Source: a virus
Virus record (IMG/VR): IMGVR_UViG_3300046710_000057
Location: 86,339 to 128,636 of that record
Reading direction: 5' to 3' (one strand)
Length of the DNA stretch: 42,298 nt
A program made the translations under genes and the position numbers. Positions 1 through 42,298 of the stretch are shown here, piece after piece. How positions within the stretch are numbered: position 1 is the stretch's first letter; the number at the start of each line of letters is the position of its first letter. Under the pieces are notes generated by a model. It worked only from the letters and a program-made list of their open reading frames with translations. It was not told the DNA's origin and did not search any database.

Positions 1-2
1 AG

Positions 3-677
3 ATTCCTTGGCCTTGGCTCCAAACGGCTATGTACCCTGTGGTAGTAGACCCAACAACGTACTATGGGGCAGCAGATGACGGATATATATACGGACAAGG
101 TTTAGCAGCCGTTGCTCATGCTACTTCATATGGTTCTGATGCAACCTCAACAGTTTTCAGGGTTGGAGTGGAAGTTGCTTCCGGCGTAAATACGTTTTGG
201 CGTTCGTTTCTTAGTTTTGTCACATCTGGCATAACTGCTAACTACATTGTGACTGCTGCTACATTACAAGTGCAATGTTATGGAGCAACTAGCGGAGGTA
301 GCAACATGTGTTATCTCAAACAATGCAATTGGGCAACATCGCTTTCTGCGAATAGAGAAGCAGATTATGATGCTTGCGACGCTGCTGACAACGATTTATG
401 GCAAAAAAACATAAACGCTATGGGTTCAAATGCCAAATATATATATGCTGTTGACCTGTCGTATATAAAAACGGCAGGCACTACGAAATATGCTTTCAAG
501 TGTGAACTGGATAGTGGTGGTTATCTGGCACCAATGGCATCGTATGTTGACTTTTTCTCGTTTGGCTCTGCTACTCAAGCAAGTAGACCTCAACTTTCGA
601 TAACAGCAGTTATGGCTTCACGACCTGAAGGCAAAAAGCTGTTCGGATATATTCATCCAAGAAAACATCAAATCTAA
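3..677 (+). CDS. 5'-truncated virion/appendage protein with C-terminal DNRLRE/CBM96-like beta-sandwich domain
   Basis: The frame is open from base 3 (IPWPWLQTAMYPVVVDPT), so the ATG at 30 is probably internal. The WL..A.YPV.VDPT linker is followed by D.YI...RSFLSF...ATL...F.S.....RPQL.I, the pattern of DNRLRE-type domains. Confidence 0.55.
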   Translation: MPWPWLQTAMYPVVVDPTTYYGAADDGYIYGQGLAAVAHATSYGSDATSTVFRVGVEVASGVNTFWRSFLSFVTSGITANYIVTAATLQVQCYGATSGGSNMCYLKQCNWATSLSANREADYDACDAADNDLWQKNINAMGSNAKYIYAVDLSYIKTAGTTKYAFKCELDSGGYLAPMASYVDFFSFGSATQASRPQLSITAVMASRPEGKKLFGYIHPRKHQI

Positions 678-691
678 GGAGGGAAACAAAC

Positions 692-1156
692 ATGGCAGGA
701 ATACTCGCGCAAGCTGTAACCGGAGAGGTTGCAATTGCCAAGAACGTCACAAAGACTCCATTGCAGATTGTGGCTGCTGCGAACCATAGAATCAAGGTAT
801 CGCAGTTTGGCATTTTCTTCAAAGGTGTCGCGGTTACTGACCCACCAGTCTTAGTTAAAGTTGTTCGTCAAACTGACGCTGGAACAACTTCAGCTTTGAC
901 TCCGGTTAAGAACAACACGGAAGACGGTGAAACACTCCAAACGACTGCTAGGCATACGGCTACTGCCGAACCAACCACTACTGACGTAGTGTATTCGGCG
1001 GAAGTCCATCCTCAGTCTGGTTGGCAAGTGATATTCCCATTTGGACAAGAGATCATTGTCCCTGGTGGAACACGTCTCGGTATCAGTGTATCAACACACG
1101 CTACCATTCCTGATGGCGGACATACGTGTGTTGCGTTCATGGCGTTTGAGGAATAA
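692..1156 (+). CDS. hypothetical virion structural protein (154 aa, beta-rich)
   Basis: Strong SD AAGGAGG at ~676-682. The stop overlaps the next start (TAATG). Thr/Val-rich, beta-strand-like sequence among fibre genes. Confidence 0.6.
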   Translation: MAGILAQAVTGEVAIAKNVTKTPLQIVAAANHRIKVSQFGIFFKGVAVTDPPVLVKVVRQTDAGTTSALTPVKNNTEDGETLQTTARHTATAEPTTTDVVYSAEVHPQSGWQVIFPFGQEIIVPGGTRLGISVSTHATIPDGGHTCVAFMAFEE

Positions 1157-4100
1157 TGGGAAAAATCCTATGGCCTGTGTCCGAACTAAACCCCAAGGTA
1201 AGTTTTGGAGGCGGCACTGGGAAAAAGGCATACACTCAAGCGTCGGCTTTTGGTGTCGGCCTTGCCCCAGCATTAGTGCGAGCGCGTGACGTTCCGCGAA
1301 ACATTGCGGCGACGGTCACACTTGCACCCACTCAGACACGAGTCAGGAAAGTTCCTCGAATAATAGCACTGGCGGTTAGTTTATCCTCGGCATTGACGCG
1401 GATTCGAGACGTGCCTAGATCAGCAGGATTAACTATTGGGTTGTCTTTCACAACAGTAAGACTTCGCGCTATATTGCGAGCATTGGTATTGACGATTGGA
1501 TTGTCGTCTATATTATCAAGAGTGCGCAACATTCCTCGATCTATTGCCGTTGGTGTTGGATTAGCACTGTCCAGAGGACGATTGTTCAAGGCAATCAGGA
1601 GTATTTCGGCTACTGTTGGGTTGTCGTCTGCATTAACGAGGATGCGTAGTGTTCCTCGGTCTGTTGCCGTCACTGTGTCGCTCGTAATTGCTACTCTACG
1701 AGCACGAAAGATTCCGCGTACTGCTGATGTCGCTTTGTCATTGACGACTGGATGTAGCAGATTAGCGACGATTATAAGGTCTGAGGCTATCGGTATATCA
1801 GTAGGAATTGTTAAATCTGCACAAACTACTATTCAACGAGCAATAGATTTGGCGATTACATTGGCTAACGATGTGTCTCGTCCTCTTGCGATTATCCGAA
1901 TTGCCCTTGTTGATATGGCAGTCGATGGAGCAATTGGTGTTCTGAATGGTTTTCGACGTGCCGTTAGTATTACGTTATCTGCCGCAGTCGCTATCGGTCA
2001 GTCCAGAGGTTATCTTAGGCAGATTGTGGCAACAGTCAATGCCAACCTTGCATCAAGCCGAATTGCTGCTTTTAGCAGACTGGCTACGGTTGGTCTAACA
2101 GTCAGTCACATTGCCGGTCGTATTCGGAGTATGGTTCGATCTGCTGCTACTACTGTCACGGCCACCATTTCAGCAAACCGACTGGTTGCTATCATTCGTA
2201 ACGTTGATATGCACTTCCACACGTTTATCAACGTTGACAGAATCGGCGAATACTACACATATCTGTCTACCGCACTGTCAGTTGCCGTCTCATCTAGTAG
2301 ACTGACGAAGATCATCCGAACACTTGCAGTGACGGTTGGTTCTTTGGTCGCAGGAACAAGAATTGCCACCTACCATTATGCTAAGTCTGTAGCTTTGACG
2401 CTTGCAACGAGCGTGAGTAGATTCCAGGGTTTCTTACGCAATCTGACTGTGGATTTGGGAGTTCTTGTAGAGAAAACCAGATTAGCCGCATTGCACCAGC
2501 TTATTGAGATCGGTCTAACACTAAGTAGCGGTGTGGGTAGGATTCGCAAGATTGTACGCATCGTCTTAGTTGGGATTGCACTGGCTGGGTCTGTGGTCAG
2601 AACTGCGGCATATTACCGACTGCATGGTATCGTCGTCACGTTGAGTACTGGCACGAGTAGACTGCGGAGTTCGCTTCGTAGTTTGACTGCTGATCTAGGC
2701 GTCCTTGTAGAACAAGCTCGATCTGCTACTTTTAGCCGACTTGCTTTGGCAGGTTTGACGATAAGCCATTCTATAGGTCGTGTTCGGAGAATCCTTCGAT
2801 CTATTGCTGTTGGGGTATCTACTGCCATTTCAGTAACAAGGTTGACTGAGATTATCAGGTCGATTTCAGTTGCTCTTTCAACTTCTTTGATCGTCACAAG
2901 GGCGAGAGACATACTCCGGTCTGTTGCTGTTGGAGTATCTGCTGCGATCACAAACAGTCGGCTGGTCAAAGTTGTTAGATTGATTGATACGCACTTCCAC
3001 ACGTTTATCAACGTTGATAGAATAGGTGAATATTACGAGTATGTCATCACCTCTCTATCGGCATTGGTTTCTGCCAGCAGACTGACCAAAATTGGACGTA
3101 CGATTACAGTAATAGTCAGTTCTATGGTTACAGCATCGAGGACGGTCACTTACCATTGCACAGAGTCGATTGCACTGAGTCTGGAACTGGGGATTACTCG
3201 TTTTCAGGGTTTCTTGCGCAATCTGATTGTAGATTTGGGAGTTCTTGTAGGACAAATCCGATCTGCTGCCTTCAAACGACTTGCTGAGGTAGGGCTGACA
3301 TTGAGCCAAGTTGTAGATCGTGCTCGAAAAGTCCTTCGATCTGTGGCAGAAGATATAACAGCCACTTTGTCGGTGAATCGGCTTTCTGGCATTCTTCGGA
3401 ATGTCGATCTACAACTTGGCTTGAATGCCATAGGAGAGGCGGCTGCTAAGGCAGTTGCTTTCATCACGGTTACGCTGACTATGGCTGTCAGTGCCAGTCG
3501 GATTGCCATTATTAAGCGAGCAGTAAGTGTGGGGATGTCATTTGCGGCAGTAGGCAACCGAATTACTAAGGTTGCTCGCTCGGTCAGCATTGCACTTTTG
3601 CTAGTGGTCAGTGTATCTCGGTTGCGAGCAGTCGTTCGTAGCATAATATCTGCACTAAGCCTTTCTGTTGCAGCGAATCGACTTGTGGTAGCCATACGGT
3701 CGATCAACGTGTCGATTACACTATCACAGTTGACGACCAATCTCCGTCGAGCGATTCGTACTGCGGCAGTTGCCATTGGCACTGCGGTAGAGGCCACTAG
3801 GATATTGACGGCTAACAGGATAGCCACTATTATGCTGTCTGTGATAGCTGGGGCTTCCAAGGTACGCAGTGTGCTCCGAAACCTGAGCATAGATGCGATT
3901 ATAGCCATACAGCCTTCAAGAATCGTCGAATATATCAGATCAATCAATTTGCAGTTGCAGTTGGCATCGGTAATTACAAAACTCGGCGAGTACATCACAT
4001 ACGCGATGGTCACCCTGTCCGCAGGAGTCCAGGCAGACAGACGAGTTGTTGCTTTGCGGTTGGTTGAGATCGGCGTATCTATTGGCAATGCGGTTGGTCG

Positions 4101-5139
4101 GTTAAGAGCGGTCACACGTACTATTCTTCTCGGTATAGCGAGTATTCCATCGGCTGCACGACGCCTGAACGCTATCAGGTCTAGTACTGCGTCTGTTGTG
4201 TTGGACGCCATTGCCGACAGAATCGCTGAAGTTATTCGTTGGGCCGATGCTACGGCTGAGATGTCGGTACTTGCAGATCGAATGGCAGACCTCAAGCGAG
4301 AAATCGCTGTGGCGCTGAACCTGTCTAGCATACTCGATAGATTAGCCAGGTATACCCAAATAATTCAGACTTCATTGAGTCTGTCTGCGTTGTCTGAGCG
4401 GATTGCTGGGTTCAGACGATCTGCCAGTTCTGCTTTGAGTCTGAGTTTGATAACCAGTCGATTGAGAGCGGCGATTCGATTCGTCAGTCTTGGAGTGGAT
4501 GTAGAAAACGCAGTAAATCGACTAGCATATGTGATTCGCAACATATCTGTTGCGCTACATTCGTCTATTTCTGTGTTGCGAATATTTGGCGCGAAACGCA
4601 TAGCTGCGGCAGCAATTTCGATCTCGACGGCGACCACCAGATTGAGACAGGTCATCAGGAACGTTTCTACGATCATAACCGTAGGGTTAGATGCAGCGCG
4701 TAGAGCTATCGTAACTCGCTCGATTGTCATATCGACATCATTGAGGCTTCAGACACGTCGGATAGCGCAGTTTACCAGAAGTACTACTGACTCACTTTTG
4801 GTGAATATTAGTCGGACCAGTTCGGCATTTTTCTCGCGTATCGTAAATATCAATGTAGGAGTCAGAGTCGTACGTAGCCGTCTGGTCGCTGCTATTCGGA
4901 ATCTCTCTATACAATTCAATGTCCATATGAGAGGGAGAAAGATTTGGTTCTACGTTACCGATCTTACCTCTTCCCTTATGGTAACATTGAGCGGTAGTCG
5001 AATTGCAAAGGCAGTTCGGACAGGACGAGCAGCAATAACAGCATCAGTTGGCATCGCGACATTCAATTTCAGTTTGGCGTTGAAGTGGCTTCTAAACCGT
5101 TTCAACAGAATAGTAGGTAGACACATTGGGCCTGATTAA
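1156..5139 (+). CDS. long fibre-like protein built from ~60 tandem 20-aa Arg/aliphatic repeats
   Basis: Consecutive exact 20-mers: ARDVPRNIAATVTLAPTQTR / VRKVPRIIALAVSLSSALTR / IRDVPRSAGLTIGLSFTTVR / LRAILRALVLTIGLSSILSR. Translationally coupled to the upstream gene. Confidence 0.7.
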   Translation: MGKILWPVSELNPKVSFGGGTGKKAYTQASAFGVGLAPALVRARDVPRNIAATVTLAPTQTRVRKVPRIIALAVSLSSALTRIRDVPRSAGLTIGLSFTTVRLRAILRALVLTIGLSSILSRVRNIPRSIAVGVGLALSRGRLFKAIRSISATVGLSSALTRMRSVPRSVAVTVSLVIATLRARKIPRTADVALSLTTGCSRLATIIRSEAIGISVGIVKSAQTTIQRAIDLAITLANDVSRPLAIIRIALVDMAVDGAIGVLNGFRRAVSITLSAAVAIGQSRGYLRQIVATVNANLASSRIAAFSRLATVGLTVSHIAGRIRSMVRSAATTVTATISANRLVAIIRNVDMHFHTFINVDRIGEYYTYLSTALSVAVSSSRLTKIIRTLAVTVGSLVAGTRIATYHYAKSVALTLATSVSRFQGFLRNLTVDLGVLVEKTRLAALHQLIEIGLTLSSGVGRIRKIVRIVLVGIALAGSVVRTAAYYRLHGIVVTLSTGTSRLRSSLRSLTADLGVLVEQARSATFSRLALAGLTISHSIGRVRRILRSIAVGVSTAISVTRLTEIIRSISVALSTSLIVTRARDILRSVAVGVSAAITNSRLVKVVRLIDTHFHTFINVDRIGEYYEYVITSLSALVSASRLTKIGRTITVIVSSMVTASRTVTYHCTESIALSLELGITRFQGFLRNLIVDLGVLVGQIRSAAFKRLAEVGLTLSQVVDRARKVLRSVAEDITATLSVNRLSGILRNVDLQLGLNAIGEAAAKAVAFITVTLTMAVSASRIAIIKRAVSVGMSFAAVGNRITKVARSVSIALLLVVSVSRLRAVVRSIISALSLSVAANRLVVAIRSINVSITLSQLTTNLRRAIRTAAVAIGTAVEATRILTANRIATIMLSVIAGASKVRSVLRNLSIDAIIAIQPSRIVEYIRSINLQLQLASVITKLGEYITYAMVTLSAGVQADRRVVALRLVEIGVSIGNAVGRLRAVTRTILLGIASIPSAARRLNAIRSSTASVVLDAIADRIAEVIRWADATAEMSVLADRMADLKREIAVALNLSSILDRLARYTQIIQTSLSLSALSERIAGFRRSASSALSLSLITSRLRAAIRFVSLGVDVENAVNRLAYVIRNISVALHSSISVLRIFGAKRIAAAAISISTATTRLRQVIRNVSTIITVGLDAARRAIVTRSIVISTSLRLQTRRIAQFTRSTTDSLLVNISRTSSAFFSRIVNINVGVRVVRSRLVAAIRNLSIQFNVHMRGRKIWFYVTDLTSSLMVTLSGSRIAKAVRTGRAAITASVGIATFNFSLALKWLLNRFNRIVGRHIGPD
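2180..3310 (+). repeat. internal 780-nt-offset duplication within the 20-aa repeat gene
   Basis: GCACTTCCACACGTTTATCAACGTTGA occurs at 2211 and 2991. The protein blocks HFHTFINVDRIGEYY...RFQGFLRNL.VDLGVLV repeat 260 aa apart. Confidence 0.9.
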
Positions 5140-5167
5140 CACCATCATAGGGAGGTGCAAGAAGAAA

Positions 5168-5653
5168 ATGAAGAAACAGGAAGACGAACAACCGAAGGTT
5201 GTATTCCACAACGTAGTCGAGATCGTCCACAGGCGGAATGGCAAGATTCTGTCTAGGGAGAAGAAGCGGAACATCATTGTCAATTCTGGAATTGACTGGC
5301 TCTGCGATCTTATGGGTGAAGCGGCTGGCACTCCAGCAGCCTACATAGGTCTGTCAAGTGCTGTCACCGCTCCTGACGCAGTGGATTCTGAGCTTCATGC
5401 TACAGAATATACCGACTTTGGTCTGGAGAGGGTTAATGCCGCTGCCAGTTATGCTCACGTCGATGGTGAAACTCACTACCATCTGAGTAACGAGTTTACT
5501 TGCGACACTGATGCCAAGACAGTTGCTTCGGCAGGTCTCTTCTTCGGTGCTGGCGCGAGTGCGCTGTTCGCTGGTGTAGCAATCACTTCGGTTACTCTTC
5601 AGACGGACGACACTCTGACTGTCAACTGGACTGTCACCATCAGCCAGTCGTAA
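5168..5653 (+). CDS. tail-collar/fibre-anchor-like structural protein
   Basis: GGAGG at 5151-5155 favours ATG 5168 over TTG 5126. The motifs NIIVNSG..W, YIGL....TAP...D..L, V..AGLF and DTLTVNWTVT resemble phage tail-collar fibre/minor tail domains. Confidence 0.6.
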   Translation: MKKQEDEQPKVVFHNVVEIVHRRNGKILSREKKRNIIVNSGIDWLCDLMGEAAGTPAAYIGLSSAVTAPDAVDSELHATEYTDFGLERVNAAASYAHVDGETHYHLSNEFTCDTDAKTVASAGLFFGAGASALFAGVAITSVTLQTDDTLTVNWTVTISQS

Positions 5654-5666
5654 GGAGTGGTTTCAC

Positions 5667-6449
5667 TTGCAACTGCCTTTGAATATTGGAGGTTGGATGC
5701 CGGTTCTCGTGAATCGGACATCCAATCTTCAAGGTATAACTGGCATTGTGTATGATGACCCCAATCTTGCTATCTCTTACAAGAAAGCAAGTGGGGTTTC
5801 GGTACAACTGACTCTTACCGCTAACATCTGGTTAGAGGTTGGTCATGGAGAGTATTGGGTATTCCTTGGTCCTACAATTTGTGACGTTGTGGGACTTTTG
5901 ACTATTCATTTGACTTATGTAGGTGCTCTGGACTATCCTGGCGCTGCTGAAGTTTTGAATGTTCCTGCCGATGGAGATTGGCTTGGAATGATCGTGACTG
6001 CATATGACGAGGATACACTTGGCGGTATCCTTGATCGAATCTATCAGCGTCTTGCTACAGGGACACTTAGAGTTATAGCGCCAGTTCAACAGGAGGGAGC
6101 AGTCGTGCAAATAATCAAAGGCGACGATTATTACAACGCCGACAGTAGAGCGTTGGAATGGTTAGAAGAAGACGGCACGGTAGGTTGGCCTGTATTGACC
6201 GGTGCGACCGTCACACTGGAAGTAGACGACAAAGAGTTTGCTGGAACAATCGTCACGGCAACAGGTTCCAACAAGAAGGTCCGATTTGAGTTGTCTGCTA
6301 CTCAGACCGCTTCATTATCTACTGGCATCCATTTGTTTTGGGTTAAGGCAGCACTTGTTACAACTCATCACAAGGTTACGTTGCGTACCGGCAAAGTCTA
6401 TGTCTCGGACAAGGTAACGCTTATAACGCCTGAAGTAGACGAGACATAA
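5667..6449 (+). CDS. putative virion structural protein, C-terminal BppU-like domain
   Basis: AAGGAG upstream of the TTG. The C-terminal IIKGDDY...LTGATVTL...VRFELSATQTASL..G...TLRTGKV pattern resembles BppU N-terminal-like domains. Confidence 0.5.
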   Translation: MQLPLNIGGWMPVLVNRTSNLQGITGIVYDDPNLAISYKKASGVSVQLTLTANIWLEVGHGEYWVFLGPTICDVVGLLTIHLTYVGALDYPGAAEVLNVPADGDWLGMIVTAYDEDTLGGILDRIYQRLATGTLRVIAPVQQEGAVVQIIKGDDYYNADSRALEWLEEDGTVGWPVLTGATVTLEVDDKEFAGTIVTATGSNKKVRFELSATQTASLSTGIHLFWVKAALVTTHHKVTLRTGKVYVSDKVTLITPEVDET

Positions 6450-6472
6450 CAGAAAAAGGCAGGTGAACCCCA

Positions 6473-7129
6473 ATGGCGAACCGCAATGCTGGCGAGGATA
6501 TGCGCAAAGCCATCGCTGAGGGTCGAGCGAAGCAGTGTACTGCCCATAAGAAAGACGGTACACAGTGCGGTCGTGTCGCCAGAGATGGTTATGATGTCTG
6601 TTCTAGTCACGGTGCTGGCACGTCCAAACGTGAAATTGAAGGCGTGCGCCAAAAACCAGGACGACCGATAGAGACCGGCCTTTACGCTCGTGAACTCCCT
6701 GATGACTTGGCATTGACTTATGATGAAGTCTTTGGCGATTTGACTCTGGTCCACGAAGTAGCACTTGCCAAGACGATGCTCCTCAGACTCCTCCGCCACC
6801 TCGAAGAAGACCCTGTGAATACTCCTACCGGTGAAGGTACGGAGATCAAGTTGGTTCCCAAGGACAAAGCCAAAACGAAAGAGGATATGTATTACCTCAT
6901 CAAGATGCTTGAGGCCGTTACCAAGACCGCTAATGCAGCGTTTGAGCAGTTACAAGGCAAGAAGATCACGGTGACTGTTCAGAACGACTCTGAAGAGATT
7001 ATCGCTATGGTTCGCTCATCTGTCGAGCGCGAGATCGCATTTATGGACAATATCTTGTGTCCAGATTGCCGCAATCGACTTGCTGACTCCTTACTTGAGC
7101 GCCAGCGCACGGTGATGGAAAATGGCTAA
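6473..7129 (+). CDS. putative terminase small subunit (HGGxSTG-like Cys/His domain)
   Basis: CTAHKKDGTQC..VA....VCSSHGAG, then GRP..TGLYA and L..EVALAK helices, as in HGGxSTG-domain TerS. No other TerS candidate lies upstream of TerL. Confidence 0.6.
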   Translation: MANRNAGEDMRKAIAEGRAKQCTAHKKDGTQCGRVARDGYDVCSSHGAGTSKREIEGVRQKPGRPIETGLYARELPDDLALTYDEVFGDLTLVHEVALAKTMLLRLLRHLEEDPVNTPTGEGTEIKLVPKDKAKTKEDMYYLIKMLEAVTKTANAAFEQLQGKKITVTVQNDSEEIIAMVRSSVEREIAFMDNILCPDCRNRLADSLLERQRTVMENG

Positions 7130-8897
7130 TTGGTACGTCTCTTGGGCAACTGGAGTTGATTTGACTGGCGATGGTACAGCAGCTTTACCATTCAAAACCA
7201 TTGACAAAGCTACGGCTGTTTGTTCAGCCAATGATGAAGTCCGAGTTGAAAAGAGCGGAGCCGGAACTGATATTGGTAGTTATGGTTTCACAGATGGTAG
7301 TGCTTATGCGTATCGTGCAGGCGATCATCACACAGATGTTGCCGCCAAAGATATTGTTGGTAATGACACAATAGGTTATTACCAAGTGTCTTCGGTATCT
7401 TACACTTCTCCGAATACCAGAATCACTCTTACATCGACGTTTCATGGAGCCGTTACCGGAACGTATGCTATTGTCAAGAACCCACATACTGATACCGGCA
7501 CAGCAGCAGCACAAGCAACAAACGTTCAATTGATAAGCGGAAGTGGGTCAGACACGAGCAATAGAATCAAGATTTCTGGTGGTTGGAACTTGGCAAATCC
7601 TGCCATACCAGTTCAAGACGGCATTACTCGGTTTTATCAATCAGGTGCTAACCAATATGGCACAGGACTCTATGCTACTGGAAAATCGCACATTGAAATA
7701 TCGAAGATCGAGTTTGCACGGTACTATATCGGACTATACATTGACGATGCAGTGAACTCTCACGATTTCAAAGTGAGCAATGTTAATGTATGGACAGCAG
7801 GGAGCACTGGAATAATCATCAAAGCCTCAGCGTGCGATTTTGATGACATTGACATACACGGTGTAATCACTCGTATGTTGGACATCCAAGGCGGTGGACT
7901 ACACACATTTACGAATATTCAGACAGAGTACTGTTATGGTGCGCTTAACAGTTCCGGTATATATATGTACCAAACACACCGGAACTCGTTTACGAACATT
8001 AAATTGTATGAATGTTCGTATGTCGCTGGGTTGTATCTCAGCGAGAGCAACTGCAATAAGTTCAATGGCGTTATAATCAGTCCAATAGCAGGAAACGGCA
8101 TTTTGCTTGAAAAAGCTGGTAACAACATCTTTGCTGGGACAACAGAGCTTTACAATGCCTACTCGCATCTCATTGCTGTAGATTCGCAAAGCCCAGGAAA
8201 CATCTTCTATGACGTGAACGGTCATGATCTAACGGCCAGTGGAGCTTGTGTTTTCTCTGCTCGTAGTGATGTAGTGTTCCACAAACTGCGTTCATGGACT
8301 AACATAAGTGGATGTGGGACAATCAGAAACGACGCAGTTGTTAGAATCCACGACTTCACGTATGGAGGATTTTATGCCAATACTCCAGACGACTTTTTGT
8401 TTGAATCCACTGATGTTTATGATGCGGCACACGAAGACGCAAGAGTGTTCATCACTAAGGTACAGAGTGACATTACAAGCAACATTGTGCATAGCAGACG
8501 TGGTTCTGCTATTACGGACACGGTAACCGTTAAGACAGCAGGCTCAGGCCATGTCTCATGGAAGATGACTCACAATACCATCGCTGCTGCCGCTACACCA
8601 TTCGAGATCGAGGTTGGCAAATATGGAGTTGCTGCTGGTGCAGAGGTGACGATCAATGTCTGGGTTAAGAAATCTGTAACTGGTATGACTGCTAGGTTGA
8701 TATGTAAGGGCGGTCAGTTGAATAACGTTGCAAGTGACGTTACTGATGATGCCGGTGCTACAACTGATTGGGACCAACTGGCGATCACAATGACTCCGAC
8801 AGAAGCAGGAGTTCTTACGTTCCACGTTCAGGTATGGGGTGGAAACGGCACTACTGATGCTGTCTATGTAGACGAAACGACGTTTGCGCAGGCGTAA
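7122..8897 (+). CDS. right-handed beta-helix (pectin-lyase fold) spike-like protein with C-terminal carbohydrate-binding-like domain
   Basis: N-terminal YVS...G.D..GDG...PFKTI motif (DUF1565-like), G(I/L)Y(I/L)..N.F.NI beta-helix coils, and a C-terminal jelly-roll (WDQLAITMTP...VYVD). Confidence 0.7.
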   Translation: MANWYVSWATGVDLTGDGTAALPFKTIDKATAVCSANDEVRVEKSGAGTDIGSYGFTDGSAYAYRAGDHHTDVAAKDIVGNDTIGYYQVSSVSYTSPNTRITLTSTFHGAVTGTYAIVKNPHTDTGTAAAQATNVQLISGSGSDTSNRIKISGGWNLANPAIPVQDGITRFYQSGANQYGTGLYATGKSHIEISKIEFARYYIGLYIDDAVNSHDFKVSNVNVWTAGSTGIIIKASACDFDDIDIHGVITRMLDIQGGGLHTFTNIQTEYCYGALNSSGIYMYQTHRNSFTNIKLYECSYVAGLYLSESNCNKFNGVIISPIAGNGILLEKAGNNIFAGTTELYNAYSHLIAVDSQSPGNIFYDVNGHDLTASGACVFSARSDVVFHKLRSWTNISGCGTIRNDAVVRIHDFTYGGFYANTPDDFLFESTDVYDAAHEDARVFITKVQSDITSNIVHSRRGSAITDTVTVKTAGSGHVSWKMTHNTIAAAATPFEIEVGKYGVAAGAEVTINVWVKKSVTGMTARLICKGGQLNNVASDVTDDAGATTDWDQLAITMTPTEAGVLTFHVQVWGGNGTTDAVYVDETTFAQA

Positions 8898-8899
8898 CT

Positions 8900-11527
8900 A
8901 TGGCTAACTACTATGTTTCTTGGGCAACTGGAGTTGACGCAACTGGTGATGGTTCGGCAGCACTGCCGTTCAAGACTATCACTAAGGCAACGCAAGTCTG
9001 CTCGGCTGGTGATTTCATTCGAGTAGCGAAAAGTCCTGCGAATACTGCAATCTCTGGGAGTTGGAACTGGACAAACGGCTCTGCATCAGTTGTTTGTAGT
9101 GGTGATAAACGAGCGGAAGTAGCCGCAAAAGACCTCATTGGCAATTCGACAATTGAATACTGGGAAATATCTTCAGTGGCTTATGCAGGTGGCAATACCA
9201 CAGTTACTCTTCGTGGCAAGTTCTATGGCACTACTGGTAGCCAATCAATCGAAAAGTTAGGTGTTACGGATACTGGTGCGGCTGCGGCTTACAACACTGT
9301 GATTCAAGAGATTACGAAGACTGGGACGGCTGGGAACCCTATAACGATTTCTGGCGGTTGGGATTTGAGCATAGAATCTCTGACCGGAACAACAGTGTTC
9401 TACCAATCAGGCTCTAGCAGATACGGTTATGGGTTGTATGCTGCTAGTTCTATAAGTTTCATCACCTTGTCAAATCTTCGTTTCGCTAGAAACCAATATC
9501 ACATATATATCAACGGTGGGTCTGCTGCCGGTACAGAAGCGACCAGTTGGATTTGGAACGACATCAAGTGCTATGGTTCTGCTTCGTATTCCGTGTATGT
9601 TTTGCGTAACAAAGCGTGGGACGTAGACAACCTTACAGTTATCCAGAGTGGAGCCGAAGCTGTCTATTTCTCAACAGGATATGGTACAGGTTGTGGTGGT
9701 CACACCATAGATAATGTGACGATCAAAGCGTGTACGATTGACGGCTCTTCTGGTTCAGGAATGACGTTGTATTCTCAAGTTGGTTCTATAATTACCAATT
9801 TGAGCATCAATGGCAGTTACGGAAACGGTCTTGTCATTGACGGTGCATATGGTAACAAGTTTTACAATACGACAATAGACACATGTGTTGGCTATGGCAT
9901 AAAATCATTCAACACATACGCATATAGATCAACAATCAACAATCGCTTCTACACTCTGACCGTCAAAGCATGTCAAAAAGATGGTATCTGGATAGATGTC
10001 TACAGCGACATACCATACATCAGTAGTTTGACCATCCAAAACCAAGCTACGGCAGGTTATTATGGTATCCACATCGACGGCGGAACAAAGATGGTTATTG
10101 ATGGTCTGACGGCCTCTGGTAACTCTACTGGTGGCACGATCAAGATTGATAACTCCAATCTCAGATTGTACATCCGAGACTTCACGAGTAGCGATGCAAC
10201 GAAGTTCACTTTTCCAGCCACGACGACATATCCTGGCGCTAGGGTATATTCATTTAGTGAAGATGGGACGTACAACAACCACAACATAACGTTTGCCAAT
10301 GGCGTGGTTTCGTGCGTCACAGCAGGCGTATACGCGGATACTTATGCTTGGAAGTTCACTCCAAATGCCAGTGCTGATTCGTTCTATCCTGTTGAAATAC
10401 CAGTTTTGGTATATCCGGTAATCAACGAAAATGTGGATATAAAGCTCTTTGTCAATCTGAGCAATTCGGCAATGACAGGACGATTGCTTTGTCGAGGCGG
10501 TCAGGTTGGAGGTGTTGCGTCTGATGTGTTTATTGATGCCGCTGCATCGACAGGTTGGCAAGAAGTAACTTTGCCTCTGACGCCTAATGAGGTAGGTGGC
10601 TGTGAGATCGTATTTCAGGTTTGGGGTGGCAATGGCACAACAGACAATGTGATGATCGACGCTATGACTCCGCCTCTTGTCTCGACATACAGCTTAGAGC
10701 ACTCGTATCACGGACCTCTCAACTACATAGACGACATCAAGACACGAAGCCTGGAAGTAGCTGACTGGCTAGGGTTGATGCCCTTTGTAGCTCTCAGGTA
10801 TATTCCTGTTCCGTATGTGATTGCTGCCAGCACAGCTTTGTCTGTCGGTGCATCTATTCCGAGTGTGCTTTGTAAAAGGGTACGAAGCATCTTGCTAAAC
10901 GTTGGTGTCAACATAGGCACGAGCAGATTGGCTAAGATTATACGAAAGATCAACACCGGCATTTCTTTGAGAGCCATTCAATACAAGAAATATTTCACCG
11001 ACATTGCTAGTGCTCTCAATTTGCACATCAACTTCACTAAGGGCCGTGCGTACGAGGCGATATGCAGCACCGCTCTTACTGTAGGTATCACGGCGTCACG
11101 ACTACTCAATGCGATTCGTAACATCAGCCTTCAGATTCATCCGGCTGTCAATTCGTTGAGAGGTTTCGTAAGGAACATCTTAATTGCTCTGAATATTCGT
11201 GTTGTAACGAAGCCCACTTGCATAATAATCATCAATGACGATGACGAAACAACTGACGACATCGCTTCAATTTTGACGATTTCTTACAGTGGCGGTGTCA
11301 CAGATATGCGTCTCAAGAACGACGATACCGCTTGGGGAGAGTGGATAACACCTGCTACATCGAAGAACTGGGCGCTCAAAGCTGGAGCGGATGGAACTAA
11401 GACCGTCTATCTTCAGGTGAGAGACACTGCTGGCGAATCTGACATTGCGAATGACTCGATTGAATTGGTCACTCCGTCATATCCGTTGACTGTGATCGGT
11501 GAAATTACGGACCTGGTGAGAGCATGA
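8900..11527 (+). CDS. paralogous beta-helix spike-like protein extended by 20-aa fibre repeats and an Ig-like domain
   Basis: Shares MAN.YVSWATGVD.TGDG.AALPFKTI, ISGGW.L, FYQSG and QVWGGNGTTD with 7122-8897. Adds R.IRxI repeats and I.IN....T...W.EW...K.W.L..G.DG.KTVY.Q.RD.AG. Confidence 0.7.
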   Translation: MANYYVSWATGVDATGDGSAALPFKTITKATQVCSAGDFIRVAKSPANTAISGSWNWTNGSASVVCSGDKRAEVAAKDLIGNSTIEYWEISSVAYAGGNTTVTLRGKFYGTTGSQSIEKLGVTDTGAAAAYNTVIQEITKTGTAGNPITISGGWDLSIESLTGTTVFYQSGSSRYGYGLYAASSISFITLSNLRFARNQYHIYINGGSAAGTEATSWIWNDIKCYGSASYSVYVLRNKAWDVDNLTVIQSGAEAVYFSTGYGTGCGGHTIDNVTIKACTIDGSSGSGMTLYSQVGSIITNLSINGSYGNGLVIDGAYGNKFYNTTIDTCVGYGIKSFNTYAYRSTINNRFYTLTVKACQKDGIWIDVYSDIPYISSLTIQNQATAGYYGIHIDGGTKMVIDGLTASGNSTGGTIKIDNSNLRLYIRDFTSSDATKFTFPATTTYPGARVYSFSEDGTYNNHNITFANGVVSCVTAGVYADTYAWKFTPNASADSFYPVEIPVLVYPVINENVDIKLFVNLSNSAMTGRLLCRGGQVGGVASDVFIDAAASTGWQEVTLPLTPNEVGGCEIVFQVWGGNGTTDNVMIDAMTPPLVSTYSLEHSYHGPLNYIDDIKTRSLEVADWLGLMPFVALRYIPVPYVIAASTALSVGASIPSVLCKRVRSILLNVGVNIGTSRLAKIIRKINTGISLRAIQYKKYFTDIASALNLHINFTKGRAYEAICSTALTVGITASRLLNAIRNISLQIHPAVNSLRGFVRNILIALNIRVVTKPTCIIIINDDDETTDDIASILTISYSGGVTDMRLKNDDTAWGEWITPATSKNWALKAGADGTKTVYLQVRDTAGESDIANDSIELVTPSYPLTVIGEITDLVRA

Positions 11528-13248
11528 TATTCGAGCATCTAAACGAGTCAATCCAAGAGAGAATGAACAGGCAAGCAATTGACGATCTTGTTCGTGGAAC
11601 TATACGTGGAGTCATCTTAGGCAAGGAAGACAATGATTTCCTTGAGATACCATACTCTGATTGGATTCACCGGTACACACGCAAAGGTAACAAACCCTGG
11701 TCTTACGATGAATGGTCATTTCAGATTGATCTTCTGAACGACCCAGCACACCGTCTTGTTGTCAAGAAGGCCGCTCAGATGGGAGTTTCCGACACTATGG
11801 CTCGGAAATGTATTGCTATGCTTTGTCGCTATGATCGGACAAAAGCACTGTACACCCTACCGACCGACCCACTTGCAGGCACTTTTTCTGACACTCGTGT
11901 TCGACCGATCTTTGAGGATTCGTATTCGATCTCTCGATGGATGGGCAAGGGCAGCACTGACAGCCTTGGGCGGAAACAGGTCAAAGATTCGTTTATGATT
12001 ATTCAGGGAGGTTGGGATGTCCGAATCATGCAGATGATGGACATTGACTTCCTGTTCATTGACGAACTTGACCGCCAGAAGCAAGAGATCATCGGTTCGA
12101 TGAGAACCAGAATGGACGCTTCGATTCACCGATATGAGTTCGACTATTCGACTCCTACCGTTGAAGGATTCGGCATCGACGCACTGTATGAAGAGACGGA
12201 TAAGAAGGAATGGTTCCTTACTTGCCCTCGGTGTGGACTTGAACAGTATATGGAGTACGATCATATTATGTTCAAGCCAGAAGACGAGGAACATTACGAC
12301 CCTTTCTTCGGATGCAAGCAGTGCAAACAAGAACTGAATAGGTATGCTGGAGTATGGAAGCCGACTACGAAGTGTCGTCCTGATCTTTCTGGTTACCACA
12401 TTACTCAAGCAATGTCGCCACGCCAGACTGCCTTTGAGATTCTCGACAAGCGAACAAATGGTCAGTATCTACTCGAATCTGACTACTGGAACTATGTTTG
12501 GGGAATGGCTGCAAAGAGTAGTTTGGAAGGCACATTCGGTGAGATCAAATGGAACAGCTTGTACGGAACTCACGAATTGCAACCATTCTGTCATTCACAG
12601 AATCGTGTCATTATTATGTCGGTTGACTGGGGGCTTCCTTGGAGTTGGGCTGAAGTTCGTGAGATAGATTTTGAGGCAAGGCAATCGAAGATTATCTGGC
12701 TTGAAGCCTTTGAGTCGCAGAACCCTGACGACCATCCTGCACGAATGATTGATATAGCTCGTCAGAGTGGAGCTAGTATGGTAGTGGCAGACATTGGTTA
12801 TTCTGATGGCCGTGGTTACAAGCTGAAGAACGCTCTGGGCGATCTCTTCTGGGATGTATCCTCGAACTCGACTGGGTTGATAGAGCCGAGATTCGATAGA
12901 AAGAAACACAGAATTACTTGCTTCAAAGAAAGAATCATCAAACGACACTTCGTTTTGATTAGTGATGGACGAATAGTTTTGCCGATTAACAGTGACCAAA
13001 TAAAAATCGGCAAAGACTATAAGGCGAGAACGCAAGTCTGGATTGACCACCATCGGAATATAAAGATAAGGAAGGACAAAGACGGTAACGAAGAGATTGT
13101 CAGTAACCAGAAGCCGACTCACATGGTTTTCAGTTCAGCTTATGGTGATCTCGCTTTTGAGTATCTGTCGAAGGCTTACGCAGCCGAAAGACGACACAGA
13201 CGCCGCGAAATAAGAGTGCATGTTGTTGGAGGAAGAACTGATGGCTGA
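11524..13248 (+). CDS. terL: terminase large subunit (GpA-type)
   Basis: Walker A VKKAAQMGVS, Walker B FLFIDELD, motif III STPT, CPRCG...CKQC zinc site, and nuclease SVDWG / VADIG. Lies immediately before the portal. Confidence 0.92.
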   Translation: MIFEHLNESIQERMNRQAIDDLVRGTIRGVILGKEDNDFLEIPYSDWIHRYTRKGNKPWSYDEWSFQIDLLNDPAHRLVVKKAAQMGVSDTMARKCIAMLCRYDRTKALYTLPTDPLAGTFSDTRVRPIFEDSYSISRWMGKGSTDSLGRKQVKDSFMIIQGGWDVRIMQMMDIDFLFIDELDRQKQEIIGSMRTRMDASIHRYEFDYSTPTVEGFGIDALYEETDKKEWFLTCPRCGLEQYMEYDHIMFKPEDEEHYDPFFGCKQCKQELNRYAGVWKPTTKCRPDLSGYHITQAMSPRQTAFEILDKRTNGQYLLESDYWNYVWGMAAKSSLEGTFGEIKWNSLYGTHELQPFCHSQNRVIIMSVDWGLPWSWAEVREIDFEARQSKIIWLEAFESQNPDDHPARMIDIARQSGASMVVADIGYSDGRGYKLKNALGDLFWDVSSNSTGLIEPRFDRKKHRITCFKERIIKRHFVLISDGRIVLPINSDQIKIGKDYKARTQVWIDHHRNIKIRKDKDGNEEIVSNQKPTHMVFSSAYGDLAFEYLSKAYAAERRHRRREIRVHVVGGRTDG

Positions 13249-15214
13249 AGAAAAGAAAGCGCCTCGCGAGATCAAGGCAACTATCATCGTGAGAAATAGC
13301 GTTGATGGCACAACTGCTGCCATAACTACTCCTAACGCCTCAAAACAGCTAGACTACGTTACCAAGATCGACAAAGGTTTTCGGTATTCCAAGGACAACT
13401 TGGTAAAGCCTGAACTCGATCTGATGAACCTTTCAAAACTGTACAAGACGAACTATGCGCACGCCTTCTGCGTCAATGCTAAGGCTGCTTGTAAGTCTGG
13501 CGTTGGATGGCAATTGGAATCTTGTCTATCTGAGACTCACGAGATGAACGATCAGGAAATGAAATCAGAGATTGACCATCTCGAAGATAAGAAGAAGAGA
13601 ATTGACAAAGTAAAAGCTGATGCTGCTGCCGCTGCAAAGGTAGTGTCTGATGCTGCTGCTGCTGACGCTAAGGCTAAAGCAGCCAAGGATGCTGCGGCTG
13701 GCAAACCGGCAGCTAAACCGGCAGCTAAACCGGCGACTCCACCTGCTCCTACTCCTACTTCTCCTGATAACGAAGAAGAAGTCTTTGACGAAGAAGACAA
13801 GCAGAAACTTGCTGAGTATAAGAAAGTCTACGCTCAGCATATGAAAGACAAGAAGACTCTGTTGGACCTTTTCAGGCGTATCAACCCTGAAGATTCATTC
13901 ACCAGAATCAACGTCAACACTGACACTGACATAGAAGCATTCGGTTTCTCATGTTGGGAAGTCATTAGAGATGGCAAAAATAGGATTGTTGAACTCTACC
14001 ATATGCCAGCCGTCACTGTCCGAATGATGTCAAACAACCTTGGAGTGTGTCAAGTCAAATCGCCCACAATGACTGTTCTTGGCAACATTGCACTGACTGC
14101 AACTCCGAAGGGAAACAACAAGGTATTCTTCAAGAAAATCGGCGGCAATTACGTCATGGATAAGGACACCGGAGGTATTGTCGGTGAGATAAAGGACGGC
14201 GAGATAACTTGGCTCAAAGATGATACTGGGAAATCGTTGCAGATACCTGAAGCCAAACAAGCAAACGAAGTCATCATCTTCCGCAAGTACAATCCAGACA
14301 ACTTCTGGTATGGTATCACTGACATCACTCCTGCTCTTTCTGCGTGCTCTGGTGATAGGGCTGCTTCCGAATACAACGAACAGTTCTTTGACAACAACGC
14401 TGTCCCAAGAATGGCGGTCGTTCTCGAAGGAGCTTCGATGAACGATACCACCAAAGAGATGATCGAGAAGTTCTTCGACTACGACATCAAAGGCAATGCT
14501 CACTGTACTTTGGTTCTTGAAGCACCTGGGGCAGAATACGACGATACTACCGGCACTCGAATGGAAGCTGGCAAGATTCATTTTGAGAAACTTGCTATGG
14601 ACATTACTGACGCAAGTTTCCAAAGTTACCGGAAAGATAACCGAGACCAAATCTTCATTGCACACAGAGTTCCACAATCTCTGTCGCCATCTCCAAATAA
14701 CCAATCAGGTCGAACTGGCGATTCTGCTCAGACGGACTTGGAGATATTCAAATCTCAGGTTGTTCGACCGGCACAAGAAGAGAGAGAGTTCGTTATCAAT
14801 CGCCATATCGTTGAAGATGCTTATGGCATTGGGACTTGGAGACTTCGCTTCAAGGAGATCGACACCATCGACCAATTCCGCCAGATGCAGATTCATAGCG
14901 GATACCTGAAAGAGAATGCTATGACGATCAACGAGGTTAGAGCCAAGTTGGGTCTGCCGCCGAAGAAGGGTGGCGACATAGCGTTCCGAATTACACCTGT
15001 TGGCCTTGTCAAGCTCGAAGACATCGAAGACCTTAGCACGCTCGATCTTACTACTCGTCCTAAAGCTCCGCTCAGTGGAGCCGATCAGGGTACAAGTGTT
15101 GGTGGTCGTCCTGCCAAACCGACAGGAAAACCAAAACCAGCAAGCACTACTGGCAAAGCAAAGGCTGCACAGATCATTGATATGATCGAACAGATAATCT
15201 CGGAATCAGAATAA
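13241..15214 (+). CDS. portal protein (PBSX family)
   Basis: GGAGG before ATG 13241. Motifs H..CV.AKA, ELYHMPA.TVR, WYGITDI, FFDNNAVP, D.SF..YRK.NRD.I..AHRVP and MTINEVRAKLGLPP. Confidence 0.92.
   Translation: MAEEKKAPREIKATIIVRNSVDGTTAAITTPNASKQLDYVTKIDKGFRYSKDNLVKPELDLMNLSKLYKTNYAHAFCVNAKAACKSGVGWQLESCLSETHEMNDQEMKSEIDHLEDKKKRIDKVKADAAAAAKVVSDAAAADAKAKAAKDAAAGKPAAKPAAKPATPPAPTPTSPDNEEEVFDEEDKQKLAEYKKVYAQHMKDKKTLLDLFRRINPEDSFTRINVNTDTDIEAFGFSCWEVIRDGKNRIVELYHMPAVTVRMMSNNLGVCQVKSPTMTVLGNIALTATPKGNNKVFFKKIGGNYVMDKDTGGIVGEIKDGEITWLKDDTGKSLQIPEAKQANEVIIFRKYNPDNFWYGITDITPALSACSGDRAASEYNEQFFDNNAVPRMAVVLEGASMNDTTKEMIEKFFDYDIKGNAHCTLVLEAPGAEYDDTTGTRMEAGKIHFEKLAMDITDASFQSYRKDNRDQIFIAHRVPQSLSPSPNNQSGRTGDSAQTDLEIFKSQVVRPAQEEREFVINRHIVEDAYGIGTWRLRFKEIDTIDQFRQMQIHSGYLKENAMTINEVRAKLGLPPKKGGDIAFRITPVGLVKLEDIEDLSTLDLTTRPKAPLSGADQGTSVGGRPAKPTGKPKPASTTGKAKAAQIIDMIEQIISESE
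13703..13735 (+). repeat. 12-nt tandem repeat (AAACCGGCAGCT x2.7) encoding KPAA in the portal insertion
   Basis: aaaccggcagct aaaccggcagct aaaccggcg, read directly. Confidence 0.9.
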
Positions 15215-15229
15215 CTGGAGGACTACCTA

Positions 15230-15487
15230 ATGAGTAGCGAAACAGAAGACAAGTCGTTTGCCGTTCGTGAACTGCTTCCTGGTCAGGAAGAAGGACAGTT
15301 GGTTGCTGTCCATTGTGAGAATCCTGATTGTGGGAAAAATCCCAAATCAGGCATCAACTTTGGCGGTTCACGGTTGCTAGGACGGTATTATCCTGGCACT
15401 CGCGGCGAAGTCAAATGCCCTCGTTGCGGCCATGTCAACAAGTTCAAGGTGGCAGGAGGTCGCTTTACGGCTGTTAAGCCAGGGTAA
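15230..15487 (+). CDS. Mu Com-like zinc-finger protein
   Basis: VHC-x4-C ... RLLG ... GEVKCPRCGHVN matches the Com-family pattern (C..C..LL...EIKCPRC..IN). SD GGAGG. Confidence 0.7.
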   Translation: MSSETEDKSFAVRELLPGQEEGQLVAVHCENPDCGKNPKSGINFGGSRLLGRYYPGTRGEVKCPRCGHVNKFKVAGGRFTAVKPG

Positions 15488-15503
15488 GGAGGTGTGACCT
15501 ACA

Positions 15504-15980
15504 ATGAAGCTCGAAGAGAAAACATTAGAACTAGCCAAGCAGAGCATTGGCGTTACAGAAGAAACTCCGAATTGGGGGCGTTGGGTTAGCGTATACCTGA
15601 AGTTTGTAGGCATATTCAGTCCTGCGCCCTGGTGTGCTGCTTTTGTGGCATACAAGATTCATCAAGCTGCTGGTCAACTCAACGTCAAGGCAACTTGGCC
15701 GAAAGCTGGCTATGTGCAGAGCGTGGTCAACTGGGCCAAGAAAAAAGTCTTGGTTGTGCGTGTCCCACTGCCGAACACGGTATTTGCGGTTTGGCATCCA
15801 GAACTCAACAGATATGCACACATCGGATTTATAGCTGCGGTGCGCAAATCTGGGAGCAAAGTAGAGTTCTTGTCTGTTGAAGGTAACTCTAACACTGACG
15901 GTAGCAGAGAAGGTAAAGCTGTGGTCAGTCAGTGGAGAACCTGGAACGACGCTAAGTACATTTGCATACTCATTCAGTAG
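15504..15980 (+). CDS. CHAP-domain peptidoglycan amidase/endopeptidase
   Basis: IGVTE...N.G..V..YL, PWCAAFV (catalytic Cys), HIGFI (His) and SVEGNS. SD AAGGAGGT. Confidence 0.88.
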   Translation: MKLEEKTLELAKQSIGVTEETPNWGRWVSVYLKFVGIFSPAPWCAAFVAYKIHQAAGQLNVKATWPKAGYVQSVVNWAKKKVLVVRVPLPNTVFAVWHPELNRYAHIGFIAAVRKSGSKVEFLSVEGNSNTDGSREGKAVVSQWRTWNDAKYICILIQ

Positions 15981-16057
15981 AGATTGGATGAATCTTAGTC
16001 AATCAATCCTGTTGTAGAGTATAGATAAAGTAGACTATGCAAGGAGGTTGTGCGGCA

Positions 16058-17683
16058 ATGCCTGTGATTAACAAGTCAGATGAAATGAAACGCTGGTTGA
16101 GCAAGACTCCTTCGTGGTCTAAGGACGATGCTGAAGGTGTGGTTGGTGGTGTCAAACTAGACAACAACGGTCTTCTCTATATGTCTGGGGGAGACTATGA
16201 GATTGAACAGCCGATGTTCAAGTCATTTTTGGACAACAATGGTGATTTGATTATCGAAGGGTATATGTGTTCGCAGCGAAGAACTCGCAGAGGTGAACGT
16301 TGTCGAAACTACTGCTTTGCCGGTAGTATTGATGACTATATGAAGAACCCTACGATGCTTTTCAATCACAACATGGACCAACCTGTAGGCCAAGTTCTTG
16401 ACCTTCGGATGGACGACAAAGGCACTTGGGTCCGCTGCAAGATTCTCGATGATGCAACCAAAGTGATGATTCAGGATGGTCGTCTGCGAATGTTCTCTTG
16501 GATGGGATATGTTCGCGATTGGTCTGTCGAGATGGACCCTGACCCTGCATACGCTCAAAAAGAAACGCTTTGGATAAACAAGGCCGAATTGCTTGATGTA
16601 TCCGTTGTTTCTATCGGTAACGTTCCTGATGCTCTATTCCAGATCAGCAAGGCTGCGGATGGCAAGATGGATTACTCCATTTGGTGTCCGTTTGATAAGA
16701 ACGCTACTGACGAAGAGAAGCGAATGGTATACGGATATGCCACGATCTTCGGCCAGCGAGACGCTGACGGTCATAGAATGACCAGAGAAGCGATAGAACA
16801 AGCACTTCCTGCATATGCAGAGTTCCGAAATGTGCGAGAAATGCACCAACTTAAAGCTGTTGGGACTGCTCCGATTCTTGAGATTGACGACAAAGGGCTG
16901 CGTGTAGGAGTTCATGTCTCTGAAGGAGCACAAGATGCTTGGCTGAAAGTCAAGGATGGAACCTACAAAGGGTTCTCGCTTGGCGGTATGATTCACGAAA
17001 TGTCGCCTGAGAAAGATTTGACGAGAATATCGTTTGATGAAATCTCATTTTGCGACCGACCCAAAGTTCCTGGCGCAGTTTTCTACTTGGTGAAGTGTCA
17101 GGACGGAGAACTGGTTATCTGCCAGGACGAAGGAGGTGTCACAATGGAGGAAGAGCAGATTAAACCGGAGGATTCCGAACCGGAAAAGGGTAAGAGCGTT
17201 ATCGACAAGTTCCTTGCTTTGATAAGAGGTGAGGGGCAGGAAGAGGTAGACGTTCTTGGTGAAATGGGTATCGACCTTTCAAAGTATGCTACAAGTGAAG
17301 ACGTTCAGACACTTTCTACCCAAGTTGGTGATCTGACCTCTGCTGTTGCAGAACTGATCGAAGCGGTATCCGCGAACACCGAAGAGGAACCGGAGAAGCC
17401 GGAAGGTGAAGAGGAACCGGAGAAACCGGAAGAGCCGGAGAAGCCGGAAGATGAACCGGAGAAGCCGGAAGACGAACCTGACGAGAATGTTGTTGTCCTT
17501 TTGCAGAAGATTGATACTCTTATTGCCACTGTTACGAGTCTCAGTGACAGAGTAGAATCAATCGAGAAAGCCAAAGGAGTCCGACATTCTTCTGAGGCAA
17601 CAGGCGACGAAGAAGACGAACACAAATCCGTCTTTGCAGGCGTTGTTCCTGACATTCGACATAAGACAAGACTCGGAGAATAA
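16058..17683 (+). CDS. prohead maturation protease (two tandem HK97/XkdF-type domains) fused to scaffold
   Basis: SD AAGGAGG at 16041 favours ATG 16058. Domain 1: IEGY..LFNH..PVG..FSW.G..L.DVSVV. Domain 2: VYGYA..REMH..AVG..W.KVKDG.YKGFS.GG..EISFCDRP. Acidic coiled-coil C-terminus. Confidence 0.85.
   Translation: MPVINKSDEMKRWLSKTPSWSKDDAEGVVGGVKLDNNGLLYMSGGDYEIEQPMFKSFLDNNGDLIIEGYMCSQRRTRRGERCRNYCFAGSIDDYMKNPTMLFNHNMDQPVGQVLDLRMDDKGTWVRCKILDDATKVMIQDGRLRMFSWMGYVRDWSVEMDPDPAYAQKETLWINKAELLDVSVVSIGNVPDALFQISKAADGKMDYSIWCPFDKNATDEEKRMVYGYATIFGQRDADGHRMTREAIEQALPAYAEFRNVREMHQLKAVGTAPILEIDDKGLRVGVHVSEGAQDAWLKVKDGTYKGFSLGGMIHEMSPEKDLTRISFDEISFCDRPKVPGAVFYLVKCQDGELVICQDEGGVTMEEEQIKPEDSEPEKGKSVIDKFLALIRGEGQEEVDVLGEMGIDLSKYATSEDVQTLSTQVGDLTSAVAELIEAVSANTEEEPEKPEGEEEPEKPEEPEKPEDEPEKPEDEPDENVVVLLQKIDTLIATVTSLSDRVESIEKAKGVRHSSEATGDEEDEHKSVFAGVVPDIRHKTRLGE
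17144..17683 (+). CDS. putative nested scaffolding protein (internal in-frame start, 179 aa)
   Basis: AAGGAGGTG at 17130-17138 precedes the in-frame ATG 17144 (MEEEQIK...), exactly where the second protease domain ends. Confidence 0.65.
   Translation: MEEEQIKPEDSEPEKGKSVIDKFLALIRGEGQEEVDVLGEMGIDLSKYATSEDVQTLSTQVGDLTSAVAELIEAVSANTEEEPEKPEGEEEPEKPEEPEKPEDEPEKPEDEPDENVVVLLQKIDTLIATVTSLSDRVESIEKAKGVRHSSEATGDEEDEHKSVFAGVVPDIRHKTRLGE
17381..17485 (+). repeat. PEKPE repeats (GAACCGGAGAAGCCGGAA-like) in the scaffold
   Basis: EEEPEKPEGEEEPEKPEEPEKPEDEPEKPEDEPDE. Confidence 0.9.
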
Positions 17684-17715
17684 CTTATCATAGAAAGTTA
17701 GGAGGTGACAATCAA

Positions 17716-18708
17716 GTGGAAATCAATGAGCAACTAAACAAGGCCATTATGGTAGCGACTCTCTCTCCTGGTGGTCGGTTGAACACTGAACAGGCTCGGA
17801 CCTTTATCGACCTGACGGTTGATAGTACGGCACTCATCAAGATGTGTCGTATCATGAGGCCGACCAACGTTCAGGGTGAGTTCGGTAGGTTGCTGTTTGG
17901 CGGAGTTGTAACCGAAGGCGCTAATGAGAACGTTGACAGTGGGAATCTTGTCGTACCGACTCACAGCAAGATCGAATACGCTACCAAGAAACTGCGGTCT
18001 GCTATGGACATCACTCGTGAAACGCTCGAAGAGAACATCGAGGGCGAAGGTTACCAGGATACAGTTATGAACTCCCTGGGAACTAGAATCGGCGTTGACC
18101 TTGAGCTTCTGGCTATTCTGGGCGACACAGTGGCTTACGCTGCTGACGACTCGAATACCGGTAGACTGCTCAAGCACAACAACGGTTGGTTCAAACTGGC
18201 GATTAGTGGCGATGGTACTAATCCTGGTGGACACACCGTTGACTGCGCTGGCGCTACGATCTCGAAGACCATCTTCTCGAAGATGATTCGTGCTCTTCCG
18301 GTTCAGTTCAAACAGAATAGGGCTGCGCTGCGAATCTTCGCCTCGCCGTCCATCATTCAGGACTACCGTGATAACCTGGCGAACAGGCTGACCTCACTCG
18401 GCGACCAGTCTCTCGTTGGTGCTGACCCTCTCAGAGTGTTCGGCGTTCCGATTGTAGAGATTCCGCTCATCCCTGAAGACATGGATTCGTTGGACGGTAG
18501 CGATACATGGGGCGACGCCTCATTTATCTGGCTGTCCATTCCGGCGAACTTCGTCCACGTTATCACCAGGGAGATCGACGTTTACTGGGAGTACAAACCA
18601 AGGAAGGATGCTCTCGAAGCGACGGTCTATACTAGGGTCGATGACATTCTTGAGAACGAGGATGCTATCGTTACCGGTTATGACCTGCGCGTTGCTGGCG
18701 CATCCTAA
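17716..18708 (+). CDS. major capsid protein (HK97 fold, PBSX XkdG/YqbE-like)
   Basis: GTG start with TAGGAGGTGA. Motifs GGRLNTEQARTFID, DIT.ETLEENIEG, DLELLAI.GD and GVPIV.IPLIPED. Follows the protease/scaffold and ends ...VAGAS. Confidence 0.92.
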   Translation: MEINEQLNKAIMVATLSPGGRLNTEQARTFIDLTVDSTALIKMCRIMRPTNVQGEFGRLLFGGVVTEGANENVDSGNLVVPTHSKIEYATKKLRSAMDITRETLEENIEGEGYQDTVMNSLGTRIGVDLELLAILGDTVAYAADDSNTGRLLKHNNGWFKLAISGDGTNPGGHTVDCAGATISKTIFSKMIRALPVQFKQNRAALRIFASPSIIQDYRDNLANRLTSLGDQSLVGADPLRVFGVPIVEIPLIPEDMDSLDGSDTWGDASFIWLSIPANFVHVITREIDVYWEYKPRKDALEATVYTRVDDILENEDAIVTGYDLRVAGAS

Positions 18709-18726
18709 TCGAGATAACGTCGTGAT

Positions 18727-18748
18727 AGGAGGACCATTTTGAGTCCCA
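18727..18748 (+). promoter_or_regulatory. shared 22-nt translation-initiation element, copy 1 (AGGAGGACCA-TTTT-GAGTCCCA)
   Basis: 18 of 22 nt are identical to 26452-26473. Contains the SD and TTG start of the GT9 gene, and GGAC/GTCC can pair. Confidence 0.6.
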
Positions 18749-20004
18749 CAGGTCGTTTTCTTACACTTCGCGGCGGTATCACATACAGGTTGGACGACAA
18801 CGTGTTCCACAAAGATATTCCTGTGCCAATAAACGATGATCGAATCTTTTATCGTTTAATACACACCGGAGTATTCGAGGAAACACCCCCTCTATGTTAT
18901 TACCACATCCGGCATTCGGACCCCACACAGACAAATCCTCGCATCATTCAGATGAGTAACGGTGATTTTCTCCGCACATCTCATGACACTCCCATCAGAA
19001 TGTCACGTTGGCAGTGGCAACAAGTTCGGTATCATCAGTATCTTGAGGTTATGCCACCATTGGAGGTTATCAAGTATCTAGGGAAAGAGGATTTTAGTCT
19101 GATGATCGTCCGAGATATGGGCGTAGGGGATGTAATCATTTGCACAGACCTTGCGTATAATCTCAAGAGGGCGTTTCCTCACTCTAAGATCACGTTTGCT
19201 ACGTCTGAACGATACAAGTCTCTCTTCAATGATCTTGGCTTCGTTGACGAGGTAGTAACTATTGGGACTGTAGACCCTGTTGATTGGGACATCTCTGTCA
19301 ACCTTTGTGGATACTGTGAGCAGTATCCTGCCTGTGCGCATTATCACCGTGCCGATCTACTCGGTCAGGCGTTTGGAGAGTTCCCTTGGAGTGAGGAACG
19401 AGGCGTCCACTTGACATTGAGCATTGAAGAGGAGAAATGGTTTGAGGCATTCAACTCTGAATACAATCCAGAATCGAAGCCGGTCGTTGCGTTACAGCCG
19501 TTTGGAAGCAGTGCTCACCGATCTATGCAGCTTGAATCTATGATTGGCCTTTCTCGGTGGCTCATTGGCGAAGGATACCACGTCTACATCTATGGTCAGA
19601 GTCCAGCCCTTGATCTTGTTAAGTCAAATAAAGATTTGACGATTCTTAATGAATGTCTGGAGTTACGAGAGATATTGGCTATCATCAAAAACAGCGAGTT
19701 TGTCGTAACTCCAGATTCATCAGGGTATCATATTGCGGCAGCATTTGACGTTCCTTCGTTTCCTGCCTTTACAACTATTCATGAACAGGTGCGCGTTCGA
19801 GACTACAATCGTTGTTATCCAATCAGGATAACTGATCTGAACTGTTCTCCTTGTTGGGATAGCCCTTGTGGGACCAAGGATACTCCTTGTGTCACATATC
19901 TGACGGCAGAACGTCTGATTGAGCACATTCAGAAATACAGGTCACAAGGTTATCCTTACATCCGGCAACCTGAGTACCATCCTGCCATAAAGGTGTTGAA
20001 ATGA
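18739..20004 (+). CDS. GT9 (heptosyltransferase-like, GT-B) glycosyltransferase with N-terminal YqbF-like domain(s)
   Basis: RDMGVGDVI, FP.SKIT, VALQP.GS..HR, L.LRE..AII, TPDSS.YHIAAAF.VP and C.PC...C. Has an extra ~110-aa N-terminus. Confidence 0.85.
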   Translation: MSPTGRFLTLRGGITYRLDDNVFHKDIPVPINDDRIFYRLIHTGVFEETPPLCYYHIRHSDPTQTNPRIIQMSNGDFLRTSHDTPIRMSRWQWQQVRYHQYLEVMPPLEVIKYLGKEDFSLMIVRDMGVGDVIICTDLAYNLKRAFPHSKITFATSERYKSLFNDLGFVDEVVTIGTVDPVDWDISVNLCGYCEQYPACAHYHRADLLGQAFGEFPWSEERGVHLTLSIEEEKWFEAFNSEYNPESKPVVALQPFGSSAHRSMQLESMIGLSRWLIGEGYHVYIYGQSPALDLVKSNKDLTILNECLELREILAIIKNSEFVVTPDSSGYHIAAAFDVPSFPAFTTIHEQVRVRDYNRCYPIRITDLNCSPCWDSPCGTKDTPCVTYLTAERLIEHIQKYRSQGYPYIRQPEYHPAIKVLK

Positions 20005-20585
20005 CATTGCACAAGTTTGATGCGCTCATTATCAATAGAAACGTAACATTCGACGCTTGTCGTGTGGTCAAAAGTTTCATTGATTATGGGATTGATATAG
20101 CGTGTGTCGCTGGTATAGGCACGGCTGACCCAGGATTTCTTGTTCGAGATGCCGCTAGAGATTGTGGCAAGAATCTCTTGATTATACCAGGCGCAGTGTT
20201 AGTTGCGAGCAAGATTAACCGCGTCTTGATTATAGGCGCTGTTGACAAAGTTGTAGTTCCTAACAACACTCCACTGAAGGAGATTATAGACATAGCCCAC
20301 GCCAACAATGGGATAGTCGTGGCAATGAATCCAACCAGCATCATAGATGAGGAGAGTTGGACTCTCATTGACGCCTCAATCGTGTATGACAACGCAACGT
20401 TGGCTTGTTCGATTACTCAGGCGTCTTTTGCTATTACAGGTGATCGTATAGATAAAATCGGCAATTCGTATACGACGTTATATAGCAAGAACGTAAGATC
20501 GTACGAAGAGATGCAAAAGGAAATAAACAACTCGCCTGAATTGTTTGTTCCTTTCGTCAACAACGAAAGATTGGTCGCAAAGTAA
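20001..20585 (+). CDS. degenerate PHP-fold protein lacking metal ligands
   Basis: The scaffold pattern GID.A.V...LLIIPG...L.EIID.AH..NGIVVA.NP matches PHP phosphoesterases, but the His/Asp/Glu ligands are absent. Confidence 0.5.
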   Translation: MTLHKFDALIINRNVTFDACRVVKSFIDYGIDIACVAGIGTADPGFLVRDAARDCGKNLLIIPGAVLVASKINRVLIIGAVDKVVVPNNTPLKEIIDIAHANNGIVVAMNPTSIIDEESWTLIDASIVYDNATLACSITQASFAITGDRIDKIGNSYTTLYSKNVRSYEEMQKEINNSPELFVPFVNNERLVAK

Positions 20586-20587
20586 CA

Positions 20588-22405
20588 ATGGTCTATCAAA
20601 GTCATACTGGAATCAAAGCGTTACACGTCATAGAAACGTTTTGCATGGGTGGTGCTCAACGCATAGCGGTATCTATCTGTGCTGGGTTTCCTGGCTCGGC
20701 TGTTTGTTACTATCAAGCATACAATACTCCACCTTTGGCTTTCCCAGATTTGCTGGACAAGTATTGCATCAAGTGTGATCACATTCCACGATTTGAAGAT
20801 ATGGTAAGAAAGTTCAAATATGAACAATTTGACATACTTCATATTCATTGGTGTGGAGACGGCATAACAACAGATCGACTGACAAACTGGGATACCATCA
20901 GGGCAGAAAGAATCCCTTACATCATTTCGTCTCACTCGAACACCGTGTTCCCTTACAAACACTTGAACCTTATTTGTGAAGCCGAATCACAGTATAAAAT
21001 GCAGAAGTGTGAAACGAAGTTGATATACAACGGATTAGACGACTCTGATGCTTTCGTTTATGACCGAGAATACCCACAAAAAGACAAAATAGTCATCGGT
21101 TTTGTCTCAAGACTGGACGATAAGTTGGGGGTAAAAGCGCCGGTAAAAATGTGTGACGCCGTATCAACGATGAACAAGGCTTTCAAGTTTGTTGTGATAG
21201 GAGATGGTCTGCGCAGATCGTCGTTCGTTGATGTTTTCAAACAACGAAAGGTTGAGTTTGAAATGCTTGGAAACAGAGACGATATAAGTGAATGTCTGAA
21301 AGACCTGGACATCTTTTTGTATCCCACTCAAGCAGACAACTTCCCAACTGTGGTAACAGAAGCTATGTTGTCTGGCTTACCGATAGTCGCTCCGCCAATA
21401 GGAGATATACCATTCATGTTGGCTGATGGCAGAGGATATGCTATTGAATGGGAAGAGATGCCAGACGTGATGAAAGTGTTGTCAGGCAATCATAAGAAAA
21501 GACAGATTGTAGGTAATCGAGCAAAACAATTTGCCATGAGTGGATTTTCACACGAAACAATGATCAAATCATACGAAGAAGAGTATGTGAAGATCATTCA
21601 TGACACCAACAAGGAGTATTACAGTATGTCTGACGACAACGATTGCCTTACAGAACCAACGGTTTCTGTTGTTGTGCCGACGTACCGAAGGCCAAATGAG
21701 GCATATCGGTGCGTGCAATATTTGCTGAAGCAAGATTTGCCTGTCGAGATTGTTGTTGTCAACGATGGCGACTGTGAATCAGATTACAGCAAGGTCAAGG
21801 CACTGCCGGTGAAATATATTCAATTACAATCGAATCACGGCTTGAGTGCCGCACGCAATATAGGAATCAAGGCAGCAAAAGGCCAATACATCGGATTCTG
21901 TGATGACGACGACAGATGGTATCCGTCATTTGCCAGAAGACTGGCATTGGAACTCAAAAGGAAAGGCGCGTCGGTAGTTTATGGTGTTGGATTTGGGGTT
22001 CGTGGAACACAGGTTGTTGATAAGATAGACCTCAGAATGTTCGATGAACCGTTTGATGGCAAGGAGTTGTATTGCAGAAACTTCATTGCCATGCCTGCAA
22101 CGATGATTCGTAAGTCTGTTTTGGTCGAAGTTGGTGGTTTTGACGAAGCGATGCACCAAAATGGAATGTCAGGACCAGAAGACTTAGAGTTATGGATTCG
22201 GTTAATGCTTGCCGGACACAAGTTTGTAAGGTGTGCGTTCATCGGTCTTGTATACAACATGGGCGAAGAAAGGTTTACAACAACTACTGTCAACAACGGT
22301 GCTATGGCAAAGGGGATGCGGTATATCGCAGACAAACATAAAGTCGAATTAGGATATACCGATTCCAAAGGCAAAAACTTCTGCGAGGTAGACAACGATG
22401 AATGA
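20588..22405 (+). CDS. GT4-GT2 fused glycosyltransferase
   Basis: GT4: MGGAQR, GFVSRL..K, VIGDG, DIFLYP...DNFPTVVTEAM.SGLPIV. GT2: VSVVVPTY.R, VVNDG, GLSAARN.GI, FCDDDD, EDLELWIRL. Confidence 0.9.
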   Translation: MVYQSHTGIKALHVIETFCMGGAQRIAVSICAGFPGSAVCYYQAYNTPPLAFPDLLDKYCIKCDHIPRFEDMVRKFKYEQFDILHIHWCGDGITTDRLTNWDTIRAERIPYIISSHSNTVFPYKHLNLICEAESQYKMQKCETKLIYNGLDDSDAFVYDREYPQKDKIVIGFVSRLDDKLGVKAPVKMCDAVSTMNKAFKFVVIGDGLRRSSFVDVFKQRKVEFEMLGNRDDISECLKDLDIFLYPTQADNFPTVVTEAMLSGLPIVAPPIGDIPFMLADGRGYAIEWEEMPDVMKVLSGNHKKRQIVGNRAKQFAMSGFSHETMIKSYEEEYVKIIHDTNKEYYSMSDDNDCLTEPTVSVVVPTYRRPNEAYRCVQYLLKQDLPVEIVVVNDGDCESDYSKVKALPVKYIQLQSNHGLSAARNIGIKAAKGQYIGFCDDDDRWYPSFARRLALELKRKGASVVYGVGFGVRGTQVVDKIDLRMFDEPFDGKELYCRNFIAMPATMIRKSVLVEVGGFDEAMHQNGMSGPEDLELWIRLMLAGHKFVRCAFIGLVYNMGEERFTTTTVNNGAMAKGMRYIADKHKVELGYTDSKGKNFCEVDNDE

Positions 22406-23483
22406 CAATGCGCTTTCTGAATTGTTAGAACGAGAACCAGCAAGCATTGATTTGAAGGCTGAGACGTATCTAACCGGCAAAAAGGTTCTAGTGACTGGAG
22501 CAGGCGGAAGCGTCGGTAGCTATCTGTGCAAGATTATAGCGTATGCTCATCCTGCGCTGCTTATCCTGGTAGGACATGGCGAAGATTCGATACATCGTAT
22601 CTATGGCGATTTGCGTGCTCAATTTCCTACTGTAGAGATCGAGTTTGCTATTGCCAGCGTCGCACACGAATACCAGATGATGCAACTGTTTGAGCGGTAT
22701 AAGCCTGACTACGTGTTCCATGCGGCTGCACACAAGCATGTTCCTTTGATGGAAAACAATGAGCAAGAGGCAGTCAGGAACAACGTGATAGGGACACACA
22801 ATGTCGCTCAGGCAAGTGGGTATGTTGGGGTAAGGCAAATGGTCCTTATTTCGACGGATAAGGCTGTAGACCCATATTGCATCATGGGAATGACCAAACT
22901 GTTGGGCGAAGAAACGATGCGAATAATGAGCAAATATTGGCCGAACACTGCTTTCACTGCGGTTCGTTTTGGCAATGTTCTTGGTAGCACAGGTAGTGTA
23001 ATACCAATATTCGCCAAACAAATCGAATCAGGTGGACCAGTGACGGTAACTCATCCAGATATGACTCGTTACTTCATGACGCCTACTGAAGCTGTTTCGT
23101 TGGTGTTACAGGCTGGAGGATTCGGCACATCTGGGGAACTGTATCTGCTGGATATGGGAGAGCCATTCAGAATTACACGGTTGGCAGAGAACATGATCAA
23201 ATCCTATGGTCTTGAACCGTATACCGGCATTAGTATTGTCTTTTCAGGGGTAAGACCTGGAGAGAAGCTGACTGAGACTTTGATAGCAAACAACGAAGAG
23301 TTCAAACCTACATCAGACAAGCGTATACTGCTCGTTGTCAAACCTGACATGTTCGATAACGATGAGTTCTCTAAGATTCTTCATCGCCTTCGATACAAGG
23401 CCGACTGCACGACCGGCGCAGAGACACGAGAGGCGTTGTGCGAAGTTGTCGAGTCGATTACTCAACGGCGTATAATGAAGTAG
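22398..23483 (+). CDS. CapD/PglF-like UDP-N-acetylhexosamine 4,6-dehydratase (soluble catalytic domain only)
   Basis: VLVTGAGGSVGS, FHAAAHKHVPLME, STDKAV, MGMTK, VRFGNVLGS.GSVIP, MTRYFMT and RPGEKL.E. Confidence 0.92.
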   Translation: MNDNALSELLEREPASIDLKAETYLTGKKVLVTGAGGSVGSYLCKIIAYAHPALLILVGHGEDSIHRIYGDLRAQFPTVEIEFAIASVAHEYQMMQLFERYKPDYVFHAAAHKHVPLMENNEQEAVRNNVIGTHNVAQASGYVGVRQMVLISTDKAVDPYCIMGMTKLLGEETMRIMSKYWPNTAFTAVRFGNVLGSTGSVIPIFAKQIESGGPVTVTHPDMTRYFMTPTEAVSLVLQAGGFGTSGELYLLDMGEPFRITRLAENMIKSYGLEPYTGISIVFSGVRPGEKLTETLIANNEEFKPTSDKRILLVVKPDMFDNDEFSKILHRLRYKADCTTGAETREALCEVVESITQRRIMK

Positions 23484-23496
23484 GAGGTGAGCCGTA

Positions 23497-24156
23497 ATGT
23501 ATTGTACAGTCAAAAACATCACTGATCTTCTTGAGGGCGTAGACGAGTACGACCCTCTTGTTTGGACGGACGCTGCTGTTGCCAGTCTAGCTGACGATAT
23601 AGCCCAACCTTACTTTGAGGAAGTCCTTTGTGGCGGTCGAAGTTTTGGCAACGCTGAGTATACTGAACATCTGGATGGAACAGGAGACTGCTATCTTCGT
23701 TTGAGCAACTATCCGATTACCACGGTCAGCGCGTTGACGATAGACGGTGTGGTGGTTGATCTGACAGACCCAGCCGAAGAAGTGTTTATCTACAAGACTC
23801 GTATCGCCAGAAAGACCAATTTCCCATCAGGGATGCAGAACGTCGTAATCACCTACGAAGCTGGCTATGACACGATTCCCAAAAGCGTTGCTTCAGCTAT
23901 TGCTCTGTTGTGTGCTATGCACATATCTCGTGTCTGTGGCAGTGGTGGAGGGGCGATTGCAAGTGGCATCAGTGCTGGTCCTATTGCTCTAAGAGAGGCT
24001 TTCTCGGCTGCCGGTAAGTATTCGGACAAGATTTCCGACTGGAACAAGATCGTTCTCAAGACGGCACGTATCTATAATGGAACTAAGCCGATTGGTCAGC
24101 CTCGGAAGAATCAACCAGGCAAGTACTACGAACCGAGAACGGATAGGTGGTTGTAA
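23497..24156 (+). CDS. head-tail adaptor/connector
   Basis: YCTV..I start, E..DG.G...L.L..YPI..V, F..G.QNV.ITY.AGY..IP. SD AGGAGGTGA and position after the head genes. Confidence 0.8.
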   Translation: MYCTVKNITDLLEGVDEYDPLVWTDAAVASLADDIAQPYFEEVLCGGRSFGNAEYTEHLDGTGDCYLRLSNYPITTVSALTIDGVVVDLTDPAEEVFIYKTRIARKTNFPSGMQNVVITYEAGYDTIPKSVASAIALLCAMHISRVCGSGGGAIASGISAGPIALREAFSAAGKYSDKISDWNKIVLKTARIYNGTKPIGQPRKNQPGKYYEPRTDRWL

Positions 24157-24626
24157 TGACTGCTAACCCTGGGACATACTGGAAACGCAAGTTCAGAGAC
24201 AAGCTGAAGCCACTTATGTATTCAGTGCGCCTCTACCGGTATTCTTATGAGCCAACACACTGTCCTGGTGGATGGGGTAATGATCGTGACGAGTTCGACG
24301 TTGAAGCTGATGTCGCTTATCACATTGACAATCCGACTGCGACTGTTTGCCGTAACGGATTGCTGGGCGACATCGAGATACTGGACATCAAAGGATTCTA
24401 TTTCAGTAGCATGACATCTTCTCAACTGAAGATGCTGGCTATAGACACTTTGGATGTCAACGAAGGCGTGTTTGTGATCGACGGATACATCAACATGGAT
24501 TGGCCGGTAGTCATTGAGTATCCTGCTGACACTTTCCATTCGGTGATCTTTTGTCGTGACTTGGTTCTGGCTGACGTAGCGATTGCTCGGTATGCCAAGC
24601 TCAAGAAGACTGAGTATACGCCGTAA
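24156..24626 (+). CDS. putative head-closure (stopper) protein
   Basis: TAATG coupling with the adaptor gene, and position in the neck cluster. Confidence 0.5.
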   Translation: MTANPGTYWKRKFRDKLKPLMYSVRLYRYSYEPTHCPGGWGNDRDEFDVEADVAYHIDNPTATVCRNGLLGDIEILDIKGFYFSSMTSSQLKMLAIDTLDVNEGVFVIDGYINMDWPVVIEYPADTFHSVIFCRDLVLADVAIARYAKLKKTEYTP

Positions 24627-25120
24627 TGCAAACAAACGACTTTCGACAATTCACAGATCGGTTCAGAAAGTTCGGAGTCAACTTTCAACGAGAGTTCCAA
24701 CAGGAACTTGATGTGATGTGGGCCGACTTTGAAACAGATTTAAGAGCGGCGATTTACGAGGCTGCTCCTGATCAGATCAAAGCGTTTGCTACTGACCCAT
24801 CGGCACTTGAGCTAGTTAGGACCGAAACTGGTTGTCAGTTGAAACTTAACGCGCATGTGAAGCCAGGGCGTATATTGATAGTGTGGGAGTTGGGAGATAT
24901 AAGGTCTGTTCCTTATGAAATCACTCCTCGATTCAAAAAGGCTCTGATGTTCATTGGCAGAGACGGAGAGAAGGTCTTTGCTGCTCGTGTTGTCATTAAG
25001 ACGGCAGTGCCGCCACATCGGTTCATTAGATTGGCTTGGCGGAGAGTAACGAAGAAGTACCGTCAAAGGATAAACAGGGCTGTAGCGAATGCTGCTAAAA
25101 AGGCAGGCGAACAACTGTGA
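24626..25120 (+). CDS. putative neck/tail-completion protein (HK97 gp10-like)
   Basis: Basic protein with YEITPR.KKAL.F....VFA.RV...PP..FIR.A motif, in the neck position. Confidence 0.65.
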   Translation: MQTNDFRQFTDRFRKFGVNFQREFQQELDVMWADFETDLRAAIYEAAPDQIKAFATDPSALELVRTETGCQLKLNAHVKPGRILIVWELGDIRSVPYEITPRFKKALMFIGRDGEKVFAARVVIKTAVPPHRFIRLAWRRVTKKYRQRINRAVANAAKKAGEQL

Positions 25121-25614
25121 GTGACAACTTCATCAATGAGTTTCAGAGTGCGCTCAAGGCTTATCTTGAGTCCTACTTTAGCCTGAAGAATGCTGATGTT
25201 CAGGTAGACATTGGCTGGCCTAACTATACTGACAAACTGCCACTTGTTAAGCCGCACGTTACAGTCTCTATAGATGCTGACGTTACAATGGGTTCTCCTG
25301 GCTTTGGTGATCTCCTTGATGATGAAGAAACAACTGGAGCCATAGCAGAGTTTTCGGTATTTGTTGACGTGTGGACATCACGCGGAGGGTCTAACAAACC
25401 CAGCAAAGCTGGCGGCAAGACTGGTGCATCTAAAATCCTGGCTCTCGTCCTCAAGGCGTTCTCTAAGGACGACAAACTATGTTACGATGCGTGCTCGATG
25501 ATTGATGAGATCAAAAACTGTGAGAAGCGATACTCACGCAATCCTGCGTGGTTCGATGAAGCGGACATATTCCAAGAAAATGTCGAACTCACAGTGAGAG
25601 TGGTAGTTCAATAA
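25117..25614 (+). CDS. putative tail terminator
   Basis: GTGA overlap, P.VTV...F.VDVW pattern, immediately before the tail tube gene. Confidence 0.6.
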   Translation: MSDNFINEFQSALKAYLESYFSLKNADVQVDIGWPNYTDKLPLVKPHVTVSIDADVTMGSPGFGDLLDDEETTGAIAEFSVFVDVWTSRGGSNKPSKAGGKTGASKILALVLKAFSKDDKLCYDACSMIDEIKNCEKRYSRNPAWFDEADIFQENVELTVRVVVQ

Positions 25615-25690
25615 TCGTGCATTGTTTTCTGATCTCCACAGAGTAGGAGTATAAAGAAGAAGAAGACCTTGATAGGAGGTGACTTTGTAA

Positions 25691-26440
25691 ATGGATACTT
25701 CTGCGAGACAACTTGACAAAGGTCGGCGTATGCGAGTGTACGTCGGTGACCAGGGACCGATTGCTGGCGTTCAGGCGTTTGAAGTAACAGCTACCGAAGC
25801 TCTGAACAGATTCGGCGAGTACGATTCTGAAGAGCAGGTGATTGACGTTCAGATTCCTGAAACTAACGGCTTTGTCGAAATGTTCGACTCGGAACGAGTA
25901 GAGTTCTACAAGGCTCTGCTTGGTGAGACGGATGCTGCGAAGATTGTTGACCTGCGCATCGGTGACTTCGGTACACCGTGGATTGCGGTCAACGTCTGGA
26001 ACAAGGCGAAGACGAAATACGTGAAGGCGGCTTTCGTTAAGAGACCTACGTTCAACAACCATCCGTATCCGACCAACCTGAACGACTCGGTTATTCTGCG
26101 TTGGGAGTTTGCGGCCTCGACATTCGTCAAACTGCCGCATCACGCTTGCGCAATCGACACGTTCACTCTCGAAGAGGGTGCGAACCAAGTTCTGTCACTC
26201 TCGAAGTCTGCTGTTCAGCTTCGTGATGGGAGTTACGTTCTCGGCGCTGTAGAGAAGGTTAGTCTTGGTGGTACTCCTGCGAAATACGAGTATCTCGAAC
26301 TGACCGTCTCTGGTTCTACTTCTTCGGCCTGCACGGTTGCAAGAGGAGACGGAACCAGCCTCGGCGACGGCATCGTTCTGGTCTATTACGCCTATGTTTC
26401 GACAAGCGAGACAGCGGAATGGCCTGGGCAGACCGTCTAA
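25691..26440 (+). CDS. major tail (tube) protein
   Basis: Strong SD TAGGAGGTGA and codon usage resembling the capsid gene. Lies between the terminator and the chaperone/TMP genes, with no sheath gene present. Confidence 0.7.
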   Translation: MDTSARQLDKGRRMRVYVGDQGPIAGVQAFEVTATEALNRFGEYDSEEQVIDVQIPETNGFVEMFDSERVEFYKALLGETDAAKIVDLRIGDFGTPWIAVNVWNKAKTKYVKAAFVKRPTFNNHPYPTNLNDSVILRWEFAASTFVKLPHHACAIDTFTLEEGANQVLSLSKSAVQLRDGSYVLGAVEKVSLGGTPAKYEYLELTVSGSTSSACTVARGDGTSLGDGIVLVYYAYVSTSETAEWPGQTV

Positions 26441-26451
26441 TCGGAATCAAA

Positions 26452-26473
26452 AGGAGGACCACAAGGAGTCCCA
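26452..26473 (+). promoter_or_regulatory. shared 22-nt translation-initiation element, copy 2 (AGGAGGACCA-CAAG-GAGTCCCA)
   Basis: 18 of 22 nt are identical to 18727-18748. Starts 11 nt after the tail-tube stop and ends 2 nt before ATG 26476. Confidence 0.6.
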
Positions 26474-26475
26474 TT

Positions 26476-27429
26476 ATGATTACCCTTACAACTCCGATTT
26501 CTCAATCTAAGTCATACTGTTTCCATGACTACGCTCGTGGAATCTTCAACCTCGACTACCCCAAAGATCAACTCTACATTCTTTTCGTCGTTGATATGTT
26601 CGGCGAACAGGACGTTATGAAGAAGATCAAGTTATTCGAGGAAAGATGGCCTTATCCTGACAACGTTTTCTGTCTCCAGACATCAATCCAAGGCAACAAC
26701 ATTGTCAATTCTGATGCTGTCGATTGGAAGAAGAGAGCACAGATTGCTGCCGATCTTAGAGGAATGGCATTCGCCTATGCGCGTGGAAGACTAAGCGATA
26801 TGACGCATATCTTCTCAGTAGGCAGTGACATCATTCTTGCACCAGACAGTCTTCAAGACCTGCTCCTATTGAATGAGTGCCTCGGTTGTCATAGCGATTA
26901 CCCCAACCATCTGGTTTCTGGCCTGTATATGGCTCGTGGTAAACGATTACCATTATCGCTCCATTATGACGAGAAGACTCGTGATTGGGGTTATGATGAC
27001 ATCGACATTGAACGAGTAGACTCATTCAGGGCAGACTGGACTGGAATGGACGTAATGCTCATTGAACAGGCGGTCTACGAGACGGTTGACTTTGGCAAGT
27101 ATGACTTCAACAAGTACGGTCTCGGAGAAGATGGCTATTTCTGTATAGAGGCGCGGAACAAGGCGAATGCAGACCTTTGGATTCATTCTGGAGTTCGACC
27201 TATTCACGCACATAGTACCGGAGAGGGTATAGCCGCACGGCCACTTCCTCATCTGCGCATTGATCTGACCTGCCCATACTGCGGTTGGAAGTCAAGGATG
27301 GGGAAGGTCTATAAAGACGTTGAGGTTGCTTGTGGTGATTGCAAGAAGGTTTTCTGGGCCGACCCATTCTGGGCGGAGACTGCTTACTATGAATCCAAAA
27401 TCCCTGGCTACGGCCAACCACTAAAATAA
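26476..27429 (+). CDS. GT-A (GT2-like) glycosyltransferase with C-terminal zinc ribbon
   Basis: TPI....Y, LDYPK, HIFSVGSDII, VSGLY, TGMDVMLI..V, GEDGYFC and H motifs, then CPYCG...CGDC. SD AAGGAG at 26463 supports ATG 26476. Confidence 0.75.
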   Translation: MITLTTPISQSKSYCFHDYARGIFNLDYPKDQLYILFVVDMFGEQDVMKKIKLFEERWPYPDNVFCLQTSIQGNNIVNSDAVDWKKRAQIAADLRGMAFAYARGRLSDMTHIFSVGSDIILAPDSLQDLLLLNECLGCHSDYPNHLVSGLYMARGKRLPLSLHYDEKTRDWGYDDIDIERVDSFRADWTGMDVMLIEQAVYETVDFGKYDFNKYGLGEDGYFCIEARNKANADLWIHSGVRPIHAHSTGEGIAARPLPHLRIDLTCPYCGWKSRMGKVYKDVEVACGDCKKVFWADPFWAETAYYESKIPGYGQPLK

Positions 27430-27438
27430 CGGAGGTTC

Positions 27439-28323
27439 GTGATGTCGAAAGACAAGGAAACCCAAGAAGAAAGTAAGGCAACGGAGGAATTAAAGATTCC
27501 TAAAGTCAGAGACGCTGACGAAGTAACACCTGAAGCGGCTGATGAGATCGTTGAGGAGGTTCTTGACTATCAGGGTCGGCGAGCGGTTCCACTTCCTGAT
27601 GGAAGAACACTCTACATTCGGCTGCCTGACTCCGGCGAAGACCGAACTGCGGAAGAGATATACTCGAAGTGTCTCTTCAAATACAAGAAGGACGGAGTTC
27701 CGTTCATTGCCGGAATTGCTCAAATGGTTCTTGCCGAAGTTACTCATCCTGAAACATTCGGCAAAAGAGAGCGTCGAGTAATCAACGAGAAGGCTATCGA
27801 AGAGATAGTCGAGAAGCATAGAATAGAAATAGAGAGATGGGAAAAGGCGAAGAAGAAAGACCCTGAAATCGAAATCCCAGCAGAGCCGGATGTCCCTGAG
27901 CCTATCGTTGACGAGGGCAGTCCTTCTCTCAAGGAGATTCTGGACGGTCAAGAAAGTGGTCCGTTCTCCAAGACCAATCTGATCATGGCGTGTTTGGCTA
28001 ACACTGAATATGCCAACCTGGTTGTCCACTCAGCCGAATATATGGCTGGCCGTGAGCGGAGCCGGTACGTTGTCAGTCAGATCGTTGAGACTGTCAAGAC
28101 GGTCGAAGATGAGGGAGAAGCCAAGAGGCTTGAGTTTACATCGCTTTGGAAGCGACCGAAGGACCAGGACGCTGCTGAATCTATGAAGAGGATGCAGACT
28201 GAGAAGCCTGAGATCATTGGGTATCTTGAAGGGATGTATATTACATTCCAGCAAGAGGTACTCCAAAAGGATTTTTTGCAAAAGTTGTCAAGCGTTCAGA
28301 GCGATGGCGAATCCAAAAAATAA
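27439..28323 (+). CDS. tail assembly chaperone (short form)
   Basis: Acidic protein upstream of the TMP, with slippery T-TTT-TTG near its 3' end. Start is GTG 27439 or ATG 27442. Confidence 0.75.
   Translation: MMSKDKETQEESKATEELKIPKVRDADEVTPEAADEIVEEVLDYQGRRAVPLPDGRTLYIRLPDSGEDRTAEEIYSKCLFKYKKDGVPFIAGIAQMVLAEVTHPETFGKRERRVINEKAIEEIVEKHRIEIERWEKAKKKDPEIEIPAEPDVPEPIVDEGSPSLKEILDGQESGPFSKTNLIMACLANTEYANLVVHSAEYMAGRERSRYVVSQIVETVKTVEDEGEAKRLEFTSLWKRPKDQDAAESMKRMQTEKPEIIGYLEGMYITFQQEVLQKDFLQKLSSVQSDGESKK
28272..28278 (+). other. -1 programmed ribosomal frameshift heptamer T TTT TTG
   Basis: In-frame GAT TTT TTG. The -1 frame is open from here to 28631. Confidence 0.75.
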
Positions 28324-28631
28324 TTGCCAAGCGGCTTGACACTAATCCTTTGGACCCAAAGGTCAACAAACTCTATCACGACAAGTATGCTCGGTCTCTA
28401 GTCCTTATGGATTATCTCTACGATTCCTGGTTGGAGAAGAAGAGATTCGAGAGAGAGCAAGCGAGACTCGGTGGTAAACGAGTTGTTTCTTCATTCTCAG
28501 TTAATGAGGGTGACGACTTCGATGAGATGTTCGGTGGCGAAGAAAACGAACGCGATGACAATTTTGGTGTTTCAGACAACGCCAAAGAAATGGCGAAACG
28601 TTATGGCGTAGACGTAGGGGCTGATCTCTAA
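28275..28631 (+). CDS. tail assembly chaperone frameshift extension (G-T-like long form)
   Basis: The -1 frame reads FAKVVKRSERWRIQKIIAKRLDTNPLDPKVNKLY... and contains the listed 28350-28631 ORF, which lacks its own SD. Confidence 0.7.
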   Translation, partial: FAKVVKRSERWRIQKIIAKRLDTNPLDPKVNKLYHDKYARSLVLMDYLYDSWLEKKRFEREQARLGGKRVVSSFSVNEGDDFDEMFGGEENERDDNFGVSDNAKEMAKRYGVDVGADL

Positions 28632-31600
28632 TGTCGATGATGGACGATCTTACTTGGCGAATTGGTGTAATTCTTGATGCAAAACTCAAGAACATAGACT
28701 CAATTCGCCAAGAGTTTCAAGTAGCTGAAAAGGCTGCAACTAACCTGGAGGAACGAGTCAAGCAGGTTAGTGCCGCAGTTGACCGTCTGCACAGCCAAGG
28801 TTTTGGCGCTCAAAAGGGAATCAGCGAGGTCAGTTCAGCTATAGGCGTCCTCAAAAGCTACGGTGCTGAGATTCAGAACATTACGCAGCAACATAAAGTT
28901 GCCGAAGCATCCGCAAACCAACTCTTCAGCAAAATCACAGCAATGCAAAGTCGAGCAGGGAGTCTGACTGAGCGGCTTGCTGGCAAGCAAAACGAACAAC
29001 AGGTTGCTCTCGGAAACGCCAATGTCGCTAGAACACAAGGCGCATCTGCGGCTGTTATTGCTGGGTATCAAGTTGAAGCTGCTGCTGCTGGTCGATCTGC
29101 TGGCGGTCTTACGACGGCACTCAACAAACAAGAACAGCAGTTGGTTCGGTTGCGCCAAGAATATGCGCAAGTCGAAGGTCAAGTTGCTACATACAAAGAC
29201 CAAATGAAACAGGTCGAGAATGCAACAAAGACGATGAACTACGCTCCGTCTATTGTTACGTCGCCGCTCACCGGTTTGATAACAGACAATGAGAAAAAAA
29301 TCCCCATTCTCAGAAACCAGATGCGTAACATTGATGTAATCATAAAGAGATCACAAGCCAATGTTGCATCTGGCGCACTGAGTCAAGTCAATCCTGCTCT
29401 GTATGCCAGCAGAGCTAAAGCTGAAAACCAAATAGGTTTACTTCAGTTTGGCAAGAAATACAGTATGCCTGACCCTATGGCTCTTGTTCCTGCGAGCCAT
29501 CAAAATGCACCGTTCGGTCAGGATGTTGCTGCTGCTGCCACTCAAAGTCGTATGATCGACCAACAGATCGCTCAATTAAAGCGATTCGAGACACAGCAGA
29601 CTACTATCGGTATGCAGATGAGGCGTATTGGGAGTGACATTGGGTTCACAGCAATGCGGCTAAGTATGGTTACTGCTGGCATTGGAGCATTCTTCTACAC
29701 TGCTGCTACGCAAGCTGCCAACTTCGAGAAGAAAATGGCAGAAGTGAACTCCATCACGGACTATACGACGGAAGGATTCGCACAGGCCAAGACTGAAGTG
29801 ATGGACCTGTTTACGAACCTGCCTGTTAAGAACATTGACGACCTGACAAACGGCCTATACAACTTGATGTCGTCTGGCGTTAAAGCTGGCGACTCGATGA
29901 AGGTTCTTGAGTTGTCAGCGAAAGCCGCAATTGCTGGGCAGACAGACCTCGATACAGCATCTAAGGCTCTGATAGGAACGTTGAACGCCTTTGCTCTGCC
30001 GATGTCGGCAGCGAGCGATGTCCTCGATAAGCAATTCAAACTCGTCCAACTTGGCATTGGGCGTTACAAAGACTTCCAGCCAGTATTAGGCAAACTTGAA
30101 GTTACTGCCAAAGCAGCCGGTCAGTCTATTGCGACAACTTACGGCACTCTGGCTCAGTTGACTAGAATGGGATTTACACCACGTATGGGCGCGATGTCCG
30201 AACAGAGATTTATGGCTGATATGATCTCTAAGCGTGGCAAGATCAAAACTGAACTTGGTATTGATACTGTCGATGTCAACACCGGTAGGCCAAAAGAACT
30301 ATTGGTCTTCATGGCGGAATTGCAGAAGAGAGTCCAAGAGGGCAAAGTAAGTCTCGAAGGCATACAAAAAGCCCTTGGCAACATGAATAGCGTCAGATTC
30401 GTGCAAGCATTCTTGAGTCAGTTTGGTCAGTTCAAGGAACTCATCAACGAAACTGCAAACTCGGCAGGCGCTTGGGAGAGCGCATATAAGAAGGCCGTTG
30501 ATAATACGGCTGATCGTATACAGTTGTTAAAGAACCAATGGAATGCTGCAATGATTACTATAGGTGGTTCACCAGCAGTCAAGGCGGCAACTCTTGGTCT
30601 CATTACTGGTCTCAAGAGTGCTGTTGATTTCATGCGATCTGGCAACGGTGCGATTGCTAATTTTGCGGCGTCTATTCTTCTGATTACTGGTGGCTTTACA
30701 GGTTTAAGTGCGGCTGTGCTTACTGGGACTGCTGGCCTAGCACGATTCGTTGGTATGTTTGCTTCTGTTAAAGGTGCTGCTGCTACTCTTCAGATAGCCA
30801 AAATCGCATTTGGTCTCAGCAGTGTAGTCGGCGTTACAGATGTCGTGACAGGCAAAGTAATGGCAGCTAATGCAGGTCTGCAAGGTCTCGGACTGACTGC
30901 TGCTGGTACTGCTGGTGCTGTGAGTATGCTTAGAGTTGGCTTGGTAGCACTTGGCATAGCTTTGGTTGCATATGGCGTTAAGGCGTTCATTGACTATCTA
31001 ACGTCAGGCACGCGAGAAGCACTCAAACAGGCTGATGCTACAGCAGTATTGGCAGACAAGATACTCGCTCTCGGAGTAGTAACCGATAAATCTAGTGCGT
31101 CGTTCAAATCACAACAAGATGCAATGAACGATCTACGCAAGACGGTTCCTGAATTGGTTGCCCTCTATGACAGCGGAGCACTCTCTATGACAGAGTTTGG
31201 TCAGCGAGCAAAAGCTGCTGCTGCCGAAATGAAGCAACTTGCCAAAGAGAGACAATGGGGTGCTCCAGGTAGCAATGGAGATTGGAGAAACTCGATTGAA
31301 GGTTGGTGGAACCGAGGTATGTTGGGAGCACAAATGGAAGGGATTCCTGCTCCTGCGCCTGCTGAATTGCCAGAGACCGGCACAATATCGAAGGCAACTG
31401 CAAAGATTGGCATTCATGACACTCTGGTAGAGACCTACAAAGGGTTGAAGGATGCTGGAGATATACTCGGCAAAGCTCAAGACTCGTGGCAAAAAGCGTT
31501 AGAGAAGTCTGGCGGAAATACAAAAGCAGCCAAAGAATTGATGCAAAAAGAGGCTGACAAAGTACAGGACGAGATAAATGCTGTAAAAAACCGCATGATG

Positions 31601-34600
31601 ACTTATGATATGAGTCTTTATCCTTTCTATAAAGCTCCTCTGAAAAAAGAAGACACACAACAACTCAAGAATCTTCAGATTCAAAAGGCAGCCATAGAAA
31701 GCGGCGGTGGCATTAGTAAAGCAAACCTGACTGACATTATGACCCAGTATATTAGTCGTCAAGAAAACGACTTGACAGGGTTCTTTAAGGCTATGGGTAC
31801 GGATTACTCAACTATCCTACGTGACGTTATGGCTAATGTTGCCCCAGGCAAAGACATTCTTTCTGCTGCCGATTTGGTCGAGATCAAGAAGGCACTCATT
31901 GAGCGCCTGAAACAACTAGGAATGCCTGAACGAACCTTAAAGGCGCTTGCCAAAGACCTTGAGAAAGTCACCAAAGAAGAGCTTACGCGAACTGCCAACG
32001 CCAAGTCGCTTACGGCGATTATGGACACAATCACGAAAGAATGTGTCGATAATATTGCCAAAACTATTGCTGCGGCTGGCGAATTGGCTATTCAAGAGAT
32101 GCAAGGTAAGAACAAAGAGTTCTCGAAGGTTCTTGGCGAATCAGCGAAACAAGCCTCTGCTAAAGGTGGTACGATTTCTGATATAGTCGAATACGCTCAG
32201 GGTAGTAGTGTCAAGCCAGGAACCATTCCTCACAGAAGCGACGCTTGGATGCGTCAAGAAGCTAAGAAGACCGTTAATGCTGGTCTTACAAAAGAGAATC
32301 CTAGCATCATGGCCGGTGATATTGTTATCAATCTGAACACTGGAGCAAATGGGATTCGCCAATTGAACGGCAATATATTGACCAACAATGGTGAGACGAC
32401 CCTACAAGATTTGCTTGGAATGACTAAGGAAGGTGGATACAATCCTTACACGACTGTTCAGGGTGGTTTGAATGAAGGCACGTTCCTCCAAAAAGGTTAC
32501 GCTGGTATGGCACAAGCTATGCCTGAGAAGGACATAGAAGCTAGAAATATGAAAGCCACAGCGTATCTTAACACCATGCGCCAAATCAGGAAGGAATCCA
32601 GACAAGCTGAACTTGAAAGTCAAATGGCTGAAATGCGCAATGTTCCCTTCGGTGCGAACTATGATGCACGAAAGCAAGAGGCCGATTACCAGGCTCAAAG
32701 ACTTCAAATCAAAATGTCGCATGATATGGATGTCCAAGCTCGAAAGGAACAATTGGAGGACCAAAGGGTATCAGGCAAACTAGACGATGCGCAAATGGCT
32801 AAACTGAAGGCCGAAGCATCGAAGACCGAAATTGCAAAAGAAGCAGCAACCTATCAAGAATTGGAAACTCTCGCACGCGAACATGCTCGGACAATGATCA
32901 ATCTTGCGATGGACGAAGCTATGGCACGCGAGCAATACTTCAATGGACTTCAACAGACTCAGTTGAAGGCGGCTCAGGAGTATACCAACCTAACTGCAAG
33001 AACACAGGTCGAACAGGTTCAAGCTATTCGGCAGGGATACGAGGCTGAGCTTGGCGCTCTCAAAGTTGGTCTCAAACAACAATTGGTTGAGCGTGAGAAG
33101 ATGTACCAAGGCGGTAAGATTTCTCCGCAAGAGTACAAAGACGCCGGTAAGGGAATCCTCGATTCTTACAACAAGCAGATGGTCAACCTCTTCCTCAATA
33201 CAGAGAAGACTATTCGTGAGAAGATGGCTAACATCTACCAAGGGCAGAGCCAGTCTTATCTCGATGCAATGAGGGCTGTTCAGGCTTATAACCAGAAGGT
33301 AGCTGAGGTTTCAGGGGCCGGTGTCCAAACTCGTATTCAGTTGGCTCGTCAGGAAGGGGCTATCAAGATTGCTGCGTTGGACGAAGAACATAAGCACTTC
33401 CTTCAGACTGCTGATGATATGGGTAAGACCGATCAGGAACGAACAAACGAGTTCATCAAGTATGCTGCTGAAAGAAAGGCCGCTGCTCTGGATGCTATTC
33501 AAGCTGAAAGAGAACTCGCGCTCGGTGATTGGCAAAAACAAGCAGAGGCTTACAACGCCGCTCGAAAGTCAATGGCCGAAGCTCGTGCTTCAGTTCGTGA
33601 AGGTATGGGCGATTCTCCTGCTGCCGCTATGAGAAGCAAGTCGATGCAGGGTGCTCAAGGCGCTATGGGCGGATTGTACAATAGTAAAGCTGCCGGTGTC
33701 CAAGATGATCTACAACAGCGAATTGAAGACATCAGAATGGAACAAGAAGCCTGGAAAGCCAACGCTGCTGTTCATGGAACTACTGCCGCAGAAATGTCAG
33801 CGATGGACCAAAAGTTTGCCGCAGATCGCGTAAAAGCATTTGCTGATGCTGCTAAGTCTATGCGAGAATTAGCTGTCAATGAACTTGACGCATACGCTTC
33901 ATTCGTCCAAGATATTGGTGGCGCAAGTGCTTCTTCGATGTATGATATGGCAAAGCAGATGGACCCTATCCTCGAACAGATGGGCGTCTCTGCAATGGAC
34001 CGCGCAAAGCGTCTCAGTGGTGCTCTGAAGGAAGCTGTGGCATCAGATAAGTCAACCATCACTGGTATGATGGATATGCTTGATCTGCCGAAGGAAAAGA
34101 TTGTTCAGATACGACAGAATATGATTGACCACGGCTTCTTCTTTGGAGAGGAACAAAAACAGGCTGAGATGGAGAACATGAAGGACATGTTCGATCTCGC
34201 AGTTGGTTCTCAAAAGAGAATTGCTGAAGCTGGTGCGAATGCTATCGGCGAAGCATTCAAAGGACTCATCAAAGGCAACTTGAGTTTCGGCGAAGCCCTA
34301 CAGAAGATTTGGCAGGGATTCACTGATGCAGCCATTGACGAGTTTACCAATATCTACATCAAACAGCCTATGCGTGAAGCAATGCGGACACCACAAGAGA
34401 AGGCTATGGAAGCACAACTCATGCAGCTTTCAAGCAAGCCTTACGATCAAGAACGCAAAAACCTCATGGGAATGGTTGATGCAAAAGGTGGGTTCAAGGG
34501 TGCAGCAGACATTCAGATGCAAGCGGCTGTATTGTTCTCTCAATCTGTTGCTATGATGAATGCACTTAAAGCTCCGGTTCCGCCTGGGGCATTCAACCCA

Positions 34601-37600
34601 ACAGGACTGCCAACGATGCAATATGACCAGTGGGGCAACGTTATTCCGCCAAACGTTACTGTCCCTGGTCGGCCCACTGCTGCTCAGTATCCTCCGCAAC
34701 TGTCTACATTGCCAGAGGTTCCTGGCGGCGTTAAGGGGCTTGGTGTAATTCCGGCTGGTTACGCTATGGGTAAGACGATGTTTGGTGGAACTTCTTCTCG
34801 TGCCGCTAACTTGCCACCGTTGAATTGTGGTGCATATGCCGCTCAGAATATGCACGATCTTTATGGATGGGCAGGGCAGTCAACACGAGATTTGAGGAAT
34901 CCTAAACTTGCAACAAGGATTCAAAGTCCTTCAATCGAAGATATTCAACCTGGAATGATAGCTCACTGGCCCCCTGGAAGCAATCATGCGGCAGGACATT
35001 ATGCAGGAATCATGCGAGGTCCAGACGGCAAACTGTACTACAATGAGCAGTACAACCAGCGAGGGGATGCTGTCGCTAACGTCAGGAAGAATAGACCGGT
35101 CACTAGCGATATGCCTAATGAGGTCTACAGTCTTAGAGGCGTCAATCTCGGTAGAGATTGGATGCAGGGTCAAGGACCGGTCACTGGCGCACCGGCACTT
35201 GCTGGCGTTCAAGAGATTCCTAAGCATCTTCAGCTTAGCAATGTGCCTTATGACAAGTACATCATGGACGCAGCGAAGAAGTATAATCTCGACCCTAACC
35301 TGATTCGTGCTGTAGTGAAACAAGAGAGTCACTTTGACCCCAACGTAACCAGTTCTGCTGGCGCTGGAGGACTTATGCAGCTTATGCCTGGGACATTCAA
35401 GGGACTCGAAGGTCCAGGCCATGATGTGTTTGACCCCAAAACCAATATTGACGCTGGTTCCAAATATTTGGCCGAACTACAGAAGAAATATAACGGAGAC
35501 CTCGACAAAATGCTGGCTGGCTACAATGGTGGCCCTCGCGCTGTAAAAGCACTTGAAGCAGGTAGGACATGGCCTGGAGTCCAAAAGTACATAGATGAAG
35601 TTGAAGGGAAGAAAGCTGGCTTCGCGGCGATGGAAGACAAGGCCAAATCTAAGATCAAAGCTAAGCTGCCAACGGTTCAAAAGACGCCTGAAGAATTGCT
35701 GCAAGAACAAATGAAAGGTGAAGGCATCGGCAAAGCTGCCACACCTGACGTTACTGGTCTTGCTGATGCGTTCTTCCAGTCAATGACACAAGCTCTTCAA
35801 GATGCTAACTTGCCGACCAAAGATCAACTTGAGAATGCGATTGAGATTCTCCAGGGTATTCGAGAGAATATCACTGATATGGCTGACAAGACAACTGGCA
35901 TTTCTGAAGCAGACCGTAAGGCAGCTTGGGAAGGTCGTCATCCATTAACTGAACCGGCAAGACCTGATATGCAGCAAGCTCTTGGAACCGATACACTTGG
36001 GCAGTATGGAGCACTTCCTGCTGGCTGGACACGAGATCGAAATGGCATCATGGTTCCACCAGCAACGGCAGGACCGGCTGCGCCTTTCTTGACAGAACCT
36101 TTGCAAGCAGGTCCGCTTCAAGGTCCGATGTTGCCAACTACACCATCACAGTTGTTCCCTTCTTGGCTTACGTCGCCGACACAGCCTCAAGATATGTTGT
36201 TCCCTCCTTGGGGAGCCATGCAGCCGCCACAACAACAAGGTCCAATGCAGGCTGGACAAGTTACTGTTCAGACTGGACAAACTACCGTTGAGGGTCAGGT
36301 TGTAAACGAACCTGCTAAGCCGCAGGAACCTGGAATAGCTGGCGTTCCTGCCCCTGGTCAGCAGAGTATAGAAGCAACGGCGGCAGCACCTCAACAGATA
36401 ACTGCTACTGCCACTCAGCAGACAGCCGTTAATACCGCAGCAATGGCTCAGATGATGAGTCTGAACCCAGGTATACCTGGCGCTCAAGGTATACTTCCTG
36501 GTATGGGTATGGGCGGTCAGCCTTGTGGTGGATACGGCCAACCTCCTTGTCCTAGTGGTTACGGCCTGTCACAAGGTATGCCACAACAGGGAAATCCATA
36601 CCTTTCTGGTGGTGGACCTTTAGACGACAATGCTCAGAGTCTTCCATCGCAACTGACTGATCAAATGGGTAACGGTGGTTTTGGTAAAGGCAAGCAGGGC
36701 TTCGGCAAGAAGGGCGATGGTCAAGATAGTCTTGGTAAAATCAATGCTGCTGCTGGCAAATATGATGCTGCCGGTACTGGCATCAAGTCTGCCTGTGGGA
36801 GTCTAACCGGCGCTTGCTCGAAACTGAACAGTTCTGTCGGTGCTACTGGTTACAAAGTAGGTGGTGGTGCAGGTCAGCCTTGTGGTGGATTTGGACAGCC
36901 GCCTTGTCCTCCTGGCGTCGGTGGTGGTGCAGGCGGTTATGCTGGCTGGACACGAGATAGAAGCGGCAATATGATTCCACCAGAGAGACCACTGCTTCAG
37001 GAACCTGCTGGACCTTGGACTCCTGGTTTCAAATCAAACTTTACTGGGCCATTAAGCGTACAGCCGGAAATGCTTCCAGGTTTGATGAAGAAATACGAAG
37101 AATGGCAAAGAAAGATGTTCCCAGGATTTGAAGCACCTCCTGGGCCTGGGGCTGGTTTAGCAGTTCCATTGCAAGAATATCCGCTTGGACCTGATGCAAA
37201 CGCTGCCAGAAATGACAGAATCTATCAGACTCCTTGGGGCATGGCGACTCCAAATGAACTTGAAGGCAAGAACCCACTTGGTCAACCTATCCAGGCTCAA
37301 CAGGTTACAGTTCAAGCTGGACAAGCCACTGTTCAAGGTCCGGTTCAACAACAACCTACGCCTCAAGAACAGCAGCCGCCTGTTCCTGTGTCTCCTACTC
37401 AACAGGGTATAGGTGCTGCTGTAACTCCTGAACAACAGGCAGCAACGTTACAACAGATCGGCGAATCGCCGTCTCAGCAAGCGACTGCTGCTGCGACTCA
37501 ACAAACGGCCATCAATACAGGGGCAATGGCTCAGAATATAAGTATGATGGGCGGTCTTCCTGGTGCTCAGGGTATGGGCATGATGCCTGGTATGGGCGTT

Positions 37601-40351
37601 GGTGGAATCCCTCCGTACCAGCAACAACAAGTCAATCCTTATTTGACGAATAATTACGGCGGAGTCGGTTGTGGTGGATACGGTCAACCTCCGTGTCCTG
37701 GCGGCTATGGTATCTCGCAGGGGATGCCACAACAGGGTGTAGGCGGTTACAATGGCACTGGTAACCCATATCTCTCTGGCGGTAGTCCTGGGTACGATAA
37801 CGCTCAGAGTTTACCTGAACAATTGAATAGTCAAATGAATCAAGGTGGGAACTTTGGCAAGGGTAAAGGTGACGGAAACTTTGGCAAGAAGGGTCAAGGC
37901 AATGCGAGTCTCGGTAAGATTGATTCCAGTGCTGGCGGTCTTAACAAATCGTGTGGGAGTCTGAATACTTCTTGTGCTGGATTGAACTCAGCTTGTGGCA
38001 ATATCAATTCCGCTTGTGCAAAACTCAATAGTTCTGTAGGTTCTGCTGGTTACGGTACAGGTCTCGGATTTGGCGGTCAACCTACTGGCGGCACTCCTGG
38101 CACTCCTGGTTTCGGTCAGCCATACGGCGGAAGCTACGAAGCTGGTCCTGGTCCAGTAGCACAAAGTTTCGATGGTGGATTCAACGATATTTATGGCAAC
38201 TCTTGGATTGGGAATGCTGGTGATTATAACATTCCTGGTCCTCCTGCACAACAATTCGGTGGCGGATTCAATGATATATATGGTAACTCTTGGATGGGAA
38301 CACCTAGTGCTTATGGATACAGTGGCGGTGCTGCTGGTTATGGTCCTGGTACAATTGGTGGTCTCGCTGGTGGTTGTGGTGGTGGCGGAAAGGGTCTTAA
38401 TGATCTTGCTGGTGGTCAAGGTGGTTTTGGCAAGAAGGGCGGCGGACAAGGTTTTGGTAAGAAGGGACAAGGAAATGCCAGTCTCGGAAAGATTGACTCA
38501 TCGGCTGGTGGTTTGAACTCTTCGTGTGCCGGTTTGAATGCAGCTTGTGGTAATCTGAATAGTGCTTGTGCGAAACTGAACGCTTCGCCTGGATTAACAG
38601 GTCAGAATCAAGGATTGTTTGGTGCTCAACCTGGTACTCCTGGTTTCGGTCAACCATATGGCGGCAGTTATGAAGCTGGTCCTGGTCCGGTTGCACAAAA
38701 CTATGGTGGTGGATTCAACGATATTTATGGCAACTCTTGGGTCGGCACTGCCGGAGATTATGGAATACCTGGTACTCCAGCGCAAGGTTTTGGTAGTGGT
38801 AATCTAGTTGGATTCAACGATGTCAACGGCGACTCGTGGATGGGAACTCCTGGCTCTTATGGCTACAATGGCAACTATGGTACTGGTTACGGTCCAGGTG
38901 CGATAGGCGGACTTGCTGGTGGCTGTGGTGGCGGTGGAAAGGGTCTTAACGATCTTGCGAGCCAAGGTGGATTCGGCAAAAAGGGCGGACAACAAGGCTT
39001 TGGCAAGAAGGGTCAGGGTAGTGCAAGTCTTGGGAAGATAGATTCATCTTGTGGTGGGTTGAATGCGTCCAGTACTGGTCTGAATGCTGCTTGTGGAAGT
39101 TTGAACACTGCTGCTCAGAATCTTTCGGCTGCTTCTGCTGGAATGGGGGCTGGAGGAGGTAGACCTGGAGCACTTGGGCAACAGTTTGAAGGTGGATTCA
39201 ACGATGTCAATGGTAATTCATGGGTAGGGACTCCTGGTGATTATCCTGGTCCAGTTGCACAACAATTCAATGGAGGATTCAACGATACTTCTGGCAATTC
39301 TTGGGTAGGAACTCCTGGTGATTACGGATATACTTCAGGTGGATACCAGCCTTACGGTATGCCTGGTTACTTTGGTGGAAGTGCTGGCGGTCTTGGTGGC
39401 TGTGCTGGCCTTGGTGGTATTGGCAAAGGTGGAGCAGGAGGATTTGGCAAGAAGGGTGGTCAAGGCGGCATGGACGCCGTAAAAGGCGGCGGCGGTGGTG
39501 GATTCGGTAAGAAGGGCGGTGCTGGTGCTCAAGGTGGTATGGGAGCCGTTGTTGGACCTCCTGGTCACGATTTCGCTATGGGCGGCAGTCCTGCTGGTGG
39601 CGCTGGTGCTGCTGGGGCCGGTAACTTTGGTAAGAAGGGTGGAGCCGGAAATATGGGCCTCGCTGGTGGTATGGGCGTAGACCCTGGCGCTATGCAATCT
39701 GCTCAACGTGCAGCAGGTAGTTTTGGTGGAGGTGGTGGTGCTGCTTCTGCTATGACTGCTGCTGCTGGTGGTGGTGGATTCGGTAAAGGTGGTGGCGGAG
39801 GAGCTAAAGGTGGTGGCGGTGCTGGCGGTGCTGGTGGCGGTGGTATGGGTAGCCTGATGTATGGCGTCGGCGCATTCGGTCAAGGTATGCAAGAAGGATT
39901 TACTGCTCCAAGTGCCATTGGAACCTTAATGACAGGTATGATGATGGGCGGACCTATGGGAGCCGGTCTTGGACTTCTGTTCCTTGGTCTCGGTGCGATG
40001 TTTGGTAAGGGAAAGAAGAAGAAACAAGAAGCTCCTAAGTGGGAACTCGACAAGAAGGGCGAGTTTGGTATGATCAAAGAGCCGGAAGACGTTATGTGGG
40101 CAACCAAGAAGTATGTCCGCAGAGCTTCTGAGGGTGGTCGTGAAGGTCTGCCTTACAACCTCGGTCGAACTCCTACTTGGTGGGAACAGGCTGGCGTTAT
40201 CAAGACGCAAAGTAACATTCAGTTTGCTCGAATTGAGATCGTCGGAGTCTCTGACCCAAGAGAGGCCGGTAGAGAGTTTGTTGCCGGTATGACTGAAGCT
40301 CCTTCCGCAGTCCTTGCGGCAGGACTCAACAATGGGAGTAGTGTAAGATAA
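28631..40351 (+). CDS. tape measure protein with TP901-type core, CHAP-like and SLT muralytic domains, and a long Gly/Gln/Pro/Cys repeat region
   Basis: AANFEKKMAEVNSI...GLYNLMSSG (~29714-30560), hydrophobic segments and long coiled coils. Also NCGAYA...GHYA...NEQY (~34820-35140) and IRAVVKQES...AGGLMQLMPGT...YNG (~35250-35600). Confidence 0.92.
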   Translation: MSMMDDLTWRIGVILDAKLKNIDSIRQEFQVAEKAATNLEERVKQVSAAVDRLHSQGFGAQKGISEVSSAIGVLKSYGAEIQNITQQHKVAEASANQLFSKITAMQSRAGSLTERLAGKQNEQQVALGNANVARTQGASAAVIAGYQVEAAAAGRSAGGLTTALNKQEQQLVRLRQEYAQVEGQVATYKDQMKQVENATKTMNYAPSIVTSPLTGLITDNEKKIPILRNQMRNIDVIIKRSQANVASGALSQVNPALYASRAKAENQIGLLQFGKKYSMPDPMALVPASHQNAPFGQDVAAAATQSRMIDQQIAQLKRFETQQTTIGMQMRRIGSDIGFTAMRLSMVTAGIGAFFYTAATQAANFEKKMAEVNSITDYTTEGFAQAKTEVMDLFTNLPVKNIDDLTNGLYNLMSSGVKAGDSMKVLELSAKAAIAGQTDLDTASKALIGTLNAFALPMSAASDVLDKQFKLVQLGIGRYKDFQPVLGKLEVTAKAAGQSIATTYGTLAQLTRMGFTPRMGAMSEQRFMADMISKRGKIKTELGIDTVDVNTGRPKELLVFMAELQKRVQEGKVSLEGIQKALGNMNSVRFVQAFLSQFGQFKELINETANSAGAWESAYKKAVDNTADRIQLLKNQWNAAMITIGGSPAVKAATLGLITGLKSAVDFMRSGNGAIANFAASILLITGGFTGLSAAVLTGTAGLARFVGMFASVKGAAATLQIAKIAFGLSSVVGVTDVVTGKVMAANAGLQGLGLTAAGTAGAVSMLRVGLVALGIALVAYGVKAFIDYLTSGTREALKQADATAVLADKILALGVVTDKSSASFKSQQDAMNDLRKTVPELVALYDSGALSMTEFGQRAKAAAAEMKQLAKERQWGAPGSNGDWRNSIEGWWNRGMLGAQMEGIPAPAPAELPETGTISKATAKIGIHDTLVETYKGLKDAGDILGKAQDSWQKALEKSGGNTKAAKELMQKEADKVQDEINAVKNRMMTYDMSLYPFYKAPLKKEDTQQLKNLQIQKAAIESGGGISKANLTDIMTQYISRQENDLTGFFKAMGTDYSTILRDVMANVAPGKDILSAADLVEIKKALIERLKQLGMPERTLKALAKDLEKVTKEELTRTANAKSLTAIMDTITKECVDNIAKTIAAAGELAIQEMQGKNKEFSKVLGESAKQASAKGGTISDIVEYAQGSSVKPGTIPHRSDAWMRQEAKKTVNAGLTKENPSIMAGDIVINLNTGANGIRQLNGNILTNNGETTLQDLLGMTKEGGYNPYTTVQGGLNEGTFLQKGYAGMAQAMPEKDIEARNMKATAYLNTMRQIRKESRQAELESQMAEMRNVPFGANYDARKQEADYQAQRLQIKMSHDMDVQARKEQLEDQRVSGKLDDAQMAKLKAEASKTEIAKEAATYQELETLAREHARTMINLAMDEAMAREQYFNGLQQTQLKAAQEYTNLTARTQVEQVQAIRQGYEAELGALKVGLKQQLVEREKMYQGGKISPQEYKDAGKGILDSYNKQMVNLFLNTEKTIREKMANIYQGQSQSYLDAMRAVQAYNQKVAEVSGAGVQTRIQLARQEGAIKIAALDEEHKHFLQTADDMGKTDQERTNEFIKYAAERKAAALDAIQAERELALGDWQKQAEAYNAARKSMAEARASVREGMGDSPAAAMRSKSMQGAQGAMGGLYNSKAAGVQDDLQQRIEDIRMEQEAWKANAAVHGTTAAEMSAMDQKFAADRVKAFADAAKSMRELAVNELDAYASFVQDIGGASASSMYDMAKQMDPILEQMGVSAMDRAKRLSGALKEAVASDKSTITGMMDMLDLPKEKIVQIRQNMIDHGFFFGEEQKQAEMENMKDMFDLAVGSQKRIAEAGANAIGEAFKGLIKGNLSFGEALQKIWQGFTDAAIDEFTNIYIKQPMREAMRTPQEKAMEAQLMQLSSKPYDQERKNLMGMVDAKGGFKGAADIQMQAAVLFSQSVAMMNALKAPVPPGAFNPTGLPTMQYDQWGNVIPPNVTVPGRPTAAQYPPQLSTLPEVPGGVKGLGVIPAGYAMGKTMFGGTSSRAANLPPLNCGAYAAQNMHDLYGWAGQSTRDLRNPKLATRIQSPSIEDIQPGMIAHWPPGSNHAAGHYAGIMRGPDGKLYYNEQYNQRGDAVANVRKNRPVTSDMPNEVYSLRGVNLGRDWMQGQGPVTGAPALAGVQEIPKHLQLSNVPYDKYIMDAAKKYNLDPNLIRAVVKQESHFDPNVTSSAGAGGLMQLMPGTFKGLEGPGHDVFDPKTNIDAGSKYLAELQKKYNGDLDKMLAGYNGGPRAVKALEAGRTWPGVQKYIDEVEGKKAGFAAMEDKAKSKIKAKLPTVQKTPEELLQEQMKGEGIGKAATPDVTGLADAFFQSMTQALQDANLPTKDQLENAIEILQGIRENITDMADKTTGISEADRKAAWEGRHPLTEPARPDMQQALGTDTLGQYGALPAGWTRDRNGIMVPPATAGPAAPFLTEPLQAGPLQGPMLPTTPSQLFPSWLTSPTQPQDMLFPPWGAMQPPQQQGPMQAGQVTVQTGQTTVEGQVVNEPAKPQEPGIAGVPAPGQQSIEATAAAPQQITATATQQTAVNTAAMAQMMSLNPGIPGAQGILPGMGMGGQPCGGYGQPPCPSGYGLSQGMPQQGNPYLSGGGPLDDNAQSLPSQLTDQMGNGGFGKGKQGFGKKGDGQDSLGKINAAAGKYDAAGTGIKSACGSLTGACSKLNSSVGATGYKVGGGAGQPCGGFGQPPCPPGVGGGAGGYAGWTRDRSGNMIPPERPLLQEPAGPWTPGFKSNFTGPLSVQPEMLPGLMKKYEEWQRKMFPGFEAPPGPGAGLAVPLQEYPLGPDANAARNDRIYQTPWGMATPNELEGKNPLGQPIQAQQVTVQAGQATVQGPVQQQPTPQEQQPPVPVSPTQQGIGAAVTPEQQAATLQQIGESPSQQATAAATQQTAINTGAMAQNISMMGGLPGAQGMGMMPGMGVGGIPPYQQQQVNPYLTNNYGGVGCGGYGQPPCPGGYGISQGMPQQGVGGYNGTGNPYLSGGSPGYDNAQSLPEQLNSQMNQGGNFGKGKGDGNFGKKGQGNASLGKIDSSAGGLNKSCGSLNTSCAGLNSACGNINSACAKLNSSVGSAGYGTGLGFGGQPTGGTPGTPGFGQPYGGSYEAGPGPVAQSFDGGFNDIYGNSWIGNAGDYNIPGPPAQQFGGGFNDIYGNSWMGTPSAYGYSGGAAGYGPGTIGGLAGGCGGGGKGLNDLAGGQGGFGKKGGGQGFGKKGQGNASLGKIDSSAGGLNSSCAGLNAACGNLNSACAKLNASPGLTGQNQGLFGAQPGTPGFGQPYGGSYEAGPGPVAQNYGGGFNDIYGNSWVGTAGDYGIPGTPAQGFGSGNLVGFNDVNGDSWMGTPGSYGYNGNYGTGYGPGAIGGLAGGCGGGGKGLNDLASQGGFGKKGGQQGFGKKGQGSASLGKIDSSCGGLNASSTGLNAACGSLNTAAQNLSAASAGMGAGGGRPGALGQQFEGGFNDVNGNSWVGTPGDYPGPVAQQFNGGFNDTSGNSWVGTPGDYGYTSGGYQPYGMPGYFGGSAGGLGGCAGLGGIGKGGAGGFGKKGGQGGMDAVKGGGGGGFGKKGGAGAQGGMGAVVGPPGHDFAMGGSPAGGAGAAGAGNFGKKGGAGNMGLAGGMGVDPGAMQSAQRAAGSFGGGGGAASAMTAAAGGGGFGKGGGGGAKGGGGAGGAGGGGMGSLMYGVGAFGQGMQEGFTAPSAIGTLMTGMMMGGPMGAGLGLLFLGLGAMFGKGKKKKQEAPKWELDKKGEFGMIKEPEDVMWATKKYVRRASEGGREGLPYNLGRTPTWWEQAGVIKTQSNIQFARIEIVGVSDPREAGREFVAGMTEAPSAVLAAGLNNGSSVR
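36020..39870 (+). repeat. nested coding repeats in the TMP C-terminal region
   Basis: Unit A starts at 36020 and 36941 (GCTGGCTGGACACGAGAT). The unit B segments at 38101 and 38635 are offset by 534 nt. Recurrent FGKKG, CGGxGQPPCP, GFNDxxG(N/D)SWxG and Cys heptads. Confidence 0.9.
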
Positions 40352-40548
40352 TGCCAGCAAACAAGAACGTGACTGTAGGCGAGATAATTGACGAACAAAA
40401 CCGTCAGAATCCTAAGAAGCCGGTTAAGGTTGCGAGCACGCCAGAAGTGCGAATAATTGTTGGCAGGGTAGTTTCGCCAAGATACATCTTGGATGCTTCT
40501 ATAGCCGAAATCGAGCGTGGTCTAAACTGCGTACGGAGCGTGAGGTAA
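40351..40548 (+). CDS. small hypothetical protein
   Basis: Coupled by TAATG overlaps to both the TMP gene and the next gene. Confidence 0.55.
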   Translation: MPANKNVTVGEIIDEQNRQNPKKPVKVASTPEVRIIVGRVVSPRYILDASIAEIERGLNCVRSVR

Positions 40549-41216
40549 TGGCAAGAGTAAACTGGAAGTTTAGTTCAATAGTATACTACGACGATGATGC
40601 TGTGCAGAAAATGCTTGACAATAACCCTGTCGAGTTTTACCTTCTGGATGGCAAACCTCAGTTCGAGGAGTATAAACTAAATGGGCTAGTAACAAAGATC
40701 GTCTTCCGAAAGAAGGCAGGCGACCCTAGACTCGTGCTTCAGCACAAGTTCCAACTGACTTATCCGAAGCTCGACAAGGAAGCATTGGACGTTCTGTTAC
40801 AGTATTCGCGCTACTGGAACCAGAAGATTTACTTGAAGTTGTGGCAGTTCGATGCGAAATATGACTCTGGGTTGGCTGATGAGACTGGAGCGTTCCTGTG
40901 CTGGCCCAAGGGTGATAACACGTATCTGGAGTACTTTACTCCATTCCGTAACCTTGCAAGTGACGAGAGTGCTCGAACTAAGGTTTGGGTTGATTCTACC
41001 GGAACTGGATTTGAGGAAGTAGAGACTGGATTCACTATCGACTACATAGACGGCAAAGTAACATTCGACACTACTTTGACGGCTACAGATGTTGTGAAGA
41101 TGCACTTTGTATGGAATCCAAGAGTTGTGATCTTGGACCTCGACCCCAAACCACAAGCAGGACAAGGGTATGGGGTTCCTAAGTTCACTCCGATCATTGT
41201 GATGCAGGAGGTCTAA
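40548..41216 (+). CDS. distal tail (Dit)/DUF2460-like protein
   Basis: Position after the TMP. F.LTYP.L...LL.Y and FTIDY.DGKVTF...DVV motifs. Confidence 0.6.
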   Translation: MARVNWKFSSIVYYDDDAVQKMLDNNPVEFYLLDGKPQFEEYKLNGLVTKIVFRKKAGDPRLVLQHKFQLTYPKLDKEALDVLLQYSRYWNQKIYLKLWQFDAKYDSGLADETGAFLCWPKGDNTYLEYFTPFRNLASDESARTKVWVDSTGTGFEEVETGFTIDYIDGKVTFDTTLTATDVVKMHFVWNPRVVILDLDPKPQAGQGYGVPKFTPIIVMQEV

Positions 41217-41221
41217 TCAAG

Positions 41222-42298
41222 ATGCCGTATATAGCACCACCAGGACGAAGGTTGGCATACAACCGAGACGGAACAGAAGTGTGGATTTGGGACTACAACG
41301 ACTTCGTGTACAACAAAGCTCAACTCATCCAAAAAGAGCTTGACATCATCAACAACGAAGACCTTGATACCCATAGTTTCACGACGGCCATCAACTATCA
41401 CTATTATCAGTGTGTCGGATTCCTGTTTCCTGTTCCTATGGACATAACGCACTTCTTCTTTTCTGCATCTTGGGCTGGAGGCGCTGAAGCACAATATCCT
41501 ACTACTCTGACTGCTGTTCAGTATAGTACGGATACCACCAATGGAGACGACGGCACTTGGTACGATGTTGTCGGTCTTGAAGTTTCTTTGCCATACACGT
41601 TGCCGACTCACCCTATGACATTATGGCGAAGCGGCATTCATATCTCTGGAGGAATTGCAGCAACAGGCATACGTTTTGTAGTGCATAATACGACCGCCAC
41701 AGTCTACTACAAGGCCATTCATCTTTACGGAATGGTTCACGTTGATACTACTCAGCGTTTGGCGTTCTGTGGAGTTGATGGTGCAGCCGAACTGACCGCA
41801 GACAAAGATTTTGGGAATCAACAGCGTGACGGCACGACAGGCGACGAGGAAAAGTACAATCTTTCGATCAAGAATATGCACGAAACTTTAACCGCCAAAG
41901 ATGTATTCCTCAAAGTGGCAACAAAGAGTTGCATCACTTGTATGGGAGATTTGTACAATCAACTGTCTGATTGGCGCTTCATAACAGGTGGTGAAAAGAA
42001 CTTTTTGAGGACCAGTTCGGAAGCTGCCTCTCGTTATTTGTACTGGGGATTGACGGTCGCTGGGGATGTCAGAACGGTCACTGTCTATCGTTATCCTATA
42101 TTCTCAAACGACTACAAACTAGCTAGTGGTTCTCGAACTGGTCCTGGTGAGATCGTGCTTGACCAGTATCTCTTTTCAGGTCTTACAGGCACAGTCTATA
42201 TCAGCAGCGTCACACCGTATGCCGATAATACCGACACGACGGCCAACATCCTTTATCAGATGTTGGACCAGGAAGCATGTAACTGGTTTGATCTGCGC
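41222..42298 (+). CDS. 3'-truncated tail protein (not in the ORF track)
   Basis: SD CAGGAGGT before ATG 41222. I translated it without a stop to the window end (MPYIAPPGRRLAYNRDG...YSTDTTNGDDGTW...), including a discoidin-like S.DTTNG.DGTW motif. Confidence 0.75.
   Translation, partial: MPYIAPPGRRLAYNRDGTEVWIWDYNDFVYNKAQLIQKELDIINNEDLDTHSFTTAINYHYYQCVGFLFPVPMDITHFFFSASWAGGAEAQYPTTLTAVQYSTDTTNGDDGTWYDVVGLEVSLPYTLPTHPMTLWRSGIHISGGIAATGIRFVVHNTTATVYYKAIHLYGMVHVDTTQRLAFCGVDGAAELTADKDFGNQQRDGTTGDEEKYNLSIKNMHETLTAKDVFLKVATKSCITCMGDLYNQLSDWRFITGGEKNFLRTSSEAASRYLYWGLTVAGDVRTVTVYRYPIFSNDYKLASGSRTGPGEIVLDQYLFSGLTGTVYISSVTPYADNTDTTANILYQMLDQEACNWFDLR

Follow-up and report, generated by a model that had tools for sequence, protein, structure and literature searches.

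A candidate virion-glycosylation gene set in the head-tail operon of an uncultured peat phage

To our knowledge, phages that coat their own particles with sugar have been shown only among mycobacterial phages. In these, the C-termini of capsid and tail-tube subunits are glycosylated, as reported by Freeman et al. (2023, Cell Host Microbe 31:1216) and related in later papers (PMC11256854, PMC11600133, PMC12619734). An earlier note on the DNA studied here had placed the mycobacteriophage glycosyltransferases (GTs) within the structural operon, but those of Che8-type phages lie near the right genome end, outside it (PMC11256854). A bacterial point of reference is the protein heptosyltransferase TibC, which requires an N-terminal beta-barrel (residues 1-97) for activity and carries a Cys4 iron finger at residues 339-370 (PMC4358343).

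Layout of the head-tail operon

The source phage is uncultured, comes from peat and has a 129-kb genome; the window is the whole stretch analyzed, 42,298 nucleotides (IMG/VR record IMGVR_UViG_3300046710_000057, positions 86,339 to 128,636). The relevant features, in window coordinates, are as follows.

17716..18708, + strand: major capsid protein (MCP), 330 aa, candidate acceptor (phrog_1623, 1.2e-72)
18726..18748, + strand: SD-overlapping hairpin, copy 1, at the GT9 start (homologous junctions in relatives)
18739..20004, + strand: GT9-family GT-B glycosyltransferase, 421 aa (PF01075, family alignment, AF2)
20001..20585, + strand: PHP-fold protein, 194 aa (ESM Atlas model, alignment with the L008 and L007 copies)
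20588..22405, + strand: GT4 + GT2 fusion, 605 aa (PF00534, PF13692, PF00535)
22398..23483, + strand: PglF-type UDP-GlcNAc 4,6-dehydratase, 361 aa, soluble (PF02719, 5e-102; PDB 5BJU)
23497..24156, + strand: head-tail adaptor (phrog_442, 1.7e-14; homologues border the L008 and L014 cassettes)
25691..26440, + strand: presumed tail tube protein, 249 aa (gene order only)
26451..26473, + strand: SD-overlapping hairpin, copy 2, just 5' of the GT-A start (evidence as for copy 1)
26476..27429, + strand: GT-A glycosyltransferase with C-terminal zinc ribbon, 317 aa (AF2, Foldseek, ESM Atlas)
27439..28323, + strand: presumed tail assembly chaperone (position only)

The genes of the cassette enzymes are part of one co-directional late operon, immediately 3' of the major structural ones, with no intergenic terminator found on its + strand. 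Our analysis confirms the families and folds first noted between the capsid and adaptor genes (GT9, a PHP-like protein, GT4-GT2 and a CapD-like dehydratase). These genes had been described as chained by overlaps, which is true of the first and third junctions (4 and 8 nt) but not of the second, a 2-nt gap; the outer gaps are 30 nt on the MCP side and 13 nt on the adaptor side. GC content falls to 0.42-0.44 across 20-22 kb.

In a simple hydropathy scan, neither the GTs nor the dehydratase showed a TM-like segment, and the one marginal hydrophobic stretch of the PHP-like protein reads as buried strands. The scan also flagged no Wzx/Wzy-type polytopic protein among the ORFs, so that a pathway needing a flippase or polymerase is not phage-encoded, and the earlier statement that such membrane proteins are lacking holds.

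Glycosyltransferases beside the capsid and presumed tube genes

The GT9 protein scores 33 bits against PF01075 (cut-off 22), and its AF2 model (pLDDT 83.5) resembles 3tov (VIA Z, 24.9), WaaF (22.7), TibC (22.5) and WaaC (21). With WaaC, WaaF and Veillonella 3TOV it shares membership of CAZy GT9 (PF01075), a conserved GxGD motif whose Asp (D131) is catalytic and, in the C-lobe, the nucleotide-sugar motif P-D-S-S-G-x-H; its nearest sequence models are LPS heptosyltransferases I and II, and a profile search matches 3tov and WaaF. It differs from these enzymes in having ∼115 extra N-terminal residues, a Cys cluster and a capsid gene as neighbour, and in belonging to a phage-restricted subfamily, found on phage-type contigs only and in 0 of 185,579 species genomes. 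The extra domain (residues 1-115 of the AF2 model) is beta-rich, the four cysteines (C359, C369, C372 and C377) are invariant in the family alignment, and both additions fall outside the alignments to the solved LPS enzymes that it matched.

Both additions recall the bacterial autotransporter heptosyltransferases TibC and AAH (BAHT; PDB 4RAP and 4RB4). These build on a GT-B core akin to that of WaaC/WaaF and likewise have a beta domain at the N-terminus; their metal finger of four cysteines is inserted in the C-lobe at a place that matches the phage cluster, in TibC as in the phage enzyme at a depth of ∼241 residues in the catalytic domain (PMC4358343). TibC also gives the longest VIA alignment (301-304 residues, model residues 51-407, Z 22.5), but only about 2-4 Z units separate the solved GT9 structures, which counts against the virion-glycosylation reading. 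Identity in the structural alignment is 12%, there is no sequence-level match to BAHT, no model of which was listed at E<=0.01, and the cysteine spacing differs (C-x9-C-x2-C-x4-C in the phage, C-x2-C-x15-C-x11-C in TibC). TibC and AAH are cytoplasmic, and the phage GT9 would likewise O-modify Ser, although of an assembled rather than a secreted protein, its putative acceptor being an HK97-type capsid protein instead of a beta-helix autotransporter. We regard GT9 as a candidate initiating protein O-glycosyl(heptosyl)transferase.

The MCP has 35% identity to annotated Streptomyces phage MCPs and ends in Ser (...RVAGAS), as the earlier note had read. Within the clade the tail is RVAGAS in seven contigs and RIAGAT in two, so that a C-terminal hydroxyl is kept. 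The suggested check, whether the terminal Ser co-occurs with the cassette in relatives, did not discriminate: in a freshwater sister clade that lacks the GTs, Ser also ends the MCP at 70 of 74 loci, and the one locus of that clade that was scanned has no GT domain between the MCP and tail genes. The terminal Ser is therefore weak evidence. The LukeCage MCP ends in ..KIAA, and there is no poly-S/T tag on the MCP.

A further GT had been placed between the tail tube and chaperone genes. Its GT-A fold is borne out, but "tube" and "chaperone" are named by gene order, no homology having been found for either; the chaperone candidate precedes a 3906-aa tape-measure-like ORF and has homologues after GT-A in L008, L016 and L017. 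The presumed tube protein has an S/T-rich C-terminal stretch of 45 residues ending in WPGQTV (WPGATS and WPGATT in relatives). Foldseek matches for the GT-A model (AF2, pLDDT 83) include COLGALT1 (1e-11), LH3, TarP, Mnn9, STIV A197 and viral GT-A proteins, the best PDB neighbours being protein O-glycosyltransferases (collagen COLGALT1 and LH3). D118, E218-D219 and H244 are invariant, as are the cysteines of the C-terminal zinc ribbon (CxxC...CxxC) in the family alignment. Homologues begin with MI.. and an SD lies upstream of ATG 26476, which is taken as the start instead of 26419, and there is consequently no overlap with the tube gene. Three unrelated phage contigs have distant kin of GT-A (phrog_1574) placed 0-1 gene after the MCP gene. 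GT-A is a candidate tail-directed GT; the proposal of separate capsid- and tail-directed enzymes agrees with their places beside the MCP and presumed tube genes, and adjacency is all that assigns the targets.

Sugar precursors, variable gene sets and the RNA hairpin

The GT4-GT2 fusion (PF00534, 4e-16; PF13692, 1e-16; PF00535, 1e-26) joins a retaining GT-B half (GT4) to an inverting GT-A half (GT2), contains the only GT2 and GT4 domains in the genome and is a candidate chain-extending enzyme. The PHP-like protein has no family match, but its ESM Atlas model resembles PHP phosphoesterases (TM 0.81) and PHP+GT4 fusions of Actinomycetota (0.79). The metal-binding HxH motif is lost in the alignment with the L008 and L007 copies, and the protein is probably a noncatalytic partner of the fusion.

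The dehydratase scores 341 bits against PF02719 and falls under the PseB and FnlA cut-offs; its best PDB match is Campylobacter jejuni PglF (5BJU, 9e-66, 226 bits, residues 3-337), and its product by family is UDP-4-keto-6-deoxy-GlcNAc. It conserves the NAD-binding glycine motif and the STDK stretch of PglF (WlaL, of the pgl protein-glycosylation pathway), the latter presumably the catalytic Thr-Asp-Lys. Native PglF, CapD and WbpM have an N-terminal membrane domain, whereas the phage enzyme is the soluble catalytic domain alone, and no PglE/PglD-type follow-up enzymes are found in the phage. It is an accessory gene of this genome only, absent from the closest cassette (L008). GmhA- and HddA-like heptose genes are kept in all three complete genomes (this one and both complete relatives), but the phage genome yielded neither a nucleotidyltransferase nor GmhB, an aminotransferase or another sugar SDR, leaving the pathways incomplete. 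An HddA-type kinase points to GDP-alpha-heptose, as against the ADP-beta-heptose of characterized GT9 enzymes, which, like the incomplete pathways, counts against the virion-glycosylation reading. A multi-sugar coat with a 6-deoxy-HexNAc and perhaps a heptose-like sugar, as once suggested, thus has a real precursor enzyme and a real heptose link through GT9 and the GmhA/HddA-like genes, but the former is confined to one genome.

GT9 follows the MCP gene in nine of nine clade contigs, with identities of only 66-71% for MCP and 47-51% for GT9; likewise, in the three genomes that cover the presumed tube gene, GT-A always comes after it. Between the conserved GT9 and adaptor borders lie three unrelated gene sets: PHP and GT4-GT2, with or without PglF; B12-rSAM, methyltransferase and GT4; or GT2, GT4, pyruvyltransferase, GT4, methyltransferase, rSAM and FAD enzyme. 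Gene sets after GT9 are swapped between relatives, as in an O-antigen locus, and HNH genes and remnants occupy the same junctions.

The 22-nt element thought to coregulate the system (copies matching at 18/22) resolves into a short conserved hairpin, a 4-bp stem (GGAC/GUCC) with a 7-8-nt loop over the ribosome-binding site; copy 1 contains the TTG start of GT9. Relatives have a hairpin of this architecture at the homologous junctions, and stem positions 3 and 4 show compensatory pairs. Conservation and covariation are therefore real, but the hairpin in relatives also lies 5' of HNH and chaperone genes, which makes it a general translation-start device rather than a glycosylation regulator.

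Readings of the locus and comparison with known systems

Virion glycosylation is the best reading (probability roughly 0.55), because GT9 tracks the capsid gene and has TibC-like traits, gene sets are swapped and heptose genes are conserved; the phage probably sugar-coats its own particle. We propose a cytoplasmic, late-expressed system that O-glycosylates particle proteins. GT9, translated directly after the capsid protein from the late mRNA that they share, would put a first sugar (heptose or HexNAc) on capsid-protein Ser/Thr, the C-terminal AGA(S/T) tail being one candidate site. The GT4-GT2 fusion and its degenerate PHP-fold partner would extend the glycan, with a 6-deoxy-HexNAc precursor supplied by the PglF-type dehydratase, and GT-A would modify the S/T-rich tail of the presumed tube protein. 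The GmhA-/HddA-like enzymes, encoded elsewhere in the genome, may raise heptose precursor supply, with the host filling in missing steps. Because the post-GT9 cassette is swapped between relatives, the outer glycan would vary like O-antigen, and it could serve in shielding or adhesion.

Acceptors other than, or besides, the capsid and tube subunits are an unlikely alternative. Tail fibres or receptor-binding proteins, the tape-measure-like protein, a scaffold or a decoration protein could be targets, given that only adjacency links the GTs with any particular acceptor and that the MCP lacks an S/T-rich tag; yet in every relative the genes for the two GTs come after those for the two most abundant subunits, and the precedent, as PMC12619734 presents it, modifies exactly capsid and tail tube. 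Remodelling of host envelope glycan (LPS inner core, capsule, or S-layer/surface glycoprotein) during infection, which could block superinfection or free progeny from receptor-bearing debris, seems quite unlikely. Operon position would then mean late timing only, but timing needs no strict adjacency to MCP and tube genes, kept here though the sequences diverged. The LPS heptosyltransferase models nearest to GT9, the soluble peripheral WaaF and WaaC among its best structures, the GT2, GT4 and PglF-type enzymes typical of polysaccharide loci and partial pathways that must plug into host sugar metabolism fit this alternative; the hydropathy scan detected no phage membrane-embedded transferase, flippase or polymerase, however, and GT9 has its N-domain and Cys4 insert outside the LPS-enzyme alignments and a subfamily not found in bacterial genomes.

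That the cassette is passenger (moron-like) cargo without a particle role, kept at a hotspot that tolerates insertions and gathers HNH endonucleases as well, would suit the HNH genes and remnants at the same junctions, the GC dip and the highly variable content. It is very improbable, as all relatives keep GT9 and GT-A and their catalytic residues do not vary, a pattern that speaks for purifying selection on function. Phage GTs often target DNA, as described in PMC12619734 and bioRxiv 10.1101/2023.12.21.572611, but hypermodification of phage DNA (T4-like glucosylation or 5hmC/5hmU glycans) is hardly credible here: the genome has no thymidylate-synthase-type hydroxymethylase or Tet/JBP dioxygenase, the genes belong to the head-tail operon and are not grouped with those for replication, and GT9, GT4-GT2 and PglF are unlike known DNA-glycosylation sets.

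Virion glycosylation of the kind proposed has functional parallels in chloroviruses and giant viruses (PMC9614988, PMC7019647), whose own soluble GTs and sugar-nucleotide enzymes decorate the major capsid protein. Their hosts are eukaryotic and their capsid fold and glycan chemistry unrelated, and the likeness is functional only, bar the GT-A folds; mimivirus R699 is among the fold matches of the phage GT-A. Mycobacteriophages Che8, Rita, Corndog and Myrna, as described in the papers cited above, share with this phage soluble phage-encoded GTs, the capsid and tail-tube C-termini that we propose as acceptors and, in relatives L009 and L014, methyltransferases beside the GTs. The present phage is of another lineage and host (a peat phage, possibly of Armatimonadota, versus Actinobacteria), and its system, known from sequence, differs in having GTs directly behind each structural gene, a hypervariable cassette and a GT9/TibC-like core enzyme accompanied by phage heptose genes.

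Late operon and the variable cassette

The 128,636-bp record is rated 100% complete by CheckV; the window covers its final 42.3 kb, and the late block in it runs in one direction throughout.

Late genes from terminase to adaptor (window coordinates, strand, product)
11524-13248, +, large terminase
13220-15214, +, portal
16037-17683, +, prohead protease/scaffold
17716-18708, +, major capsid protein (MCP; phrog_1623, 1e-72)
18739-20004, +, GT9 glycosyltransferase (PF01075)
20001-20585, +, PHP-like protein, 194 aa (ESM Atlas model; no family match)
20588-22405, +, GT4+GT2 fusion
22398-23483, +, PF02719 dehydratase (341 bits)
23497-24156, +, head-tail adaptor (phrog_442)

The adaptor is followed by three small ORFs, a 249-aa ORF (25691-26440; the tube candidate), a GT-A/zinc-ribbon glycosyltransferase (26476-27429; the tail GT), two ORFs at the chaperone position and a single 3906-aa tape-measure-like ORF (28631-40351). 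The operon encodes five GT domains. Between MCP and adaptor, successive cassette genes overlap by 4 nt, stand 2 nt apart and overlap by 8 nt, and no intergenic terminator was found on the + strand of the operon. An earlier note, made from the sequence by itself, had placed GT9, a PHP-like protein, a GT4-GT2 protein and a dehydratase between the capsid and adaptor genes, and all of these elements were recovered by Pfam, the ESM Atlas model and the junction coordinates. It had also named tube and chaperone genes; the genes are there, but the names come from position and have no homology match behind them. For the tube candidate, Pfam, PHROGs, a PDB profile search, phage tblastn and BLASTP against the major tail protein of the cultured Streptomyces phage LukeCage all gave no match, and the region had no Megablast match among phage records.

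Tail length is ∼1.5 Å per tape-measure residue, and 3906 residues would mean a tail of >0.5 µm unless a large share of them does not act as ruler; hydrophobic segments lie at residues 674-680 and 760-772 of this ORF. Elsewhere in the block, a tandem imperfect repeat of ∼21-27 nt (17374-17476) encodes an acidic run of (P)EEPEKPE type in the C-terminal region of the protease/scaffold protein, and a 1327-aa ORF upstream of the terminase (1156-5139) has several hydrophobic segments and no Pfam match.

By MCP, the nearest cultured relatives are ∼133-kb Streptomyces siphophages such as LukeCage (35% identity), in which no GTs lie between the MCP and tail genes. Closer kin form a clade of nine contigs, namely, the query genome, L007/L024, L008, L009/L026, L012/L027, L014, L025, L028, and L029, across which identity to the query is 66 to 71% for MCP and 47 to 51% for GT9. 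In all nine, the next real gene behind MCP is GT9; L007, L012, and L014 have an HNH endonuclease or its remnant, and nothing else, in the interval. Beyond GT9, and as far as the conserved adaptor gene, three unrelated gene sets occur. The query genome, L008, L025, and L007 carry the PHP-like and GT4-GT2 genes (set A), to which, within the clade, the query genome alone adds a PglF-type gene. L009 and L029 have a B12-radical-SAM protein, a methyltransferase, a GT4 and unknowns (set B), while L014 and L028 (and L012, which starts alike) have GT2, GT4, a 226-aa unknown, a pyruvyltransferase, GT4, a 300-aa unknown, a methyltransferase protein, a B12-radical-SAM protein and an FAD/NAD enzyme (set C). 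The dip in GC to 0.42 to 0.44 over 20 to 22 kb of the window fits the expectation for an exchanged segment. The order of tube candidate, GT-A protein and chaperone is kept in all three genomes that cover that region.

HNH_3 homing-endonuclease genes or remnants were observed at the MCP/GT9, GT9/PHP and adaptor junctions of relatives.

HNH_3 genes and remnants (coordinates of each locus)
L007, 6042-6539
L008, 12266-12739
L008, 15848-16387
L012, 3539-4042
L012, 6975-7181
L025, 2312-2833

The query GT9 opens with the codons TTG AGT CCC ACA, similar to the ATG ATC CCC ACA that begins the L007 HNH gene, as if the GT9 start were a start region left by a deleted HNH gene. In a separate 123,839-bp contig (IMGVR_UViG_3300037067_004608), the tube/GT-A/chaperone/tape-measure block is present twice, at both ends (loci L016 and L017), with 83% DNA identity across 7.5 kb; this doubling probably reflects two strains joined at assembly rather than a true duplication.

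Predicted enzymes and sugar supply

GT9 matches PF01075 at 33.2 bits (cutoff, 22; E value, 4.3e-8), and the domain was found in all 10 of its homologues. Its AF2 model (pLDDT 83.5, from an 11-sequence alignment) is predicted to take a GT-B fold, with solved GT9 enzymes as its nearest structures: VIA-align Z scores were 24.9 for Veillonella GT9 3TOV, 22.7 for WaaF, 22.5 for TibC and ∼21 for WaaC, against 14 or less for other GT-B folds. The invariant N-lobe motif M-G-x-G-D contains D131, aligned to "lGDvi" of 3TOV and "vGDmm" of WaaF, and the C-lobe motif P325-D-S-S-G-Y-H331, which has the form D-S/T-G-x-x-H, is likewise invariant in the family. The longest alignment is with TibC (301 to 304 residues), from model residue 51 and TibC residue 11, whereas alignments start at residue 119 for WaaC and WaaF and at residue 104 for 3TOV. 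Residues 1 to 115 form an extra N-terminal beta-rich region, with nine strands in residues 6 to 89 of the full-length model, and all 11 aligned sequences keep C359, C369, C372, and C377. A YqbF-like N-terminal domain was considered and is unsupported: one sequence of the five gave a Pfam E value of 0.12 and 12.6 bits, where the cutoff is 27.

TibC and AAH are the bacterial autotransporter heptosyltransferases (BAHT), which O-heptosylate proteins. TibC has an N-terminal beta-barrel (residues 1 to 97) required for activity, a Cys4 iron finger (C339, C342, C358, and C370) inserted in the C-lobe, and Asp110 as the catalytic base (PMC4358343). The candidate base of the phage enzyme, D131, is found 13 residues after the core begins, compared with 12 in TibC, and the Cys cluster begins 241 residues into the core in both, but the Cys spacing is not that of TibC and there is no BAHT membership at the sequence level. 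NCBIfam at an E value of ≤0.01 returned only LPS heptosyltransferase I, II, and III models, and neither phmmer nor a profile search against PDB reached TibC from GT9. We say that the putative GT9 would work like a BAHT, yet we do not file it as one because its sequence matches LPS heptosyltransferase models only. The GT9 subfamily was absent from 185,579 species genomes and so gives no clue to the host.

Genes potentially associated with heptose supply lie elsewhere in the genome, where gmhA- and hddA-like genes flank ruvC at 9.8 to 12 kb. The former encodes an SIS_2 domain (best model, gmhA [TIGR00441], 114 bits) and the latter a GHMP kinase (best model, HddA, 139 bits), both below the equivalog cutoffs. 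As both complete relatives also encode GmhA- and HddA-like proteins (46 to 48% identity, the genes not adjacent to each other), GT9, GmhA, and HddA together make up the conserved core, around which the outer enzymes vary. No nucleotidyltransferase (NTP_transferase or NTP_transf_3), no GmhB and no aminotransferase (DegT) to act after PglF was found in the phage, which rules out a complete phage-encoded heptose or bacillosamine pathway and makes the phage dependent on its host. HddA-type kinases lead to GDP-alpha-heptose, whereas characterized GT9 enzymes take ADP-beta-heptose; given this donor mismatch, the heptose consumer may be the GT4 or GT2 domain instead of GT9. Back-to-back with the gmhA-ruvC-hddA block, at genome positions 8309 to 9839, are an NT5C-type HAD phosphatase and a calcineurin-like phosphoesterase; it is a guess that the HAD phosphatase stands in for the missing GmhB.

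The dehydratase is PglF-type by sequence, within family PF02719. It matches Campylobacter jejuni PglF (5BJU; 9e-66) far better than FnlA, CapE, or PseB, falls below the PseB and FnlA equivalog cutoffs, and conserves the "vtGaGGsvGs" NAD motif and "iSTDKAv" in the alignment. We take the STDK stretch to be the catalytic triad of PglF. The only other SDR is encoded at 39.9 to 40.7 kb of the genome, among fatty-acid genes. For the PHP-like protein, the fold has a single source, the ESM Atlas model (pTM 0.83; TM score of 0.81 to PHP phosphoesterases), which also superposes on PHP+GT4 fusion proteins of Actinomycetota; Pfam (PF02811) gave no match. The fold stands, but the metal-binding His motifs (N-terminal HxH and C-terminal D-x-H) are lost, the protein reading MTLHKFDALI.. 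and ..ITGDRID. Among the copies compared, only the L007 protein retains HxH (as DPHVH), and the query protein is probably noncatalytic.

The gene behind the tube candidate does encode a GT, as had been proposed, but its start is the ATG at 26476 rather than 26419: homologues begin MI(A/T).., and a Shine-Dalgarno (SD) sequence lies just upstream. The AF2 model (pLDDT 83) has a GT2/GT25-like GT-A fold with an acidic metal/sugar motif and a C-terminal His; D118, E218-D219, and H244 are invariant in nine sequences down to 19% identity. Foldseek (1e-11 to 1e-8) placed COLGALT1, the collagen hydroxylysine galactosyltransferase, and LH3 as the best solved neighbors, followed by TarP, Mnn9, and STIV A197, and many viral GT-A proteins also matched. 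A CxxC..CxxC ribbon after the GT-A domain is invariant in the four closest homologues. Pfam gave no match and phrog_1574 a marginal one. In three unrelated phage contigs, distant kin in phrog_1574 are encoded zero to one gene behind the gene for a phrog_267 major head protein, which suggests that phrog_1574 is a capsid-linked glycosyltransferase family. Small GT-A proteins of this family, annotated "unknown function," were seen at L018 5800-6390, L019 5788-6516, and L020 5884-6528.

Candidate acceptor C termini and the Shine-Dalgarno hairpin

Clade MCPs end RVAGAS in seven of nine contigs, including the query, and RIAGAT in the other two; with S or T at the end of all nine, the hydroxyl is retained. 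The tube candidates end WPGQTV, WPGATS, or WPGATT, each after an S/T-rich stretch. LukeCage, a phage lacking GTs, has an MCP with the end ..KIAA. A metagenome scan recovered 74 loci (L030 to L103) of a freshwater sister clade with MCPs 33 to 36% identical and a LukeCage-like gene order. The genes downstream of MCP in these loci matched none of the GT queries used, and Pfam found no GT domain in the L031 locus or in one ORF of L097. This clade is a useful GT-less control group, and its MCPs end in Ser in 70 of 74 loci, mostly as ..VKVAS. The terminal Ser pointed out in the earlier note is present, but its co-occurrence with the cassette gives no clear signal; it is therefore compatible with the hypothesis rather than evidence for it.

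That note had further proposed a shared RNA element co-regulating the GTs. What shows up as an 18/22 repeat is part of a small hairpin, GA-[4 bp]-C-loop(4-8)-[4 bp]-CA; its 5' arm overlaps the SD GGAGG. The hairpin sits 15 to 35 nt past the stop codons of the MCP and tube genes in the query genome and relatives. Relatives have it, too, between the GT-A and chaperone genes and where the L007 HNH gene starts, the start codon of that gene being in the loop. Stem position 3 is A:U, G:C, U:A, or G:U and position 4 is C:G, U:A, or A:U. Across 13 instances, a script counted 52 of 52 pairs forming, partly by construction (pairing was a condition of the scan that yielded the three GT-A/chaperone instances), versus 20 to 34 of 52 with the 3' arm slid. 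A loose form of the pattern is not enriched genome-wide (13 found, 12.6 expected), so the significance of the hairpin rests on position and covariation. No Rfam family was found within 15 to 29 kb. The element is real and conserved but not GT-specific, occurring in relatives also at HNH and chaperone starts. In several relatives an AUG lies 6 to 10 nt beyond the hairpin, ∼20 nt from the SD, and folding would draw the two together. Split initiation regions of this kind are known for T4 genes 25 and 38. We read the hairpin as a translation-start device that keeps expression low and coupled for enzymes whose genes follow very strongly expressed structural genes.

Proposed virion glycosylation and its alternatives

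A simple hydropathy scan found no transmembrane-like segments in the GTs and dehydratase and, across all ORFs, listed nothing similar to a Wzx/Wzy-type polytopic protein, in line with the earlier note, which saw no membrane proteins. Soluble phage-encoded GTs predicted to be expressed with the structural genes are the pattern of mycobacteriophage-type virion O-glycosylation. Cytoplasmic self-glycosylation of virion proteins is the best-supported explanation, with a probability of roughly 0.55. Glycosylation of other virion proteins is rather unlikely, and remodeling of the host envelope is a similarly doubtful use for these enzymes. We think it very improbable that the genes are passenger cargo. 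DNA modification is the least credible alternative, since neither a ThyA-type hydroxymethylase nor Tet/JBP was found in the genome.

A more specific version of virion self-glycosylation joins the parts, and we offer it tentatively, as an account that could well fail. A TibC-like Cys4-finger GT9 would O-heptosylate the HK97-type capsid protein in the cytoplasm, the phage GmhA and HddA boosting heptose supply; the swappable cassette would add a strain-variable outer glycan, as an O-antigen-like serotype locus for virus particles; and the tail tube would have an enzyme of its own, the GT-A/zinc-ribbon protein.

To our knowledge, particle glycosylation has so far been shown for a few mycobacteriophages only, in which it alters antibody recognition, and protein-heptosyltransferase chemistry is known from pathogen adhesins only. 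If true, the joint account would extend protein heptosylation beyond autotransporter adhesins for the first time and would be the first case of virion glycosylation in a non-actinobacterial phage. Virion sugar-coating would then reach an unrelated, uncultured soil/peat phage lineage, a protein-heptosyltransferase-like enzyme could perform it, and diversification of the glycan by cassette exchange would imply selection on the virion surface (adsorption, defense evasion, or stability).

Mycobacteriophage virion glycosylation is the known precedent (Freeman et al. 2023, as relayed by PMC11256854, PMC11600133, and PMC12619734). Distinctive here are the conserved core of GT9 and heptose genes, the three-way variable outer cassette, and the separate GT-A enzyme behind the tube gene.

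Follow-up and report, generated by a model that had tools for sequence, protein, structure and literature searches.

A short RNA hairpin with a covarying stem and invariant unpaired bases is conserved behind the major capsid protein gene and the putative tail-tube gene of this phage and its relatives. Compared by sequence, its architecture is identical to that of the site which experiments have defined for the translational regulator Com (PMC6483171), and a gene for a Com-like protein lies 3.2 kb upstream of the first of two glycosyltransferase genes and 11 kb from the second. The conservation at the same junctions, the covarying stem, the invariant unpaired bases, the Com-site architecture and the nearby Com-like gene all support the initial annotation, which had inferred a translational operator or hairpin over the two glycosyltransferase starts. 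The hairpins are likely to be operators through which the Com-like protein controls translation, both of the glycosyltransferases and of itself, a conclusion reached without binding data. Together, the hairpin and the protein probably act as a switch on the translation of the glycosyltransferase genes that follow the capsid and tail-tube genes. The window, i.e. the whole stretch of DNA that was analysed, is 42,298 nt long and belongs to a genome of 128,636 nt.

Hairpins at the capsid and tail-tube junctions

The genes flanking the two junctions are as follows.

17716..18708, + strand: major capsid protein gene (phrog_1623, E 1e-72), stop 20 nt before hairpin 1
18739..20004, + strand: GT9-like (GT-B fold) glycosyltransferase (Pfam Glyco_transf_9)
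20588-22405: GT4-GT2 fusion of the glycan cassette (Pfam)
22398-23483: Polysacc_synt_2 dehydratase of the glycan cassette (Pfam)
25691..26440, + strand: putative tail-tube protein (position and Atlas lead), stop 13 nt before hairpin 2
26476..27429, + strand: GT-A/GT2/Anp1-like glycosyltransferase with a C-terminal zinc ribbon (Atlas features and structure)

The tblastn matches of 17716-18708 are annotated major capsid proteins with 35% identity, and the GT9-like gene is the first gene of the glycan cassette as judged by Pfam. The 25691-26440 gene is located upstream of a 3906-aa tape-measure gene and has an Atlas lead to Phage_tail_2 and other tail-tube families, with no match in Pfam or PHROG. 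The product of 26476-27429, which shares 44% identity with its homologue in L004, resembles glycosyltransferases in its Atlas features (0.94) and in its structure (TM 0.63-0.72 to GT2/Anp1/GT25 clusters); it has no Pfam match, and the assignment remains at the level of a lead. In this phage, the first gene after the capsid gene and the first gene after the tail-tube gene are both glycosyltransferases. Their folds are unrelated, as initially proposed, with GT-B assigned by Pfam and the GT-A-like fold by lead-level Atlas evidence only.

The two copies of the element, AGGAGGACCATTTTGAGTCCCA at 18727-18748 and AGGAGGACCACAAGGAGTCCCA at 26452-26473, are identical at 18 of 22 nt by direct reading, and the differences are the four central bases. 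A genome-wide pattern search recovered exactly two copies in the genome and none with the reversed control. With up to three mismatches allowed, the pattern is expected 0.06 times per window, and three matches were found in none of 100 shuffles. In both copies, GGAC and GTCC form a stem around an 8-nt loop, in agreement with the initial annotation. The cores of the two copies and two further sites of the same template are listed below.

18729..18748, + strand: hairpin 1 (W1), GA-GGAC-C-AUUUU-GA-GUCC-C-A, the core of 18727-18748
26454..26473, + strand: hairpin 2 (W2), GA-GGAC-C-ACAAG-GA-GUCC-C-A, the core of 26452-26473
15221..15238, + strand: third template hairpin, GA-CUAC-C-UAAU-GA-GUAG-C, at the start of the com-like gene
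27430..27444, + strand: degenerate third-junction site, GGAGGUUCGUGAUG, of which the 5' half alone is retained

The loop of copy 1 holds the TTG start codon (18739-18741) of the GT9-like gene, the G of which is the G of the second GA, and the Shine-Dalgarno (SD) sequence AGGAGG is at 18727-18732. The loop of copy 2 contains AAGGA of the SD serving ATG 26476; the functional SD, AAGGAG, extends from the loop into the 3' arm and ends 6 nt before the start codon. The hairpin at 15221-15238 has the SD GGAGG at 15217-15221 and ATG 15230 in its loop, and is a candidate autoregulatory operator. At 27430-27444 the 3' arm is deleted, the SD is 6 nt from ATG 27442, and the covariance-model score reaches merely E 2.6.

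The isolated hairpins are weak, with free energies of -2.2 to -6.5 kcal/mol (-4.8 kcal/mol for hairpin 1; -2.7 kcal/mol, z -4.7, for that at 15221-15238), and each is the minimum-energy structure of its element. In the predicted fold, G7 pairs with C25 and A8 is bulged. Longer folds in contexts of 53-70 nt were no better than shuffles, without significant z-scores or a conserved larger structure, and on this ground a bigger riboregulator or a Mu-like second hairpin was dropped.

The heptamer CTAATCG, which had been noticed at both upstream stops, is indeed present there (TAA 18706-18708 and 26438-26440) but is kept in no relative, where the position reads TAAAGCG, TAAGCAC, TAATCTC, TAGTTGC, TAAGGAA, TAGCAAA and others. 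Because the heptamer is not conserved in any relative, its occurrence at both stops is treated as a coincidence.

Several known types of element were rejected. An intrinsic terminator would need a G+C-rich stem of 5 bp or more with a U tract behind it on the transcribed strand, whereas the element has a stem of 4 bp (5 with the bulge) and no U tract. The scan of the + strand was empty at both sites; the sole terminator call, 26472-26455, is the element hairpin read on the non-coding strand. Inspection of 20 instances showed that a K-turn or K-loop, a CsrA site (GGA in the loop) and a RegB site (GGAG) each fit some copies only. A leader peptide was rejected as well: ATG, TTG or GTG precede the 5' arm in L004, L007 and L005, and the frames that follow and their lengths are unconserved. 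A search of 15000-29000 against Rfam 15 with E up to 1 gave no relevant match.

Conservation, covariation and invariant bases

The initial annotation had stated that absence of the element from related phages, or the existence of many unrelated copies, would refute its proposal. The element is conserved in the relatives, which were reached via searches with the capsid protein and the Com-like protein, and many unrelated copies were not seen. The hairpin stands behind the capsid gene stop in all ten distinct lineages examined, i.e. this phage and nine relatives (window, L003, L004, L005, L007, L033, L085, L096, L097 and L101). All four tail-tube junctions carry it, with one hairpin in G002 and two in G001 (stems GGGU/ACCC, GGAC/GUCC and GGGC/GUCC, the last with a G.U pair). 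At the third junction, after the 26476-27429 gene and its homologues, it is found in three of four cases; those of the relatives are full hairpins (GGAA/UUCC or GGUU/AACC) with AUG directly 3'. By sequence, hairpins lie exactly on the com-like start in three lineages (15221-15238 here, L100:1667-1685 and L102:924-939), and in L100 and L102 this hairpin is the sole template match on the + strand of the locus, the only strand scanned. The instances at the com start and at the third junction came from a scan requiring complementarity, which counts against their weight as evidence.

Covariance-model searches of three complete genomes placed the element only at the named junctions, with 2, 5 and 3 copies, all on the coding strand. 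Two other sets of covariance-model matches were set aside: three tandem copies on the minus strand of L035 are a repetitive coding region without GA before the 3' arm, and a match at 27481-27501 (E 0.17), inside a coding region and without C13 and C25, was treated as chance. The distant clade L034-L037, with capsid proteins 46-48% identical, has no hairpin at the capsid junction, no GT9 match, and no com-like match in the parts of the locus examined (in L035, 8 kb upstream of the capsid gene); this joint absence of the three features is in favour of the proposed link. Neither searches of cultured phages at the DNA level with the two junction regions nor a tblastn search with the Com-like protein gave a match. 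In IMG/VR, the exact 22-nt pattern is confined to this genome, and a single-sequence search there with the tail-tube protein gave no match.

The distance from the capsid or tube stop codon to the element is 11-26 nt, whatever follows (GT9, an HNH gene or remnants). Such placement regardless of the next gene would suit an RNA processing or stability site, at which the transcript is cut or an exonuclease is stopped and the capsid and tube messages are stabilised apart from the enzyme genes, and GGAG, the target of T4 RegB, is present in many copies. However, GGAG is missing from L003, L005, L097 and the third-junction sites, and at the third junction the hairpin begins merely 2 nt past the stop. 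The hairpin is also found on com-like starts, which do not come after the end of an abundantly expressed gene; it has no U tract or long stem, hence is not terminator-like on the + strand, and matches no Rfam family. A processing site is quite unlikely. The initial annotation had named it, together with an insertion-site scar, as an alternative; both are weaker than the operator and neither is excluded.

The scar proposal has some basis in several relatives, where the capsid-side hairpin is closely followed on its 3' side by an HNH gene or by what remains of one. In L003 and L085 the HNH_3 ORF starts inside or on the hairpin, truncated remnants are present in L097, L033 and L096, the first codons at W1 (MSPT) resemble the HNH N terminus MIPT, and L004, L005 and L007 retain CCAGATTCT, which matches an internal HNH stretch. 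The hairpin might be a ribosome-binding site or target carried or left by a mobile HNH endonuclease cassette behind the capsid gene, with no regulation of glycosyltransferases. However, the tail-tube, third-junction and com-like hairpins have no HNH gene or remnant, and the capsid-side hairpin persists with compensatory changes in lineages entirely without an HNH gene. Its retention after complete loss of the HNH gene therefore indicates selection on the hairpin itself, and a mere HNH footprint is very unlikely.

The element follows the template GA-N4-C-(N2-5)-GA-N4'-C, and the stem, for which covariation in relatives had been proposed as a check, covaries with no mismatch at all. In alignment A2, 52 of 52 cells are paired and three of the four pairs are changed on both sides, a result that none of 500 shuffles reached; slid controls were at most 65% paired. 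In L101 the outermost pair is swapped too, from G-C to A-U. An extended tally of 21 instances has all 84 stem positions paired, with 13 distinct stems and one G.U (0 of 5000 shuffles). The pairs were tallied by script; a MAFFT realignment including Mu (A4) was shifted and left out.

An inverted repeat in an intergenic position could also act at the DNA level, as a site for a dimeric DNA-binding protein or a promoter-like signal. However, the inner stem bases vary freely while complementarity is always kept, and one pair is G.U (G.T in DNA), which fits RNA pairing and not base-specific DNA recognition. In addition, the flanks are asymmetric, 20 of 20 copies are on the coding strand, and no promoter-like signal was seen. 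A site acting on DNA is hardly credible.

The unpaired G7 A8, C13, G19 A20 and C25 are invariant across the alignment, and they were recorded from it before the published Com motif was consulted. All 20 phage instances fit GA-N4-C-Nx-GA-N4'-C. Because the unpaired nucleotides are invariant, the alignment points to a trans-acting binder rather than to bare structure. A hairpin acting in cis, in which the last two G's of the SD pair with CC and dampen downstream translation with no protein partner, would be consistent with the GG of GAGG in the 5' arm of most copies and with the hairpin as the minimum-energy structure of the isolated element. The window has no intact third-junction hairpin, with no obvious harm, which counts against regulation by a Com-like protein; the lost 3' arm left the SD ideally spaced, as expected if the hairpin merely damps initiation. 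However, a cis-acting hairpin fails to explain the invariant bases amid changing stem bases and the match to an experimentally selected protein-binding motif, and stems without an SD-like GG (CUAC, UUAC, GUGC and AGGA) still keep the template. Free energies of only -2.2 to -6.5 kcal/mol are also small for an effective block. A role purely in cis is unlikely, though not to be neglected.

A Com-like protein and the published Com site

The candidate for the trans-acting partner of the hairpins is encoded upstream of the capsid gene.

15230..15487, + strand: Com-like Cys4 zinc-ribbon protein of 85 aa, candidate trans-acting hairpin binder (no binding data)

The top Pfam match of this protein is PF10122 Zn_ribbon_Com, at 16.2 bits (E 0.007) and below the cutoff of 22.9. 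Among relatives, PF10122 ranks first in 6 of 6 and in 10 of 15, with the best homologue at E 9.7e-6, and hhalign against Mu Com gave a probability of 70% (E 4e-5, 22 columns). Homologues in JGI are named 'phage FluMu protein Com'; a PDB sequence search found no Com structure. In 15 family members C29, C63 and C66 are invariant, C34 is nearly so, and C(P/S)RC is conserved. The four zinc-binding cysteines in two knuckles are present, as the Mu Com test requires; the first knuckle is Cx4C, not CxxC, with ~12 extra residues between the knuckles. The similarity to Com, as judged from these comparisons, is weak. The gene itself follows the portal gene and, at the sequence level, is present and syntenic in all relatives.

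The Com target of phage Mu and Haemophilus was defined by SELEX as GAGNNCC(N)2-3GAGNNCC, in full NGAGNNCC(N)2-3GAGNNCCNN with a stem of 3-4 bp; the loop sequence bound by Com is CC(N)2-3GAG, and the footprint comprises both GA dinucleotides and the first loop C (PMC6483171). The native site GAAUGCCUGCGAGCAUCCC, read in the Mu genome, resolves into GA-AUGC-C-UGC-GA-GCAU-C and fits the phage template. Nine instances, W1 and W2 among them, agree with GAGNNCC...GAGNNCC letter for letter, and six of the nine have the published spacer of 2-3 nt; the spacers of W1 and W2 are 5 nt, beyond the SELEX range, which counts against the assignment. By sequence alone, the Com motif is not uncommon: there are two forward and two reverse matches in G000 (reversed control 0 and 2), and the generic template gives 22 matches per genome vs. 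~10.6 in simulations. Therefore, the significance lies in position, covariation and conservation.

The likeness to the Mu system may extend beyond the RNA. Mu Com is a small zinc-ribbon protein of the Cys4 type with a CPRC knuckle (C6, C9, C26 and C29; CxxC...CPRC). Its target is a 4-bp hairpin of the template GA-N4-C-N-GA-N4'-C at the ribosome-binding site of a late-expressed modifying-enzyme gene, and the regulator is encoded on the same strand as this gene and in the same operon context (PMC6483171, PMC3299994). Mu-like prophages have Com homologues placed before DNA methyltransferase genes.

The differences are substantial as well. The putative phage targets are protein and glycan glycosyltransferases beside structural genes, whereas the Mu target is a DNA-modifying enzyme, and the phage regulator lies at the distances given above from its targets, whereas that of Mu overlaps its single target. 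Phage genomes have 2-5 operators each, in some lineages with one on the regulator's own start; the phage loops reach 8 nt, and the phage protein has the Cx4C knuckle and the insert and falls below the Pfam cutoff. The phage hairpin itself covers the SD or start codon, whereas Mu has a second, separate hairpin, read in its genome as CCCAC...GUGGG on the 3' side of the Com site, which inhibits translation by masking the start codon until Com binds beside it. No conserved second hairpin of this type was found in the 53-70 nt folds at the phage sites, which differ between relatives. Thus, the Mu mechanism is not simply transferable. This phage, of ~115-130 kb, is siphophage-like and strongly SD-using, not a Mu-like transposable phage, and its host is probably of Gram-positive type.

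Proposed mechanism and significance

The Com-like protein is, by inference, the most likely binder of the hairpins; binding and an effect on translation are unproven. In the proposed mechanism, a Com-operator-type mRNA hairpin would cover the ribosome-binding sites of the genes that come first after the capsid gene and after the tail-tube gene. The Com-like protein, a product of the same late operon, would bind these hairpins and alter how readily the 30S subunit reaches the SD and start codon. The outcome would be to set how much of the modifying enzymes is made from a message that they share with the highly abundant capsid and tube proteins. Which way the control acts is inferred. Repression is moderately favoured over Mu-style activation because one of the two GA half-sites contacted by Com shares nucleotides, in every instance, with the start codon or the functional SD, and because a regulator on its own start usually represses. 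That the purpose of the element is to set an enzyme-to-substrate ratio or timing is still an inference.

Translational operators of similar logic are known in other phages. The MS2/R17 coat protein binds the replicase operator hairpin. The phage element is comparably a short hairpin with an SD (GAGG) and a predicted bulged A, its start codon is at or just past the 3' arm (AUGAGG...CCCAUG), and a bound protein would repress by occlusion. However, its upper stem is 4 bp rather than 2, its loop sequence is different, and there is no evidence that the capsid protein binds it; the resemblance appears to be one of logic only. T4 gp43 and RegA are autoregulatory RNA-binding proteins with a site on their own ribosome-binding sites. 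The T4 operators are small hairpins with loops of 5-8 nt beside or over the SD, and RegA also acts at several other ribosome-binding sites. These proteins and motifs are unrelated to those of the phage, and the likeness would be no more than a resemblance.

A more specific proposal is that the Com-family protein represses itself and gates glycosyltransferases that decorate the capsid and tail tube, via operators of 18-20 nt behind the genes of their substrates. This proposal is tentative and falls a little short of an even chance, with virion glycosylation unproven. If true, it would take Com regulons beyond DNA modification for the first time and would be a built-in device for the enzyme-to-substrate stoichiometry of virion glycosylation.

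The 85-aa protein and the 18-20 nt hairpin, with its tolerant stem sequence, form a compact pair that would be attractive as a translational control part. The com/mom system has so far been seen as a curiosity of Mu-like phages, with one regulator, one hairpin and one DNA-modifying enzyme. An unrelated group of large tailed phages, none of them cultured, now proves to have the same RNA template at several ribosome-binding sites, where it fronts enzymes that probably glycosylate the virion and also marks the regulator's own start. If binding is confirmed, the signature GA-N4-C-N-GA-N4'-C at a ribosome-binding site near a Com-like gene could be searched to find regulons, the balance of modifying enzymes and abundant structural substrates could be studied on one transcript, and the range of the Com family would grow to include control of several targets and autoregulation.

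Hairpins at the structural gene junctions

Direct reading confirmed the two 22-nt elements (identical at 18 of 22 nt) and the placement of the TTG start of the GT9-like glycosyltransferase gene in the loop of copy 1. The pattern is present exactly twice in the 128,636-nt record holding the window; 0.06 occurrences are expected by chance in the window, even at three mismatches. The CTAATCG reported at both upstream stop codons is indeed present at both, but is kept in no relative and is probably a coincidence. The genes and elements concerned are as follows.

17716-18708: major capsid gene (phrog_1623, E 1e-72; 35% identity to annotated capsid proteins)
18727-18748: hairpin copy 1 (W1), 18 nt past the capsid stop, carrying the TTG start in its loop; the GT9-like gene (Pfam Glyco_transf_9) lies downstream
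25691-26440: putative tail-tube gene
26452-26473: hairpin copy 2 (W2), 11 nt past the tail-tube stop
26476-27429: GT-A/GT2/Anp1-like gene, downstream of copy 2

The cassette after the capsid gene (18739-23483) comprises the GT9, a 194-aa unknown, a GT4-GT2 fusion and a Polysacc_synt_2 dehydratase. It is variable, with radical-SAM/B12-binding enzymes, methyltransferases and a nucleotidyltransferase added in relatives (L094, L096, L097, L101), which suggests different glycans in different phages. The prohead protease gene (16037-17683) encodes two protease-type domains, Peptidase_S78 and S78_2/XkdF, in tandem; genes in the same place in relatives are annotated CLP_protease/SDH_protease.

No close cultured phage was found for the window, and uncultured relatives were reached via the capsid protein (46-72% identity) and later via the Com-like protein. 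The element is conserved: the capsid-downstream hairpin occurs in every distinct lineage with a readable junction (the window and loci L003, L004, L005, L007, L033, L085, L096, L097 and L101). The gene behind it differs by lineage, being GT9 directly, an HNH_3 homing-endonuclease gene (Pfam E 5.6e-9) or a truncated remnant of one, the latter two lying between hairpin and GT9 with the ORF start in or on the hairpin.

L003:6042-6539 and L085:~6984-7180: HNH_3 gene
L097:13601-13735, L033:10995-11105 and L096:13976-14090: truncated HNH_3 remnants

What look like HNH_3 deletion scars are the first codons at W1 (MSPT) and, in L004, L005 and L007, the CCAGATTCT 3' of the hairpin. On the capsid side, a footprint of the HNH cassette would account for the unusual N-termini and for spacing that varies, but it leaves the tail-side and com sites unexplained and covariation goes on after HNH loss, making this origin of the element very unlikely.

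The tail-tube junction carries the hairpin in the window, in genome G002 and in both tube modules of genome G001, and a third junction, where the GT-A gene meets the gene that follows, carries it once in G002 and twice in G001. In the window only the 5' half remains at the third junction, and the SD is shifted to normal spacing. A covariance model built from the element alignment (A2) matched three complete genomes at these junctions only (2, 5 and 3 copies). Inside the coding region of the gene that follows the GT-A gene, the window sequence GAGGAAUUAAAGAUUCC (27481-27501) is similar to the hairpin that relatives carry at the third junction, but C13 and C25 are missing and the model E is 0.17; it is probably a chance match. 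G001 (123.8 kb, the contig of L033) holds two diverged modules (L067, L068) of tube gene, GT-A-like gene and following gene, each with ~55% identity to the window protein and its own hairpins; one lies at the contig end, and the pair could reflect either a true duplication or two strains joined in assembly. A homologous contig (P0006/L094) is labelled in NCBI as part of a 'Candidatus Izemoplasmatales' MAG, only a weak host hint because phage contigs are often mis-binned. The strong AGGAGG-type SDs are compatible with a Bacillota-like host.

Structure of the element and its match to the Com site

The hairpin pairing proposed in the initial annotation is supported by covariation. In A2, G7 A8 G9, C13, G19 A20, C24 C25 and A26 are invariant and the inner stem bases vary; all 52 cells pair, and three of the four pairs change on both sides. 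None of 500 shuffles reached the observed pairing, and at most 65% of cells pair when the partners are slid. Across 21 instances, Mu among them, 84 of 84 cells are paired, in 13 different stems with a single G.U pair. L101 has A-U in place of G-C at the outermost pair, so that the SD-like GAGG is gone and the template is retained. A hairpin that only masks the SD in cis would explain neither the invariant unpaired bases nor the stems without GG, and is unlikely.

Isolated elements fold to the hairpin at -2.2 to -6.5 kcal/mol; folding of longer sequence contexts gave nothing significant, no promoter or terminator signals were found on the coding strand, and Rfam has no match to the element. A terminator-like site called by the consensus scan at 26472-26455 on the minus strand is hairpin 2 as it reads on the non-coding strand, with a T-rich run behind it, and no gene on that strand would use it. 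The location of all copies on the coding strand and the G.U pair point to action at the RNA rather than the DNA level. A DNA site, disfavoured by covariation, the G.U pair and strand bias alike, is scarcely tenable.

RNA selection with a Com zinc finger (Com is the translational regulator of mom in phage Mu) yielded NGAGNNCC(N)2-3GAGNNCCNN on a stem of 3-4 bp; the part bound by Com is CC(N)2-3GAG in the loop, and protection covers both GA dinucleotides as well as the first C of the loop (Nowacka et al. 2019, PMC6483171). The native Mu site, read in the Mu genome, is GA-AUGC-C-UGC-GA-GCAU-C. The phage template, GA-N4-C-(spacer)-GA-N4'-C with N4' complementary to N4, is identical to that of the native site and was derived from the phage alignment before comparison with the published motif. 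All invariant unpaired bases of the phage element are specified positions of the Com motif, and in nine phage instances, both window copies among them, GAGNNCC...GAGNNCC is matched at every letter.

The Com-like gene and hairpins on its start

The product of the 85-aa ORF at 15230-15487 is a Cys4 zinc ribbon, encoded just 3' of the portal gene in every hairpin-bearing relative. Its best Pfam match is to PF10122 (Mu Com), yet below the cutoff (16.2 vs 22.9 bits); the same family comes out best for all 6 close homologues and for 10 of 15 wider ones (best E 9.7e-6). A 15-member profile matched Mu Com with 70% probability (E 4e-5) over LLG..GT.GEI.CPRCG, and several homologues are named 'FluMu protein Com' by JGI. 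Judged from protein sequence, membership of the Com family is plausible but inconclusive; the RNA-side evidence is much clearer.

The most telling link between protein and hairpin is that in three separate lineages the com-like gene has a template hairpin placed exactly over its own start.

Window 15221-15238: GA-CUAC-C-UAAU-GA-GUAG-C, ATG in the loop
L100:1667-1685: GA-UUAC-C-UUUAU-GA-GUAA-C, ATG in the loop
L102:924-939: GA-GUGC-C-GG-GA-GCAC-C, then AUG

These sites came from a scan requiring complementarity, and in L100 and L102 they are the sole template matches on the plus strand of the locus, the only strand scanned. Across the genome as a whole, matches to the generic template are not rare (22 vs ~10.6 in simulations). 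With ~11 matches per strand per 128 kb, a match at most 20 nt from one given start is expected in ~2 of 1000 cases, and three such coincidences are very unlikely. An RNA processing site, an alternative raised in the initial annotation, or a stability site would fit the constant position behind stop codons, but not the com-start sites or the copies without GGAG, and is quite unlikely.

In the more distant clade L034-L037, no GT9 match, no hairpin at the capsid junction and, in the available locus parts (for L035, 8 kb upstream of the capsid gene), no com-like match was found. A sequence-only search for the Com motif gave two chance matches on the reverse strand of the repeat region of an unusually long 3906-aa ORF at the tape-measure position (28631-40351). 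Within the portal gene, ~175-190 nt before the start of the com-like gene, lies an element, GAGCACCGG(A/T)GATTTGAGTGCC, that conforms to the Com template, its spacer being 8 nt.

L003:2136-2157
L004:6784-6805
L005:4899-4920
L032:3545-3566
L033:6786-6807
L086:3998-4019
L088:1405-1426

It occurs exactly in relatives whose com-like gene has no hairpin on its own start, and is absent from the window, L085, L096, L097 and L101. As its stem is invariant, a coding constraint and a fourth operator cannot be separated.

Proposed control of translation

The hairpins are probably operators through which the Com-like protein controls translation of the glycosyltransferase genes and its own gene, although there are no binding data. 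At every site, one of the two GA half-sites overlaps a feature required by the ribosome. The start-codon G is G19 in W1, L003, L033, L096, L097 and two com sites, and G7 in L085, L101 and the tail-tube-side instance of L004 (L004_MTP). In W2 and L102, and probably in L004 and L007, the loop GGAG serves as the working SD; the third-junction AUG directly adjoins the 3' arm. A protein on the half-site bases would compete with the 30S subunit. Regulators bound at their own start are typically repressors. On these two grounds repression is favoured, as an inference, over Mu-style activation, which remains a real possibility. In Mu, Com activates by opening an adjacent inhibitory hairpin; no second hairpin of this type is conserved at the phage sites.

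The com/mom system and Com homologues preceding DNA methyltransferases are known (PMC3299994). Unlike com/mom, the phage system has several operators in a genome, with a putatively autoregulatory one among them, its targets are glycosyltransferases beside presumed structural substrates, the operator itself is the RBS, and the protein would form a divergent branch of the Com family, present in large tailed phages that are uncultured. These features are new, and a literature search found no description of such a multi-operator Com/glycosyltransferase system. Whether the control is by repression or by activation, the system probably serves to make the yield of modifying enzymes independent of that of the capsid and tube genes, which are highly translated from the same late transcript.

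Follow-up and report, generated by a model that had tools for sequence, protein, structure and literature searches.

The window, a 42,298-nucleotide stretch (positions 86,339 to 128,636) of the IMG/VR record IMGVR_UViG_3300046710_000057 from a peat-soil phage, contains a tail tape measure protein (TMP) gene whose unbroken ORF spans 11.7 kb. The gene and the parts of its product that lie outside the repeats are as follows.

28631 to 40351, plus strand: TMP gene, a single uninterrupted ORF (3,906 aa, 407 kDa)
28631 to 34474, plus strand: ruler part, aa 1 to 1948, common to relatives (BLASTP)
34475 to 39553, plus strand: lineage-specific block, aa ~1949 to 3641 (~1,690 aa, 170 kDa), missing from three related TMPs
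35258 to 35560, plus strand: SLT lytic transglycosylase domain, aa 2210 to 2310 (Pfam PF01464, E value of 7e-29)
39947 to 40003, plus strand: hydrophobic, glycine-zipper-like segment, aa 3773 to 3791, followed by FGKGKKKK; candidate membrane-inserting segment (hydropathy)
40004 to 40348, plus strand: conserved C-terminal domain, aa 3792 to 3906, 54% identical to the C terminus of a relative

A preliminary description of this DNA had placed a long Gly/Gln/Pro-rich repeat region in a TMP, and several results bear this identification out. The region (36020 to 39870, aa 2464 to 3747) lies within the one ORF, PHROG 1533, 28, 36688, and others match aa 1 to 1900 (E values of 1e-25 to 1e-8), the 3,906-aa protein matches annotated TMPs by tblastn, and it is the positional orthologue of the TMPs in two related phages, L012 and L014. 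The gene is located 3' of the tail-tube and chaperone genes, which were named via synteny and not by a family match, and 5' of tail-tip genes. Within the ruler part, aa 314 to 870 and 1312 to 1948 align by BLASTP to aa 211 to 760 and 1095 to 1628 of the 1,986-aa relative, and there are hydrophobic segments at aa 680 to 790. The SLT domain also matches lytic transglycosylases in the PDB and the solved TMP 9b45. A CHAP/NlpC-like peptidase at aa ~2066 to 2140 (NCGAY...GHYAGIM) was considered and dropped, with Pfam among the searches that gave no support; the resemblance of this segment to a Cys/His stretch of the relatives is at the motif level only. Toward the C terminus, aa 3773 to 3791 have a hydropathy of 1.45, the top 19-residue value in the C-terminal third of the TMP, and make a borderline candidate for a transmembrane helix. 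This hydrophobic segment and the FGKGK motif are kept in related TMPs. By analogy to lambda gpHC and T5 pb2C, we infer that aa 3792 to 3906 would be the tail-tip-bound end.

The repeats were delimited by tiled self-BLAST and MAFFT, and the degenerate tail was delimited by composition and motifs.

36020 to 36940, plus strand: repeat unit A1, aa 2464 to 2770 (307 aa)
36941 to 38110, plus strand: repeat unit A2, aa 2771 to ~3160, its end overlapping B1
37823 to 38395, plus strand: repeat unit B1, aa 3065 to 3255, nested in the end of A2
38396 to 38944, plus strand: repeat unit B2, aa 3256 to 3438, 76% identical to B1
38945 to 39430, plus strand: repeat unit B3, aa 3439 to 3600, 62 to 65% identical to B1 and B2
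39431 to 39880, plus strand: degenerate Gly-rich tail, aa 3601 to 3750, ~41% Gly, with three FGKKG motifs and one FGKG motif

This arrangement agrees with the earlier count of two ~307-aa copies and about 2.5 ~180-aa copies: there are two A units of ~300 aa (56% identity across 296 codons) and three nested B units of ~160 to 190 aa (pairwise identity of 62 to 76%), all in a region that is the only copy in the genome. A module order is common to the units, in which paired FGK(K)G motifs in a Gly-rich stretch are followed by SLGKI and four to six heptads with Cys or Leu at positions a and d. In addition, A units have a Pro/Gln-rich arm, and B units have a pair of GFND..GNSW mini-motifs. As had been reported, there are exactly nine FGKKG motifs (aa 2691, 3084, 3266, 3275, 3448, 3457, 3605, 3625, and 3666), and the FGKG variant occurs four times (aa 2684, 3075, 3717, and 3791, the last slightly past the end of the region). 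Gly makes up 26% of the region, versus 8% for Gln and 5% for Asn, and charged residues make up 8.5%, versus 22.7% in the remainder of the TMP. Twenty of the 22 Cys residues of the TMP fall in the repeat region, a ~20-fold enrichment over the rest of the protein.

The copies keep their amino acids while their third codon positions differ. The three DNA strings that had been quoted to illustrate this point, at 37907, 38480, and 39026, are in frame and all encode SLGKIDS. Between copies, identity is 0.68 to 0.79 at first positions, 0.73 to 0.84 at second positions, and 0.47 to 0.54 at third positions, and at conserved four-fold codons third-position identity is 0.48 to 0.53 versus 0.38 to 0.41 expected if fully randomized. 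The repeats are without a known orthologue, and selection could therefore be measured only among the paralogous copies. The resulting Nei-Gojobori dN/dS values are 0.31 for A1/A2, 0.19 for B1/B2, and 0.22 to 0.29 for B3 versus B1 and B2, and they are approximate, with alignments picked by protein similarity and dS (1.1 to 1.4) near saturation. Gly columns are 80% invariant across copies, and the columns of F, W, L, K, and D likewise vary little. At the DNA level the copies are 60 to 86% identical, long exact repeats are absent, and TRF reported just two 21-nt, two-copy arrays. These sequence comparisons indicate, as originally proposed, that the repeat copies are maintained by purifying selection rather than being products of recent slippage. 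Because of this DNA divergence, the near-saturated dS, and the low dN/dS, a slippage-type tandem repeat is ruled out and assembly collapse is unlikely.

We compared the TMP with those of three related IMG/VR phages that have capsids ~70% identical to that of the peat-soil phage and orthologous TMPs (1,986 aa in L012, 1,954 aa in L014, and partial in L013) carrying Pfam PF10145. Of the flanking tail genes, both the tube gene and the one downstream of the TMP gene are 55 to 56% identical to their L012 counterparts, and the gene neighborhood is the same. TMP identity to the relatives is 35 to 39% in the N-terminal core, ~25% in the middle ruler, and 37 to 54% in the C-terminal module of Gly-rich stretch, hydrophobic segment, FGKGK motif, and C terminus. 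Directly N-terminal to this conserved module, aa ~1949 to 3641, comprising the SLT domain and the repeats, stand in place of a ~120-aa A/G/S/T-rich linker in the relatives, and both flanks of the block are colinear with the orthologues. From aa ~3642 on, the Gly-rich tail aligns with the Gly-rich region that precedes the hydrophobic segment in the relatives. The TMPs of the relatives are without the SLT domain and the A and B repeats, and they contain no FGKKG motif and only one or two Cys residues. The peat-soil phage TMP is twice the length of its nearest relatives because it has gained ~1,700 residues, most of which are glycine-rich repeats.

Searches of several databases returned no relative of the repeats. 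None was found among 50,697 phage records by tblastn and megablast, and in a word-indexed search of 5.8 billion clusters the region, the C terminus, and the N-part each retrieved the protein itself only. Peptide-pattern scans of IMG/VR with the region, the TMP N-part, and the B-unit alignment found no repeat relative, nor did back-translated IMG/VR scans for FGKKG-x4-SLGKI, GGFND-x2-GNSW, and CGGYGQPPCP. The region gave no usable match in the ESM Atlas and none among PDB sequences, and single units gave nothing meaningful against Pfam at E values up to 10. A few matches were discarded on inspection. Two FGKKG-x4-SLGKI matches in JGI metagenomes were a chance match whose translated context is not Gly-rich (L002) and one outside all listed ORFs (L003), and one CGGYGQPPCP match in GTDB genomes was out of frame in an unrelated gene. 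A phmmer search of 1.84 billion representatives returned four matches, all of them generic "LNxSxGx" heptad-repeat proteins matching the heptad block only. In the databases searched, the repeat region is without a detectable relative. The preliminary description had not recognized the region in described TMPs, which holds for its sequence; lambda gpH, however, has a glycine-rich C-proximal region (PMC12617516), and many TMPs contain polyG tracts (PMC13585406).

AF2 models of the repeat region are of low confidence, which suggests that it may be mostly disordered. Mean pLDDT was 40 for the B1 unit, with values below 50 at 160 of 191 residues (from an alignment of only 4 rows), and 37.5 for the A2 unit, with values below 50 at 311 of 340 residues (from an alignment of only 2 rows). 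Four blocks have coiled-coil a/d periodicity over four to six heptads each.

36731 to 36835, plus strand: Cys-heptad block 1, aa 2701 to 2735, a/d register anchored on SLGKI
37910 to 38038, plus strand: Cys-heptad block 2, aa 3094 to 3136, six heptads, with L, A, C, C, C, C at a and I, L, L, L, I, L at d
38483 to 38587, plus strand: Cys-heptad block 3, aa 3285 to 3319 (a/d register)
39029 to 39133, plus strand: Cys-heptad block 4, aa 3467 to 3501, Cys lost in part (a/d register)

The sole block that AF2 folded was block 2, over which it placed a 46-residue helix (B1 unit residues 26 to 71, pLDDT 50 to 57), and it placed small hairpins at the paired GFND..GNSW motifs of B1. Evenly spaced aromatic stickers were rejected: the coefficient of variation (CV) of the gaps between aromatic residues is 1.14 to 1.39, versus 0.87 to 0.95 in 2,000 shuffles, of which 95 to 100% were more even, and the region has aromatic-free stretches of 55 to 127 aa.

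We considered several explanations for this region. A chimeric or mis-joined assembly is extremely improbable; the record is a single metagenome-assembled contig, but the ORF runs unbroken through the repeats, copies this divergent in DNA would not collapse or mis-join, codon usage is like that of the remainder of the gene, and the flanks on both sides are colinear with the orthologues. The repeats could instead be a tolerated low-complexity expansion, a duplicated glycine-rich linker with no specific role that is constrained only to remain soluble, unstructured, and free of stops. Consistent with such an expansion, three related phages whose tail modules are otherwise syntenic lack the repeats, none of the databases searched yielded a homologue, and low-complexity and polyG regions occur very commonly in TMPs (PMC13585406). 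We nevertheless consider it rather unlikely in light of dN/dS values of 0.19 to 0.31 at near-saturated synonymous sites, non-Gly positions (F, K, W, L, D, and the Cys heptads) that are kept in register across copies, the strong Cys enrichment, and the burden that an additional 3.9 kb places on a packaged genome.

Another explanation is that the repeats extend the ruler, so that they measure length and give a longer tail than those of the relatives, with the motifs serving chaperone or tube contacts in assembly and not infection. That TMP length sets tail length is established (PMC13585406, PMC3271669), repeats and polyG tracts add to TMP length variation (PMC13585406), and this TMP is double the length of its orthologues. 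However, the region, unlike the ruler part, is not predicted to be helical, has one third of the charge density of that part, and lies distal to the SLT enzyme domain, for which a role as a rigid ruler is impossible; our arithmetic gives only ~36 nm as the length of a 4-nm lumen that three chains would occupy when compacted, versus ~190 nm if helical. A ruler extension is unlikely in our judgment. The preliminary description had favored an ejected, disordered sticker-spacer polymer, like FG nucleoporins or prion-like domains, that gels or forms a conduit after ejection or is a polyprotein cut at KKG into peptides. The ejected part of this proposal agrees with established TMP biology, and the disordered part has tentative support from the low AF2 confidence obtained with very shallow alignments. 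[quoted passage not shown] The FG-like analogy did not survive, since the aromatics are clustered and not evenly spaced, discrete helical heptad blocks and hairpins are predicted within the region, and Gly dominates rather than Gln or Asn. None of the present results favors gel formation or KKG cleavage, and we regard the proposal as a whole as very improbable.

The reading that we prefer, tentatively and with slightly less than even confidence, is that the repeats form an accessory ejection module specific to this lineage, a greatly enlarged version of the glycine-rich C-proximal region of lambda gpH that acts as a flexible tether. In TMPs such as lambda gpH, a short glycine-rich stretch precedes the hydrophobic segment and the tip-bound C terminus, and the region would be this stretch expanded ~25-fold. 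Ejection of the region is supported, since it is part of a TMP. In the virion, this ~124-kDa-per-chain region would lie mostly unfolded in the distal tail lumen. When infection begins, the first parts to exit and engage the membrane would be the C-terminal plug and the hydrophobic segment, an order taken from analogy, and the glycine-rich chains would come next, being thin and flexible enough for the open tip. The heptad blocks could then zip three (or six) TMP chains into register, and oxidation outside the cytoplasm may lock their Cys layers; both the oligomeric state and the disulfides are drawn from analogy. A long tether or lining would form in this way, allowing the TMP to reach farther once ejected and carrying the SLT domain to the cell wall. 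Because the region is absent from the relatives, it is probably an accessory penetration aid suited to one type of host envelope and not a core tail-assembly part.

A bolder version of the tether is quite improbable. It holds that the disordered glycine-rich polymer carries conserved Cys-at-a heptad nodes and C-x7-C loops that would be reduced in the virion and form disulfide-locked trimeric junctions in an oxidizing envelope, giving a covalent trans-envelope tether or mesh, a new ejected phage protein material. If true, such a tether or mesh would give the phage passage through a host envelope of unusual thickness or width that is closed to relatives without the insert.

In the usual view, a TMP is a helical ruler to which no more than a small enzyme domain and a short glycine-rich junction are added. 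The phages compared here, which are related and match in their other tail genes, provide a natural pair of orthologous TMPs, ~1,950 and 3,906 aa long. One block sets the two apart, made up of the SLT domain and 1,290 aa of repeats that are under selection and mostly non-helical. This pair makes it testable whether non-helical TMP segments count toward tail length and what role the glycine-rich C-proximal region of TMPs plays in ejection. The repeats further provide a clear case of a long phage sequence of low complexity that is under purifying selection and has no detectable relatives. These findings rest on one uncultivated metagenomic phage, for which we infer function.

Mycobacteriophage TMPs such as that of TM4 carry accessory motifs, which are dispensable, lineage-specific insertions that aid infection under particular host conditions. 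An accessory penetration module follows the same logic, but the TM4-type motifs are small, recognizable peptidoglycan-hydrolase or Rpf-like motifs and not a long disordered repeat. Among Streptomyces BE-cluster phages, whose capsid is 35% identical, the Gly-rich sequence that precedes the enzyme domains of the 2,102-aa LukeCage TMP is just ~200 aa long. Low-complexity or polyX tracts and tandem repeats in other TMPs (PMC13585406, PMC3271669) share with this region a Gly-rich low complexity and internal duplication as common routes of length change. Those tracts are homorepeats or short periodic units within the helical ruler, whereas the units here are composite, 160 to 390 aa long, 56 to 76% identical, selected, and outside the helical part.

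T5 pb2 is held metastably in the tube, is expelled on infection, and may need refolding; its C-terminal fragment is expelled first, and a hydrophobic segment of the main part that follows (pb2*) inserts into the outer membrane (PMC10038345). Like T5 pb2, the TMP described here combines a C-proximal hydrophobic segment, muralytic activity predicted from its SLT domain, and a C-terminal piece that, in pb2, is held in the baseplate hub. T5 pb2 is without a long glycine-rich repeat and has its metallopeptidase C-terminal to the hydrophobic segment, whereas the SLT domain here lies ~1,460 aa N-terminal to that segment. Lambda gpH has a glycine-rich region near its C terminus that is the site of the gpH maturation cut and is unresolved and flexible in structures, and its extreme C terminus binds gpI in the tip (PMC12617516). 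Sequence similarity between gpH and the repeat region was not detected, and lambda virions are without an enzyme like the SLT domain that precedes the region here. The two proteins are alike in layout, a helical TMP leading to a Gly-rich/hydrophobic stretch and then to a C-terminal piece of ~110 to 130 aa ending in the tail tip; by composition and hydropathy, the peat-soil phage TMP has such a stretch directly before its ~110-aa C terminus. The stretch in lambda gpH is ~50 to 100 aa long and without internal repeats, whereas here it extends over ~1,290 aa and consists of nested repeats that are under selection and carry Cys heptads.

The source IMG/VR virus record, 128,636 bp long and complete by CheckV, ends with the 42.3-kb window, in which ORF calling places one uninterrupted frame encoding 3,906 aa. 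Amino acids 1 to 1900 of the product match PHROG tape measure protein (TMP) families, and annotated TMPs of Vibrio, Clostridium, Flavobacterium, and other phages match by tblastn at 22 to 27% identity. Upstream lie terminase, portal, protease, capsid, adaptor, tube, and chaperone-sized genes. On homology, the SLT domain listed below, and gene order, the ORF is the tail TMP gene, and we infer a siphovirus-type tail because there is no sheath-sized gene. The products of the genes 3' of the TMP gene (222 aa, window 40548-41216, and at least 359 aa, 41222-42298), like those of the large ORFs of 155, 478, and 1,643 aa where the contig begins (L007:9-6847, on the record sequence at the genome start), had no PHROG match at E 0.01; presumably they serve in the tail tip and fibres of an unsampled lineage. 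The Gly-rich repeat region, window 36020-39870, corresponds to aa 2464-3747 of the TMP.

Features of the TMP (units A and B from tiled self-BLAST and MAFFT)
28631..40351, + strand: TMP ORF, 3,906 aa
aa 2210-2310: SLT lytic transglycosylase domain (Pfam PF01464, E 7e-29; PDB matches include one solved TMP)
aa 2464-2770: repeat unit A1
aa 2771-~3160: repeat unit A2, 56% identical to A1
aa 3065-3255: repeat unit B1, nested within the end of A2
aa 3256-3438: repeat unit B2
aa 3439-3600: repeat unit B3
after B3, to aa 3750: degenerate tail, ~41% Gly
aa 3773-3791: hydrophobic glycine-zipper-like segment, where hydropathy peaks within the C-terminal third

Motif counts, tiled self-BLAST, and MAFFT recovered every repeat element listed in the preliminary description, including its nine FGKKG motifs and the FGKG variants, which number four; the three DNA strings it quoted lie at 37907, 38480, and 39026, and each encodes SLGKIDS. 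By the same self-BLAST and MAFFT comparisons, the B units are 62 to 76% identical to each other. Every copy contains a core module that opens Gly-rich with a pair of FGK(K)G motifs, continues with SLGKI and Cys/Leu a/d heptads, and closes with a GFGQP-type stretch. In the A units this core is joined by a Pro/Gln-rich arm (AGWTRDR...PWG...QVTVQ...TQQTA.NT.AMAQ...CGGYGQPPCP...NPYLSGG), and in the B units by two mini-motifs, GGFND..GNSW..G(D)Y.

Nei-Gojobori comparison between repeat copies gave a dN/dS of 0.19 to 0.31 with a dS of 1.1 to 1.4, values that come from alignments picked by protein similarity and with dS near saturation. Third codon positions were the most diverged (47 to 54% identical versus 68 to 84% for first and second positions), and third-position identity at conserved four-fold codons was 0.48 to 0.53, not far from the 0.38 to 0.41 that codon usage alone predicts. 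In the B alignment, 80% of the Gly columns and most F, W, L, K, and D columns are invariant. The copies are 60 to 86% identical in DNA with no long exact repeat, TRF found nothing substantial in the window, codon preferences are those of the remaining gene, and the region is single copy in the genome. Because of these dN/dS, codon-position, DNA-identity, TRF, codon-usage, and copy-number results, we conclude that the repeat region is coding sequence maintained by purifying selection, as the preliminary description had suggested, and not a product of recent slippage. An assembly artefact is highly improbable, since the copies differ so much in DNA and share the codon preferences of the rest of the TMP gene.

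The repeat region consists of 26% Gly, 10% Ala, 9% Pro, and 8% Gln. Charged residues make up 8.5% of it versus 22.7% of the remaining protein, with a net charge of about +1, and 30 of its 45 Lys residues lie within FGK, GKG, or LGKI motifs. It also holds 20 of the 22 Cys residues of the whole TMP. These occur in three C-x7-C loops, CGG[YF]GQPPCP (36527-36553, 36884-36910, and 37673-37699), in the heptads, and as three lone Cys (GGLAGGCGG twice and the variant GGLGGCAG once). The heptads keep a regular register, as in block 2, where the a positions are L,A,C,C,C,C, the d positions are I,L,L,L,I,L, and Asn follows d. AlphaFold2 on B1, with the paralogous copies as alignment, gave a mean pLDDT of 40, with a 46-residue helix across SLGKI and the Cys heptads (pLDDT 50 to 57) and the GFND..GNSW motifs folded as short hairpins; on A2 the mean was 37.5, and nothing stood out except for the AGWTRDR hairpin (pLDDT 75) and an A2-specific helix. 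The alignments behind both predictions were far too shallow, and such low pLDDT values are no proof of disorder.

We found no detectable match to the repeats in any database searched, and their phmmer look-alikes were only other heptad-repeat proteins. One of these, a 2,716-aa metagenomic protein (P0002) matched solely via its heptad block, alternates units of ~70 aa with TNTKLDTINTSVG-type heptads, of which it has dozens, and has a large globular part at its end; it resembles a giant fibre protein.

A capsid protein search identified three IMG/VR relatives at ~70% identity. Probing the 113-kb relative (L012, a complete record) with the C-terminal third of our TMP revealed a 1,986-aa ORF whose last 250 aa matched. 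The tube genes of the two phages are 55% identical, the genes after the TMP gene (222 aa in ours) are 56% identical, and the 1,986-aa ORF is the positional orthologue of our TMP. A scan with the C-terminal alignment yielded two further TMPs, one of 1,954 aa (L014) and a partial one of which 1,023 aa are present (L013).

Related TMP ORFs and alignment of our TMP with that of L012
L012:2530-8490, - strand: TMP, 1,986 aa
L014:185-6049, + strand: TMP, 1,954 aa
L013:2-3073, + strand: partial TMP
ours 314-870 = L012 211-760: 39% identity
ours 1312-1948 = L012 1095-1628: ~25% identity
ours 3642-3906 = L012 1748-1986: 37% identity (final 117 aa, 54%)

The TMPs of the three relatives are 70 to 75% identical to each other, and each has no FGKKG, one FGKG, and one or two Cys. 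Where they have an Ala/Gly/Ser/Thr-rich linker of ~120 aa, our protein has aa ~1949-3641 (~1,690 aa, 170 kDa), which contain the SLT domain and all A and B repeats; on these alignments, this block is lineage specific. Since the relatives are without it, the block is unneeded for tail assembly as such. The repeat copies are 56 to 76% identical versus 55 to 70% for orthologous tail proteins of the two lineages, and by this measure the duplications and the lineage split are of similar age, or the duplications are the more recent. Downstream of the block, the family-conserved part comprises a Gly-rich stretch of ~140 aa, the hydrophobic segment, FGKGK, and a C-terminal domain of ~110 aa. The FGKGK right behind the hydrophobic segment (window 39998-40020) is invariant in all four TMPs, and its resemblance to the FGK(K)G of the insert hints that the repeated motif may derive from this ancestral junction.

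PF10145 (PhageMin_Tail) is present in both complete relatives' TMPs (E 4e-21 and 6e-21) but was unreported for ours at E 0.1, despite the 39% identity of the corresponding region, probably through a bias or length-correction effect of a long, low-complexity query. Within the ruler, the relatives' TMPs have a Cys...His stretch (GMCARG ... GDIVVTRKKG..GGYHIGVMD, aa ~941-1030), of which only a GDIVINLNTGANG remnant lacking the His is left in ours, at aa ~1229. A different Cys...His stretch (NCGAY ... GHYAGIM, aa 2066-2140) lies in our inserted block. By eye, both look like papain-type (NlpC/CHAP-like) signatures, a resemblance that found no support from any tool.

The C terminus of a TMP sits in the tail tip, and the TMP leaves ahead of the DNA. 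In lambda, gpH is cut in a Gly-rich region near its C terminus during maturation, and residues 818 to 849 bind gpI (PMC12617516); we inspected the gpH C terminus and found its parts in the same order as in our TMP. In T5, the C-terminal fragment goes out first, insertion of a hydrophobic stretch into the outer membrane comes next, and the protein is metastable inside the tube (PMC10038345). By analogy, we tentatively favor the repeat block as an accessory penetration module, a reading that we put at somewhat under an even chance. The C-terminal domain would exit first, then the hydrophobic segment, the flexible repeats (1,290 aa), and the SLT domain, with the helical ruler last. The Gly-rich chains would be kept unfolded in the distal lumen; at 124 kDa and 1.21 cubic angstroms per Da, each would fill ~150 cubic nm, and three fully packed chains would occupy an estimated ~36 nm of a 4-nm lumen versus ~190 nm if helical. 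At ejection, they would pass through the open tip, with heptad nodes aligning them in register and Cys layers possibly oxidizing into a lock. In the end, the ejected TMP would have a long tether or lining, with which it would reach farther and deliver the SLT domain.

Other readings appear less probable. It is unlikely that the repeats are a compressible ruler extension, and we also doubt that they are a tolerated low-complexity expansion under generic constraint only. The preliminary description had likened the region to a sticker-spacer polymer that forms a gel or is cleaved at KKG into peptides. The aromatic residues are clustered, not evenly spread, which weighs against the sticker-spacer analogy and favors a mosaic in which Gly-rich linkers connect short motifs; a gel or peptide source seems quite improbable.

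The expanded junction represents a striking natural experiment, seen in one uncultivated phage and with its putative function read from sequence and analogy. The literature searched contained no description of a junction in which composite repeats under selection, with nodes of Cys heptads, extend over ~1,290 aa and double a TMP relative to its orthologues. TMPs with embedded muralytic domains are already described. So are the Gly-rich junction near the C terminus of the lambda TMP (PMC12617516) and polyG tracts in TMPs (PMC13585406). In a distant comparison, the 2,102-aa TMP of Streptomyces phage LukeCage carries ~200 aa of Gly-rich sequence ahead of its enzyme domains.
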